Assembly: GCA_964016885.1 (NCBI GenBank)
Contig: OZ024746.1
Span: forward strand, 95,728,001-95,792,000
Source: Eledone cirrhosa
Lineage: Eukaryota
Direction of reading: 5' to 3'
Length of the DNA: 64,000 bases
Part shown: positions 1-64,000 of the stretch, piece by piece
Layout: every line of letters starts with the position of its first letter
Numbering within the stretch: the stretch's first letter is position 1
The notes under the pieces: model-generated
Seen by the model: only the letters and a program-made list of their open reading frames with translations
Database searches by the model: none
What the model was told of the DNA's origin: nothing
Program-made: the position numbers and the translations under genes

Positions 1-150
1 CTTATACCCAGTTTATCTCTCAGTTCAGTGATGCTGAGTTCTTTATATATATATATATTACTATTACACATCAATCAGAGCATGCATGCCTCATTTCTTT
101 CCGATCAAACTAATCAACAACTGTTATTCTAGAAATGTAATACAGTAAAA

Positions 151-447
151 GGCATCGAACTGGCAGAGTCGTTAGAACTTCAGATAGAATGGTTTGTGCT
201 ATTCATTCCAGCTCTCTGCTCTCTGAGTTCAAATCCCGCCGAGGTCAACTTTGCCTTTCATCATTTCAAGGTCGATAAAAAAAGTACCAGTCAAGTACTG
301 GGGTCGATTCTTCCTCCATATCTCTTTCTCATTTCCTCTCTCTCACTTTCTATCTTTCCCTGGAAGAAATCTGCTGTACTCAGGTCTGGAGAGGGATGGG
401 CTCTGCCGGGCTTAAAATGTCCAAGAAACGCCAGGTTACTGGACAAA
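151..447 (+). mobile_element. tRNA-derived SINE, variant with a distinct 3' tail (relatives at ~4172-4420 + and ~23590-23815 -)
   Basis: A-box-like TGGCAGAGTCG, B-box GAGTTCAAATCC, central TTTGCCTTTCATC...GTCGATAAAA-AAGTACCAG, and a shared tail ggaagaaatctgct...gggcttaaaatgtccaag. Confidence 0.75.
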
Positions 448-634
448 AAAAAAAATACAGTAAATCAAAGAACATGACAGACTCATATACAACATAAGAA
501 ATTCATCAGACATCTCAGTTCTTAAAAATATACATGACACACATTAACTGTATGGTATTGAACCAAATGTATGTTAACTAGGCCCCAACACTAGGAAGAT
601 CATAATGTCCTCAACAGGGTAAAAGGAAGTCCCC

Positions 635-850
635 TTAACCTTTTAGCATTTAAGCCAATTGTATCCGGCCAGAATTCTCTTACCTCTTTCTGTTCAAACC
701 GACCATAACTTGCTACTCATACTGACATTAAGGTATTGTTTTCAAAATAAATAATATCAAAATCTCATAGATTCAATATTATGTGAGGTAAAGCATTTAT
801 TGTGAAAATATAATAGTAAATATAGAGCAATGTAAATGCTAAAGGGTTAA
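635..850. mobile_element. piggyBac-type MITE family A (other copies: 5815-6020, 11549-11776, 13874-14088, 17227-17662, 20951-21155, 34426-~34620, 34812-35025, 35671-35901, 42885-43114, 43601-44054)
   Basis: ~210-240 bp, TIRs CCCTTTAGCATTTA...TAAATGCTAAAGGG, flanked by TTAA, which is the piggyBac target site. Confidence 0.85.
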
Positions 851-1489
851 ACCTATGTTGTCCCTCTCTTATTCTTATTCCCCTTTCTCTCTTCCTCCCT
901 CCCTCCATACATATATGTGCGTATGCACCTGTGCACCTGTGCACCTGTGCGCATGTGTATGTGGTCAGTTGGCAGAGTTATTAAATCTTTGGATAAAATA
1001 TATTTTAATATCTTTTCTAACTCTTCACTTTGAATTCAAATCCTTTAAAATGTCAACTTCGTCATTTATCTTTTCTATGGTGGGGGTGGTGCCGGTGGTG
1101 ACTGTGGTAGTGATGGTGGGGGTGATGGTGGCGACAGCAGTAGTGGTGGTGACAGGGTGGTGTTGGTGGCAGTGGCAGCAATGACAGCAATGGCAGCTGT
1201 AAATAAAGTACCAAGCCAGTGCTAGTGCAGCCCTCTCCCCTTCCAGTGGTCATATCCTGGATGATCTGCTAGGTGAAGGGTGGCAGACATATGAAGGACC
1301 TTGTAACTGCTTGTGACCACATGGACAATAAAACCATTAGGGAAAGTATGGCACATACTACCAAGTCATGTTTGATTGTTAGTGATGGATGTAGTTACAG
1401 TGGACACTATACCAATATATTGACCATTCCATGAGATTGACCACTATATCAGATTGACTACTATATCATCCCACACAACACTGTGCCAT

Positions 1490-2000
1490 TGTATTGACCA
1501 CTATCTCAGTGATTGCTACACCATCACACTGACCACTATACCATTACACCATCACACTGACCACTACACTATCTCAGTGATTGCTACACCATCACACTGA
1601 CCACTATACCATTACACCACCAAACTGACCACTACACTATCCCATTGATTGCTACACCATCACACTGACCACTACACTATCTCAGTGATTGCTACACCAT
1701 CACACTGACCACTATACCATTACACCATCACACTGATCACTACACTATCTCAGTGATTGCTACACCATCACACTGACCACTATACCATTACACCATCACA
1801 CTGACCACTACACTATCCCATTGATTGCTACACCATCACACTGACCACTGCATGACTACACTGACTACTACACTATCACACTGTCCCCTCTGCTATCACA
1901 TGGATAACGCCACCATCAGTGACCACTGCACCATTATACTGACCACTACATCATCACACTGACTGCTACATTATCACACTGACCACTAAGCTATCACCAT
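1490..2000. repeat. Compound minisatellite (ccatcacactgaccacta subunits, ~70-bp higher unit)
   Basis: Alternating ...ctatctcagtgattgctaca / ...ctataccattaca subunits with degenerate edges. Confidence 0.85.
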
Positions 2001-2344
2001 ATTTTACCAGAGTACTGAGTGAGCAAATGTTACTGAAGATGGATAAAGATCCTGAAATGCTAGTATTCTCACAAAGTTACTGGGGTAGCTGTGACATAAT
2101 CACAGCTTAAAATACCCACAGTGAGATTTATATATGATTATTATACATAAGCATATTATATGCTTTATTTTAAATACAATGTGGGCTTCTTTGTGAGGTT
2201 TTGACCAAATGTGAGGGACATTTTGTTCTTCTCTTTGTACATAGGAGAGCATAAGGGATTGCTTTATATGTCTCATGTTTGATTAGTCATTCATCAGAAG
2301 ACAAATATCCTTATTTTCCTGACCACAAAAAGAGCAATAATCAA

Positions 2345-2530
2345 AAACTATTTATAGTGGAGACTACTGGTGTCTTTGGCCCTAGGGTCACCTCCCTACT
2401 CACCACCATTGGCACAGAGTTGGCTACCCACAGGAGTGAGTCTCGTGAGTTGGAATGGCTCTTCGAGCACGTCTCCCTCACCATCCTCTGGGGAAACGCC
2501 TTCTTTATTCTGTCCATTGGGGCCGTGAGG
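2345..2530 (+). mobile_element. 3' fragment of a CRE-like non-LTR element (restriction-like endonuclease C-terminus); relative at ~23100-23250 (-)
   Basis: IVETTGVFGP...WLFEHVSLTILWGNA and WLFQHLSLAISRGNA resemble the ET.G..G / QR.S.A..RGNA motif. Confidence 0.65.
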
Positions 2531-3019
2531 CAACCAGCGCATAGACCCCATTTGCTTATAATAGTGAGAGATGGGGAGAGCAGGAGAGATGGAGGCAGTG
2601 ACAGTGGGAGTTTGGTTCCTTTGTGTTCGGACCTGGTGCATATGTATGTTTCACGGACACAAACTCACACTGTGGCAATTGTACATAATAATGGTGCTTT
2701 TTATCCTGTCATTGTGTATATTTTTTATCCTGTCAATGTGTATATTTCTCACGTAATAGAAATTTATCCTCTCCTGTTAGAACTTAGTTGAAATGTCCTG
2801 TCTGATTTGCATAATGTGTATTCATTGGTAGAAAAACAGGAATTAATTAAATAATAAATTCCTGTTTTCGGATACAAGTAAATGTCAATGTTTGTAATAA
2901 CAGTAGTTTCTTTAGGCTTTTGACAATTTAGATTTTTCAATACCGCTTTGAGCATATGACAAGTAACTATTGTATTTCATTACGAAGACAGTAACTTAAT
3001 GTAAGGTTTTTATATAGAA

Positions 3020-4030
3020 CTAGCAGAATGGCCCGGCGTTGCTCGAGATTTGCTCTAGGGTTCTTATATATTTGATATATATTTATCCTTATTGAGCCTC
3101 ATGAAATAAATACGTTTGTTTATATTTTGTTATTGTGTATTCAAAAATATCTCTACACGAATATATAATTATATAAATGTAAGTATGTATACGTACATAC
3201 ATATATGTATAGAGACGTACAGTAGTATGTATATATATACATACATGCACACATATATATATATGTACGTATGGGTTTACCGAACATTTATTATAGTTCC
3301 CTGAGCACTGTGTTAAGGGTACATGTGTCTGTGGAATGCTCAGCCACTTGCGTGTTAATTACATGAGCAGGCTGTTTTGTTGATTGGATCAACTGGAACA
3401 CTCAACGTCGTAACCGATGGAGTGTCTTCAATATTTTGGGACTTAAAATTAGGAATAAGGAACTCTCAGAGAAAAGACTTTCCGGTCTATTTACTTTGAA
3501 ATTAGTTGGATGTCAATGTTTGCCTGTTGTCTGTTTTACTAGATTTCCTTATTTGTGTATTTATTGTGTTTAACCTTTAGCACGCTGAATTTTTTTAATG
3601 AATTGCTTCTCTTGACACTGCATTATGTATTAAGGGGAGATTACTCTCTTGTTGCAATTTGTTACCAATAGCGTGCTGAAGATTAAGGTTGTCCCGACTT
3701 TTGATGTGTTTGACTATTTCTGTTGTGTATTTGGGGTTATATTCTTTTTATGTTGCCCTGTAGGATATACCTTTTCAATACATCAAAATGTGGCTATTTC
3801 TGGTGTGTAACAAGGGTTGATTTCTTTTTATGTTGCTCTCTGTCATATACCGTTTCAATGCATTGATATGTGGCGCTATTTCTGTTGTGTAACAGGGGTT
3901 ATAATCTTTTTATGTTGCTCTCTGTCATATACCTTTTTAATGCATTGATATGTGGCTATTTCTGTTGTGTAACAGGGGTTATAATCTTTTTATGTTGCTC
4001 TCTGAGATATGCCTTTTCAATGCATCGATA
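3020..4030 (-). mobile_element. Helitron-like remnant carrying an ~81-bp tandem repeat (3715-4030)
   Basis: Reverse strand ends ctcgagcaacgccgggccattctgCTAG|t (hairpin plus CTAG). The 5' boundary is uncertain. Confidence 0.5.
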
Positions 4031-4899
4031 ATTATTTTTGTTGAATGTATGTACTACAAAGTCTTATGTTGGTAATTGTACTGTTGAATACTGAAACCTA
4101 GATTCTGTTTCTTTGTGGAGCTTGTTCAATTGACTTGTTTTCAATTTGAAGTTTGTAAAAGTGTTTATAAGGTAGTGAATTGGCAGAGTCATTAGGACAT
4201 CAGATAGAATGATTTGTGGTATTTGTTCCAGATTTCAGCACACTGAGTTCAAATTATAGTATGGTTAATTTTGTCTTTCCTCTTTTTGAGGTTAATAAAT
4301 AAAGAAGCAGTATAGCACAGGAGGCAATGTTTTCCCCCCTCTCTCTCTCTACATTTCTCTGGAAGAAATTGCTACATTCAGTCCTGGAGAAGGAAGGGAT
4401 CAGCTAGGTTTAAATGTCCAAGATGTGCCATAAATGCAGCCCTGACAATGGCACCCTCTATAATTCCGTTAGGAGTTATAGGCCAAAGATGATAAAAAGT
4501 GTTTATGCATTGTACATTCCTCAGAGCATACTTACTTCAGCTCTTCCCAGACTTTGCATATCTTCTGCATTCAATGCTCGTTTTGCCCCCATGCAACATT
4601 GCACTATACCTGAAAGTATTGTTTAGTTTTAATTTCTCTAAGAGAGAGAATACTTTTGGTGCCAACAAAGATAAATGAATTTTTCCACTTTGTTCTAAAT
4701 ATTGATACTACACTTTCAGAACCACCACCTGCATTATGACAGCAATGTCTGTTTGACTGATAATGTGGTAAAACTACTGCCAAACTGTAAGTTTTTTAAT
4801 GGATGGTTAAAATTGAACAATATCAAATTGCCTATATTTGTAATTATTTTTTCTGTCTATATCATTAAAGAATTTAATAAAAAAAATATTATATTATCA

Positions 4900-5316
4900 C
4901 AACAAAAAGCATCCAGCCCACACTGTAAAGTAGTTGGATAGTTTTCATGACAAAAAGCACCCAGTACACACTGTAAAGCGGTCATATAGGTGTCATGACA
5001 AAAAGCACCCAGTACACACTGTAAAGCGTTCATATAGGTGTCACGACAAAAAGCACCCAGTACACACTGTAAAGTGGTCGTATAGGTGTCACGACAAAAA
5101 GCACCCAGTACACACTGTAAATAGGTTGTGTAGGTGTCACAACAAAAAGCACCCAGTACACACTGTAAAGTGGTTGGTATTAGGAAGGGCATCCAACTGT
5201 AGAAACTAAGCCAAAATCAGTTCTGTATGAGCAAGATATGGTCACCTAACCTGGCCTATCTCACAACAGGACAACTTGTTTAACCTGTGCTAGCATGGAA
5301 AATGGACGTTAAATGG

Positions 5317-5347
<31 letters not shown>
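4900..5347 (+). mobile_element. (GAT)n-tailed SINE with an internal 48-bp tandem expansion (4900-5170); family also at ~13000-13225, 24345-24495, 25803-25960 (-), 30535-30665 (-), 35240-35530 (-), 41370-41670 (-)
   Basis: tggttggtattaggaagggcatcc...gcatggaaaatggacgttaaatg(atg)n; 5-6 copies of caaaaagcacccagtacacactgtaaag. Confidence 0.8.
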
Positions 5348-6041
5348 CCAAAGAGATCGATATATAATTTAACAATCATGTGCTCTATATATTAGTGAAG
5401 TAGAGGATCAACCACAAGCTTAGGTGATTTTGGCTAGCTACCTCTTCTTACCTTCGTCAGGAAAGCATCTCAAATTTAAGGGATATGAGAGGAAGGAAGG
5501 GAAGTAGAAAGGAAGAGAGGAAGAAAGAAAGGGAAGGAAATGGAGGAGAAAGAAGAGAAGAAAAAAGAATACCTACTGAGGTAATCAATTAATAAAATAG
5601 GTGATCCATAATTTATTTAGAACTATCATTATTCAGAATTTCATTATCGTTGTTTCAACACCTGCTACTGCTGCTGTTGTTGTTGTTGTTTAGCCTCTAC
5701 TTTCTCCCAGGTCAGCCCTAACTAAGCAAGAACTATACTCAAGGGTATTTCACTCATGTCTATTCCACATTTTTTGGTGTATCTAGAACTACATTGTATA
5801 GTGTGTCCCATTTCTTAACCCTTTATCATTTAAACCGGTTGAATCTGGCCAGAGTTCTTTCTGTTCAAACCAGCTGTAACCGGCCGCTCATACTGATGTT
5901 AAGGTATGGTTCTCAAAATAAATAATATCAAAATTCATAGATGCGATATTATGTGAGCTAAAGCCTTTACCATAAAAATATAATATTAAGTATAGAGTAA
6001 TGCAAATGCTAAAGGGTTAAGATGATGAAGTGTGATTTAAA

Positions 6042-6615
6042 CCTATAATATAATAAAGAGAGGAGTGCGGGACAGCGTCCGTTTTATATTTTTTATCCCG
6101 TTAGTAAAATAAGTTGGATTACTTTGAATAAATAATGAATGAATATTACGTAATTTATCTACTAAATTTCGTAGCTGTTGATTTAACATAAATATTCCTA
6201 TATATAATGATTGCTTATTTTAAGATTCACTTCTTTTAAAATTTTCAAATGTCAATACTTCTGGTTGTAATATAACGGATGCTATATCACATATCATTTA
6301 TATAAACGTTTATATATTTACATCGTTATATCATAACGTTTATATTTCTGTCGCTAATTTTCTCCGTTTTCATTTTCATTACATTTCACCGTAATGCAGT
6401 TTATATATAATATCGTCTTTTTTAAATGTGTCATGGATTACTTTACTGATTACAGAAGACAGTGTAACACAGTCTCTCTTCAATTTCTGTGTATATTGTC
6501 AATTATGATTTCATATGACATATCATATCTACATGCATATAATATTTGCATATAATATCAATATGCACATTACACATACTAGTAGAAAACCACCCTTCGG
6601 GTGGTTTTCTACTAG
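6042..6615 (+). mobile_element. Non-autonomous Helitron
   Basis: 3' palindrome actagtagaaaaccacccttcgggtggttttctaCTAG|t; homologous to 29976-30459 (-). Confidence 0.8.
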
Positions 6616-8169
6616 TAAGATTTAATTGAATAAGTTCTCTAGCTGTCATATGAAATTGGATTAATCCTCTGTCATTTCCTCTGTCTCGGTGAATGTTTCT
6701 GGGTTTGATCTAATTATATTTTAAAATATTTCATCGTCTACCCCTGCAGAGTATCTCCCAATATCAATGCTTGGTTTTTGTATGTAATGAATTATCCATT
6801 GCTTTTGAGGGAAAACATGTGGTTTAGTGGTAAGGCTATTTGACTCATGAAAACACTTTTAAGACTAGGCTTATTCAGCAAAAACATTCTTTCAGTAATA
6901 TTGATAAACACAATTACACTTCATTATCTCTATACATCCCGTCGAGGTTGACTTTGCCTTTCATCCTTACGGGGTCGATAAAATAAAGTACCAGTAATGC
7001 ACTGGGTATTGCTAGCCCTGTGCCTAAAGTAGAAACAATTATCTCTATACATCGTTGAGCAAAACCCTTTCTTTCATGATGCTTCAGTTTACTCAGCTGA
7101 TAAAAATGAGTTGAATCTGTAATTCAAGGGTCGACCATATTGCACATTGTGACATGCTAAATTCATATTGGAGTAGATGTGCTGTCAGCCAAACTTTAAG
7201 GTTATAATATATGTTTGTGGAATGCTCAGCCACTTGCACATTAATTTCACAAGCAGGCTGTTCTATTGTTCAAACAACTGGATCCAATTGTCATCAGATC
7301 TGATGAAGGTCCAACAACAATTTCTGTTGAATGTCTGTACCAACATAAATGATTCTTCCTGCTTCATTGGTCAATGCCTATGGCACCATCATACTTTATA
7401 AAACATACTAACGCTAAAATTCACTAGAAAATTAAACATTCTATATTTACTGTACCATACTCAAATCATTGATTTCTAGTCACTGACGAGGTTCCAACAC
7501 TATAAAGCATAAAACCACGGTTGCTCTGACTGCTAGGGTAAGTGCCCTCCCTCAGTTCTTCAGCTCTGATTTACAGGCATATTCTCAGAGCAGACCCATT
7601 CACTCAGATTATGCTGGCTACTCTCACTCACCTTTCAACAAAATGGTTGGAAGGCAATATTTCTCGCTCTACCCAGATTTTCCTCTTCAAGTTTTACTTG
7701 AAGAAGTTGATGAAGGATTTGCCTGTAGAGTTTCTCGAACTGGCAATAGTCACTGGTAGCACTGCCAAGCCAAGAATTTCTGAAAGTTATCCATCAGCCC
7801 ATGACCGAGAGTTCTCTGGAAGCAAGCAACTAGTTGCTTGATTTCAACACCCAGGGTCTCTCAAAGAATGTTGTTGCTTTTCCTCACAACTAATCCTTCA
7901 TAGAATGCAATGGTGGAGTTTCCACTGATCATACTGCCCAATTGACTGAGGGTTGTGAGCACTTGAAGACATTCCAGTTTCCAAATGCTCTCTCTCAGTC
8001 TTTGCTTGACTGTCAAGGAGATGAGCTGGAAAACATGTGTCTGGCATAAGGTATCCACACCTGTTCATCGCCAAGTAAATCCTGGAAGTAACATAGCCTC
8101 AGTGCATATTTGCACATCATCAGTCGCAGTATGCTCACTTCTGCAAGCAGCAGATGTTCTTAGCAAATG

Positions 8170-8850
8170 GATTGTCTAACCATTGGAACATATCCTTTCC
8201 ACTAGAAATGAAAGAGAAAATACTCCAGTGCCATCAGACATGAGTCGGGATGAGGTATGACAGTCAGGCAGTAGTAGACGACAGGTGTTTGCCACCTTTG
8301 CTTGACCTTTCAGGAATAGTTTCCTTTTGGTCCATTTCTGGCCAAGAGTGGCCACCCTACTCATTTCCTCGTCCCAACTTTTTTCCATCTGGAGGTTTGG
8401 AACCAGACCCCAAGCAATTTAACCAGTCCGTCTGTCCAGCATTGACCATTCCTGGTCAATTTTTATTCCTGTTACTGTTTCATATTCCTTCAGAGCAGTG
8501 CCAATCACATCAGTGTGTTTGGTGCTTGACATCACTGCAGTGACATTGTTGGCATATGCTGACATGAATCTCCTGCATCTTAGTAGGATGCCTCTCAACG
8601 TCTCCAGCTTGTACAGAGAGTCAGTACATACAACATGGATGAGAGAGAACAACCTTAGCCGACTAAACAAATGATATTGAATGGTTCTGGTAGGTGACCA
8701 TTGATTCTGACCACTGAACAGAGGTTGCTGTACATTGCAGCAATCTATCCCCTGAAAACATGCCTGAATCAGCTGCCCGAGGATTGCTTGCCAGGTACCG
8801 ATGGTCAACCCTACCGAAAGTTTTGTTTGATGTAAATTGGAAGACAATCG
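8170..8850 (-). mobile_element. Degenerate Tx1/L1-type LINE reverse transcriptase fragment
   Basis: SAYANNVT (YADD-like), ALKEYETVTGIKI, LGVWF, WTKRKLFLKGQAKVAN; frameshifted. Confidence 0.7.
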
Positions 8851-9029
8851 GATTAATTGTACCTGTAATTCAAAGCATCAGCTTTGTGTCACACTGTGTC
8901 ATGATAAATCTCCCTGAGAGTCCACCTGTCTGTAGAATGCTCAACCGTGTATACATTAATTTCATGAGCAGGCAGTATCATTGGTTAAATAACTAGAACA
9001 CTCATTATTGAAGCCAATGGCAGATCGTT

Positions 9030-9575
9030 CCAGACAATTTCTTCCAAGGAAAAAGTTCAAAGAACTACTTCCACTGTTGACCAGAAAAGGTTTCTCCCTA
9101 TCTATAAAAGGACAACTGTATGATGCCTGTGTGTGAAGTGCGATGTTGCATGGTAGTGAAACATGGGCTGTGATTGGAGAGCACATGTGTCGACTGAAAA
9201 GAAATCAAGCAATCACACTCTGTTGAATGTGCAATGTAAATGAGAGTGAAAGGCAAAGTTTGGGTGAGTTGAAGGAGAAGCTGAGTTTAAGGAATTTGAA
9301 GTAGTATGTAGGAGAGAAGACTGTGTTGGTATGGACATGTGATGTGCATGATCATTGGGTGAAGAAGCGCCAGGAAATGCCAGTGGAAGGAAGTTGCAGT
9401 AGAAGTAGACCAAGAAAGACCTGGGCAGAGCTGACCTCAAATCAGTGAGACTCATGGTGTCAACGACAAAGGATTGTGACATGTTGAGTGATACGATGCT
9501 GAGAAGGATCTGTCCAACCCATGCAAGCATCGAAAAGGGGACATAAAAACGATGATGATGATGATGATGATGATA
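9030..9575 (+). mobile_element. RTE-clade LINE 3' fragment with (GAT)n tail
   Basis: KGQLYDACV...AMLHGSETWA; tail matches 17873-18217. Confidence 0.7.
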
Positions 9576-10087
9576 ATGAAAGCAAAAGACTCGACGCCAG
9601 TATTGGACTGGTACTTTATTTATCAACCTGAAAAGGATGGAAGGAAAAGTTGACCACAACTAAATTTGAACTCAGAACAAACACAGGCATTTTAATTAAT
9701 CTGATGCCTCAACAAATCTGCTGATTCATCACCTTGTCAGTTATTTCTATTGAAGAGATGAAATAATGTACATCCTAGTAAAGGAGACACATTAGATTCT
9801 TTGGCAGCCCCAATAATTAATTGAGACATCATCTTAGTCTGTTATCTTTTCCCTCATCACTGATATGAATCAATAAAATGTATAACATGCCGAGTTATTT
9901 TGAGGCCACAGTAATTACTTCTGTAATCCCTCCTACATTGTCATTGCTCCCTCTTCCAGCACTGATTCCATAAAAAGGGAATAAAATTAGGTTTGAAGCA
10001 GAAACAATAAGCAACCTCATATTTATTGCTGGGAGATCTTTACACTTTCTGATCATGTTGGAACAAGTTTAGAAGTTTAGTGGTAAG

Positions 10088-10090
<3 letters not shown>

Positions 10091-10130
<40 letters not shown>

Positions 10131-10430
10131 TGTGTGTGTGTGTGTATGTATGTTTACATGTATGTATGCATGTATGTATGTTTTTTTGTGTGTATGTATG
10201 TGTGTATGCATGTATGTGTGTGTGTATGTATGTATGTATGTATATATGTGTGTGTGTGTATGTATGTATGTGTGTGTATGTATGTATATATGTATGTGTG
10301 TGTGTATGTATATATGTATATATGTCTGCATATATGTATGTATGTTTGCGTGTATGTATGTATGCATGTATGTAGGCATGTACATGTTTGTATGCATGTG
10401 TGTGTGTAGGTAGGTATGTGTGTGTGTGTA
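10091..10430. repeat. (TG)n/(TATG)n compound microsatellite
   Basis: Seen directly; it generates several spurious ORFs. Confidence 0.95.
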
Positions 10431-11066
10431 TTGAGTGCTACTGGTAACATGTAACCCAGTACAACCTGTTGCATGGTTGGGTCATCAGCGACTAAACCGG
10501 CAACCCCACCAAGTTTACTTGGTGAGGAGGGTGATTTTGGATACCCAGCAGGACAAAAAACAAAACCTGAAAAAGGGCAGAAGAACTCATAAGAGTCAAC
10601 GACCATCCCAAAACGTGTAAATATGTATATAGACATGTATGCATGTGTATATATGTATATATATATGTATATATATGTATATGTGTATATACATGGGTGC
10701 ATGTGTATGTATATGCACGGGGACATAGAAATAATTGGGCTGGATATCTGATTGCACGGTTAAACCACTGGGAGTGAAGGACCCCTAGCCTTTGTCAGGG
10801 CATTCTTCTAGGAGAAGACAACTCAGGAAACTGGGATAACTCCGATATAAAACCTGCGGCTCAGTATTTACCGATGATGTTGATCTTTTCTTCTTTTCGG
10901 GTTATAGCTACTGTTGCTCAGAGAGTGGGATTGGCTCAGTGCACAGTCTTTCCTCACTTAAAAAAAATCTTAATGCACAGGCATTGCACGATGGCATTAA
11001 TTGATAATTATTAATAATGTTATATTGTGCAATAGCTATACTCGATAACGAGGGGGCAGCCATCAT
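10431..11066 (+). mobile_element. RTE-related non-autonomous element (5'-UTR-like part plus gcagccatcat tail), interrupted by a microsatellite; partial repeat at ~11270-11472
   Basis: ctaggagaagacaactc...aaacct resembles RTE 5' UTRs; cagagagtgggattggct...ctcacttaaaaaa is duplicated. Confidence 0.45.
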
Positions 11067-11815
11067 ACATTTATATAGGCATGTTTGTATGTATGCATAT
11101 TTGTATGTATCCCTATTTGTGTGTATGTCTGTATGTGTATTTGGTGGAGCGAGAGACTCCAAGTCTTCGTTAAGTCATCTCTCTAGAATAAGGTCACTCA
11201 GATATAAAATCTGGGATTTCATTTGCATCCAACGATGTAGACCAGTTCTTTTGGGGTAAATACATTCAATGTTCAGAGAGTGGGATTGGCTTCATGCAAA
11301 TCCTTTTCTCACTTAAAAAAGCTTCAAGCACAGGCATCACTTGATATGTCACATTTTTTGTGATGCATGATATTGCTGGCCATAGGCAAGTCCCTAGCTG
11401 GACTAAAAAGCCACATCCGTGATGTATCAAGCAATGGCATTACTCGAAATTGAGTTGCAGCCATCATCATCATGTATGTATGTATGTGTGTATGTATGTA
11501 TGTATGCATGTATGTATATAAGTAAATGTCCAAATATCACCCTCCTCATTAATACTTTAGCATTTAAATTACTCTATATTTATTATTGTATTTTCACAGT
11601 AAAGGCTTTATCTTACATAATATCTCACATAATATCAAATCTATGAGATTTTCATATTATTTATCTTGAGAACAATACCTTAACATCAGTATGAGCGACC
11701 TGTTACAGCTAGTTTGAACAGAAAGAGATGAGAGAATTCTGGCCGGATATGACCGGTTTAAATGTTAAAGGGTTAAGCAAGCTTAGTGGCGTTGCCTATT
11801 TAGTTGCCAACAACC

Positions 11816-12660
11816 CGACCATGAGACAGGTTGTACTGGGTTACATGATACCAGTAGCACTCAAGAGTGACCCGACATATTGTTGGTTTAGTCACTGACG
11901 ATCCAACCATGTGACAGGTTGTACTGGGTTACATGTTACCAGTAGCACTCAAGAGTGACCCGACATATTGTTGGTTTAGTCACCGACAATCCGACCATGC
12001 GACAGGTTGTACTGGGTTACATGTTACCAGTAGCACTCGAGAGTGACCCGACATATTGTTGGTTTAGTCACTGACGATCCGACCATGCGACAGGTTGTAC
12101 TGGGTTACATGTTACCAGTAGCACTCGAGAGTGACCCGACATATTGTTGGTTTAGTCACTGACGATCCGACCATGCGACAGGTTGTACTGGGTTACATGT
12201 TACCAGTAGCACTCGAGAGTGACCCAACATATTGTTGGTTTAGTCACTGACGATCCGACCATGAGACAGGTTGTACTGGGTTACATGATACCAGTAGCAC
12301 TCGAGAGTGACCCGACATATTGTTGGTTTAGTCACTGACGATCCGACCATGCGACAGGTTGTACTGGGTTACATGTTACCAGTAGCACTCGAGAGTGACC
12401 CAACATATTGTTGGTTTAGTCACTGACGATCCGACCATGCGACAGGTTGTACTGGGTTACATGTTACCAGTAGCACTCGAGAGTGACCCAACATATTGTT
12501 GGTTTAGTCACTGACGATCCGACCATGCGACAGGTTGTACTGGGTTACATGTTACCAGTAGCACTCGAGAGTGACCCGACATATTGTTGGTTTAGTCACT
12601 GACGATCCGACCATGCGACAGGTTGTACTGGGTTACATGATACCAGTAGCACTCGAGAGA
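11816..12660. repeat. 88-bp tandem array, ~9.5 copies
   Basis: tgttggtttagtcactgacgatccgaccatgcgacaggttgtactgggttacatgttaccagtagcactcgagagtgacccgacatat; period 11881 to 11969. Confidence 0.95.
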
Positions 12661-12990
12661 AAACTGACATAAGCTCTGATTCAAAGATTGTGTAATGGAC
12701 TCATTGAAAAAAACTGGTTTAATGGTGACTGACTGGGAGTTAGAAGCTCTTGAAAGAGAAACTTGGCGTGGAATGGTGACTGATGGGGTCCATAATTTTG
12801 AGGATAGATGCATAGAACATGAGAAGATCAAACAGGATGTGCGTAAGACATGTCCTGGTGTATCATTCAAAATGATCCGTGTCTCCATTGAATTGGTGTG
12901 CCCTGAGTGTGGAAAGATGTGCTTGAGGACATATGATCAGACATGTAAAGTTATGTTGGTGCCACAACATCCAGGCCAAAACAAATGAGA
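12661..12990 (+). mobile_element. RTE LINE C-terminal fragment with CxxC
   Basis: DSLKKTGL...WELEALERETWR...LVCPECGKMCL. Confidence 0.7.
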
Positions 12991-13249
12991 TCGTGTAGGT
13001 GTCACGTCAAAAAAACACACAGTTCACGCTGTAATGTGGCCATGTAGGCAACACGGTAAAAACCTCCCAGCCCCACACTGTAAATGTGGTTGGTGTTAGG
13101 AAGGGCATCCAGCTGTAGAAAACCCGCCAGATAGTCCTATGCGAGCAAGATAACCCCCGTCCAAACCCATGCAAGCGTGGAACACGGACGTTAAACGATG
13201 ATGATGATGATGATGATGATGATGTTCAGAGAGAACCAGTAAACTATGA

Positions 13250-15055
13250 TCACCACGGTATTGTGGAAGTTCACAAGCAACCTGATGCAAGACCTAAGGC
13301 CAGGGAGATCCATAGTTATCGCCAATGTGTGAAGGAGTGCAAGTCTCTAGCAGGCTTGAACAGCCATATCCGAGCATCACATATCTGAATCTGACAAGCA
13401 ATTGCAATACTCTTAGCGTTAGTTTGCAACCATCATATCAGTAAATGTGGCTTATCTAAAAGATGATGCCATTAAGGAAGAGCTGGTAAAGAGAATGGAC
13501 AACATTCAATGTGATGATTCTTGAGAAGAGTTCAAAGAGTGTATGAACTCTGCAGGAATGTTCTGAGTTTAGTTGAAAGAGAACATCAAGACTGGTTTGA
13601 TGAGAATAATGAAGAGGTCCAGATGCTTTTAAATGTAATGAACACAGTGCTAATAAAAGAGCTAGCTGGTGGACCAGAAATGAATAAAAATGAAGACTTG
13701 CTCAAGGTAGTGAAGTGTAGGTTTTGTATCATACAAGAAGGACTAAACAGAGGAGATTTAGTCAACCTCTGATTCTTGCAATATAAGGTTACTGTATAAT
13801 GTGTTGTGGGAAGTGTTTGGGCCATCATTGTCTCCAGTTGTATCTCTTCTCACTCAAGGCAGCAAAGAATTGCTTAACCCTTTAGCATCTAAACTGGCCA
13901 TATCTAGCCAGAATTCTCTCACCTCTTTCTGTTCAAACCAGCTACAACTGGCTGCTCATACTAGTAATAAGATATTGTTCTCAAAATAATAACATCAAAA
14001 TCTCATAGATTTGATAATATGTGAGGTAAAGCTTTGACCACAAAAATACAATACTATATACAGAGTAATGTAAATGCTAAAAGTTTAAGGACCTCAAAAG
14101 ATATTCTTGTCAGGTGATGTGAACACTTTGACAGACCTTTGAATAGCCTCTCTGAGGTTGATAACGAATTTTTCAATACCATCCCCTGCAGTCCCACCAG
14201 ATGTGTAATAGCAGAAACTCTTTCCCTACAGGAAGTCCAAACTACTTTGAAAAAAAATGAATAGTGGTAACTCATCTGGGATGGATGGCATCCACTGGAA
14301 AATGTACATGAGTGACACGGATGTCCTCAAACACAGTCAGTCTATCAGTATAGAGCAGCGTTTCTCAACCGGTGTTCCCCGAAACCCTAGGATTCTGCAA
14401 GAGGTCGCTAGGGGTTCCGCGAGAACCAGTGATAAATAAACTAATGTATTTTAAAAAGTAATTTTTGTTTAATTTTATATTCATAATTTTACTATACATT
14501 TACGGCATATTGTCAGAAAATCCTTGTTTATTTTAAGAAAGGCTTCAACCTCTTATATTATTTAAAACTAGGTCAATATAAGAGATAGATATTAATAATG
14601 GTATATAATAATTTTTATGTAGGGGTTCCCTGAGACATGACCCTATTTCAAGGGTTCCACAAGGGTAAAAAGATTGACAAACGCTGGTATAGAGTCTCTC
14701 ATATTTCAGCATTGATTACAAGGGAGTGGTCATGTAGAGAGAATAAATGATGACCACACCCCTAAGCAGTTCCTGTACAGTGAGTTAGTCGAAGGTTCAT
14801 GATTGGCGCACAAACCAAAATTGAGTTACAAGAATGGCATTAAAAACACACTAAGGTAGATAAGAATAGGAGAATGGTTGGGAGAACCTTGCTCTAGATT
14901 GCCTTCCTGGAGGAAGGCAATGCATGATAGAAACAAGCAGTGTGCTTGTAAGGGCCTTTATAATATCTTGGCATGCTGGTCAAATTGACTTGTGAAGAAT
15001 GTGGCCGGTTATGTCTAAGTAAGGTTATCTTGTATCTGTGGAGGATCATGTACTT
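13250..15055 (+). mobile_element. Internally deleted RTE LINE interrupted by two MITEs
   Basis: REHQDWFDENNEEVQ; EHF...LQEVQTTLKKMNSGNSSGMDGI; GHVERINDDHTPKQFLYSEL; CEECGRLCLS. The RT core is missing. Confidence 0.75.
14356..14686. mobile_element. hAT (Charlie-like) MITE with 8-bp TSD
   Basis: TIRs CAGCGTTTCTCAACC / ATTGACAAACGCTG; perfect TSD GTATAGAG at 14348-55 and 14687-94. Confidence 0.92.
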
Positions 15056-15173
15056 AAATAAAAATACATATAAATACATTCAAATATCTATGTGTGTATG
15101 TATACACACATACACTCACAATCACACATACAAACCCTCACATATATATCATCATTATTATCATCATTGATGA

Positions 15174-15359
15174 GGGCGGTGAATTGGCAGTATTGGTAGA
15201 GGGTCAAACATGCTTTCCAGTGTAGTTACATCCCTTTATGATCTGAGTTCAAATCCCGCCGAGGTTAACTTTGCCTTTCATCCTTATGAGGTCGATAAAA
15301 TAAAGTACTAGTAATGTACTGGAGTAATTGCTGGCCTTGTGCCAAAAGTAGAAACAATT
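15174..15359 (+). mobile_element. Young tRNA-derived SINE (other copies: 17390-17580, 21906-22113 -, 22123-22309 -, 22569-22753, 26039-26230, 26239-26428, 34622-34811 -; 3' parts at 6938-7040 and 25046-25111)
   Basis: GGCGGTG(G/A)ATTGGCAGTATCGG A box, GAGTTCAAATCC B box, tail GCCAAAAGTAGAAACAATT; copies are highly similar. Confidence 0.9.
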
Positions 15360-15633
15360 TTACATCCACTTTTCCATGCTTGTATATATACGTAATATAT
15401 ATGCCGGTGGACAAGTTGATCTGGCACATAGGTTGACCCCTAAAATTCTGAGATGTAATTCAGTTTTAGCCCTATATTTGCTGGATAAGATGAACCCCCA
15501 AAATAAGGCAGTTGCAGGGGAAATAATTAACAAAATTAGTGGTATGCTAAAGGTTAAGACACTTCTGAAACACTTCAGTAGCAAATGAGTTCTAACTCAC
15601 TGAGTAAATCACCCTAACCTAACCTTAACAATC

Positions 15634-16376
15634 CTATGGTAACCTACGCTATGGTAACCTACCCTATGGTAACCTACCCTATGGTAACCTACCCTATGGT
15701 AACCTACTCTATGGTAACCTACCCTATGGTAACCTACCCTATGGTAACCTACTCTATGGTAACCTACCCTATGGTAACCTACCCTATGGTAACCTACCCT
15801 ACAGTAACCTACCCTATGGTAACCTACCCTACGGTAACCTACCCTATGGTAACCTACTCTATGGTAACCTACCCTATGGTAACCTACCCTATGGTAACCT
15901 ACCCTACAGTAACCTACCCTATGGAAACCTACCCTACGGTAACCTACCCTACAGTAACCTACCCTATGGTAACCTACCCTATGGTAACCTACCCTACAGT
16001 AACCTACCCTATGGTAACCTACCCTACGGTAACCTACCCTATGGTAACCTACCCTACGGTAACCTACCCTATGGTAACCTACCCTACAGTAACCTACCCT
16101 ATGGTAACCTACCCTATGGTAACCTACCCTATGGTAACCTACCCTATGGTAACCTACCCTACGGTAACCTACCCTATGGTAACCTACCCTATGGTAACCT
16201 ACTCTATGGTAACCTGCCCTATGGTAACCTACCCTATGGTAACCAACCCTATAGTAACCTACCCTATGGTAACCTACCCTATGGAAACCTACTCTATGGT
16301 AACCTGCCCTATGGTAACCTACCCTATGGTAACCAACCCTATAGTAACCTACCCTATGGTAACCGACCCTATGGTA
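15634..16376. repeat. 15-bp minisatellite (atggtaacctaccct), ~49 copies
   Basis: Seen directly; it explains the MVTYP ORF. Confidence 0.95.
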
Positions 16377-16384
16377 GGTTACTA

Positions 16385-16522
16385 TAGGGACCCCAGTCCT
16401 ATCATATCATTAGCTGAGTAAACTGGAGCAATGTGAAATAGAGTGTCTTGTTCAAGGAAACAACACATCACCCGGTCTGAGAATTGAACTCACAACCTTT
16501 CGATTGCAAGGCCAATGCTCTA

Positions 16523-16525
<3 letters not shown>
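16385..16525 (-). mobile_element. CORE-like tRNA SINE (family also at ~6813-7300, 21275-21460, 24680-25020 -, 25555-25700 -, 30700-30857 -, 31340-31465, 32515-32650 -, 34095-34335 -)
   Basis: Reverse strand GAGTTCAATTC B box followed by TTCCTTGAACAAGACAC...CACATTGCTCCAGTTTACTCAGCT. Confidence 0.75.
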
Positions 16526-16606
<81 letters not shown>

Positions 16607-17872
16607 GAAGTTTGAAAGCCAAGACAATGTGAAATGGATGAACAAGAAAATAAGATGGAACAAAATGTTATGTGTACCTTATTTATGTCCTGATATTTCG
16701 AGATAAAATCTCTTCTGAGAGGAATAGCAAGGGACTCGTCTGGGTATGGCAAAATGCACTAGACCATGCTGCTGTAAGTAGTGGATATAGGGCTCTATCC
16801 ATCTTTTTAAATTATATTAGAGGTCTTGAGAGGTCAATAGGGCACAGAGTTATTCCCCTTTAAATCTATACACACACACACACACATATATATATACACA
16901 CATACACACACATGCAGACACAAGTGCATACACCTATATGTGTGTATATATAAGAATGTACACTAATACTTATGCACATACACATGTTCTCACAGATAAA
17001 TAGCTTGAGAAGCGTATGTCTGCTTGCACAAGCAAACATGCCCTCACACACGCACATACACACATACGCACACACACACATATATATATGTACACACACA
17101 CATGTATATATACACTTAGGTACATAAGTATGCACCTGCACGCATACATGCAGTCACACATATGGGTACCTCCATATATAAAGTTCTGTGGTCTTCTAAG
17201 TTAAGTATTATTTGTCTAATTGTATATTAACCTTTTAGCATTTAAACCAGCCATATCCAGCCAGAACTCTCTCACTTCTTTCTGTTCAAACTGGCTGTAA
17301 CCAGTCACTCATACTAACATTAAGGTATTATTCTCAAAATAAATATCATCAAAATCTCATAGATTCGATATTATGTGAGATGGATATTATGGCGGTGGAT
17401 TGGCAGTATCGGTAGAGAGTCAGACACCATGCTTTGAAGCATAGAGTTACGTCCCTTTATGATCTGAGTTCAAATCCCGCCGAGGTTAACTTTGCCTTTC
17501 ATCCTTACAGGGTCGATAAAATAAAGTACCAGTAATGCACTGGGTAATTGCTGGCCTTGTGCCAAAAAGTAGAAACAATTATGTGAGATAATCATGTAAG
17601 ATAAAGCATTTACTGAGAAAATACAATATATATATAGAGTAATGTAAATGCTAAAGGGTTAAGTATTGTGTGCTTAGTCTATTATTGATATGCAGGTATG
17701 TTCTGGCTACAATTAGCGCTTCTTTTATTCTTAAATTACCTACATTTCCTGTCTTTGGCTTCTACCGTAACTGCTATATTTTTGTCTGCTTTTACATTTC
17801 TTTAAGTGTTTTTTGAATGAGGAAGCATTTGTATTGAAGTGTTCCTTAGTCCTGCTGTGTAGGTGTCTTGTG

Positions 17873-18217
17873 GTGAACGACCAAGCATGGACGAGTTGAT
17901 AAAGAAACTGGGTATAAGAGGGATAAGTTAGGGTGTGCAGGAGAGAAGGCTGAGATGGTATGGACATATGATGCGCATGGAGGATGACCAATGGGTAAAG
18001 AAGTGCCAAGAAATCCCAGTAGAAAGAAGACGCAGTAGAGGTAGACCATGTAAAACATGGGCGGAGGTGGTGAGAGCAGACCTTAGATCGCTGAAACTCA
18101 CTGAGGAGATGACGAAGGACCGTGACAAGTGGAGAGATGCTGTGCTGAATAGGACCCGTCCAACCCTTGCAAGCAGGGAAAAGCGGACGTAAAATGATGA
18201 TGATGATGATGATGATG
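17873..18217 (+). mobile_element. Well-preserved RTE LINE 3' end inserted in a Penelope-like element
   Basis: ERRLRWYGHMMRMEDD...RGRPCKTWAEVVRADL...DRDKWR, then (GAT)n. Confidence 0.85.
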
Positions 18218-19010
18218 ACTTGGTACATGACGTATGCTTGCTGGCATATGTCTGTGTCACTGATTGGGCAGTTAGCCTGCACGCAGTATCTGTTGTGGTC
18301 TCTGGGTTGTTACCTGGATAGTTCATGTAGTGAAGGGCTAGAGTGGGCTAGTTGTAGATCTAGTCCCTCTCTTCGGATGGCTTTGCAGAAAGCTGTTGTT
18401 GTATCATCACTGAAGTGTGGCAGCTTCAGGAAGCAGGTGTTGATGGAGGCCATGTTTCAACTGCAGTATTTATTGTTTCTAACGCAGCTCATGGTGGATG
18501 TCAGGTATCCATTTAACTTCAGCACTTCCAAGAAGTGTGTGGTGTGTGTGCTTTGGATCCCTGTATTTTGGATATGTCTAAGTTCATTCCTTATGTATCT
18601 GGACTTGGCACCAAAGAAGAGGGCTGATTTATAATGGATGAACAGATCCCTGCTGGTGGCTTTTCTATAGAAGCTGGAGTGGATGCTGCCTTCTTCTGTT
18701 ATCCTGAGCTGGAAGTGAAGCTCGGAAAGGGATCCAGTGTCATTGGGGTGTTCCATGCTGAACCTTATGTAAACATCCATGCTGGAGAACATTGTGTATA
18801 TCCTGTCTGCCTCTTCATGGGATGGTGTTAGGATGAGTATGTCATCTCCATATTGGATGAAGAAGGCACAGGAGCAGCAGGTATTGAGGGCCTGATGTTC
18901 TAGCTGGTTCATATAAGTAATGGCCGGATAGGCTGGATCCCATGGGTAATCCTTTTGTTTGTTTGTATGTGTGGTGGTGGAAGGTGAAGTAGGTATCATC
19001 CACTGTGGGG
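18218..19010 (-). mobile_element. Penelope-like element reverse transcriptase fragment
   Basis: YGDDIL (YVDD-like), FSMEH, FYRKATSRDLFIHYKSA, typical of the PLE RT thumb region. Confidence 0.8.
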
Positions 19011-19064
19011 GTTAGGAGCTGGCATATGTCTGCTGGGTGTAACCCTGTTATGTAATTCTGTGGA

Positions 19065-19141
19065 AGTTGCCTGATGACACCGTCCTACCTTGCATCATGT
19101 TTGGATGATGGAGCTGGGCCATTGAAATATATATAGGAATT
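19065..19141 (+). ncRNA. Minimal type I hammerhead ribozyme motif (decayed), next to the Penelope RT
   Basis: agttgc-CTGATGA-(stem II with catcat/atgatg)-GAAA-tatata-TA-ggaatt. Confidence 0.55.
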
Positions 19142-19472
19142 AAAATGTTTAAGCAAATCTTTCTAGTCTGGTCTTTTGTTGTTTAATAACTATACCTACC
19201 CGTGCTAGCATCGAAAATGGACGTTAAATGATGATGGTAATGATGATATACAAATATATATATATATGTGTCTGTGTTTACATTTACAATTTGTATATTT
19301 TCTGTAATTTGGTAGTTTAACAAACATCAAATAAAATAAGTACCAGACTTGGAAAAAAAAAAAATATTCGAGCTGATGTGATTGGCTAAAAATCATTTCA
19401 AGGTGTGTGAGGGGGGGGGGGGGTTGTGTCCCAGCATGGAGGGTATGTGGAATTGAAGCATGTCCTCATATG

Positions 19473-20081
19473 CAGGACTGGATTTTGACTGACCTTGGAG
19501 GGCCTTAGGCACTTCAGGTTTGGGGGACCCTCATACACAAAAAATTATTATATTCATGAAACCCCCAATTTTACCTATGAAAGTCGGCTGGGGCAAGTAG
19601 CTGGAATTGAAATATTATACATACAGGTATTAAATTTAAAAAAATCTAACCATCCTCATTTTACTTCCACTTTCCACACCGATATATGTTGGATGGGTTG
19701 TCGCAGTCCGAGACCAGATATATTGGAGTGACCTCATCTTGCTCATACATTACATATTTGGCATGGTTTCTATGGCTGGAAGCCCTTCCTAACATAACCA
19801 CTTTAGAGTGTTTACTCGGTATATATTTTTTGCGATACCACTTTACACAGTGACATCAACAATAACTGATGTCTCTAAAGTTGAGAAAATTTGATGAATT
19901 TTGCCATAGTAAGGACATTAATTACTTTTTGTTAAAAATATAGTTCTCATTGTCAAAAGCATAAAAGTAAAAATCCCAGCAGAGGGCACAAATAAATGGC
20001 CACAGTTGTTGCTTGTGAGGCCCCCTGCTGCAAGGGCCCCAGGGTAATTGCCTCCTTTGCCCCCCATTAAATCTGGTCCTG
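19473..20081. mobile_element. hAT-like MITE (CAGGGCCGGATTTA-type TIR) carrying a nested SINE; relatives at 28835-~29770 and 43185-43500
   Basis: caggactggatttt ... taaatctggtcctg termini; internal homology among the three copies; no clear TSD. Confidence 0.7.
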
Positions 20082-22376
20082 CCAGCATGGCCACAGAAAA
20101 GGGTAAAAGAGTAAAAAGACTGCAGTGTTGAGAAACAGTTAAAATTCCACATGTGACAAGAGAACTTGACCCTGACACTGAAGCAGTTGTATGTCAATGA
20201 AGAAAGAAATCAATAATTTACATCATACCTTTAATTGAACACTTCAAGTAATATTTATTTGTTTTTGTTTTAGTTGTTGTTTTGTTAATCTGTATCTCTC
20301 TTGCATTATGTCTGAGAATGTAATTGAGATCAGTGATGAAAAATAACTAAAGACACATTTGATCTTTCATTCATTTTACATGTTAGCATTTATTTGTTGT
20401 TGTTTTAAAGAGGGCATTCAGTTTATTTGTTTTGAACAGAACTAAAAAAAAATGATTAATACAGAGTCAGCAAAGAGGAAAAGTTAAAGAATTGTCAGGG
20501 AAATATTTGTTTCTAGATCTCTATAATTAAAAATAATATAGACAGACAGAGTGTGTAAACATTAGCTTTTAGATCTAATGTTTATAATATTCATTGTATT
20601 TCACTGTTGCGTTTTGATGTTTGTAATCTTAACTCAGTGATAGGTTAACAAGATACTTTACAATGTTTACCTCCTTATCTTGTAATTTCAAATTCAAAGG
20701 ACTGAAGTCAGCTTAACCTGATGTAATAAATATCAATAAAATTCTGTTCTTGAAGTACTTATCTTTTCCACTTCTTTCATTAAATATCCAACTTAGATAC
20801 CTTTAATAGAGCCCACTCTGTTTCAAGTATTCAGGACAGGTCTTTGGTTTCAAGATATTTTCCTCCCTCTCTGCCACCAGCTTTGGATGTGTCATGATCA
20901 CTGCTCAAATAGAAATAATAAATACTGGTCCAGACAATTCAAAACCTATTTTAACCCTTTAACATTTAAAAGTGCTGTATCCGGCAAACATTCTGCCCCC
21001 TTTTTGAAACTTGCTGTAACTAGCAGCTCACACTGATAAGACGATATCGTTCTTAAAATAAATAATAACAACATCAAAATTTTGTAGACTCGATATTATG
21101 TGAAATAATTATGTGAAATAGTAAATACAGAGTAATGTAAATGCTAAAGGGTTAAGTGGGTCTGATATAAATGGTAGTGGATTTTGTGGTTGTTATGTTA
21201 TATTGAGTGAAAGTGCGAATCTTAGTGTTTTGAATATTGGACTTATGATTGTAATTTCTCAAACTGGTTGATGCTTTTTGTTCTTGAGCAAAGCACTTCC
21301 TTTCACATTGCTCCAGTCAACTCAGCTGTAAATAAGTACCATCAGCAACTAGGGTATTAATCCTGCGATGGAAAGGTATCCTGTCCAGGGGAGTCTTGTA
21401 TTCTCAGTCACTTAACCCCAATAAAACTTAGATAAGCTCCAGCCTGATGAGTCTCTGGCTTAAAGCAAACTTTTTTTTTGTGACCTTTGTAAATGATTCC
21501 TATTTGAAAAAATCTTTCATTGGTAAGCAGAGCCCTATATTCAAGAAATTGTATTTAGGTGTTGTTATTTTTTTTTTTTTTTTTTCGTTCTTCACATAAA
21601 ATTCTAGACATTATGGTTTTCGATAACATTGGGGACAAGTGACGTTGTTTTTGGTCTTGTCATGAAATTCTGGACATTGTGGTCTTTGATAGCATTGTTT
21701 TTACCTGCAGAACTTGGCACTATTTGTGAAGGGCTTATTTATAACGTCCCTTGTAATGTTGGTTTGGTTTCTCTTCCTAGTATTATTGTGGAAGATTTTT
21801 GCTGCTGTGATGGCTTAATTTTGGGCTCGTGATCATAATATCAGGGGTTTGATTCTCAGAGTTACCAACAACTTAATTTTACATTGCTTCAATCAACTCA
21901 ACTAATAATTGTTTCTACTTTTGGCACAAGGCCAGCAATTATCCCAGTGTATTACTGGTGCTTTATTTTATCGACCCTGTAAAGATGAAAGCCAAAGTTA
22001 ACCTCGGTGGGATTTGAACTCAGACCATAAAGGGCCATAACTCTTTGCTGCAAAGCACTCTTTGCTGCAAAGCATGGCGTCAAACCCTCTACCGATACTC
22101 CCAATCCACCACCCTCAACTAATAATTGTTTCTACATTTGGCACAAGCCATCAATTACCCAGTACATTACTGGTACTTTATTTTATCGACCCCGTAAGGA
22201 TGAAAGGCAAAGTTAACCTCGGTGGGATTTGAACTCAGTCTGTAAAGGGACGTAACTATGCTAGAAAGCATGGCTTCCAACCTTCTACCGATACTGCCAA
22301 TCCACCACCCTCAACTAATAATAAGTAATAGTTACATCTGGAAGTTAAGCCTGCACGGGACAGGTGTCTCAGCTGC

Positions 22377-22805
22377 TTAAACCTTTAGTTACCAACCCAG
22401 CCAAAACTGGCTCTGGTTCTATAAAATTAAACAACCTATTTTAAAGGTTTGCAATTTAAATTAAAATCTTCCAACATAATTTTATATAAGAACCTTACAT
22501 TAAGTTACTATCTTAGTAAAGAAATAATTAATAATTTTAGTAAATCCCTCAAAATTCTTCATTAATTAGTGAATTGGCAGTATCGGTAGAGGGTTGGATG
22601 CCATGCTTTGATGCATAGAGTTACGGCCCTTGCCATTCTGAGTTCAAATCCCGCCGAGGTTAACTTTGCCTTTCATCCTTACGGGGTCGATAAAATAAAG
22701 TACCAGTAATGCACTGGGTAATTGCTGGCCTTGTGCCAAAAGTAGAAACAATTAATTAATTGAAATAGAGTGTATTTCATTATAAGTGCTGTCATGAAAG
22801 GTTTA
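22377..22805. mobile_element. piggyBac-type MITE family B with an inserted SINE (other copies: 40265-40501, 40504-40714, 42084-42323; partial 42320-42495)
   Basis: Family consensus TTAA-CCCTTTAGTTACCAACCCAGCC...CATGAAAGGG-TTAA. Confidence 0.8.
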
Positions 22806-24057
22806 ATAATAATCATATTGGAATTAAAAACAGCAACTACATATGATTTAAACCTGCAACTACATATGCCAAAAATATATGAAACTTTTTTTAAAGATTC
22901 ATCATTATTACATAAAGGAATTTATTTGTTTTAAATATATCCATAAGTTACATTACAAAGTGTTCACAATTCTGTTAGAATGAAAATATAAACATATATA
23001 ATAAATATGATTAATTATTGCTAGGAACCTTACAGATATAATGCCCCAAAATATATGATCAGAGTGAGAGAAAGAAAAAGGGAAGAAACAAAGCCAAAAG
23101 CAACCATCAGTTCACCAAGTACAACTATTGGCCACACATGGGCCAACGGAATATTTTGAGGCAAGCTCTCAGCATTACCACGGCTGATGGCAAGGCTAAG
23201 GTGCTGAAACAACCATGCACCCTCAGTAAGGCAAGCCACCAATGATATGTTCAGCAAAAAGTAAAGGAGTTTTGTTTAGACGCAATATATTCTGAATGAT
23301 TTAAAAACGTCGTAGTTACATGTCAACTTTAAACATCTTTAGTCATTCTAATCAATACATAATAGATCAACAATATCATTAACTACCTAGGATTAAAACT
23401 GATCATTAATTCTGAGTTAGATATTGAAAGAAGGTTAGAATGACACTGTTCTCATATAATTACATCTTAGCAAATTAATTGATTGCTAAACATACACAAT
23501 CATTACTGCACCAGTTTAGTCTTAAATATATTTAGAAGGATAAGGGTAGAGATGCCATACCTCCTTGTGGAGTCATAGAGGCACTGTCAAATGGTGTGTC
23601 TAGGGCACTTTTAAACCTGGCGGAACCCAACCCTCTCCCGGTCTGAACACAGACGATTTTTTCTATAGAGGAAGAATCAACTGCAGTACTGGACTGGTAC
23701 TTTTTTTTATCGACCTCGAAAGGATGAAATGCAAAGTTGACTATGGCAGGATTTGAACTCAGAATAACGTAAAGCATTTTATCTGACTTCTTAACAACTC
23801 TGTAATCCGCCGCCTTATATTTAGAAGACTAGAAACTTAAAGAAAATTATTTGTTTTTAATATAACCTTTAGAGAAGTTCATCTACATTTAATAATTGCT
23901 GGTCTTAGATTAAAAATATGACGGGGGTAAAACTGATGTTTCTATTAAAATATAGTAGGCAAAAACTTGGAAGGAGTTTAAAAAGGATTCGGTTTTTGAA
24001 AAGCGAAGGAAAATTATTATATATATTAGTTTAGTGCTTGCTATAGTTAGAAAAGTG

Positions 24058-24093
24058 TCTTGATGTTTCAGATGTTTGTCCTTCATCAGAAGA
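24058..24093 (-). ncRNA. Minimal hammerhead ribozyme motif
   Basis: Reverse strand tctt-CTGATGA-aggacaaacatct-GAAA-ca-TC-aaga; compare PLE-type GAAACGTC after CpG decay. Confidence 0.55.
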
Positions 24094-24228
24094 TTGAATG
24101 TTAGATAGAAGAAGAAATAAAAGGATATATGAGAGTAAGAAAAGGAAGAAATATAATTTGTTTTTAATGAGGAAAGTATGTATGTGTTTAGTTGGCTACA
24201 CACATACACACACTCAGACACATGTGTG

Positions 24229-24325
<97 letters not shown>

Positions 24326-25798
24326 TCACACATGTAAATATAAATGTGGTTGGCATTAGGAAGGGTATCCAGCCATAGAAAGCAAGCCCAAAACAGCCCT
24401 ATATGAGCAAGACACAGTCACCTGACTCAACTTGCCTCAAATGGGACAACCCATGCTAGCATGAAAAATGGAGGTTAAACAATGATGATGATGATATACA
24501 CAATCTTGGGGAAAACTGAAAGTGAAAAGAGTATGAAATAGAAAAGCAGATACAACTGCTGAAAGGGTAAGAGAGAATATTACAGTAGCACAAGAGATGG
24601 AAGGAAAATATATATCTATATACTACTGTGGATATTGAAAGGAAAGTTTATCTCTTACAAGTTTGTTTTGAGCCGAAGGCTGATCAGGCTGGTGTGTATC
24701 CTTGGTTTCCTTGGTGTTAAATGACTGAGAGTACAAGACTTTCCCTGGATAGGATGCCGGTCTATCACAGGATTAGCTTCCCAGATACTGCTGGTACTCA
24801 CTCTTAGCTGAGTATACTAGAGGTCCATCAGGCCGGTGCTTATCCCAAGTTTCCTTGATGCTAAAAGACTGAGGGTGCAAGACTCTCCCTGGATAGGATG
24901 CTGGTCTATCGCAGGATTAACTTCCCAGCTACTGCTGGTACTCACTCTCAGCTGAGTATACTGGAGCGATGTGAAATAAAGTGTTTTGCTCAAGAACACA
25001 ACTCAGCAGCCTGTCCAGTAATTGAATCAATGACATTATTATCATCGATAAAATAAAGTACCAGTAATGCACTGGGTAATTGCTGGCCTTGTGCCAAAAG
25101 TAGAAACAATTATTATCATACGGCAAGCATGCTAACCATATGAATGTGGTATATATCATCATCATCATCATTTCATGTCAGTTTTCCATGTTGGCATGTG
25201 TTGGAATGATAGTTACAGTTCAAGTCAGTTTCAATTTTGAGTTACTGCCTTCCTAGAGAGGTTAGGAGGTGGGGGATATATTATACTCATATGAGTTGAT
25301 GACAAAGGACTACGACATGTGGAGAGATGCCGTGCTGAGAAGGACCTGTCCAACCCATGTAAACATGGAAAAACAAATGTAAAAACGATGATCTTTATGA
25401 TGATGATGATGATGATGTTCCAAGTTTTGGTGTGGTTTCTATGGCTTGTCATAACCTTGATAATTCTAAAGAGTTTTCTTTATCCTACGTTGTTTCTGTT
25501 CAATTATCAACCCCTTTATAAAGTGTCTAAAAAGTTTAAAGTCTATCTAGAACCATCAAGTTCATCAGGCTGGTGGTTACCCCAGTTTCTTGTACTCTCA
25601 GTTGCATGAAGCAACTGAGAGTACAAGACTCCCCCTGGACAGGAGGCCGGTCCATTGCAGGGTTTAGTCCCTAGCTATTGCTGGTTCTCATTTTCAACCA
25701 AGAGGTCCTCTCAAATCCTATATTATCTCCACTCAATTGCCATTAGTTTATTTAAGTAAATAGTTATCACATTTTTCTGATAAGGTATACCACTTAAT

Positions 25799-25829
<31 letters not shown>

Positions 25830-26429
25830 CCGTTTAACATCTATCTTCCACGCTAGCATGGGTTTAGACGGGAATTGTCCCACTTGAGGCAAGATTGGTC
25901 GTCTCGCTCGTATGGTGGGTTTTCTACAGCTGGATGCCCTTCCTAACACCAACCACGTTTACAGACACTGGTCATTTGCAGCTAAAATGAAGCCCTCACT
26001 CTCAGCCTTATTATTATTGTTAATATAATTATTATAAAGGGCGGTGGATTGGCAGTATCGGTAGAGGGTTGGACGCCAAGCTTTTGTAGCAAAGAGTTAC
26101 GGCCCTTTATGATCTGAGTTCAAATCCCGCCGAGGTTATCTTTGCCTTTCATCCTTACGGGGTTGATAAAATAAAGTACCAGTAATACACTGGGACAATT
26201 GCTGGCCGTGTGCCAAAAGTAGAAACAATTATTGTTAGGGCGGTGGATTGGCAGTATCGGCAGAGCATCAGACACCATGCTTTGCAGCATAAAGTTATGG
26301 CCTTTTATGTTCTGAGTTCAAATCCCGATGAGGTGAACTTTGCCTTTCATCCTTACGGGGTCGATAAAATAAAGTACCAGTAATGCACTGGGTAATTGCT
26401 GGCCTTGTGCCAAAAGTAGCAACAATTAT

Positions 26430-28830
26430 TATTTTGCACGTTATCACTGCATTACCAAGCACAGCTCTGTGCACCTTGAGTATGTGCAGTGTGGTTTTTG
26501 ATGGTGCTTGTTCTATCGTATTGAGAGTACTCTTCCTAATATGTGTGCAGTGCTTAGTATTGTTATTTTTTGTATGTTGTATATATTTGTAAGTCCTGGA
26601 GTATTGGTTAAGTATCTGTCTGCTTTTTTTATCATTCCCAGAGCACCTGTAGTTATAGGTATTGGTTCTATTTTCAACATCCACATTCGAGTGATTTCTA
26701 TCTCTAGATCTTTATATTTGGAGAGTTTCTCCATTTCCTTGGAAGATATATTGTCGTCTGTGGGGATAGATACATCAATCAGAAGATATTTTGTTTCTTT
26801 GTAGTACTTGATTATAATATCTGGTCGGTTGGCCTTGATCTCTCTGTCTGTGTGTATTGGTTTTTTGGAGTTTTTTTTGTTTTTTGCAGTTTTCGGTTAT
26901 GGCTTTATTGATTTGTAACTTTAATGGCCGTGATTGATTAATTACAGCCATATGAGCCTTTGCAACATTATTTCTGTTCTTCTGGGAGCAGGTTGTTTTT
27001 TTCATGAATAATCCTGAATTATAAGATATGGTTGAAAAAAGGTTAGCATGTTTGCACTCTCTTGCTCACTTACTCTCTTTGGCGGTTAACCCTTGAAGGG
27101 ATCACATCGAGTGCAAGTATGCTAACCTTTTTTCAACCATATCTTATAATTCAGGATTAAACCTTGTCATACCACGAGGCACATTTGGTTACCATATTTG
27201 TAATACATGGACTACAATAAAGTTATTTTGATACTCGTTTTGAGAAACTCTTCATGCCTCAGTCATTACTTCAAATGTAGTGAGAGATAATTCTCACAAA
27301 AAGAAATTGTATGAAAAATTCTACTATATCTTATTTCTATTAAATATAGTAGTTGGGATCCAGTGGTGCTTACTGGAGTAAGTAACCCTGGGACCAACTC
27401 ACTAAAGGAGTTTTGTTAGTTTCTGTGATATTATTGCAGTTAGGGTTTTATATATTGTAGGCAGGCATGTTATGAGTATGTAGTTTTGGGGTTTTGCTGT
27501 CATTATTCTTGGTGATCAGGGTGGTTTTCCCCTTAGTGAGTCAATCAGGTATTTTTCCTGCTTCTGTCAGCATCTCATTAAGCCCCTTACTCCATGTGGC
27601 CCTGTTAAATATTTTAATCAGAAATTGGCGATCTTGCTTGCTTCTTTTTCATTGTGTTAGACACATCATCTGTTGTGATGTCTTCTCACAATTGTTCAGC
27701 TGCTGTGTCTGTTGTTCTTCCTTGTTCTGTACATGGTAATTTCTCTTCTCCTTCTGCCCATATTTTTCTCCAGAACTCTTCCACTTCTTTTACTTTTGGG
27801 GCTACATTTACTTCTATTTTTCTCTTATTGAGTCCTCTTGAGTTAGAGTGAGATAGCTGGTTTTGTTAAAAAAACGTTTTGTATCTCTGGATTCTTTATG
27901 GTTTTGCAAGTAATTGTTGTTTTAGGCATTCCTTAGTCACTGAGATTTCCTTTTCTGTTATATTATATTTCTTTAGTATTTTTATTTTCGTTCCTATTCC
28001 TAGTTTTTTTTTTTTTTTTCCTATTTCATTTAAGATTGAGAGGTCTTTTTTTATTTTCAACTTTTTTTGTATCTTTGTTTTCCATATTTCTCTGTGTTTC
28101 ATTTTCCTTGCTTCTGTTGATCTAAAGGAGTATCCACTTTCTTTTGTAACAGCAGCAGCTGTTATATAGATTATATTATTTAGCCTTGTGATACTAATGT
28201 TTTTATTCGTGTTATTATGTCTATGATGGTTAGAGTAGCAGTTTTTATAATTGTTGTTGCTTCAATATTAATTTTTATCTTTGGGATGGTGGGGTAGGGG
28301 GGTGTATTCTTTGGTCCATAGGGAGATCTTCTATTGTTTCTTGGATTATTTCTAGCTTTATCCTGTGGTGGTCTTGAGTTTTGTTTTGGAGGTGGGACTT
28401 TTCTACACCTTTCTCCTCATATTTCTTTTCATTTGTATTTTTGGTTGTGTTGTCCTGAATCTATTTTTGTTGTTCAGTAATCTGTGCACCTCTTGGTGTT
28501 GGGGTTTGTTATGTTTTGTTTACTTTATATGTTCTAGGTATGTTGGGTTTTTTCTTCATGTTTTAAGTTCTCAATATATTTTCGTTTGTAGTTGTTTTGT
28601 GTTTGTTATTTGTGTTTTTGTTGTGTATATGCTCTTTTATTTCCGTGACTGATAATTTTTTGGGGTTTTTAATATGTATCTCCTTAAATTTGCTAGTTTG
28701 TTAGCGTCAAGTTTTAAATTAGTCTTTGTTGTTTTTTTTGCCAAATTTTATAAATGTGTATTGTTGTGTTTTCCTTTTTAGGGTGTAGTGTTGTTGTAAA
28801 AAAGCATGAGGAATCGAAACATATTCTTCA
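26430..28830 (-). mobile_element. R4/Dong-like non-LTR retroelement remnant (RT N-terminal part plus restriction-like endonuclease)
   Basis: ANRPDIII...LLIDVSIP...EKLSKYKDLEIEITRMW...GALG...IQKITILSTAHIL at 26510-26840; KGKTTLITK...NYILITCLPTIYK at ~27450-27540. Confidence 0.8.
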
Positions 28831-29887
28831 TGTGTAGGGCTGGATTTAGCCCTTGGAGGGCTCAGGGAACTTCAGGTGTGGGGAAGGGGCTCATACACAA
28901 AAAATTGGAATACACAGCAAACCCCCAATTTTACCTATCAAAGTTGGCTGGCGCAAGTAGTTGGAATTGAAATATTATACATACAAGTATTACATTTTTA
29001 AAAATCTAACCATCCTCATTTTACATCCACTTTCCACACTGACATGTGTTAGACAGGTTGTCATAGTCCAAGATCAGACATATCAGAGTGACTTCATCTT
29101 GCTCATACATTACATATTTGGCATGGTTTCTATAGCTGGAATAGAGGCATTAGACAAAGGTACATAACCACTTTTACTGGGTGTATTGTTTTTGAGATAC
29201 CAGCACAACCACTTTACACAGTTGATTATAGTCTATCAAGGCACCAACACTAACAACTTACAGGATGTACTGAGGGTATTTTATCATGGCGCTAGTACTA
29301 AAGATGTCGTCACATGTTTGGCTAGACTAAAGTGTTCCTTTATACACTATACTGTCTCCATTCAATTACCAAACACTGTAGCCTCTCATCTCTCACCACA
29401 CTTACTTTTAGTGTCCCACTACTTGTACTGGTGGGAATGTCTTTTATATTATGTCATATTATCAATCAGCGTTCCTGTATCATCTCCTTTGTTGGGTTCA
29501 CTTGATGTCATTCTTTACAACTTTGTCCCATGTTTTCCTTGATATTCCACTTCAAACATTTGGCACTTTTTTTAATGCAACTCTCATTCTCCTTTTGTAT
29601 CACATGTCCATATCAGTGCACTCTTCACTCTTGCACAGTATATTCAACTAACATTTTTCCCAGCTCACGTGTGCCCTGTCATTCACACACACTATTATTG
29701 CATGTCAAAGGAATAAAATAAAAAAAATCCAGCAAAGGGCAGAAATAAATTGTTATAGCTGTCGTTGGCAATTCCAATCTTTCATAACCTTAGAAAAAAC
29801 TTAGTTTACAGTTTGTTGCTGCAACCATGATGGCACGCATATACATCTGTCAGTAATTAAACACTTTTTAATATGTTATATTTATAA

Positions 29888-29958
29888 TTGATCCTGATGA
29901 TCTCTCGTTAAGGATATTGTGAAGAATATATTTAGAGAATGAAACTTGTGTAGATCAA
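29888..29958 (+). ncRNA. Minimal hammerhead ribozyme motif
   Basis: ttgatc-CTGATGA-tctct...agagaat-GAAA-cttgtg-TA-gatcaa; perfect 6-bp stem I and a GUA triplet. Confidence 0.65.
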
Positions 29959-29975
29959 ATATATAATTATATTAA

Positions 29976-30459
29976 CTAGCAGAAAAACCACCCTTCAGGT
30001 GGTTTTCTGCTAGCATGTGTAGTGTGTATATTGATATTATTATACGCACGTATATATACATGTAGATATGATACATCAAATAACATCGTAATTGACAATA
30101 TAAACAGAAATTGAACGAAGACTGTGTTACACTGTCTTATGTAATCAGTAACGTAATCCATGATACATTAAAAAAGACGATATTATATATAAACTGCATT
30201 AGGAGAAAATTAGTGACAGAAATATATGTATGTTTATTTAAGTGATCGCTAACCGGAAATGTTAACATTTGAAAAATTTAAAGAAGTCAATCTTTAAATA
30301 AGTAATAAAATATATTTAATGAACAGCCACGAATGTAGTAGATAAATTATGTAATATTCATTCATTATTTATTCAAAGTAATCCAACTTTTTTTACTAAC
30401 TGGAATAAAAGAAATAAACTGTACGCAGTCCTGCACTCCTTACTTTATTATAGTTTAGA
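29976..30459 (-). mobile_element. Non-autonomous Helitron, same family as 6042-6615
   Basis: Reverse strand a|TCtaaactataataaag...hairpin-CTAG|t, i.e. inserted between A and T. Confidence 0.85.
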
Positions 30460-30894
30460 TTGTTGAACTTTGGTAAGCTATTTCTTATGTTAATATATAT
30501 GTGCATGTGTGTGTAATTCATTCATTCATTTCATTTCATTTTACGTCCGCTTTTCCCTGCTTGCAAGAGTGGGACGGGAACTGATTTTGGCTTAATTTCT
30601 ACAGCTGGATGCCCTTCCTAACACCAACCTCATTTACAGTGAGTGCTGGGTGCTTTTTTGCCATGGCACCTACACGTCCACTTTGCAGTGGAATGATAGG
30701 GACCCCAGTCCGTATCATCTCATTTCTACAGCTGAGTAAACTGGAGCAATGTGAAATAAAGTGTCTTGTTCAAGGAAACAACACATCACCCGGTCTGAGA
30801 ATTGAACTCACAACCTTTCGACTGCAAGGCTAATGCTCTAACCAGTAAGCCATGTGCCTCCTATAGCCATGTGCCTCCTGTAATTATATATATA

Positions 30895-30938
<44 letters not shown>

Positions 30939-31015
30939 TATATATACACACACACACATATATATTAACATAATATAGAACTCTACCTTCATATATATAT
31001 ATATATAACAGTACC

Positions 31016-31051
<36 letters not shown>

Positions 31052-31256
31052 GGTACTGTTCTACATTTCCATTCATTAAATAATAACATTTATGTACATT
31101 TTAGAGGCATTAGACAAAGGTACATATATCTAACATGTTAATCAGCAGAGAGGAATTAATAAGGTAGGTTATATGCAGACTCTGGGACATGAGCTATTGA
31201 TTGTCCAAAATTCGATCAGGAATCATTTCCTGGAGTCTGAATATCACATGCCGTAT

Positions 31257-31329
31257 CAATTCTGGACTGATGATGTGTCAGACATACGGAACTTTAACTA
31301 ACACTTCTGAAATATACATAACAGGAATT
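31257..31329 (+). ncRNA. Degenerate minimal hammerhead motif
   Basis: aatttctgga-CTGATGA-tgtgtcag...ctaacacttct-GAAA-tataca-TA-acaggaatt. Confidence 0.45.
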
Positions 31330-31932
31330 ATCTAATAAATTGAAGTATGGAAATGTAGAACCAGGACTTTGTAATGCCATGGTTCCAATTCCTGGGCTGG
31401 GTTGCATGTCGTGTTCTTAGGCAAAACACCTCATTTCACATTGCTCCAGTATACTCAGCTGAAAATGTCGATTAAGAGTTGGTCTCCGATCAAATGACCA
31501 AACCCGAGTTGATCAATATAGAAACAATTGTAATATGGCATAAAGTTTACAAAAAGCTGCCATTCTTGTCACTCTATATACACTTGGCAAATTACAGCCG
31601 TCTTAAACCTGGAGCACAACCTGTAATATATATCATATATTATATCCACCACTCAATACCTGCCCCTAAAAATATGCCACCCTCCCCCAACCACCATGAA
31701 ACCTATAAATACCAACAACTCACTATATCAACCGGCATTCCTGATAATTTCATATGAATGAAACTGTTTTAGTCCTGTAGAAGCCATCCCTATATAAAAT
31801 GTTATTGTTCTCACTCTACTTATTTATTGAGTACCTTATTTACTTTGGTTACCCTCGATTCCACTCTAGGGGGAACGTGGGCACACACACACATACACAC
31901 ACACATGCACACGCACACGTACACACACACAC

Positions 31933-32051
31933 ATTATAAAGTGTTGGGACCCGGTGGCTGAGCTCTTGCCATTTCAATAGCTAGTTCCAGACTGTGGAAC
32001 TAGCTGTTGAAATGGCAAGGCCTCAGCTGTCAGGTCCCAACTCTTTATAAT
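31933..32051. other. ~119-nt near-perfect hairpin (palindromic MITE or hairpin RNA)
   Basis: Arms of ~57 nt around loop gactg; most non-Watson-Crick pairs are G.U on the + strand. Confidence 0.8.
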
Positions 32052-32124
32052 ATAACCATACTCTACTAACCCAAGTATTGAGTACTTTGTTGAGTAATGA
32101 TCTAACTAGTTTTAAACTTGTTCC

Positions 32125-32170
<46 letters not shown>

Positions 32171-32272
32171 GGGTTTGAGGTTCACCACTGTATAGAGCTG
32201 GTCTATTCCGTATGGTCAATCGATTTTCAGCCCCATGGATTTTATCTATTACATTCACGTATTATATTTCGA

Positions 32273-32330
32273 ATACCTGATGATATCACCGGATTCATAT
32301 GGAACCCGGTCATTGAAATGATCATAGTAT
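32273..32330 (+). ncRNA. Minimal hammerhead motif in a short element lying between (TA)n tracts
   Basis: atac-CTGATGA-tatcaccgg...ccggtcatt-GAAA-tgatca-TA-gtat; palindromic stem III loop. Confidence 0.6.
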
Positions 32331-32378
32331 AATAAACCTTTCAAGGATTTACACAAATCCAGCCTCCTGTCATTTCAT

Positions 32379-32410
<32 letters not shown>

Positions 32411-35400
32411 TATATATGTATATATACATAAAAAAAAAAAAAATTAACAAAGGCTGGCTTATAGGTAATATCTAAATAAGTTACTGTATAATAAAATGTT
32501 AAAGTCTGAAGCACAGAACCTCATCAGGCCAGGGTTTATCCCAGTTTTATTGACATTAAGCAACTGAGAGTACATGACTTCCCCCGAATGGAAACCTATC
32601 TGTCATAGGGTTAACCCTCAGTTGTTGCTGGTATATTTCATTCAGCTGAGCAAGAATGAAACCCATACCCTTATTGTCACATCCCTTAATTGGATCCGCA
32701 CAACACATGCCAGGACAGCACATCATCTCCATTGATGGTAAATGAAAGATAGCTCAGCATGTGACTGTGAAGATCCTAACCAGACAGTACTGCATGTTGT
32801 TTGGGATTGCTCCACTTCGAACGTTTTCCCAGCGGTCTGGAGGCACCTTGTTCTGGCTTGCTAGTCTCGACCTGCCTCTCTAGCTACTCTGCAGGGCCTC
32901 CAAGAGAAATTTTGCAAGGCAGTACAAGGCTCCTGTGGGCCCCAAAGCAGGCAAAGATTTTTCTCAAAATGGATGTTGCATGGTTGCTGTGGGTCCTTCT
33001 TAGCTCTTGGGTCCCAGAACAAAGTACCGACTGGACCCTCCTCTCATAGGCCCTGCTACATTGCATATGTCATACGATGACAACAACAAGAAGACAAGCC
33101 CAACAATCTAGCTACTAGGCTATACATCTTGAATGCATAATGAAAACTGATTAAAAACTTTAAATTAATACTGTTGATGGGTTGGTGATAGGAAGGGCAT
33201 CCAGCTATAGAAAACTTGTCAATCAAAGGATTGAGAGGACTTTTCAGTTGTGTCAAAGGTATTATAACATCTTTAGTACTAGCATCATGATAAAATGCAC
33301 CCAGTATACTCTGTATAGTACAAGATTGTATGTAAGCATGATGTTCTTTCTGGCCTGTCTGAATGGTCAGTGGCTTTGGTTAAGTACTCACTTGGTATGT
33401 GATGACCCAGTCAACCATTGCTAGCAGGGAAAATGGTTGTTAAAGGATGATGATGATAATCGTAATGATGATGGTGATGATGGTGATGATGGTGATGATA
33501 ATGATGATGAAGATAGTGACAATGATGGTGAGGATGATAGAAAGACATGTCTACCAAAGCTAAGGTAGTTCTATTGATTCAAGTCAACTCTAACTAAGTA
33601 AAATTACTTAAAGATATGAACGATAACTCTGCACCTTGAATTGTTATTGGTGATTAAATAACAAATATTACCACAGTAAAATAATATTATCCTAGTGCTT
33701 GTTAGCATTGTCACAGAAAAACAAAAACATTTGTACAACTGACTGAATATCTACTGGGCTGTGTAGAGCAACAGCAGGAAATGGGTGCTACCTTAAATAG
33801 AAAATTAAAGAGGCTTCTCTTATCATAACAAGACTCTAACATACATTATCATAAAGCCTTCTGTATTTGTATTAGATTGTTACAAAAATTTTATGTTATT
33901 TTTCTTTTGTTTATCATAACAAATCACACTTTATATAATTGCTGCAAGTGGCATTTATAACTGAAAAACTGTTGCTACTATCTTTACTTACAGCTCTTAT
34001 TAACGAGACTACCTGAATATCTAGAAATTAAAATTGTTGCCCCTGTTATCACTTAGCAATGTTAAGATAAAATTAAAGTCTGTTCCAAACCAATAGTCTC
34101 ATCAGGCCAGTGCTTATCCAAGTTTCATCAGTGTTAACCAACAATAAATCTTCCCCCCTGGACAGGTTGCTAGGTCATCGCTAGGTTAATCCCCAACTAT
34201 TGCTGGTAATCATTTTTAGCTGTGTACATAAAACATGCAACATAAAATGAAGTGTTTTGCTCAAGAACATAAGGAGCAACCTAATCCAGGAATCAGACCC
34301 ACAACATTATGATTGTAAGTCCAACGCCCTAACCTTTAACAATGAAACTACCTGAAATATTTGTCAATGAAAATTATTGTCTCTGTTGTCCCTTACAGCT
34401 TTGTTAATGAGACTACCTGAATATTTTAACCCTTTAGCATTTAAACCAGCTGTATCCGGCCAGAATACTTTCCCCTTTTTGAAACCGGCTGTAACCAGCA
34501 GCTCACACTAATGTTAAGATATTGTTTTTAAAATAAACAATAACATCATCAAAATCTTGTAGACTCGAGATTATGTGAGATAAAGCCTTTACCATGAATA
34601 TACAATAGCAAATATAAAATAATCGTTTCTGCTTTTGGCACAAGGCCAGAAATTACCCCAGTACATTACTGGTGCTTTATTTTATTGACCCTCGTAAGGA
34701 TGAAAGGCAAAGCTAACCTCAGCAGGATTTGAACTCAGAACGCAAAGGGCCATAACTCTATGTTGCAAAGCATGGTGTCTGATACTCTACCAATACTGCC
34801 AATCCACCACCTTAACCCTTTACCATTCACATTACTCTATATACACTATTATATTTTCATGGTAAGGCTTTACCTCGCATAATATCGAATCTATGAGATT
34901 TTGAAAGTATTTATTTTGAGAACAACACCTTAACATCAGTTTGAGTGACCAGTTACAGCCAGTTTCAACAGAAAAAGGTAGAGAATTCTGGTCAGTTTTG
35001 GCTGGTTTGAACATTAAAGGGTTAAATATAGAATATAGAAAATAGAGTAAATATAGAATAATGAGTGAAGCAGGATCTGGATTATTTGACTTGAGAATGT
35101 ATTTTGTAACCAAGAAGTTGTCCATAAAGCAATCGAGGGTCCTCCATAGTTTCAACAATGATCATTCAGTCGTTCAATCAACTGAACATTTAACTTGTGA
35201 TTTAATGTGTAAGTGGTTGAGTATCCCACAAACATCATCAACATCATCTTCATCACCGTTTAACATCTATTTTCATGTTTGTATATGTTATAGGGGTTGT
35301 GACCATGTCTTGCTCATATAGATCTGTTTTGGCTTCGTTTTATATGGTTAGATGCCCTTCCTAATACCAACCCCAGCACAGCATGTACTGGGATCTTTTC

Positions 35401-36112
35401 TTGTGGCACCACCTCTATCACTCTGCAGGGTGGACTGAATGATTTTTGTCATGGCACCAGTACAACCACCTAACAGGGTAGGTAGGGTGCTTTGTTGTTG
35501 AGTTACACAACTACTTTAGAGGGTAGACTGGGTGACTGTACTCTAGGGTCGTATTATACACAGCAGTGTAATTTATTCTTACATTTTAGCTTCAAAAACA
35601 GGGGTCATATTCTATTCAAGTCATATTATGTAATCAAGTAATATTATTCACAACAAAATATAATTTTCTTTTAACCCCTTTTAGGATTTAAACCGGCTGT
35701 ATCCAGCCAGAATTCTCTCACCTCTTTCTGTTCAAACCAGCTGTAACCGGCTGCTTATACCTAAATTAAGGTACTGTTCTCAAAATAAATAACATCAAAA
35801 TCTCATAGCTTCGATATTATGGGAGATAATAATGTGAGGTAAAACCTTTACTGTGAAAATATAATAGTATATTTAGAGTAATGTAAATGCTAAAGGGTTA
35901 AAGTAAATTTTGGTGACAGAAAATTATAGAAAATTCTTTTTAGATCAGAGTTTTCTGAAATTAGAACTAAATCATTACCATACAGGGTTCCCATGGAGTG
36001 TTAGTCTTAAACTCCTTAGTTATGGCTTAAAGGACAATGATAAACAGGAGAACTCTGTCCTGATAGACTCCCACCTATACTTTAAATTCATCACTGTACT
36101 CATTGCACGCAT

Positions 36113-36114
<2 letters not shown>

Positions 36115-36157
<43 letters not shown>

Positions 36158-36217
36158 TAGATAGATAGATAGAGATAGAGAGAGAGAGAGAGGGAGAGAG
36201 AGAGAGAGGGAGAGAGA

Positions 36218-36281
<64 letters not shown>

Positions 36282-36346
36282 TATATATATATATATATAT
36301 ATACATCTCTCTCTCTCTCTCTTCAACAAATTGAATATCCCTTCTG

Positions 36347-36425
<79 letters not shown>
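36115..36425. repeat. Compound microsatellite (CA)n(GATA)n(GA)n(TA)n
   Basis: Seen directly. Other long tracts: 16526-16602 (TA), 24231-24322 (CA), 36686-36771 (TA/TG). Confidence 0.95.
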
Positions 36426-36428
<3 letters not shown>

Positions 36429-36555
36429 CAAAAGGGATATTCAATTTGTTGGTAATTCAACAAATATAAATGTTTATAACTGATTCAGAGCACTCAACAG
36501 TTTTTCATATTCAATGATATTAAATAAATGGAAACTATATTTATAAAACTATATT

Positions 36556-36616
36556 TATTCTATTATATATATTTCAAGGGTACCAAAACTTTGGTACGCT
36601 TTCATCAGATGAAATA
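36556..36616 (-). ncRNA. Best-preserved minimal hammerhead motif, between (TA)n tracts
   Basis: Reverse strand tatttcat-CTGATGA-aagcgtacca aagttt tggtaccctt-GAAA-tatata-TA-atagaata; all three stems can form. Confidence 0.7.
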
Positions 36617-36680
36617 CAAAGAGTGTTTTATAAATTTTGTCATAACCAAGGAGAATATACCTTAACGGTTCAAGTTTTCC

Positions 36681-36774
<94 letters not shown>

Positions 36775-37041
36775 GGCACTCACAAAAATTAGGATAGAAG
36801 ATTTAGACTTAAATATAAACACTTTAAAATAAGCAGTTTGCACCAGAGAACTAAGGCCAGTCTCAAGTAGTTTGTATTAAAAAGATTTATTGCAATATTT
36901 TAACCCATTTAGTCAATTCAAATATTAACCATCGTTTGTTATATGTGCAACTAATTCCTTAGCTATTATGATAATGTCTGATTTAAATTAATTAAGTAAA
37001 GAATATAATTCTCTATTCATTGATAAAATTCATTTTTGCAG

Positions 37042-37089
37042 ATCATTAAAACGTGGTTTTGACAATTTCAAGACATTAAACAATGACAG
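37042..37089 (+). CDS. Candidate upstream exon carrying the start codon (ATG ACA G, phase 1) of the giant gene
   Basis: catttttgcag acceptor at 37040-41, ATG at 37083, consensus donor CAG|GTAAGT. Splicing to 44572 gives MTGLKPNLVIILVVYSVTFKPLIIQA, which resembles a signal peptide. Confidence 0.55.
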
Positions 37090-37364
37090 GTAAGTAAATA
37101 TTTCAGCCACCTCACTTAATATATAGTTATAACTACCAGTATTAGTATCATACATTGCTTTTTAATTCATTTATCTGATAGAAGTTGTTTAAAAGAAAAT
37201 TAAGAAATGATATAATGGGGCATCACATTTTCTATTTTCAAAATTATGTAAACTTCATTGAAAATAGTATTTTTTTTAGAAATCTATAAGAATACAATCA
37301 AATATTAAATCTAATAAAAATTCAACAAAGATATTGAAATATAGGCATATTATTTACATATAAA

Positions 37365-37600
37365 TACTTCTACTTCTTTGCCCACTTATTCCTGAGAGGG
37401 TCATGGAGGAAGAGTCCTTAACACTCTCTCTAGTGGGTCCTGTCAGAAGCAACCATCTCCAACTGATCTGGCTGGATCCCCAAGTGTGACCAGGCAAGTT
37501 CATGAATGTTATCCAACCATCTTGCTCAGGGTCTACCCCTGGGTCCCCCGCTGGTTGGTTTTGCCCGTAAAATCTGTCCAGTGATTCTTTCCCAAAACTT
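37365..37600 (-). mobile_element. RTE LINE 3' fragment; another RTE-like 3' fragment at ~32690-33095 (+)
   Basis: KPTSGGPRGRP...WLDNIHELAWSHLGI...LEMVASDR on the reverse strand. Confidence 0.55.
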
Positions 37601-39132
37601 TCTAAATACAATTTATATAATAAATATGATTTACAAAGGAAATATATCAATGAAAATTAGTCAGAGAAAAATAAAACAAGACATGTGCCCACTCCACTAC
37701 GTGCAGCAACAGGGAATGTTAAAGTTTCACTCTAAAACATTTTGAGACAAGCCAAAACACTCACTGCATTACTGTGGATGATAAAGAGATGATGAAGATG
37801 GAATAACATCACCTGATGCTTCAGTAAAGTGAGGCACCAACAATGACACAAACCCTGTTGTAAGAAGACTACCACCTCCAAATATCTCGAATGCCATAGG
37901 CTGAAAAATGTAGTTTACTGATAAATTTTACCTTGGAAATATTTAATAGGTCTTGATATATTTCGAAAAAAAGGTACTTTTTTCAAAGGAGTTTAGAAAA
38001 CATGAGAGAGATGTGGTTGTTGTTGATTAAGGTCATATTTCCAAGGAAATATTTTTATATCTTTGTTATTGGTATTTAATGCTCTATTTGCATTACTATA
38101 GTAAACTATTTTCTACAAATTCTATGCTTCAAGTAAACCACAACTCTTTTCATTCATGATGTTTATATTGGAAAATATTTGCAACTAAATTTTCTTTATA
38201 AATTTCCATTTACTGTATTGAGTACAGTTCCTTTTATTATCATTATTTCTCATGGGATATACTGCCTATGATTTTGAAATAATTTTGAAATAATCAGGAA
38301 TTTGAAGGGATTTAGTCTTCTTTTTCATCCACATTCCTTGGAGAGTCATGGGAATAATTAACTTTCTCATTATTAAGTTTGGCACGTAACTTAACAAAGG
38401 TTCGTAACTTAACAAAGGTTTGGCACGTAACTTAACAAAGGTTCCTTATGATGGAAGGTTTGGGATTAATATAAACTCTTTAAAAACAAATAGCTTTGTA
38501 TCATAGACCTAGGGACGTTTTCTGGTGAGTTGCTGTCAAAAGTTTAATTGATAAACAGCTTTGTTAGTTTTTAAAACTTAACCCTTTTGTGACCATATTT
38601 CTCATGAAATACACAATCTGTGTGTTTCAATTAATTATCTTAATAATCAAGAAGAAAACAGAGAAGAAGAATGTTTAATTTTCTTTTTATGATTTACATG
38701 ATAAACACACCCAGTACACTCTGTAAAATGATTGTTGATAGAGAGGGTATCCAGCCATAGAAAACATACCAAACATAATGTCAAGGAAGATTCTTGTTTT
38801 AAATTCAAAATATTTATAATTTTCTTAACTCTTACTGTCCTGTATCACATGAAACTGCATTTACAAGACATTCTTGAAAAGTAAAAAAACAGCACTATGA
38901 CTGCATCACATTCAAAATTTAAGTCTACAAATTTTCACAAAGATCTGTCCACTAGTAAAGATACTATAAATATTAAAATTAACAGACCCTGTTTTAGTCA
39001 TTATCTGCTAAATCATAGCAAGATTTTAAAAATTTTGCAAAACAAATACAAAAATAAATATAAGTTCACTCTTTATAAAAGAGTATGAATCCGGAAAAAA
39101 GAAATTTTATATTTAAAACTATAAGAATCAAT

Positions 39133-40328
39133 TTAGCCAAAACCAGCTCTAGTTCAATGAAATAAAACCACCTATTTTAACCCTTTAGTTACAAATCCAG
39201 CCAAAACCAGCTCTGGTTCAATGCAATAAAACCACCTATTTTAACCCTTTAGTTACAAATCCAGCCAAAACCAGCTCTGGTTCAATGAAATAAAACCACC
39301 TATTTTAACCCTTTAGTTATAAATCCAGCCCAAACCAGCTCTGGTTCAATGAAATAAAACCACCTATTTTAACCCTTTAGTTACAAATCCAGCCAAAACC
39401 AGCTCTGGTTCAATGAAATAAAACCACCTATTTTAACCCTTTAGTTACAAATCCAGCCAAAACCAGCTCTGGTTCAATGTAATAAAACCACCTATTTTAA
39501 CCCTTTAGTTACAAATCCAGCCAAAACCAGCTCTGGTTCAATGCAATAAAACCACCTATTTTAACCCTTTAGTTACAAATCCAGCCAAAACCAGCTCTGG
39601 TTCAATGAAATAAAACCACCTATTTTAACCCTTTAGTTACAAATCCAGCCAAAACCAGCTCTGGTTCAATGTAATAAAACCACCTATTTTAACCCTTTAG
39701 TTACAAATCCAGCCAAAACCAGCTCTGGTTCAATGCAATAAAACCACCTATTTTAACCCTTTAGTTACAAATCCAGCCAAAACCAGCTCTGGTTCAATGA
39801 AATAAAACCACCTATTTTAACCCTTTAGTTATAAATCCAGCCCAAACCAGCTCTGGTTCAATGAAATAAAACCACCTATTTTAACCCTTTAGTTACAAAT
39901 CCAGCCAAAACCAGCTCTGGTTCAATGAAATAAAACCACCTATTTTAACCCTTTAGTTACAAATCCAGCCAAAACCAGCTCTGGTTCAATGTAATAAAAC
40001 CACCTATTTTAACCCTTTAGTTACAAATCCAGCCAAAACCAGCTCTGGTTCAATGTAATAAAACCACCTATTTTAACCCTTTAGTTACAAATCCAGCCAA
40101 AACCAGCTCTGGTTCAATGTAATAAAACCACCTATTTTAACCCTTTAGTTACAAATCCAGCCAAAACCAGCTCTGGTTCAATGAAATAAAACCACCTATT
40201 TTAACCCTTTAGTTACAAATCCAGCCAAAACCAGCTCTGGTTCAATGAAATAAAACCACCTATTTTAACCCTTTAGTTACAAATCCAGCCAAAACCAGCT
40301 CTGGTTCAATGAAATAAAACCACCCATT
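39133..40328. repeat. 64-bp satellite (~18 units) made of the left end of MITE family B
   Basis: Unit ttaaccctttagttacaaatccagccaaaaccagctctggttcaatgaaataaaaccacctatt; the last unit runs on into a full MITE ending at 40501. Confidence 0.95.
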
Positions 40329-41134
40329 TTAAAGGTTTCCAATTTAAATTAAAATCTTCGAACATAATTTTATTTAAGAACCTTACATTAAGTTACTATC
40401 TTAAAAATGAATTTAATAATTTTAGTAAACCCCTCAAAATTCTTCAATAATTAATTGAAATAGAGTGTATTTTATTAGGAATGTAGTCATGAAAGGGTTA
40501 ATGTTAACCCTTTAGTACCAACCTGGCCAAAACCTGTTCTGATTCTATGAAATAAAACAACCCATTTTAAAGGTTTCCAGTTTAATTAAAAATCTTCCAA
40601 CATAATTTTATATAAGAACCTTACTTTAAGTTACTATATTAGTAATGAAATTCTTCATTAATTAATTGAAATAGTGTATTTCATTAGAAATAGTGTATTT
40701 CATGAAAGGGTTAAAAAATGTGTAGTGAAGTTTGTAAATTTCATTTTATCAGTTTAAGTTACAGTTATGTTTTTTATTTTATGAATGTGATGCACCACAT
40801 TAGCAAAACATTACAGGATGTTAAGAAATAATACTACACATTTTCGCAACAATCTATTCATTAGTAAAGACATTGTAAACATTTGAATTGACAAACCCAT
40901 TGTTAAATATTTTCTGCCACATCATTATAGGATGTTAAGAGTTATTATAAAATAGTTACATTTAAAAAAAAATATTTGTAAGAAGCAAATAATTCCATTA
41001 ATGATTTGCTTTTATATAAAAAAAATATTAATTGCATTAAATAAATACAGTAGCATCATATTTTTTTTACACGTCCTTATAAATATTGTTTGCTTTCATG
41101 TGAAAAGCTTTTCTTTAATACAATTCAAACAACA

Positions 41135-41183
41135 ATGATACTGGAACATGTGGCCATAGGAAACACCAATCACTCTATAAAAG
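41135..41183 (+). CDS. Alternative candidate first coding exon (MILEHVAIGNTNHSIK-G, phase 1)
   Basis: ATG at 41135, 16 codons plus 1 nt, donor AAG|GTGAGT. Phase matches the 44572 acceptor. TATAAAT at ~41078. Confidence 0.45.
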
Positions 41184-44100
41184 GTGAGTTCTTACTTACT
41201 ATTCTGTGAAATCTTAATTCTATGAATTTTATAGCTTAACCTATCTATCCATCTGTTTAGCTATCTATTTATCTCGCTATCTATCTATCCATCTATCCAT
41301 ATGGACACACACATATATGTGTATGTGTATATATATATATATGTGTGTGTGTGGCGGGGTGAGGGGTGATATCATCATCATCATTTAACGTGCTTGTATG
41401 GGTTAGATGAGTTGTCTGGAGACCATGTCATGCTCATACAGATCTGTATTTTGGCTTGGCTTCTTTGGCAGGATGATCTTTACAACACCAATCACAATAC
41501 AGTGTGGACTTGGCACTTTTTATCGTGGCGCTGAAACAACCACATTACAGTGTAGACTAGGTGCTTTTTGTCATGTCACCAGTACGTCCACAGTACAGAG
41601 TGGACTGGGCACTTTTTGTCCTGTCACGAGCACAACTACCTTACAGGATGAACTGGGTGCTTTTGTTGTTGTACTTCATGCTTCCAGCTGTTATGCTTCT
41701 ATATGTAGGTTGGGCAGATGTATCAGGGAGTGAAGGTTTGGAGGCAGGACATGTAAGCAAGTTTGACATTGACTAGGTGTATGGGATATTTAGAAAGTGA
41801 GAGTAGAGTAAATTAAGGTAAAATAATTTTACCTTCCTAAAATTCCTTTCCATTTTAGCACAGCTATTGCAATATTAATAGTTGGATAAATTTTGGAGCA
41901 ACTATTTTATAGTTGGTTTCTTTACTTGAGATCATCAACCACTGAATCTGGAGATGTAAATAAATGATATGTATTTTCTAGAAAGTGGAGTAAAGATACT
42001 TGTTTAAAGTTACAATAGTAATCAATATTTTAATTACTTATCTATCATACCTATCAAGCTAACTATTATACAATGTAAAACTGTTAACCCTTTAGTTACC
42101 AACCCAGCCAAAACTGGCTCTAGTTCTATGAAATAAATCCACCCATTTTAAAGGTTTTCAATTTATATTAAAATCTTCCAACATAATTTTATATAAGAAC
42201 CTTATATTAAGTTAATATCTTAGTAATGAAATAATTAATAATTTTAGTAATTCCCTTGAAATCCTTCATTAATTAATTAAAATAGAATGTATTTTATTAG
42301 GAATGCGGTCATGAAAGGGTTAAAGGTTTCCAATTTATATCAAAATCCTCCAACTTAATTTTATATAAGAACCTTAAATTAAGTTACTATCTTAAGAATG
42401 AAATGATTAATAATTTTAATAAATCCTTTAAATTTCTTCATTAATTAATTAAAATGCAGTGTATTTAATTATAAATGCAGTCATGAAAGGGTTAAGGGAA
42501 TGAGCCCTGTTAATCATTTCATTGCAAATATTTCTACCTGGGATTTTCAAATATTCTTTTAAAATAATCTTTTTATTATAAGTTGTTCCTAGAAGTATAA
42601 CTTAACAGAAGCTCTATATATTTTACATAACTTCATATTTCTAATGTTTTAAAATAATATATTTTTGTTATTAGAATTGATATTTCTGATATTTTTGTCT
42701 TTCCTGTTATTTTCTCCTCTTTATTTCTAAATTTCCATTTCTTTATCTTACTGTGGAGATTTTACCAGTTTTACCATCAAGTATGGTTGATGAAATTTTC
42801 ATTTAACTTGAGCTTCTAATTTAACTTTGTTTAATTTGACAATAAGAAAAGATATAAAAGTTGTAGTTCCTATTTACACTTCACTTAACTCTTTAGCATT
42901 TACATTACTCTATATATGCTATTGTATTTTCACAGTCAAGACTTTATTTTACATAATTTATCTCACATAGTGTCGAAACAATGATATTTTGATGTTATTT
43001 ATTTTGAGAACAATACCTTAACATCAGTATGAGTGGCCAGTTACAGCCAGTTTAAACAGAAAGAAGTGAGAGAATTCTGGCCGGATATGGCCGGTTTAAA
43101 TGCGAAAGGGTTAAATATTTTAGACTCCATGTCTCCAGGGAAGAAGTAACTAGAATCAATTCTCATATAACTTTCCCCTGTATACAGGGTTGGATTTAGA
43201 ACTTGGGGCACTTCAGGTTTTTTTGGGGGTAGAGATGGGGCAGCTCATACACAACAATTAGAATACCTCCCGTCCCACAAAATGTTACATATCTAAGTTA
43301 GCTTGGCACAAATAATTAGAATTGAAATGTTATACATACAGGTATTAAATTAAAAAATTCTAACCATCCTAAAACTAAAAAGCTCAGCTGAGGGTACAAA
43401 TAAATTACTATGGCTGTTGCTGGAGCCCCTCCTCTTTGCTGAAGGGGTCTCAAGTCAATTGCCCTCTTTGCCCTCCCCACCCCAATTAAATCTGGCCCTG
43501 TCTATGTTATGTCAAAGATGATGGTAAGAAGTATCTTACTGATTGTCTATGAGTGTTTATAACTACATCTCTTGTGTTATACATGTTATACATATCATTA
43601 TTAACCCTTTAACATTTAACCCTTTACCTTTTACATTATTCTATATATACTGTTATATTTTAATGGTAAAGGCTTTATCTCTCATAATTATCTCACATAA
43701 TATCGAATCTATGAGATGTTTATATTATTTATTTTGAAAACAATACCTTAACATCAGTATGAGCGACCGGTTACAGCCAGTTTGAACAGAAAGAGGTGAG
43801 AGAATTCTGACTGGATATGACCTGTTTAAACGCTAAAGCGTTAAACTGGCCATATCCAGCCAGAATTATTTCACTTCTTTCTGTTCAAACCAGCCATAAC
43901 TGACCACTCATACTGACGTTAAGGTATTGTTCTCAAAATAAATACTATCAAAATCTTTTACATTCGATATTATGTGAGATAATTATGTGAAATAAAGACT
44001 TTACCATGAAAATACAATAGTATATATAGAGTAATGTAAATGCTAAAGGGTTAAACTGGATTTAATACCAGTTGATATTCACTGAATGTAACATAGCTTG

Positions 44101-44296
44101 ATCCAATGACGATGAATGTATCACTGAAATAATACTATATCTAATTATGTCAGGACTCTAGAATTTCATTCCTGCTCATATTTTTCTTGTAGTTGTTGAA
44201 AAATGTTGAAGTCAACAGTCTCACTGGTATCAGAGGACCTATAAAGCCTATTGGTATGGCCTCTCTCTCTCTCAACATGGTCTCTCTCTCCCGACA

Positions 44297-44339
<43 letters not shown>

Positions 44340-44571
44340 CAACATGGACTCTCTCTCTCGCCATAGCCCCCACCTCTTTCTCACCCGACATAGCCCCCAC
44401 CTCTCTCTCTCAGCATAGCAAATAAAAATAAAAAAACATGGTATAAGGAAAGACAACAGAAGAGCTAAAAATATCGATTTTAATAACATCTATTTGAGAA
44501 AATAATAAAAATGTTGTTTTTTAAATTTTTTTTCTATGAGGCTATAACAGATATTTGTGTTTCTTTTTCAG

Positions 44572-47500
44572 GTCTGAAGCCAAATTTGGTGATTATCTTA
44601 GTAGTCTATTCTGTAACCTTCAAGCCATTAATAATCCAAGCAAGTAAAAACCAATATATTATTGAGTATTGGACTAAAAAAGCTGAAAAACAAATGGAAA
44701 TCATTACAAATATGCCAACACACTACAAACCCCTTTATGACATTAAACATATTAAGACAAATAAACTTTTAGATGAACAGAATTTACAGAAAAAGTTGAG
44801 AAGCATAATAGGCCCAAGAAAACTTAAGCTAACTACTAATTTCGAATTCCAAATTTTTTTTAATGAATCTGTGATTACATTTGAAATATTTAGTTATAAA
44901 CACAGATTTCATGAGACTCATATTGTATATATCAACCATTCTAGGGATTTAGTGACCATCAGACCAAATTTAACATTAATCAACAAAAATCACAAATTTT
45001 ATAAAAAAAGGAAAATTAAAGCGATTAAATTAAAGCCCATTGAAAAATTATATCATTATAATAGCTCAAAATTTATTCTTGATATCATACAAAGAAACCA
45101 TCTACATCTTAATAATTCTATAATAAGTAGCTTTTCTAATAGCACAAAAGTAAAGGTAGTTTATTTATTGGTAATTAAGGATAACTTAGGAGATCTCCTT
45201 TTAAATAATACATTTGAAAAACAGACCTTTAATATTTGTTTTCTTTCACATTATAATTTTAAAATCTGTGATAGATATAACCTTAAACAATTGGGAGGGA
45301 AACATTCAACTGTAAATACTAAAATATGGGTTCTTATAGAAAATGCTTCCATGCATATTTCAGAAATTGCATGGTACTTCCTTAAATATCAAGGGTTAAA
45401 CTGTTTTGTAAATTATGTTTATTTAGTCAATTACAATTTTCTATTTAAAAAGCCTAACAGTAAAACAATTCATTTTATAATTATTTGTAAAATTAACTCT
45501 CAAAATAGTACTTTTTCATCAACAGCATTTGATGATAGCGTTAAAGATGAAATAGTTTATCAAAATCTTAGTTCTTCATTGGGTTCCTCTGTGATAGTAA
45601 ACCATAATACAAGTGAAGCAGACCTCATTGGTGAGAAATCTGAAAAACAACTCCAAAATATTAACCCACTAATTAAAGTTTGTGTGTTAAAATCAAATAT
45701 AACAATTTTATATTTTAAAAGTCTTTACTCCAAACATAAAACAATTTCTCCTAGAATATTATCAATATTTTGCATTTCTATAACAAAAGCCCGAAGTAAC
45801 TCTTCAACCCCCAAAAATGTAAATTGTGAATCTAGTTTGAAGAATTTTCAAAGCAAAATCATTTATGAACCCAAAACTGCTGTTCCTCACCTACCCTACA
45901 TGCTTTCATCTAATTTATTTCATTTTGATATTCAAACCCAGTCTCTATTTTTTGTTAAGTCTACATCTTCCATGATTTTTACTCAATTAAATTTTGTTGA
46001 AACAATTACTTTGATTCCAAGCAACAGTCTATTTATAACAGAATCTGTCTTACAAATGCTCAACAACACAAATAATATAAAGTCATTTGACAAAAATATA
46101 ACACAAGCAAAAAATTACAAACTTTTAACTTCTAGAATCAAACGAGATATTAGTTTTGGAAATAGAAAAAGGCTACATTTAAAAAAGAATGATGATGATA
46201 TATCATATTTAAAGAAACGAATAAAAAGATTTAAAATCCAACCACCAAAAAAATTTACAAAACAAAGAATAATTTTAAACCAAAAATTATATGATGAAGC
46301 TGATACAGAGGAACTGGAAAATAAATGCTCACAAGAAAGAGAAAAGGAGGAGGAATCAGATGATAGGCGTAAAAATATATCTGAAATGTTTGATAAATTT
46401 AATTCAGACCAGAGAGAATATTTTGAAGAAAATAAGCAAAGAAAAAAAAAATTTTTTCCATGGAAAAGAAAAAAAATACAGAAATTTGTAAAGTCTAAGA
46501 AAAAAGTTTCTAGACTATTTGGCTCAAACAAAGTAAATAAAATAGAATTATCTTTACACAACACAGCAGTTACAAATGGGAATCAAGACAACCAATCAAT
46601 TGCAATTTCTCTGGTTTGTATTCATGAAGCCAATTTTATAACATATGGAAATAAGATACCAGTGACATTAAACTGTTCTTCTCCTGGTAAGGTTGCTCCC
46701 AAACCTGATGATATAATAGTTTATTTGTATTGCACCCCTAAAATAAATAGCAATGGTAGTAATGGAGATAAAGTTGATATAGCCTTAAATTGTATTCCTG
46801 GATTGAGTGCTACAACCAACGGCTCCCTCTTACCAGTGAATCTTCACTGTACAAGTGACCTTGATATGCCTTCTTATGAAGACTTTCTTCATATATCTCT
46901 AAATTGTTTACCTATATTAAATTATAACCATTCTGTAAGTGATAAAGCCACCCAACGAATGGTAACTAGTAAAACATTTGAACTTTTCATGACAGGAAAT
47001 AAACTAGGCATATCAAAAGAACACCAGAGAAAACTCTCTGTATCTCTTAAATGTATAACACGGCGAGGTTTTGCAATAGATGGGAAAACTATAGATGTTT
47101 ATGTACATTGTATACCAGGTTACATATCTAGAACTCCCCGTAAGAAACTTGTCATTACAAAATCAAAATTTTCAAGAAAACAAAGAAAGACGTGTCCATA
47201 TCGTAGACTAAAGAAGGGAAGGAGGTTATATATAAAAAGATATTCTTTGAAAGATAAAAGAAGAAAAGTTTTGTTGGTTGGTAAAACCAAGAAAAGGGGA
47301 TCACATTCAAGTGTAGGGCAGCCTAAAATGAAAAGTAGAAAACAGTCCATACAAAAAGGGACAAAACGAAAATATTTAAAAAAATATTTTCCTACTAAAC
47401 CTTGTAAAAAGTTTATGAATAGAATACCTACTGCTCCCAGACCTATTTCATCTACTACACTGAAAATGCTCAAAATATATCAAATTTTGTCTAAAAAAAC

Positions 47501-50500
47501 TGAATCATTCTCACCAGTGGCTACTGTTAATTTGACTAAGAGAAGAACAGATATAAATCTACAACCCACAACACTTTCTATTCCATTGACACATTTAATT
47601 AAAAAACAAAATTATAGTACAACAGAATTGATTCCTTCATTTAAAACATCACAAAATGTAATGAAACACTTTTTGAAATTTACACAAGCATATAAATCAA
47701 CTCCAGTTAGAAAATCATCTTATATGGTGACATCAAAAATTTCGTCAGTCTTTACAAATGTACCAATAGAAATTACTTCTAAATTTAGCTTGGATATTGT
47801 AGATGCCACAAATAAAACTCTAATAACAAGTGCAGGTACAAGATTATTTCATAATATCTCACATAAAGAAGGAACAACATTTTCTAATTTGTTTCTTAGA
47901 ATCCAATCTGAGTCCCTTCAATATAACCAAAGTAAAAGTATTCCTTTAAAAGGGTTGAGTTCCTTAGAAATAAAAACTTTTCTGTCAAAACTGATACCCT
48001 ACTCCACAACAACCATGAATTCATCATTTACATTTAAAATGCATTTATTAGGACAACTTCCGACATTTAGAAGTACTGAAAATACATCTAAAACACCGGA
48101 AGTATACCAAACTACACCTATCCAATGGAGATTTTCAAGGAAGCAAAACAAATCAGTAGACAATTTGTTTCAAAGTTTATCCTTTACACCGAATCAGTCA
48201 TCCATATCCAAAATATATTTGAAGCAAACTACGGAACAAAAAGCTGTTAGCAAACTAATAACATATGACATACTTTCAAAATCAAATAAGACAAAATTAT
48301 TTGGCAGAGAACATGGGGTGATAATAACATCCCAATATACATTCTCTGAAAAAATAAAAACACAAGCAAAATATTGGCTAATATCAAAATACTCATTAAG
48401 TACAAAATATGTTTATACATTTTTAACACCAAGCACCTTTTCTGATCAGATGACTACACCATTTACCAGAGGAAAATTATATAAAGTACAGTTTATACCA
48501 ACTGCATGGTCTACTAAGAAAAGTACACTCCAGCCTGTTTTTCTCAGCATAGATGGTACAAAGAAGCCAACAGATATTCCAGATCAACATAAACTGCAGT
48601 TTACTTTATCTGTAACGTTACAGAGTTTTGACAAAGCTTTCACTCCAAGAGATAAATTACTTACTTCTGCATCATCAAACATATCTTTGATTACAGTAAA
48701 GTTTGAAAGATCAACTTTAAAAGAACAGCTGATACAGATTACCAAAATTGATGATAAGGATGATGATGTTGATGATGACAAATCTGATAAAACTGATTTA
48801 AAATCTAAAACTATTCACGGAGACTCAAAAATGTTCTTAGCTTTGTCTGGGGTAGAATTTGACAAGAAACATTTAAGACAAGAAAGGAAGTTAATATTTC
48901 AAGTAACAGTATTTCCTGACTATACTCTACAAGAAGAAGAAATCGTAACCCCTGCCATGTTCCAGTCAACTGAAGAGACTTTTTACCATGAAGTCACTTT
49001 TATAAGTCAAACATATATGTATGGCAGAGAGCTGTATGAGGGAAAAGAAACAGATTCATTAATAGAACTGTCAGTCCCCTTAACTATTTTACAAGAGATG
49101 TCAATTATGCCCCCTAAAGGCAGAGATTACATTGACTCTGATGTTGATACAGAAGGGACCGAGTTAATCACCCAACAAATGATACTAAAACATGAAACTG
49201 AAGTGGAGGGTAAACATGTATTTGAAATTATGAAAATCTCAAGAGAGGGTAAAATAAAAATGGAAGAACAATCAAGTGATCCTTTCAGTTCCACAACAAT
49301 AACATTTGAGAAAACTTTGACTATGTTTACAAAGGATTTGTCAACTGGACCAATGGCACATATAGAGTCTGCAAGATTGACAGAGATTATCATTCCATAT
49401 AGAGATTTGACAGAAACAACCATTCCAAGAAATACTACAACAGAATTGTTGGGTGTAAAGGAATTACAAATCGATACTTTTACAAGAGTAACCCCAATAT
49501 TTAGAATTAGTGTGAGTGCTAGTACACTAAATATGACATGGGGTTTACAAGACAGTTCTAGAATGGTTGAACAAATTATAAGAAATTTGAGTAAAACGGA
49601 GACAATTCAAAAATATAATGTGACAGGATTATCAAGTCATGATTTAAGTTCAATATTTAGATTTATTACAACAAATAATGAATCCATGATAAAATTAATG
49701 ACTGAAAGAATTCATTCAGAGTTAACAACAGCAATGACACTGAAAACAGAAGTAGATGTAGGTCTGCAGAGAAGCATGATAGTGAAATATATAGATAAAG
49801 TGACTTCATTAGTTGTAAAATATGAAGATACTACATCGAGGCAGCAATTTTCCAAACCAGTACTACAAGAAATGTTTTTATTGAGCACAAGTGTTAGTCT
49901 GATTATTACTAAAACTCTAGGAGAAACTACAAGATATGATATCTTATCTTTGATGAAGACACCCTATCAGAAAACTAGAATTATAAAAACACAGTTGATT
50001 TCAGACGTTTTAACCAAAGAATTCTCCAGAAAAACAGATAATGGAAGTAAAACTACCAAAATTGCACTAGACAGAATACCACAAATAGACACAGAAGAAT
50101 TAGTTGTGACTAAAGAAGCTATTAAGGTTCTAGAAAAAGACACAGAGGGATTAGTTGTGACTAAAGAAGTTATTAGGGTTCCAAAAATAGACACAGAGGG
50201 ATTAGTAGTGACTGAGGAGGCTATTAGGGCTCCACAAATAGACACAGAGGCTATGAGGGTTCCACAAATAGACATAGAGGCTATGAGGGTTCCACAAATA
50301 GATACAGAGGGATTAGTAGTGACTGAGGAGGGTATTAGGGCTCCACAAATAGACCTAGACGGATTAGTTGTGACTGAGGAGGCTATTAGGGTTCCAGAAA
50401 TAGACACAGAGAGATTAGTAGTGACTGAGGAGGCTATTAGGGTTCCAGAAATAGACACAGAGAGATTAGTAGTGACTGAGGAGGCTATTAGGGTTCCAGA

Positions 50501-53500
50501 AATAGACACAGAGGCTATGAGGGTTCCAGAAATAGACATAGAGGGATTAGTTGTGACTGAGGAAGCTATTAGGGCTCCACAAATAGACATAGAGGAGATT
50601 AGGGTTCCACAAATAGACATAGAGGGATTAGTTGTGACTAAAGAAGTTATTAGGGTTCCAAAAATAGACACAGAGGGATTAGTAGTGACTGAGGAGGCTA
50701 CTAGGGCTCCACAAATAGATATAGAGGATATAAAGGTTCCACAAATAGACATAGAGAGATTAGTAGTGACTATTAGGATTCCAGAAATAGACACGGAGGG
50801 ATTAGTAGTGACTATTAGGGTTCCAGAAATAGACACAGAGGCTATTAGGGTTCCACAAATAGATGCAGCGGAATTAGTAGTGACTAAGGAGGGTATTAGA
50901 GTTCCAGAAATAGACATAGAGGGATTAGTAGTGACTGAGGAAGTTATTAGGGTTCCACAAATAGACATAGAGGGTATCAGGGTTGCACAAATAGACATAG
51001 AGGGATTAGTTGTGACTATTAGGGTTCCAGAAATAGACACACAAGGATTAGTTGTGACTAAAGAAGTTATTAGGGTTCGAAAAATAGACACAGAGGGATT
51101 AGTAGTGACTGAGGAGGCTACTAGGGCTCCACAAATAGACACAGAGGCTATGAGGGTTGCACAAATAGACATAGAGAGATTAGTAGTGACTATTAGGGTT
51201 CCAATAATAGAAACAGAGGAATTAGTTGTGACCAAGGATAGTATTAGCATTCAAAGACGAAGACAAATATCACATACTGTAAATGTTATAATTTCTATTC
51301 CGCAAGTACCTGAAGATAGATCAACCATTTCTCAAGATGTTGCTAGAGTTCTAGAAATATATATGAAAGGATCATCTGTTGCTAGAGATGTGACAATTTC
51401 ACAAAGACACACACAAGGATCAACAACTGATAGAGGCATTGTTGTTAGTAGAGAGACTGTGACAGTTGCACAAATATACACAGAGGGATCAGTTTCAAGT
51501 AGTTATGTCATTGTTGCTAAGGACGCCATTACAGTCTCACAAATACATATAACTCAACCAGTTTCTACTAGTTCTGTTGCTGTTGTTGCTAAGGACACCA
51601 TTACAGTTCCACACATACACATAGCTCAACCAGTTTCCACTAGTTCTGTTGCTGTTGTTGCTAAGGACACCATTACAGTTCCACACATACACATAGCTCA
51701 ACCAGTTTCCACTAGTTCTGTTGCTGTTGTTGCTAAGGACACCATTACAGTTCCACACATACACATAGCTCAACCAGTTTCTACTAGTTCTGTTGCTGTT
51801 GTTGCTAAGGACACCATTACAGTTCCACACATACACATAGCTCAACCAGTTTCCACTAGTTCTGTTGCTGTTGTTGCTAAGGACACCATTACAGTTCCAC
51901 ACATACACATAGCTCAACCAGTTTCTACTAGTTCTGTTGCTGTTGTTGCTAAGAACACCATTACAGTTCCACACATACACATAGCTCAACCAGTTTCTAC
52001 TAGTTCTGTTGCTGTTGTTGCTAAGGACACCATTACAGTTCCACATATACACATAGCTCAACCAGTTTCCACTAGTTCTGTTGCTGTTGTTGCTAAGGAC
52101 ACCATTACAGTTCCACATATACACATAGCTCAACCAGTTTCCACTAGTTCTGTTGCTGTTGTTGCTAAGGACACCATTACAGTTCCACAAATACACATAG
52201 CTCAACCAGTTTCCACTAGTTCTGTTGCTGTTGTTGCTAAGGACACCATTACAGTTCCACAAATACACATAGCTCAACCAGTTTCCACTAGTTCTGTTGC
52301 TGTTGTTGCTAAGGACACCATTACAGTTCCACAAATACACATAGCTCAACCAGTTTCCACTAGTTCTGTTGCTGTTGTTGCTAAGGACACCATTACAGTT
52401 CCACAAATACACATAGCTCAACCAGTTTCCACTAGTTCTGTTGCTGTTGTTGCTAAGGACACCATTACAGTTCCACACATACACATAGCTCAACCAGTTT
52501 CTACTAGTTCTGTTGCTGTTGTTGCTAAGGACACCATTACAGTTCCACATATACACATAGCTCAACCAGTTTCTACTAGTTCTGTTGCTGTTGTTGCTAA
52601 GGACACCATTACAGTTCCACATATACACATAGCTCAACCAGTTTCTACTAGTTCTGTTGCTGTTGTTGCTAAGGACACCATTACAGTTCCACAAATACAC
52701 ATAACTCAACCAGTTTCCACTAGTTCTGTTGCTGTTGTTGCTAAGGATGCCATTACAGTCCTACAAATACACATAGCTCAACCAGTTTCCACTAGTTCTG
52801 TTGCTGTTGTTGCTAAGGACACCATTACAGTTCCACAAATACACATAGCTCAACTAGTTTCCACTAGTTCTGTTGCTGTTGTTGCTAAGGACACCATTAC
52901 AGTTCCACAAATACACATAGCTCAACCAGTTTCTACTAGTTCTGTTGCTGTTGTTGCTAAGGACACCATTACAGTTCCACAAATACACATAGCTCAACCA
53001 GTTTCCACTAGTTCTGTTGCTGTTGTTGCTAAGGACGCCATTACAGTTCCACAAATACACATAGCTCAACCAGTTTCTACTAGTTCTGTTGCTGTTGTTG
53101 CTAAGGACGCCATTACAGTTCCACAAATACACATAGCTCAACCAGTTTCTACTAGTTCTGTTGCTGTTGTTGCTAGGGACACCATTACAGTTCCACACAT
53201 ACACATAGCTCAACCAGTTTCTACTAGTTCTGTTGCTGTTGTTGCTAGGGACACCATTACAGTTCCACATATACACATAGCTCAACCAGTTTCTACTAGT
53301 TCTGTTGCTGTTGTTGCTAGGGACACCATTACATTTCCACAAATACAAACAGATAGATTAACTGTTGCTAGGGAGGCCAACATTTCGCAACTACAAACAA
53401 AGGAGGGATCAGCTGCTGGTATTAGGGATGATATTACAACTACACAAATACACATAGATACATTTCACATTATTAAGGATGGTGTTGCTAGGGAGATTGT

Positions 53501-56500
53501 TACTAGGAATGGTGTTGCTAGGGAGATTGTTACTGGGGATGGCATTACTAGGGATAGTGTTGCTGGGGAGATTGTTACTGGGGATGGTGTTGCTAGGGAG
53601 ATTGTTACGGCTACACAAATACACACAAATAAAGTTCTTGTTGCTAGGGATATTGTTACTAGTGATACTGTTGCTAAGAAGATTGTTACAGCTACACAAG
53701 TACATCTTTCTACTAAAGGTTTTGTTATCTGGGATGGAGTTACATTTCAACCAATTGACACAAAAGGATCTACTGTTTTACCAAGTGATGTAGAGGGATC
53801 ACTTGTTACTATAGATGCTGTGACAGTTCCTCAAATTAGTCAAGATAAATTGGTTATTGGTAGGTTTACTCTTCAAATACCCCAGATAAAAATGTACACC
53901 TCATTTGTTACTCAGATATCTGTTGCCTTTAGACAAACTGATATAGATACTACATCTCTTACAACTAGGGATTCTGCCATTATTTCAGAAATAGTTAGTG
54001 TTGGATTACTTGATTCTAGATATACTGTGGGATTAATTGTTTTGGGAGATTCTGTTAGTGTTTCTCAAATTACTGTTTTACCAAGTTATACAGAAAGCTC
54101 AGTTGTTAGTATAAAGGCTGTGACAGTTCCACAAATTAGTCAAGATGAATTGTTTATTGGTAGGTTTACTGTTCAAATGCCCCAGGTAAACATGTCTACC
54201 TCATTGGTTACACAGGTAACTGTTATCTTTAGACAAACTGATATAGCTATTACTGAACCAGAAACAACTAAAAGTGAATCTCTAGTTTCTAAATATATTC
54301 TTTCAGAGACGCAGCTTTATGGAGCACTTCTTGTAACTAGGGATGATGGTGTTGTAACTAGGGATGGTGTTGTAACTAGGGATGATGGTGTTGTAACTAG
54401 GGATGTTGTTGTAACTAGGGATGATGGTGTTGTAACTAGGGATGATGGTGTTGTAACTAGGGATGTTGTTGTAACTAGGGATGATGGTGTTGTAACTAGG
54501 GATGATGGTGTTGTAACTAGGGATGGTGTTGTAACTAGGGATGTTGTTGTAACTAGGGATGATGGTGTTGTAACTAGAGATGTTGTTGTAACTAGGGATG
54601 GTGTTGTAATTAGGGATGGTGTTGTAACTAGGGATGTTCTTGTAACTAGGGATGTTCTTGTAACTAGGGATGGTGTTGTAACTAGGGATGTTCTTGTAAC
54701 TAGGGATGATGGTGTTGTAACTATGGATGTTGTTGTAACTAGGGATGATGGTGTTGTAACTAGGGATGTTGTTGTAACTAGGGATGTTGTTGTAACTAGG
54801 GATGATGGTGTTGTAACTAGGGATGTTGTTGTAACTAGGGATGATGGTGTTGTAACTAGGGATGGTGTTGTAACTAGGGATGTTGTTGTAACTAGGGATG
54901 ATGGTGTTGTAACTAGAGATGATGGTGTTGTAACTAGGGATGGTGTTGTAACTAGGGATGTTGTTGTAACTAGGGATGATGGTGTTGTAACTAGGGATGT
55001 TCTTGTAACTAGGGATGGTGTTGTAACTAGGGATGATGGTGTTGTAACTAGGGATGTTGTTGTAACTAGGGATGATGGTGTTGTAATTAGGGATGGTGTT
55101 GTAACTAGGGATGATGGTGTTGTAACTAGGGATGTTGTTGTAACTAGGGATGGTGTTGTAACTAGGGATGATGGTGTTGTAACTAGGGATGTTGTTGTAA
55201 CTAGGGATGATGGTGTTGTAATTAGGGATGGTGTTGTAACTAGGGATGTTCTTGTAACTAGGGATGGTGTTGTAACTAGGGATGATGGTGTTGTAACCAG
55301 GGATGTTCTTGTAACTAGGGATGATGGTGTTGTAACTATGGATGTTGTTGTAACTAGGGATGTTGTTGTAACTAGGGATGATGGTGTTGTAACTAGGGAT
55401 GTTGTTGTAACTAGGGATGTTGTTGTAACTAGGGATGGTGTTGTAACTAGGGATTATGGTGTTGTAATTAGGGATGGTGTTGTAACTAGGGATGTTCTTG
55501 TAACTAGGGATGGTGTTGTAACTAGGGATGATGGTGTTGTAATTAGGGATGGTGTTGTAACTAGGGATGTTCTTGTAACTAGGGATGGTGTTGTAACTAG
55601 GGATGATGGTGTTGTAACTAAGGATGTTGTTGTAACTAGGGATGGTGTTGTAACTAGGGATGATGGTGTTGTAACTAGGGATGATGGTGTTGTAACTAGG
55701 GATGTTGTAACTAAGGATGTTGCTGTTGTAAGTCAGGATGATGGTATTGTAACTAGGGGTGTTGGTGTTGTAACTAAGGACATTGTTGTTGTAACTAGGG
55801 ATGGTGTTGTAACTAGGGGTGTTGGTGTTGTAACTAGGGACATTGTTGTTGTAACTAGGGATCATGTTGTAACTAGGGGTGTTGGTGTTGTAACTAGGGA
55901 CATTGTTGTTGTAACTAGGGGTGTTACTAACGTTTCACAGAGAGTCTTTAGTGGATCAACTATAATTCAGGGCAATGTTACATCAGCAGAAGTTGACATA
56001 TCTCTTATAAGCAGGGTTTCTTATATCCCCTACACTAATAGGTTAGATTTTACTATGGATGTAGATGTACCACATATGAGAAGGGATAGAGTTAACATTA
56101 CCATTCCTTATATTGCCACAGAGAAATCATCTATTGGTAAATATATTTCTGTTCCTTGGTATAATATTACAACTATTAGTGACGATGGTGTAACAGTCCC
56201 TCAGATAGTTGAACATAGATCTGTTGTCACCTCTTTACATACTTTTTCAACACCCACAACAGAAAAAGAAAGTTGGAAGACATCTTTACTAGACCCAGTA
56301 GTTTTATACTCTACAATAGTTTTAACAACATCACTTACACTAGGAGATTTCTATACAAATACAAAACAAATTGATACAGATAAAAGTAAGCTGACCGTTA
56401 TACCAATTCTATTAACAAGTCCCAGTGAATTACTTGGTATAACTATTAGTCCAATGAGCTTATCGATAACAACAGAAAAATTTACAGAGACAAACACTGT

Positions 56501-59500
56501 TACTTCTCTAAATGTACTCACTGAAATTATTAGTAGCACTGAAACTGATGATGTATATATTTTAGCTGAGACAACAGAAATGACAATGGAGACCACTGAT
56601 CCTTTATATTCAATGTTAGAAATGTCTGACTATGAAAGTTTTCATAAAGAAAAGTTATCTGAACATTTTAAGCAAATGTCACAGTTAACTGACAGGGATA
56701 TGGAGATCTTAACACCTATGTCTTTAATGGCACCATGGTATCATTCTGCAGATCATCTTAGCTCAGTTTGGGATTCTAGCCAACAAAGATATATGACAAG
56801 CATTGGAATTTCTTCTATTCAAGAATATTTAGGAAAAACACCAGAAACCACAGAAATTTCAGAAGATTTCTCTACAAGAACGGAAAAATTAATACCCTAC
56901 ACTGATTTTATATCTAGTTTTAGGGTACCATCATTTTCTATGGATGTCACTGTAGAGAGTATAAAACCCCCAAAATTTGATGGTATTCGTGAAATAAAAT
57001 CTTACATGACAGATATTACTACATCTTCTACCATTGATATTGCCCATGGAAGATTACAAGGAAATAAAAGTAGATATAGTGAAGAATTAATTCATTTTAC
57101 ACATGCTTCACAAAATGTAAGTAAATGTTCTGAAAGGTTAACTCCTTCTATAAGCAACCTGGTGAATGCAAGCAGATTTACTGAGGGGTTAATTCCTGTT
57201 GTTTCTTCAAGAAGCAGTCAAAGATATGTTTTAATTCCTTCTTTGAGTTCAGAAATGTTAAACTTAACCAGAACTAAATACATTCCTTTAACTACTGAAA
57301 TGGAATACACATTAGACCCAACAGAGCTGTCTGAAGACCACGAAGTCGAGGGGACAACAGATGTAACATTTATATTGGAAAATACGCTACTGTTTTTACC
57401 ATTTGCAAGTCCACCAGTGCTAAATGAATTTATGAGTGAAACCCTTACCCAAGAAACTTCAACAGATGTAGGAGATACAAGTTCAATTCCAACAACTACA
57501 AACATTCATTTAGATAAAGAATTAGAAAGCACACAAATCCAAGCATTATGGAAATCTGACATTTTAAAAAAGACTTCTGATAAGTCAAAATATGATAAAG
57601 ATGATAAAATTATTTCAAGAATCATACACACTGAAAATCCATTTGAAATATATTTTCCACTCTTAAAGTTAGAAAGCCAAGAAACTATTTTAAAAAGTAA
57701 AACATCTTCAGAAGTTCTGCCCATGTTTCCATCAACACAGGCAAGTATATTGTATCAGGATTTGAAATATGAATTACAAACTGAAACAAATGTGTATGAC
57801 TTCTCAAGTAAATTTTATAAATACAGAACTGGTTTAACAATAAATCAGCTAACAGAAAAGCCATCTAGGGATATAATGTTATCAAAACCTGTTAAGTCAT
57901 TAGATGTAAGAACAGATGGTGTTACTAAAAGTCTGATTAAAAGTAAAATGAAAACAATATTGGATCACACAAGACCAACCAGAAGATATTTTAGGAAAAG
58001 AGATATAAGTGAAACTTTTTATCCATATCAAACAAGTACACCAGGCAGCTTTATTGATATTATAGATATTTATGATAATGTCATAGTGAAGAAATTAAAA
58101 GTTAGGGGTTATGTAACAGAAGATCATGGTGTTATAATCGAAAATGTTACGTTTGTTTATGTTAAAGCATCTAAAATGTCTACACACAAAGAACATATTT
58201 TAAACAGTTCTGTTTTAGATCTACAATTACATGAAAGCACATACAGAAAAATAAAGTTTGCTAAACATGATAGAAGTGAATTATTAAAGATATTTACAGA
58301 AATATCAATGATGCCAGTAAATATATCTAAAATTGTATTAGACTTTACACTATCAATGTCAACACCAAAATTAGCACAAATATTAAATAACTCTACTTTA
58401 GGGGTGAGCTATATTGAAACAAAGCAACTAATGCTAGTTTCCCACACACCCTTAATCCCAGTAATCACACCTGAACATCAAACAGAAGGATATTCAAAGG
58501 AAATGATATTACCTTCTTTGGTTACACAAGCAAGATTTACTAATATAACAAATGCTACTGCATCACAGAGTCAAACACGGGTTTCTGTTAAAGAAAGAAG
58601 AGAAGGAATGACATCCAAAGCATCAGTTTATAGGATAATAAAAACCAGTTCAGCAATAGAAACAAAGATAAAGAAATCTGCATTAGAAGTACCAATAGCA
58701 ACACAAGAACCAATGAATAGAACTGCCAGTCCTAAAATGAGCAGTGAAATTAATTTAAGCATTAGGACAAACATTTCTCATTTATCAACACAACAAACTA
58801 AAACAATCCAAGATAGAATAACATTTGATTTATTGGAAAAACTTCACACAACTTTATTTACTCTAGCTGTTATTTCAAACGATACATCAAAAGAGTATTT
58901 TATTATTACACCGGCTGGTAGTGACATGCAATCATTTATAGCTACAGCAGACACGATACTAGACCAAACATCTTTAGCTACAGCAGACACGATACCAGAC
59001 CAAACAACTATAGCTACACCAGATACAATACCAGGCCAAACATCTACAGCTATACCAGACACGATACCAGACCAAACATCTATAGCTACACCAGACACAA
59101 TACCAGGCCAAACATCTATAGCTATACCAGATACAATACCAGACCAAACATCTATAGCTATACCAGACACAATACCAGACCAAACATCTATAGCTATACC
59201 AGACACAATACCAGGCCAAACATCTTTAGCTATACCAGACACAATACCAGACCAAACATCTATAGCTACACCAGACACAATACCAGACCAAACATCTATA
59301 GCTGCAGCAGACACGATACCAGACCAAACATCTATAGCTACACCAGACACAATACCAGACCAAACATCTATAGCTGCAGCAGACACAATACCAGACCAAA
59401 CATCTATAGCTACACCAGACACAATACCAGGCCAAACATCTATAGCTGCAGCAGACACGATACCAGACCAAACATCTTTAGCTACAGCAGACACAATACC

Positions 59501-62500
59501 AGACCAAACATCTATAGCTACACCAGACACAATACCAGGCCAAACATCTATAGCTGCAGCAGACACGATACCAGACCAAACATCTTTAGCTACACCAGAC
59601 ACAATACCAGGCCAAACATCTATAGCTATACCAGACACAATACCAGGCCAAACATCTATAGCTACACCAGATACAATACCAGACCAAACATCTATAGCTA
59701 CACCAGACACAATACCAGGCCAAACATCTTTAGCTATACCAGACACAATACCAGACCAAACATCTATAGCTACAGCAGACACAATACCAGACCAAACATC
59801 TATAGCTACAGCAGACACAATACCAGACCAAACATCTATAGCTACACCAGACAAGATACCAGATCAAACATCTATAGCTACAGCAGACACAATACCAGAC
59901 CAAAGATCTATAGCTACACCAGGCAAGATACCAGATCAAACATCTTTAGCTACAGCAGACACAATACCAGATCAAACATCTGTAGCTATACCAGACACGA
60001 TACCAGACCAAAGATCTTTAGCTACAGTAGACACAATACCAGACCAAACATCTATAGCTACACCAGATACAATACCAGATCAAAAATCTATAGCTACAGC
60101 AGACACAATACCAGATCAAACATCTGTAGCTACACCAGACACGATACCAGACCAAACATCTTTAGCTACACTAGACACACTACCAGACCAAACATCTATA
60201 GCTACACCAGACATGATACCAGACCAAACATCTGTAGCTACACTAGACACAATACCAGACCAAACATCTATAGCTATACCAGACATAATACCAGATCAAA
60301 CATCTTTAGCTATACTAGACACAATACCAGACCAAACATCATTTGAAACGTTTCTTTTTAAAAAATCTTCAAGTGAAAGCAAAATATTCACAACTATGAA
60401 ACCTAAAATAAAGCAGGATCTGTTTCAAGTAAGTGTACAGAACACAACTATGTTACCCACTGCTCAAAACATATCACAAGTAACTGAATACATGATTAAA
60501 CAAGCCATAATAATAACTAATGCCACAACTAAATTAGTTGAAATATCAAGCATAGTATTCCCTACAATAGCTAGTATCACTACATCTGAAATAGTACATG
60601 TTAACAATATATCAGATATTATATTGTCTGTAGCTACAGTTACTGTAAAGCAGATGTATAATACAGCAACTGAAATATCAAAGAAACCTCTGGTTTTTCC
60701 TCATAGTTTAGACTATCTAGATTCCCCTTTAACTACAAGTACAACTACATTATTTAGAAATTTAAGTGTGTTCCAAACAAAAGATGAAAGTAGTTTAAAA
60801 CATTTTATTCAACTGAGTATTAGAGATCAGTTAAATTTACAGACAAAAGAAACAAGGAAAACATCAAGGAAAGCTCAAAGTGAAGCAACAGAACAATTGA
60901 CATCTGAAGTTCCCCTGAAAGTTAGTCATGTTTCCATGACAATGCCACCAACTGAAACAAGTGAGAAAATAAATACATCATTAATAAGTGCAACTGTACT
61001 ACCTTTAATGAAGGAAATAGATAAAACTAAAACTCAACGAACAATTTCAAAGAAAAGTACAATTCTGTTTGAGGCATTGCACTTTGATAGAGGTCATAAT
61101 ATTTCAACATTAGTTTTAGAAGAAGATGAAGACATATCTCACTCCACGTTATTTTATATCAGAGAAAACATCACTCTACCAAAACAACCGTTTATTGCTG
61201 TAGATGTTTTACTTACTAAAGAAACTGGAGACGAGCTGCCATATTACCAAACTGATAGTTACTGGGATATTTCCATACACCGTTCTTTAACAACTAAAGT
61301 ACCCAGTAAAGTCTCAACAAAGAGAGGAACACAAATACAAATAACATCACAGGATCTCTCAACACAAGCCTGGTTATTTAATGCAACAATATCTTTTCCC
61401 CATGAACTGAATATTACAACACCAAAAGTTCTAAAAATTACAACAATATCTGACAAAGCAATTCACTCTCAGGACAAACAAGTAACCAAAACAAAATTTC
61501 CAGTTATCCGAATAACATTTGTGACATCACATTACAGTAACTTTAGTGAAACAAAGTCTCCATTAATTCATCCAAACAAGACTATAATTGAAATGGCCAA
61601 ACCTAGTAAGGTAGAGGCCATCACAACATATTCAGGTATAAATAATATAACAAAGTCATTAATAAGAACTGAAATAGATGGTTATTTCCTGTCATCATCA
61701 ACATCTAAAACAATTCAGGATTCACAGCTAGTCAGTGCACCATTGATGGAAATCACAAAAGCTAAAACACCAGACATTTTAATAGCAAGCAACATAACTA
61801 ATTTATTAACTCATTTAACCAAACCTAAAACTGATGCGTTGTTAAAGGATAGTACAGAAATCAAACCAACATCCTCCATAACTATAACAGAGATATCATC
61901 AAATTTCATCCAGGATATATTGCTATACAGTAAAGGATCATATAAAATGATTTCATCACATAGACCAAGACATATTTATCAAACATCAAGTACAGTTAAT
62001 GAAACATTAATTCTAGTTTCAACTATACCAATGAAAATGTACATAAGAAAATCTCTAGGTTTCGCTCACAACAGAAGTTTGTCTTTCTATGTTTCAGAAT
62101 ATTTTACCTCAGAATCCAGCACAAAAGAATCCATATTAGAAAGTACAACTTTTGTATGGCATAAATCATTAATAACTACTTTGGGTTTAACTGATATATC
62201 AGTAAAACCTGAAAAATCAATAATATACATCAACACCACCATTTCCCCAATTATACTGACCTCTGTAATAAAACCATTTAGTGGTTGGTATGCCTTAGAA
62301 AGATCATTTGCTTCAAGATATAAATGGGAACAAACTTATAAGGCAGAGAAATCAACCCTTCATTTAAAGACCTTGAAATCCACTACAACTTCTTCATTAT
62401 TAAAACTAACTCTTATGAGTGTACCTAAAATTGTGGATGATTTTAATAGACAACTAAATTTATCTGATTTTAAAATCCAGATTTCAACACTGCCTTTTAC

Positions 62501-64000
62501 GTCAACACACACAAGACTCACTCTTAACACTGGTTATAGTACTGAACATTTTAATTTTACATTACTCCTGCACCCCTTAAAAACTAAAACTGGAGTAGAT
62601 CTTAAACATCTTTTCTCAAATCTTACGTCTATGACAAATTTAGTTAGTTTAGTTTACTCAAAGGTTTCAACTTTAAACTCGTCAATAGATTTTTGGCAGA
62701 AAAGCATTTCTATTGAGGTTACACCAAAACTACATGTTTCTTCATTAGTTTCATTGAAACATTATTTTGAGCAAGTAACACAAAGAGCAAAGATAATATC
62801 AAACACATCAGTGGTAATTGTTACAAATGGAACTGAGTCTGAACAAATGGATTCTGTATTAGAAACACAGGGTCTAATGAAAATACAGACAGTAACAGGA
62901 GTGACAAAACAACTAAAAAGAACAAGTTTCGCTGAAATGTCTAAATTAAAATTACATCTTTATACTACAAAATTAATGCACATTTCTCTTCATACATTTT
63001 CAGTTTCTCTTGCTCCTACTAAGTTATTTCTTATTGCTTCTTCTTCATCCAGTAGTCCTTCACTACCAACAAATATTTCTCTGTCTTCAACTGCTACTTC
63101 TACATATAAAGTTACATTTGAACAGAAATTTAATCAAACAGAGCCGACCATAAGATTACTAATAAATCAGTCAACTACTGACATCATATTTCATAATCAA
63201 AACACATCAACAACAGTGAAGCCATTAACAACTATGGAGCCAACTTACAGTGAATCCTATGATATAGTATCCTACTTCAGTAGAGTTAAATTAATCCCAT
63301 TCTTTTCTTTGTCATCAATAGGAGATATTATGTCAACAAATATGGTGTCAATTCAACAAAGTAATAAAACCGAAAGTAAATATTCAAAATCACATTTTAA
63401 ATTACATAATAAAACAACTACAGCTGTGGGATTTATTGAAACTATTACCAACTTTAGTGATAAAAAAAATGTTTCCGAAATTACTCCTATAACAACCATT
63501 CCAGTGAATATATCAACACAAACTTTGCTAACTAATGTAAGTGAATTTTCCATTCCATTCACAACTGATCTTAGTTTTCATTTCAGAACAATCTATCCTA
63601 CAACTATACTATCTTTTCATCAGATTACAAGTACAACTGGCCCACTGAATACAACAGTATCTATTCATTGGACAAAGGAATTAACACTCTTCCAAGAAAT
63701 ATCTATAGTCAGTCAGTCAGGTGTGATTTCTCCTCAAGAGGCGTCTCATCATTTTCTGTTTACTGTATCACCGTCACAAAATATATCAGAATTTACCATT
63801 CTAATGACTGGATCACCTTTTCTTAAAACATTTGACGATATTATGTTTACCCCAGCATCATTTTCGCAGATATCAGAAGGTACCAGCTTTCTAATGGGAC
63901 CATCTGTTGTTGAAACATCAAAAGATGTCCTATTTACTACAACCATACCACAGGTAGTTTCAGAAGGTACCAGCTATCTAATGGAACCATCTCTTGTTGC
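44572..64000 (+). CDS. Giant coding exon (at least 6,475 codons, open at the window end) of a probably secreted, repeat-rich, Thr/Ser/Val/Ile-rich protein
   Basis: Acceptor ttgtgtttctttttcag|gt at 44570-71. Frame with codons from 44574 reads (G)LKPNLVIILVVYSVTFKPLIIQASKNQY... I read it without stops to ~47.5 kb, and spot checks at 48, 50, 52, 54, 56, 59, 62 and 64 kb are in the same frame. The ORF track lists no closed ORF in this frame, as expected if there is no stop. Repeat units are multiples of 3. An in-frame ATG also lies at 44511 (last upstream stop 44484-86). Confidence 0.9.
50085..51245 (+). repeat. Coding tandem array 1: IDTEGLVVTEEAIRVPQ (51-nt unit with 30- and 42-nt variants)
   Basis: Recurrent atagacacagagggattagtagtgactgaggaggctattagggttccacaa; variant lengths keep the frame. 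Confidence 0.9.
51515..53340 (+). repeat. Coding tandem array 2: ~25 x 72 nt, AKDTITVP(Q/H)IHIAQPVSTSSVAVV
   Basis: Near-identical 72-nt units, from aaggacgccattacag at 51519 to 53319. Confidence 0.95.
54330..55925 (+). repeat. Coding tandem array 3: ~80 units of VVTRD(D)G / VVTRDV (18/21 nt)
   Basis: gttgtaactagggat(gat)ggt units; length variants are multiples of 3. Confidence 0.95.
58938..60340 (+). repeat. Coding tandem array 4: ~39 x 36 nt, TSIATPDTIPDQ (mucin-like PTS)
   Basis: acatctatagctacaccagacacaataccagaccaa units. Confidence 0.95.
63786..64000 (+). repeat. Start of coding array 5: 87-nt (29-aa) period, SEGTSFLMGPSVVETSKDVLFTTTIPQVV
   Basis: tcagaa recurs at 63786, 63873 and 63960; truncated by the window end. 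Confidence 0.65.

Follow-up and report, generated by a model that had tools for sequence, protein, structure and literature searches.

A periodic one-cysteine repeat in a giant octopus protein with a predicted secretory and glycosylated character

Gel-forming mucins are among the described systems closest to the locus presented here. In the portion of PMC4948705 available, they are said to combine three VWD-C8-TIL assemblies with PTS regions, CysD domains and a cystine knot, and to have Cys-rich assembly domains beside long Cys-free glycosylated chains. The flatworm proteins Mlig-ap1 and Mlig-ap2 are secreted and measure 5,000-15,000 aa, and their Cys-rich parts consist of known domains, namely C-type lectin, VWD, C8, TIL, EGF and TSP1 (PMC6410801, in excerpt). 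Cuttlefish SepECP1 and SepECP2, according to passages of PMC4500399, are structural secretions of the egg case that form dimers and networks, with 50-55 Cys residues in three dense domains that carry the motif CX2GX2CCXGCCX8-9C. A precedent of another kind is the triple beta-spiral, whose consensus has hydrophobic residues at positions c, e, g, k and m and Pro or Gly at position j (PMC3150272, in part). Here we describe a repeat with one Cys per unit that is encoded in a 64,000-nucleotide stretch of Eledone cirrhosa DNA (the window), and we compare it with these systems.

The repeat module

The module comprises the following features.

46542..46562, + strand: R0, a Cys-less unit (IELSLHN) with Asn at the Cys position, in exact register 19 aa before unit 1
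46599..46928, + strand: units R1-R6, six tandem Cys units of 19-20 aa, with Cys at aa 711, 730, 749, 769, 788 and 807
46929..47018, + strand: an insertion of 30 aa that separates R6 from R7 (Cys spacing 49)
47019..47132, + strand: units R7-R8, with Cys at aa 856 and 875

The Cys repeat is real. A preliminary description of this DNA had quoted eight decapeptides, and all of them are found in a single + strand frame, in which unit 1 opens at 46599 (frame aa 705) and 47123 is the end of aa 879. The codons for Cys begin at 46617, 46674, 46731, 46791, 46848, 46905, 47052 and 47109. The corresponding gaps are 19, 19, 20, 19, 19, 49 and 19 aa, of which the first five agree with the spacing of about 19-20 aa that had been proposed for the first six units. 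The suggested motif, hydrophobic-x-hydrophobic-x-L-x-C, holds for seven units but not for unit 8, in which Val rather than Leu precedes x-C; all eight fit [ILV]-x-[IV]-x-[LV]-x-C. The shorter pattern [ILV]x[LV]xC occurs eight times across the 6,504-codon frame, every time inside the module, and each of the eight Cys residues of aa 691-885 is part of it. Eight motifs were reached in none of 20,000 shuffles of aa 30-1000 (mean 0.60, maximum 6) and in none of 20,000 shuffles of aa 691-885 (mean 0.27, maximum 3), and random placement of eight Cys in 175 aa gave at least six of seven gaps of 19-20 in 0 of 200,000 trials, all of these being post hoc tests whose pattern was taken from the finding itself.

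The DNA had been said to have diverged so far that the repeat appears at the protein level only, and this holds: none of 94 TRF rows lies over the region, and the 36-nt units, compared in 28 pairs, are on average 46.5% identical in DNA and 30% in protein. All pairs share the second codon base at each of the four core positions, and the third agrees at 0.40, near the background of 0.34, which would fit selection on the amino-acid pattern, by an argument that is partly circular.

The seven-residue strand motif recognized earlier is present, but the true repeat unit is the whole 19 residues. It can be laid out as a long strand (hydrophobic at -6, -4 and -2, Cys at 0), a Pro/Gly turn, a short strand (+4, +6) and a Gly/Pro turn. 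Hydrophobic residues occupy +4 in six of the eight units and +6 in six (permutation p 2e-5; the pattern was first spotted by eye, and p is ~2e-4 when nine possible position pairs are allowed for). Pro or Gly is found at +2/+3 in five units, and Gly or Pro at -9 likewise in five. The count of eight Cys units stands, but the Asn-bearing R0 had been overlooked. Its score of 5.2 is the frame's best after those of the eight units (12.0-25.3), with the next position at 4.2, and it was not picked up at more than 2 bits by a unit HMM; we regard it with moderate confidence, from its sequence, as a ninth unit. At that threshold no further copies appeared in any of the window's six frames or in the Octopus vulgaris relative discussed below. 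A possible degenerate unit at Met835, within the insertion between R6 and R7, found no support, as it had no unit-like score among the top 22 positions.

The strict alternation, the two turns and the second short strand bear out the proposal of a beta-strand ladder at the level of sequence pattern, but the AlphaFold2 models are too poor to confirm it. The single-sequence model (pLDDT 31.8) has five strands, weakly placed on the core motifs of R1 and R3-R6, and a three-row alignment of the protein's own units raised pLDDT to 43.5. Foldseek found no match at E 0.001 for the former, a model too poor to inform, and a three-copy complex prediction of R0-R6 returned 'no answer' with a score of 0.00, which is evidence neither way.

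The repeat had been called unrecognized, a claim borne out by the absence of significant matches when it was compared with Pfam, PHROGs, NCBIfam, PDB sequences and 1.84 billion protein representatives. For the module, Pfam gave no Ig, Sushi, EGF, LRR or other match at E<=10, PHROGs gave none and NCBIfam gave one below threshold; Pfam also gave none in the non-array parts of the frame. Among PDB sequences there was no match to the single-sequence query or to a two-unit profile, and two single-strand matches to a one-unit profile (E 0.75 and 1.5) were discarded as chance. The representatives contained two matches, P0002 (a nematode protein of 7,287 aa, E 3e-84) and P0003, both rejected as near-perfect tandem-repeat ORFs whose scores are summed from weak pieces; their best single stretches reach 5.5 and ~3 bits. 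A word-index search of proteins of 334-2,000 aa produced no match among 304 candidates, and comparison of the first 980 exon residues (frame aa 30-1009) with proteins of 30-3,560 aa produced none among 8,000 scored candidates. In bacterial and archaeal genomes none of 133 pattern matches was confirmed, phage genomes were without a match at E 10, and the ESM Atlas, where recognition was low, gave nothing usable; a horizontal origin is thus not indicated.

Familiar repeats and domains differ in their cores. The LRR core is LxxLxLxxN/C, whereas the present core alternates strictly, places Cys two residues past Leu and has no LRR match in Pfam. Ig domains have a core Trp and an F-strand Cys, Sushi domains four Cys and EGF domains six; the module matches none of the three in Pfam or PDB sequences.

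The host gene and its Octopus relative

The sole real relative found is P0004, an Octopus vulgaris hypothetical protein of 7,276 aa. The features of the frame that carries the module are as follows.

44193..44253, + strand: candidate mini-exon of 61 nt, phase 0 to phase 1, which would join the giant exon in frame
44572..64000, + strand, open to the window end: probable giant coding exon, frame aa 29 to at least 6504 (stop-free frame 44487-63998)
44586..44642, + strand: sole strongly hydrophobic segment, aa 34-52 (Kyte-Doolittle 19-aa mean 2.05, the only stretch >1.7)
46134..46154, + strand: furin-type RIKR followed by DIS, aa 550-556 (motif match)
46437..46526, + strand: basic segment just upstream of the module, aa 651-680, net charge +14
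47157..47426, + strand: Lys/Arg-rich segment past the module, aa 891-980, net charge +36
47466..47468, + strand: Met at aa 994, counterpart of P0004 residue 1 (BLASTP)
57984..58010, + strand: second dibasic site followed by DIS, RYFRKR-DIS, aa 4500-4508, conserved in O. vulgaris

The stop-free frame of more than 6,470 codons is probably one giant exon. Its 968 N-terminal codons hold no stops, versus 38-129 in the other five frames (P ~7e-38; 28% GC). In a home-made scan, the polypyrimidine acceptor at 44571/44572 scores 12.6, and that of the candidate mini-exon scores 12.3, second to it among the listed candidates; the mini-exon also has a GTATGG donor and a phase that fits. An in-frame Met at 44511 was taken to be intronic, given its position within a poly-T tract ahead of the strong acceptor. 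The start codon and upstream exons of the gene were not found within the window, and a search for gene identity among 275 scanned ORFs gave four matches at E<=0.01, none of which reached a curated cut-off.

The exon encodes 19 Cys, none adjacent, with eight of them in the module's 165 aa and just one in the 5,500 aa beyond aa 973. The protein also carries tandem Thr-rich arrays, which are rich in Val and Ile. Ser+Thr amounts to 22.6% overall and to 37% in the highest 100-aa window. A PTS region has at least 40% Ser+Thr and 5% Pro in 100 aa; windows of this grade include 0 of 6,475 residues in the frame and 111 of 7,276 in P0004.

The hydrophobic segment at aa 34-52 is a candidate signal peptide or type II anchor. 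Sequons include 21 of the 77 Asn residues of aa 30-997 (p 0.004), 73 of 106 downstream of aa 997 (p 6e-24) and 147 of 243 in P0004 (p 1e-32), which strongly indicates that the giant protein is secreted and N-glycosylated. Because this enrichment puts the protein in the secretory pathway, a disulfide role for the module cysteines is plausible. The furin-type cleavage rule is R-x-K/R-R, and the frame holds just two R-x-[KR]-R matches, the RIKR listed above, where cleavage before DIS is predicted, and another RIKR at aa 578-581. An acidic patch (aa 591-650) precedes the basic segment upstream of the module, and K+R reaches 40% across aa 886-985. Both of the frame's dibasic KR-D sites run on as DIS; the second has its counterpart at P0004 residues ~2250-2258, within a 172-aa block at 65% identity.

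P0004 is colinear with frame aa 994-6504, with 32-38% identity over three long alignments and 18 ungapped blocks at 55-80%. The two share the dibasic site and TVPQI-type repeats, and P0004 is without the fresh 17-, 24-, 6- and 12-aa arrays of the Eledone frame. Descent of the Cys unit from the TVPQI-type repeat was considered and rejected (hhalign probability 0.1%, 8 versus 40 units). P0004 has no precomputed Pfam domains. Its model begins ~120 residues past the module, and the first 993 aa of the frame are absent from it. Since P0004 has 147 sequons and no signal-like N-terminus, the model is probably 5'-truncated, and ~1,000 coding residues are probably missing from this public entry. The module region could also be broken or absent in Octopus.

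Possible folds and functions of the module

We tentatively favor a reading in which a structural glycoprotein, released by a convertase, carries the module near its N-terminus as an elongated, self-associating beta-repeat that interchain disulfides lock. The giant exon would be translated, as the open frame and the downstream orthologue show, and its product would be secreted and N-glycosylated. A convertase might then cut at RIKR|DIS (aa 553/554), after which the module would lie ~130 residues into the new chain, flanked by two polybasic segments. The nine units would stack as an elongated beta-structure whose hydrophobic faces, judging from the pattern, are buried against the same module of other chains. 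In-register cysteines could oxidize and lock the chains covalently, and the basic flanks might bind polyanions, so that a gel, cement or matrix of cross-linked glycoprotein would form. The repeat and its register clearly exceed chance expectation, as does the second half of the unit. By analogy, the concentration of Cys resembles the layout of gel-forming mucins (PMC4948705, in the portion available), and the layout also seems to match that of giant Lys/Arg-rich adhesive proteins (PMC6410801, in excerpt). However, the sequon excess within the module is not significant (5 of 17, p 0.12), and no protein was found that covers the first 993 aa missing from the O. vulgaris model.

Nearly as likely is a monomeric two-sided beta-solenoid in which each unit forms one 19-residue coil, Ile, Val and Leu make ladders and a Cys/Asn ladder is buried. 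Its thiols would be free or bonded within the chain, and it would act as a stiff spacer or binding surface, with the chains not cross-linked. The strand-turn-strand-turn anatomy is compatible with one coil per repeat, and the outward position -1 is Asn, His or Tyr, typical stacking residues, in six of the eight units. Asn and Cys interchange in solenoid ladders, and the Asn of R0 in exact register is what would be expected of a buried ladder that needs no disulfide, which counts against interchain locking. However, Pro at -5 in two of the eight units (R2 and R5) would disturb a parallel stack of either kind, the strands are unequal (four inward residues versus two), and eight free thiols would be unusual for a secreted protein. 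Although AlphaFold2 reportedly favors solenoids for repeat sequences, neither of its models (pLDDT 31.8 and 43.5) contains one, and neither is confident enough to help the favored reading. An obligate interchain fold would explain the failed single-chain predictions, and the triple beta-spiral is one such fold: three chains would be wound as a thin fibre with Cys at g. We consider it improbable that an animal-encoded, lengthened version, with its invariant Cys possibly stapling the three chains, trimerizes this giant octopus glycoprotein. In a register picked after the sequence was seen (Cys as g), positions c, e and g agree in 8/8 units and k and m in 6/8, yet Pro/Gly is at j in only 3/8 (p 0.21), or in 5/8 when i is accepted as well. 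The units recur every 19-20 residues and not every 15, although longer loops occur in natural triple beta-spirals, and there is an additional invariant hydrophobic residue at -6. Furthermore, Pfam, PHROGs, phage genomes and PDB sequences gave no match, and no trimerization domain was recognized beside the module. To our knowledge, the fold is known solely from viral fibres; among the papers that a literature search listed for it, nearly all concern, by title, viruses or phage-borne proteins, which does not in itself establish absence in animals.

The even Cys numbers of the two blocks (6+2) suit intrachain pairing equally well and weigh against the favored reading. They would also suit a compact globular beta-domain, a sandwich or barrel with four intrachain disulfides and strands derived from internal duplication, which merely recall the Ig B-strand or the Sushi central strand. 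The extracellular environment is in keeping with such a domain, as is the resemblance to Ig/Sushi motifs that is seen in the Cys at the strand end and in the C-x-P-G with which R4 and R8 close. It is nonetheless unlikely, given that Pfam finds no Ig, Sushi, EGF or other match at E<=10, that the module has no Trp, and that a near-perfect periodicity with all Cys at the same strand end better fits a repeat fold. Perhaps the region lies outside the working protein altogether, being cut away, spliced out or a lineage-restricted extension absent from O. vulgaris. The P0004 model does begin with the counterpart of Met 994, the module has dibasic runs on either side, and the searches of aa 30-1009 (0/8,000) and of the 1.84 billion representatives left this part unmatched. 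The chance is small, however, in view of the 968 stop-free codons, the excess of sequons ahead of aa 997, the saturation of third codon positions in a repeat that persists at the protein level and the probable 5' truncation of P0004. Least likely is a metal-binding ladder in which Zn or Cu, bound by aligned Cys thiolates and neighboring His, hardens or cross-links the secretion. R1, R5 and R8 do have a His within two residues of their Cys, and R6 and R0 carry one at -5 and -1, respectively, but its position is not constant, there is no CxxC or other chelating pair, and the oxidizing secretory pathway favors disulfides.

If the interchain-locked reading is correct, octopods polymerize a giant secreted glycoprotein through a short beta-repeat with one Cys per unit, which stands in for the VWD and cystine-knot machinery of mucins. 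It would represent a compact, expressible cross-linking module of 200 residues, from which the molecular composition of octopus secretions (mucus or egg cement, for instance) might be approached. Octopus oviducal mucoproteins are described in PMC8976471, with no link to this gene in the part available. Were the triple beta-spiral correct instead, a viral-fibre fold would gain a cellular animal example.

Comparison with known systems

Two-sided beta-solenoids of the curli CsgA and HET-s type share with the module imperfect repeats of ~19-21 residues, an alternation of inward-facing residues, Gly turns and the interchange of Asn and Cys. They differ in having Ser/Gln/Asn ladders rather than an Ile/Val/Leu/Cys core, and the module has no sequence match to them and has prolines within two long strands. 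The spirals of the adenovirus fibre and reovirus sigma1 likewise comprise a long strand, a Pro/Gly turn, a short strand and a loop (PMC3150272 and PMC7565637, each in part), but the module has an invariant Cys, and its host is an animal secreted protein.

Like the SepECPs, the octopus protein is a cephalopod product that is cationic, Cys-bearing and, by sequence, N-glycosylated (passages of PMC4500399). The SepECPs are far smaller, however, and have no single-Cys 19-mer, and the 19 non-adjacent Cys of the octopus exon stand in contrast to their dense domains. Mlig-ap1 and Mlig-ap2 are similarly giant and lineage-restricted, with Lys/Arg-rich regions, Cys-rich parts and long repeat arrays, although their basic regions extend over 3,600 aa, versus ~30 and 100 aa in the octopus protein (PMC6410801, in excerpt). 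No homology to them was detected.

The analogy with gel-forming mucins holds at most as a functional likeness. The sequence differs, as had been anticipated, and no mucin domains or PTS regions were found in the window. The window, beyond which the C-terminus lies, contains no VWD, C8, TIL, CysD or cystine knot, and Pfam finds no VWD-C8-TIL in the non-array parts of the frame, the module, 269 upstream + strand ORFs of at least 36 aa or P0004 (precomputed). CysD has WxxW, and the module, with no Trp and no Pfam match, is therefore not CysD. Unlike mucins, the octopus protein has its Cys singly in 19-aa units and not in dense domains, a strong N-sequon excess and arrays rich in Val and Ile. Like them, it is, by its sequence, a giant secreted glycoprotein with a huge central exon and tandem Thr-rich arrays, and its Cys residues are confined to an end region that could polymerize chains.

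The cysteine repeat

All eight decapeptides quoted in the preliminary description lie in a single plus-strand frame (46599-47120), and their cysteines are frame residues 711, 730, 749, 769, 788, 807, 856, and 875, with spacings of 19, 19, 20, 19, 19, 49, and 19 residues. The pattern [ILV]x[LV]xC occurs eight times in the 6,504-codon frame, always within the module (46542-47132, +). Shuffling either of two regions 20,000 times never gave eight matches, and none of 200,000 random cysteine placements matched the observed spacing, the pattern in these tests being itself derived from the finding. The DNA has indeed diverged, as was claimed: units average 46.5% nucleotide and 30% amino-acid identity (28 pairs), and TRF reports no tandem repeat over the module DNA. 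Codons at the core positions never vary in their second base (identity 1.00 versus a background of 0.26), and the third base (0.40) is near its background of 0.34. The repeat is real, exists at the protein level, and has no recognized family.

The unit is larger than originally described. Its eight 19-residue copies align without gaps and, counting from Cys as 0, are hydrophobic at -6, -4, and -2. Pro or Gly occurs at +2/+3 in five of the eight, as does Gly or Pro at -9, and hydrophobic residues occupy +4 in six and +6 in six. The +4/+6 count has p 2e-5 when linker residues are shuffled within each unit, or about 2e-4 when nine possible position pairs are allowed for, the pattern having been spotted by eye before the test. 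Because the consensus includes these second-half hydrophobic residues and turns, we read the unit as a long strand, a turn, a short strand, and a turn. A ninth unit (R0, 46542-46562) lies exactly 19 residues ahead of the first, with Asn replacing Cys. Apart from the eight units, no position in the frame scores higher than its 5.2 (the next reaches 4.2), and it was not reported by the unit HMM. No further copies were found within the window.

The description of the repeat as unrecognized held in every search run. Neither Pfam, PHROGs, and NCBIfam nor PDB sequences gave a significant module match, the ESM Atlas gave no usable one, and phage genomes gave none. Of the candidates examined, 0 of 304 from a word index of 334-2,000-aa proteins and 0 of 133 from bacteria and archaea were confirmed, and the first 980 exon residues matched none of 8,000 candidates scored among proteins of 30-3,560 aa. 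Two matches among 1.84 billion protein representatives (P0002, from a nematode, and P0003) were rejected as tandem-repeat artefacts. A literature search, with most subscription journals beyond its reach, did not find a description of the repeat.

The host gene and its Octopus vulgaris relative

The frame is open from 44487 through the window end. Between the start of the exon and aa 997, its 968 codons contain no stop at 28% GC (P about 7e-38), and the other frames carry 38-129 stops over that stretch. Thus, the module is coding. The acceptor listed here is probably the start of a giant exon, judging from sequence.

44193-44253 (+): candidate 61-nt exon that would splice in frame onto the giant exon (home-made scores)
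44571/44572 (+): acceptor, strong by a home-made score

Among upstream ORFs (269 on the plus strand, 6 on the minus), Pfam gave four sub-threshold matches and no gene identity.

A single hydrophobic segment (aa 34-52) occurs in the protein, whose cysteines are concentrated upstream, with only one beyond aa 973. N-glycosylation sequons hold 21 of 77 Asn residues over aa 30-997 and 73 of 106 downstream, a strong enrichment; the module's own share (5/17) is not significant. The host is predicted to be a fast-evolving giant octopod glycoprotein. RIKR sites occur at aa 550 and aa 578, the former followed directly by DIS (46134-46154, +). A second KR-D site at aa 4504 (57984-58010, +) also reads on as DIS, is kept in O. 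vulgaris, and sits inside a 172-aa block that is 65% identical to that species. That both KR-D sites read on in this way suggests a convertase-cut polyprotein. Upstream of the first furin-type site, aa 130-450 (44874-45836, +) are hydrophobic and Asn-rich, with 7 Cys, 12 sequons, and no family match above cut-off; this may be another unrecognized folded domain or a pro-region.

When exon residues 560-1860 were compared with proteins of 3,561-11,332 aa, one of 3,039 candidates matched: P0004, a 7,276-aa hypothetical protein of O. vulgaris. The two run colinear over frame aa 994-6504: three long alignments show 32-38% identity, and 18 ungapped blocks reach 55-80%. The first residue of P0004 is a Met at frame aa 994 (47466), about 120 residues past the last unit, so the module is outside the comparison. 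Because 147 of its 243 Asn residues are in sequons yet its start is not signal-like, we infer that this public model is 5′-truncated; some 1,000 N-terminal residues, any signal sequence among them, are probably missing from it. Alternatively, this region may truly have been lost in the genus Octopus. The best-kept block between the two octopods, aa 4736-4824 (58692-58958, +; 80% over 89 aa), has no known domain; it and the islands at aa 1119-1161 and aa 4263-4333 (74-75%) are candidate functional motifs.

Several arrays lie in the same frame. A 6-7-aa VVTRD(D)G unit (18-21 bp; 54331-55920, +) is repeated about 83 times and is absent from P0004; its match to Pfam Bflower_3 (PF21786; 59.5 bits, curated cut-off 34, E 4e-16) may reflect composition or a genuine array of beta-hairpins. 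Val/Ile/Thr-rich arrays on a TVPQI-type core (50079-51247 and 51511-53347, +) have 17-aa (51 bp) and 24-aa (72 bp) units, the latter in 25.5 copies at 97% identity. P0004 holds seven degenerate core matches, and thus an old repeat has lately been re-expanded in the Eledone lineage. A 12-aa Thr/Pro/Asp unit (36 bp; 58929-60340, +) has 39 copies, with about one at the equivalent place in P0004; its Drf_FH1 match (E 1e-29) is probably a proline-periodicity artefact.

Elsewhere are decayed retrotransposon-like pieces (18460-19011, -, and about 26300-28650), with translated fragments that we take to be LINE-like and a weak RVT_1 match (E 0.008). A short interspersed element with similar translations recurs at about 130-470, 21950-22230, and 26038-26430, presumably reminiscent of an octopus SINE. 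TRF also reports young non-coding minisatellites:

11815-12659: 88 bp x 9.6, 97%
15633-16376: 15 bp x 49.6, 92%
39135-40332: 64 bp x 18.7, 98%

Possible assembly through the module

The beta-strand ladder proposed earlier agrees with the sequence pattern and was not confirmed by AlphaFold2. A single-sequence model (pLDDT 31.8) puts strands where five of the units have their core motifs and has no Foldseek match at E 0.001; a three-row self-alignment gave pLDDT 43.5. Because these models leave the fold unconfirmed, the structural reading rests on the pattern.

The most likely reading, which we hold tentatively and which, like the whole case for the module, draws on one sequence, is an elongated beta-structure that associates across chains. 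Each module would pair with its counterpart in other chains, and oxidation of the in-register cysteines within the secretory pathway would then lock them together. Convertase cutting at aa 553/554 would release a chain with the module close to its N-terminus, and the basic segments flanking the module (net charge +14 and +36) could bind polyanions. It is improbable that the module region instead lies outside the working protein.

Counting against cross-linked assembly are the even cysteine numbers (6+2), Asn at the R0 cysteine position, and Pro at -5 in two units. Almost as likely as this assembly is a two-sided solenoid that stays monomeric and buries a ladder of Cys and Asn. We consider a compact domain closed by four intrachain disulfides unlikely, and a metal-binding ladder very unlikely. 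A triple beta-spiral, whose consensus has hydrophobic residues at c, e, g, k, and m and Pro/Gly at j (PMC3150272; fold described in PMC7565637), has a low probability as well. With the module Cys taken as g, positions c, e, and g fit 8/8 units and k and m 6/8. However, Pro/Gly is at j in only 3/8, units recur every 19-20 residues where the spiral has 15, and sequence homology is lacking; for these reasons, the fold is a lead, not a membership. The module's likely role is assembly of a secreted structural protein via a beta-rich Cys module, a role of known kind.

Comparison with known systems

Octopus mucus and oviducal secretions have been described (PMC11431876, PMC8976471), in passages that draw no link to the octopod protein. 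The portions of PMC3386624, PMC12220804, PMC7412057, and PMC3267160 consulted offer nothing further on the module. SepECPs, as described in part of PMC4500399, have a dense Cys motif of their own, unlike that of the module. Mlig-ap1/2 resemble the octopod protein in size, basic regions, and repeats but have Cys domains of known types, according to sections of PMC6410801.

Gel-forming mucins, to which the module had been likened, are defined in passages of PMC4948705 by VWD-C8-TIL units, PTS regions, CysD, and a cystine knot. No VWD-C8-TIL, CysD, or cystine knot was seen within the window, and no 100-aa stretch reaches the customary PTS threshold. The octopod protein is not classed as a mucin, and the analogy is at most functional: it may work in a mucin-like manner.

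What the first reader, a model, noticed from the sequence alone, without database searches (positions are those of the whole stretch)
50085..55925. Three beta-prone arrays appear to derive from one proto-repeat
Seen: IDTEGLVVTEEAIRVPQ, AKDTITVPQIHIAQPVSTSSVAVV and VVTRD(D)G share elements (VV[TA][KRE][DE], [TR]VPQI), and the degenerate linkers between them (51250-51515, 53340-53800) carry intermediate forms. These arrays are rich in Val/Ile/Thr with alternating patterning, unlike Pro-rich mucin PTS; array 2 is His-bearing and array 3 alternates Arg and Asp. Inference: a beta-solenoid or amyloid-like fibre segment of a biomaterial protein.
Basis: partly seen in the sequence, partly recalled or inferred. 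Interest (0 to 1): 0.7.

Follow-up and report, generated by a model that had tools for sequence, protein, structure and literature searches.

The report
Nested repeats in giant secreted protein
Three valine-rich repeat blocks in a huge, mucin-like secreted animal protein grew out of one older 17-residue repeat, but they look more like freely drifting sticky spacers than a precisely folded fibre.

Summary
The common origin holds; the fibre reading is weak.

The arrays lie in one + strand frame of at least 6,476 codons (44572 to beyond 64000), probably a giant exon of a secreted glycoprotein. N-glycosylation sequons number 90 against 39.5 expected, and an orthologue is 60% identical downstream.

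Arrays 1 and 2 are homologous at DNA level (31-33 of 42 nt in register, p=0.0002). The linkers keep a 17-codon period. Array 3 shows no direct whole-unit similarity (p=0.78 and 0.12). It is the 6-7-codon core amplified inside one proto-unit.

'Alternating patterning' is not found: arrays 1 and 2 equal shuffles, and array 3 is blockier than chance. Copies diverge at dN/dS near 1. AlphaFold2 folds only the near-perfect array 2, where it is known to over-predict solenoids (PMC11795689). A fourth array has 39 copies here and one in the orthologue.

Best reading: recently expanded, loosely constrained, hydrophobic spacer or sticker blocks in an orphan mucin-like matrix protein, probably of an octopod (recalled, not tested).

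The parts
37042..37089 (+). Candidate first coding exon (48 nt): acceptor AG at 37040-41, ATG at 37083, phase-1 donor. Inferred, no transcript evidence. A second candidate has ATG at 41135 and a donor after 41183.
   Evidence: These are the only two perfect MAG|GTRAGT donors on the + strand of the window, and both follow an in-frame ATG.
44572..64000 (+). Giant coding exon (at least 19.4 kb, open at the window end) after a phase-1 acceptor
   Evidence: No stop in 6,504 codons, against 191-693 stops in the other five frames. The acceptor ranks 2nd of 11 strong ones in a crude scan. Orthologue P0002 is 59.6% identical over 1,883 aligned residues downstream of the arrays.
44586..44642 (+). Signal-peptide-like hydrophobic segment
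   Evidence: Only hydrophobic peak outside array 2 (Kyte-Doolittle 2.78 over 11 aa). No signal-peptide predictor was available.
46134..46145 (+). R-I-K-R proprotein-convertase-type site followed by D-I-S; a second RIKR lies at 46218
   Evidence: Pattern scan; cleavage is inferred.
46590..47140 (+). Cysteine-repeat module: 8 Cys spaced 19, 19, 20, 19, 19, 49, 19, each ending a short hydrophobic strand-like motif
   Evidence: No Pfam hit, no true homologue among 1.84 billion representatives, no Atlas hit.
50031..55991 (+). Whole proto-repeat tract: an old repeat of about 17 codons holding three recent expansions
   Evidence: Hand parse; 17-codon autocorrelation in the linkers; matrix scan.
50085..51257 (+). 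Array 1: 27 acidic units of 17, 10 and 14 aa; the short ones are in-frame deletions of 7 or 3 codons
   Evidence: The 14 17-mers analysed are 86% identical at DNA level; net charge -0.12 per residue; AF2 pLDDT 25-34 for the part modelled.
51258..51515 (+). Linker 1: degenerate units of 15-23 aa, including 23-aa intermediates between the 17-mer and the 24-mer
   Evidence: Top autocorrelation lags 23 and 17 codons, p=0.010; matrix hits.
51516..53315 (+). Array 2: 25 x 24 aa; a 17-mer plus 7 codons; uncharged, hydrophobic, His-bearing, Gly-free
   Evidence: 97% identity; 8% charged, 33% V+I, 25% S+T; AF2 beta-solenoid, with the caveat of PMC11795689.
53316..54314 (+). Linker 2: 13 degenerate units, a 15-nt mini-array (53469-53609) nested in one unit, and a 300-nt-period duplication (53771-53953 / 54071-54253)
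   Evidence: Lag 17 codons z=4.1, p=0.002.
54327..55922 (+). Array 3: about 83 units of 6-7 aa; the core of one proto-unit amplified in place; blocky amphiphile (three hydrophobic, then two or three charged residues)
   Evidence: AF2 pLDDT 26-36 for the first 157 residues.
57981..58010 (+). Dibasic K-R site followed by D-I-S, conserved in the orthologue
58929..60340 (+). Array 4: 39 x 12 aa, Pro/Thr-rich, unrelated to arrays 1-3; one unit in the orthologue
   Evidence: no similarity to the other arrays (p at least 0.32); 457-aa gap in P0002 at this place.

Best explanation
The arrays are nested, recent expansions of one old repeat of about 17 codons, inside the giant exon of an orphan, secreted, mucin-like matrix glycoprotein.

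History (shown by sequence): an old tract of 17-codon units decayed into today's linkers. One unit was re-amplified as array 1, with 7- and 3-codon deletions. A unit lengthened to 23-24 codons was amplified as array 2. The 5-7-codon core was amplified inside single units twice, as the linker-2 mini-array and as array 3. Slippage and unequal crossing-over are the inferred mechanisms.

Protein (inferred): the chain enters the secretory pathway, is N- and O-glycosylated, and is cut at the K-R|D-I-S sites. This releases a middle piece of about 3,950 residues with the Cys module, a basic patch and the tract.

Action (inferred): the tract works as a block copolymer, mostly extended. The acidic array 1 and polyampholyte array 3 act as hydrated spacers. 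The uncharged Val/Ile-rich array 2 is a sticky block that cross-links chains by loose hydrophobic or beta contacts in a mucus, cement or cuticle matrix. Frame, length and hydrophobic character matter; exact residues and a fixed coil geometry do not.
For: Homology and nesting.

Coding and secreted: 6,504 codons without a stop; 90 sequons in 4,026 non-repeat residues against 39.5+-5.4 shuffled, and 72 against 29.8+-4.6 in the orthologue; one hydrophobic segment at the exon start; 59.6% identity to P0002.

Low constraint: 17 of 71 single-base steps among copies are synonymous, 18.4 expected under neutrality; dN/dS about 0.7-1.3 per array; unit lengths vary.

Composition is mildly kept: 3 losses of a hydrophobic residue against 7.9 expected, p=0.037, uncorrected.

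Lability: array 4 has 39 copies here and one in the orthologue, which has three insertions of 82-94 aa of its own.

AF2 finds no fold for array 1, the linkers or array 3. Secreted molluscan proteins with such domains evolve by slippage (PMC4897951, passages), and mucin exonic repeats vary in copy number (PMC9417175, passages).
Against: No transcript, tissue or proteomic evidence. The C-terminus lies outside the window, so a membrane anchor or folded domains are not excluded.

No orthologue covers arrays 1-3, so their recency rests on copy identity and on the analogy with array 4.

The selection tests have little power (7-25 events per array), and very recent copies have had little time to be purged.

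By charge and hydropathy all three arrays fall on the folded side (FoldIndex +0.15, +0.44, +0.23). Single-sequence AF2 fails on many folded orphans, so low pLDDT does not show disorder.

Sequons are not clearly better kept than other Asn in the orthologue (22 of 49 against 6 of 17). Arrays 1 and 3 are not PTS-like (S+T 10% and 15%).
Confidence: 0.55

Rival explanations
1. Array 2, and perhaps the ancestral 17-mer tract, is a true parallel beta-solenoid or cross-beta rod. Twenty-five coils of 24 residues would form a stiff fibre segment of a biomaterial protein.
For: AF2 solenoid with pLDDT 84-94 over the array-2 units. The model resembles beta-helices in general: curli CsgA Z 15.8, rmsd 8.7, 207 aligned; FHA Z 14.1, rmsd 3.6, 185 aligned. 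Unit length is fixed in 25 of 25 copies; only 8% charged, FoldIndex +0.44; 0 hydrophobic losses in array 2 against 1.2 expected. The A/V/T/S/H-between-prolines make-up recalls suckerin M1 (PMC11931252, passages).
Against: AF2 gave confident solenoids for 32 of 78 random perfect repeats, and for permuted mucin 22 (PMC11795689). No alternation above shuffles. Two prolines per unit and six Ser/Thr that could be glycosylated. The degenerate linkers, where the AF2 bias should not act, are not folded. dN/dS is near 1. Foldseek gave no match at E 0.001 or below.
Confidence: 0.2
2. The arrays are functionless passengers. A tolerant, extended exon accepts any in-frame expansion, and the Val-rich make-up is inherited from the seed unit.
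For: dN/dS near 1 and no excess of conservative changes (mean BLOSUM -0.04 against -0.24, z=0.9). Array 4 is dispensable in the orthologue. The absence of stops among copies is not itself significant (2.1 expected, P=0.13).
Against: The arrays add about 1,500 residues. The old tract kept its period and Val-rich core through deep divergence. Hydrophobic losses are fewer than expected (p=0.037).
Confidence: 0.17
3. The exon is the extracellular stalk of a membrane-bound receptor or adhesion protein whose folded domains lie beyond the window; the arrays set the stalk length.
For: Phase-1 acceptor, sequon excess and convertase sites fit. The C-terminus is unseen.
Against: P0002 runs about 1,200 aa further without a Pfam domain and has one Cys. 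No Pfam domain was found in 140 + strand upstream frames (two weak hits at E 0.008-0.01). This rival is compatible with the best explanation for the arrays themselves.
Confidence: 0.06
4. Array 1 is homologous to AHNAK/periaxin central repeats, or the frame is not expressed at all.
For: Array 1 matches a fish PDZ-domain protein with AHNAK-like repeats (P0004, 25% identity, E 4e-8; the AHNAK label is recalled). It beats column-permuted arrays (197 against 50+-22, p=0.002).
Against: It was the best of about 8,000 candidates preselected from 5.8 billion sequences, and the signal is one short motif repeated. No PDZ domain was found, and the protein looks secreted. Non-expression is contradicted by the conserved open frame.
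Confidence: 0.02

Closest known systems
[quoted passage not shown]
   Same: Secreted, lineage-restricted, modular repeats that expand and contract by slippage; usually taken as disordered matrix formers.
   Different: Far larger (over 6,400 aa in one exon), Val/Ile/Thr-rich rather than Gly/Ala-rich, with nested expansions of one proto-unit. No link to a mineralised tissue is shown.
Lineage-specific mucins formed by exonic repeat gain (PMC9417175, passages read)
   Same: S+T above 20% overall (22.6%), exonic tandem repeats, copy number differing between species (array 4), secretory signals.
   Different: Arrays 1 and 3 are S/T- and Pro-poor and highly charged. No vWD, SEA or EGF domain was found in the part seen. 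O-glycosylation is untested.
Suckerins, M1 module (PMC11931252, passages read)
   Same: Array 2 is made of Ala/Val/Thr/Ser/His stretches bounded by prolines.
   Different: No Gly/Tyr/Leu M2 module (0% Gly in array 2). The Pro-bounded stretches are 6 and 16 residues, not 11. No sequence hit to suckerins.
Beta-solenoids such as curli CsgA or filamentous haemagglutinin
   Same: The AF2 model of array 2 has this general fold.
   Different: Only array 2 is modelled so. Identity is 13% or less for the top rows, and the prediction falls in a known AF2 blind spot.
Articulins (PMC2120578, abstract read) and AHNAK repeats (PMC8833689, passages read)
   Same: Val/Ile-, Pro- and charge-rich repeats with proposed or measured beta structure; array 1 has a similar make-up.
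   Different: Both are intracellular. Articulins have a 12-residue VPVP--V-V-V- unit with in-register alternating charges; AHNAK has an N-terminal PDZ domain. Neither feature is seen here.

Membership tests
Mucin (criteria of PMC9417175) | More than 20% Ser+Thr | tested here: met
   22.6% over the frame in the window, 26.0% in P0002.
Mucin (criteria of PMC9417175) | Exonic tandem repeats | tested here: met
   Four arrays.
Mucin (criteria of PMC9417175) | P/T/S clustered in the repeats | tested here: inconclusive
   Array 2 has 25% S+T and 7.8% P; array 4 has 29% and 13%; array 1 has 10% and 5.6%; array 3 has 15% and 0%. No run of 100-aa windows reaches 40% S+T with 5% P (this threshold is recalled).
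Mucin (criteria of PMC9417175) | More than 4% predicted O-glycosylation sites | not testable with these tools
   No O-glycosylation predictor was available.
Mucin (criteria of PMC9417175) | Signal peptide / secretion | tested here: inconclusive
   Hydrophobic segment at 44586 and 2.3-fold sequon excess; the start exon is only a candidate.
Gel-forming or membrane mucin families | vWD, cystine-knot, SEA or EGF domains | tested here: inconclusive
   None in the frame, in 273 upstream frames of 45 aa or more, or in P0002; the gene's 3' end is unseen.
Beta-solenoid | Constant coil length (arrays 1 and 3) | tested here: not met
   10/14/17 aa and 6/7 aa in irregular order.
Beta-solenoid | Constant coil length (array 2) | tested here: met
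   25 of 25 units are 24 aa.
Beta-solenoid | Alternating inward hydrophobic pattern | tested here: not met
   Moment at 170 degrees no higher than shuffles in arrays 1 and 2, lower in array 3.
Beta-solenoid | Reliable structural model or structure | tested here: inconclusive
   Confident AF2 model for array 2 only, in a class where AF2 over-predicts (PMC11795689).
Functional amyloid | Cross-beta fibrils, ThT binding | not testable with these tools
   Needs experiment; no amyloid predictor was available.
Suckerin | Pro-flanked A/V/T/S/H M1 module of about 11 aa | tested here: inconclusive
   Composition similar in array 2, lengths 6 and 16.
Suckerin | Gly/Tyr/Leu-rich M2 module | tested here: not met
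   0% Gly in array 2; no Tyr in its units.
AHNAK/periaxin | N-terminal PDZ domain | tested here: inconclusive
   No PDZ hit in the frame or upstream frames; short exons or exons outside the window would be missed.
AHNAK/periaxin | Intracellular protein | tested here: not met
   Sequon excess and signal-like segment point to secretion; indirect.
Articulin | 12-residue VPVP--V-V-V- repeat | tested here: not met
   Unit lists contain no such repeat.

The most novel reading that the evidence does not exclude
An undescribed cephalopod biomaterial precursor. Convertases release a piece of about 3,950 residues in which array 2 folds or stacks as a Gly-free, His-bearing beta-solenoid or cross-beta rod. 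It is flanked by an acidic block and an Arg/Asp block that drive condensation, and capped by a new 19-residue cysteine-repeat module. All three blocks were evolved from one 17-codon seed, giving a natural triblock fibre or cement unrelated to suckerins and beak proteins.
Probability: 0.2. Interest if true: 0.72.

Novelty: new variant of a known kind. Interest (0 to 1): 0.38.

Why it matters
The tract is a clear record of how one repeat seed yields three chemically different protein blocks (acidic, hydrophobic with His, polyampholyte) by re-amplifying at different scales, with the intermediates still in place. That is useful for studying how repeat proteins evolve, though the process itself is known.

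The host protein is an orphan of about 0.7 MDa or more (at 110 Da per residue) with no family match. If it proved to be an octopod egg cement, mucus or cuticle component with a beta-rich block, it would add a new biomaterial design. PMC8976471 (passages read) describes egg cement and slime as oviducal-gland mucoproteins; no link to this gene is shown.

Tried and rejected
- Pfam on the frame: BH4 on array 1, Bflower_3 on array 3 and Drf_FH1 on array 4 pass their cut-offs, but are rejected as repeat artefacts. The meaningless antisense frame of array 2 also passes three cut-offs.
- Pfam on 140 + and 133 - strand upstream frames of 45 aa or more (low-complexity frames filtered out first): no credible domain.
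- Homologue searches: residues 1-1500 among long proteins, 0 of 1,788 candidates. Residues 1480-6476 among shorter proteins, 2 of 8,000: P0002 and a weak hit, P0003, not used. Residues 1150-2330, 1 of 7,999: P0004, judged convergence.
- phmmer of the Cys region against 1.84 billion representatives: 1 hit, P0001, a nematode tandem-repeat translation, rejected.
- ESM Atlas: nothing for the Cys module, only sub-0.9 leads for array 2.
- PDB sequence search with array 3: 0 hits. Foldseek with the array-2 model: 0 at E 0.001 or below.
- Complex prediction of three copies of six array-2 units: no verdict.
- Rfam and ARAGORN: nothing.
- Direct array 1-3 and 2-3 alignments were not significant.
- A permuted-unit AF2 control could not be run; published base rates were used instead.
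- The source and species of P0002 remain unknown.
- No eukaryotic genome collection was available, and the metagenome and viral contig collections stayed unchecked. Orthologous DNA across arrays 1-3 and copy-number variation are therefore untested.
- Literature searches (judged from listings) showed no description of this protein. The library lacks most subscription papers, and no supplementary files were read; annotation tables there could name the gene.


Full report
CONTEXT. The window is AT-rich animal DNA with microsatellites and dispersed repeats. The dispersed repeats near 26040-26430 look like octopus SINEs to me; this is recalled, and no call confirmed the taxon. The finding lies in one + strand frame from 44487 to the window end: 6,504 codons without a stop, against 191-693 stops in the other frames. 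A strong acceptor ends at 44571 (2nd of 11 in a crude scan), so the frame is probably a phase-1 exon of at least 19.4 kb. It opens with the only hydrophobic segment outside array 2. A 48-nt exon candidate at 37042-37089 would supply the ATG; this is inferred. Four donor-like sites but no strong acceptor lie inside the frame.

IS IT A REAL GENE? P0002, an unnamed 3,386-aa protein, aligns from frame residue 4043 onward at 59.6% identity over 1,883 residues and continues about 1,200 residues past the window. N-glycosylation sequons are 2.3-fold enriched here (90 against 39.5+-5.4) and in P0002 (72 against 29.8+-4.6). Individual sequons are not clearly better conserved than other Asn (22 of 49 against 6 of 17). 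Two K-R|D-I-S sites flank the tract, and the second is conserved. No family was found. So this is an orphan secreted glycoprotein whose C-terminus is unseen.

THE OBSERVATION. Array 1 has 27 units (15 x 17, 8 x 10, 4 x 14 aa), array 2 has 25 x 24 aa, and array 3 has about 83 units of 6-7 aa. Arrays 1 and 2 share 31-33 of 42 nt ungapped and in codon register (three array-1 units compared with one array-2 unit). Against codon-shuffled units the DNA score is 35 versus 14.0+-2.6, above all 5,000 shuffles. A matrix from 12 distinct array-1 windows scores 24 positions in array 2, 3 in linker 1 and 6 in linker 2 above the best of 3,860 non-repeat positions, and none in array 4. nhmmer agrees for array 2 (22 hits, 11 at E below 0.01) but finds the linkers only at E near 0.05. 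Independently of any motif, linker 2 has its top autocorrelation at 17 codons (p=0.002) and linker 1 at 23 and 17 (p=0.010); two control segments give p=0.10 and 0.50.

ARRAY 3. Whole-unit comparison with arrays 1 and 2 fails (p=0.78, 0.12), as does the 14-codon matrix inside it (0 of 517). The link is to the core only. A 7-codon matrix from 15 windows of arrays 1, 2 and linker 1 gives the 6-mer 19.3 bits, against a maximum of 9.5 in 3,859 non-repeat windows. The real codon order is the best possible (6 of 720 permutations); the 7-mer is weaker (0.039); array 4 is negative. The core was chosen after seeing the motif. The reverse matrix is enriched in array 1 (31 against 12.5) and linker 2 (21 against 12.6), but not in array 2 (p=0.12) or linker 1 (p=0.54). 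Array 3 matches the linker-2 mini-array (p=0.004), and its last unit runs out as a full proto-unit (14.4 bits at 55908). Arg is AGG in 23 of 30, 12 of 16 and 75 of 77 codons in array 1, linker 2 and array 3, against 15% elsewhere. A hand parse shows the mini-array and array 3 each nested in one unit. I take common origin as near certain for arrays 1-2 and likely for array 3.

THE STRUCTURAL CLAIM. Val/Ile/Thr richness is real (40-52%). Alternation is not: arrays 1 and 2 equal shuffles, and array 3 is blocky. AF2 without an alignment left the modelled part of array 1 and most of linker 1 under pLDDT 50, folded array 2 as a solenoid at 84-94, and gave nothing for linker 2 plus 157 residues of array 3 (mean 29.9). 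The array-2 model resembles many beta-helices without a standout match (top Z 15.8, rmsd 8.7, 207 aligned; rank 50 at Z 10.3; no Foldseek match). PMC11795689 (parts 1-2 of 6 and passages read) reports confident AF2 solenoids for 32 of 78 random perfect repeats and doubts the one for mucin 22. Array 2 is 97% perfect, so its model carries little weight. On the other side, single-sequence failure does not show disorder, and all three arrays lie on the folded side by charge and hydropathy. Array 2 in particular is too hydrophobic to be a plain random coil unless glycosylated.

SELECTION AND LABILITY. Among copies of arrays 1-3 and the linker-2 duplication, 17 of 71 single-base steps are synonymous, with 18.4 expected; per-array dN/dS is about 0.7-1.3. 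Left out of these counts were the 14-mers and last unit of array 1, the first unit of array 2, the ragged ends of array 3, and multi-base steps. Losses of hydrophobic residues are fewer than expected (3 against 7.9, p=0.037, uncorrected), while BLOSUM conservativeness is not significant. Power is low. Array 4 has 39 copies here and one in P0002, which has three 82-94-aa insertions of its own. The exon therefore gains and loses long blocks freely. No orthologue covers arrays 1-3.

MECHANISM. Shown: frame, units, homology, nesting, composition, near-neutral divergence, lability of array 4. Inferred: splicing, secretion, glycosylation, cleavage, and action as a block copolymer in which arrays 1 and 3 are charged spacers and array 2 a hydrophobic sticker (0.55). 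Rivals: a true solenoid or cross-beta rod in array 2 (0.2), functionless passengers (0.17), a receptor stalk (0.06), AHNAK homology or no expression (0.02).

COMPARISON. It works like molluscan repetitive low-complexity secreted proteins (PMC4897951, passages) and lineage-specific mucins (PMC9417175, passages). It meets the S+T and repeat criteria of the latter, but arrays 1 and 3 are not PTS. It is not a suckerin (no Gly/Tyr module; PMC11931252, passages) or an articulin (PMC2120578, abstract). The AHNAK-like match of array 1 (PMC8833689, passages) is best read as convergence on one short motif. Searches listed no description of this protein.

VERDICT. The fibre inference is unsupported for two arrays and undecided for the third. 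New variant of a known kind; interest 0.38; novel case probability 0.2, interest 0.72.

Noticed in passing
window 46590-47140: Eight cysteines in a 19-residue repeat, each closing a hydrophobic strand-like motif. No Pfam, Atlas or sequence homologue; possibly a small new disulfide-linked beta module. Not folded.
   Followed up: partly
window 47130-47430: Very basic patch, 41% Lys+Arg over 100 residues, directly after the Cys module; could bind acidic polysaccharide or array 1.
   Followed up: no
window 46134-46154 and 57981-58010: Two basic sites both followed by D-I-S; the second is conserved in P0002. They would release a piece of about 3,950 residues holding arrays 1-3.
   Followed up: partly
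window 58929-60340: Fourth array, 39 x 12 aa, unrelated to the proto-repeat; a single unit in the orthologue.
   Followed up: yes
window 53771-53953 and 54071-54253: Duplication at a 300-nt period inside linker 2, 85% identical over 60 codons, with mostly amino-acid-changing differences.
   Followed up: yes
window 37042-37089 and 41135-41183: The only two perfect splice donors on the + strand, each after an in-frame ATG and in phase with the giant exon; candidates for the start exon.
   Followed up: partly
P0002 residues 2200-3386: The orthologue continues about 1,200 aa past the window without a Pfam domain and ends in Thr-rich repeats with 16 sequons in 236 residues.
   Followed up: partly
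window 11815-12659, 15633-16376, 39135-40332: Upstream minisatellites (88 bp x 9.6, 15 bp x 49.6, 64 bp x 18.7). The 15-bp one is open in several frames; probably non-coding.
   Followed up: no
window 24683-24966, 26038-26430, 26700-26900: Tandemly duplicated SINE-like pieces and a LINE-like fragment on the - strand; the labels and the octopus attribution are recalled, not tested.
   Followed up: partly
window 50085-51257: The 10- and 14-residue units of array 1 lack 7 and 3 codons of the 17-mer between short direct micro-repeats (seen by eye), as expected for slippage.
   Followed up: no
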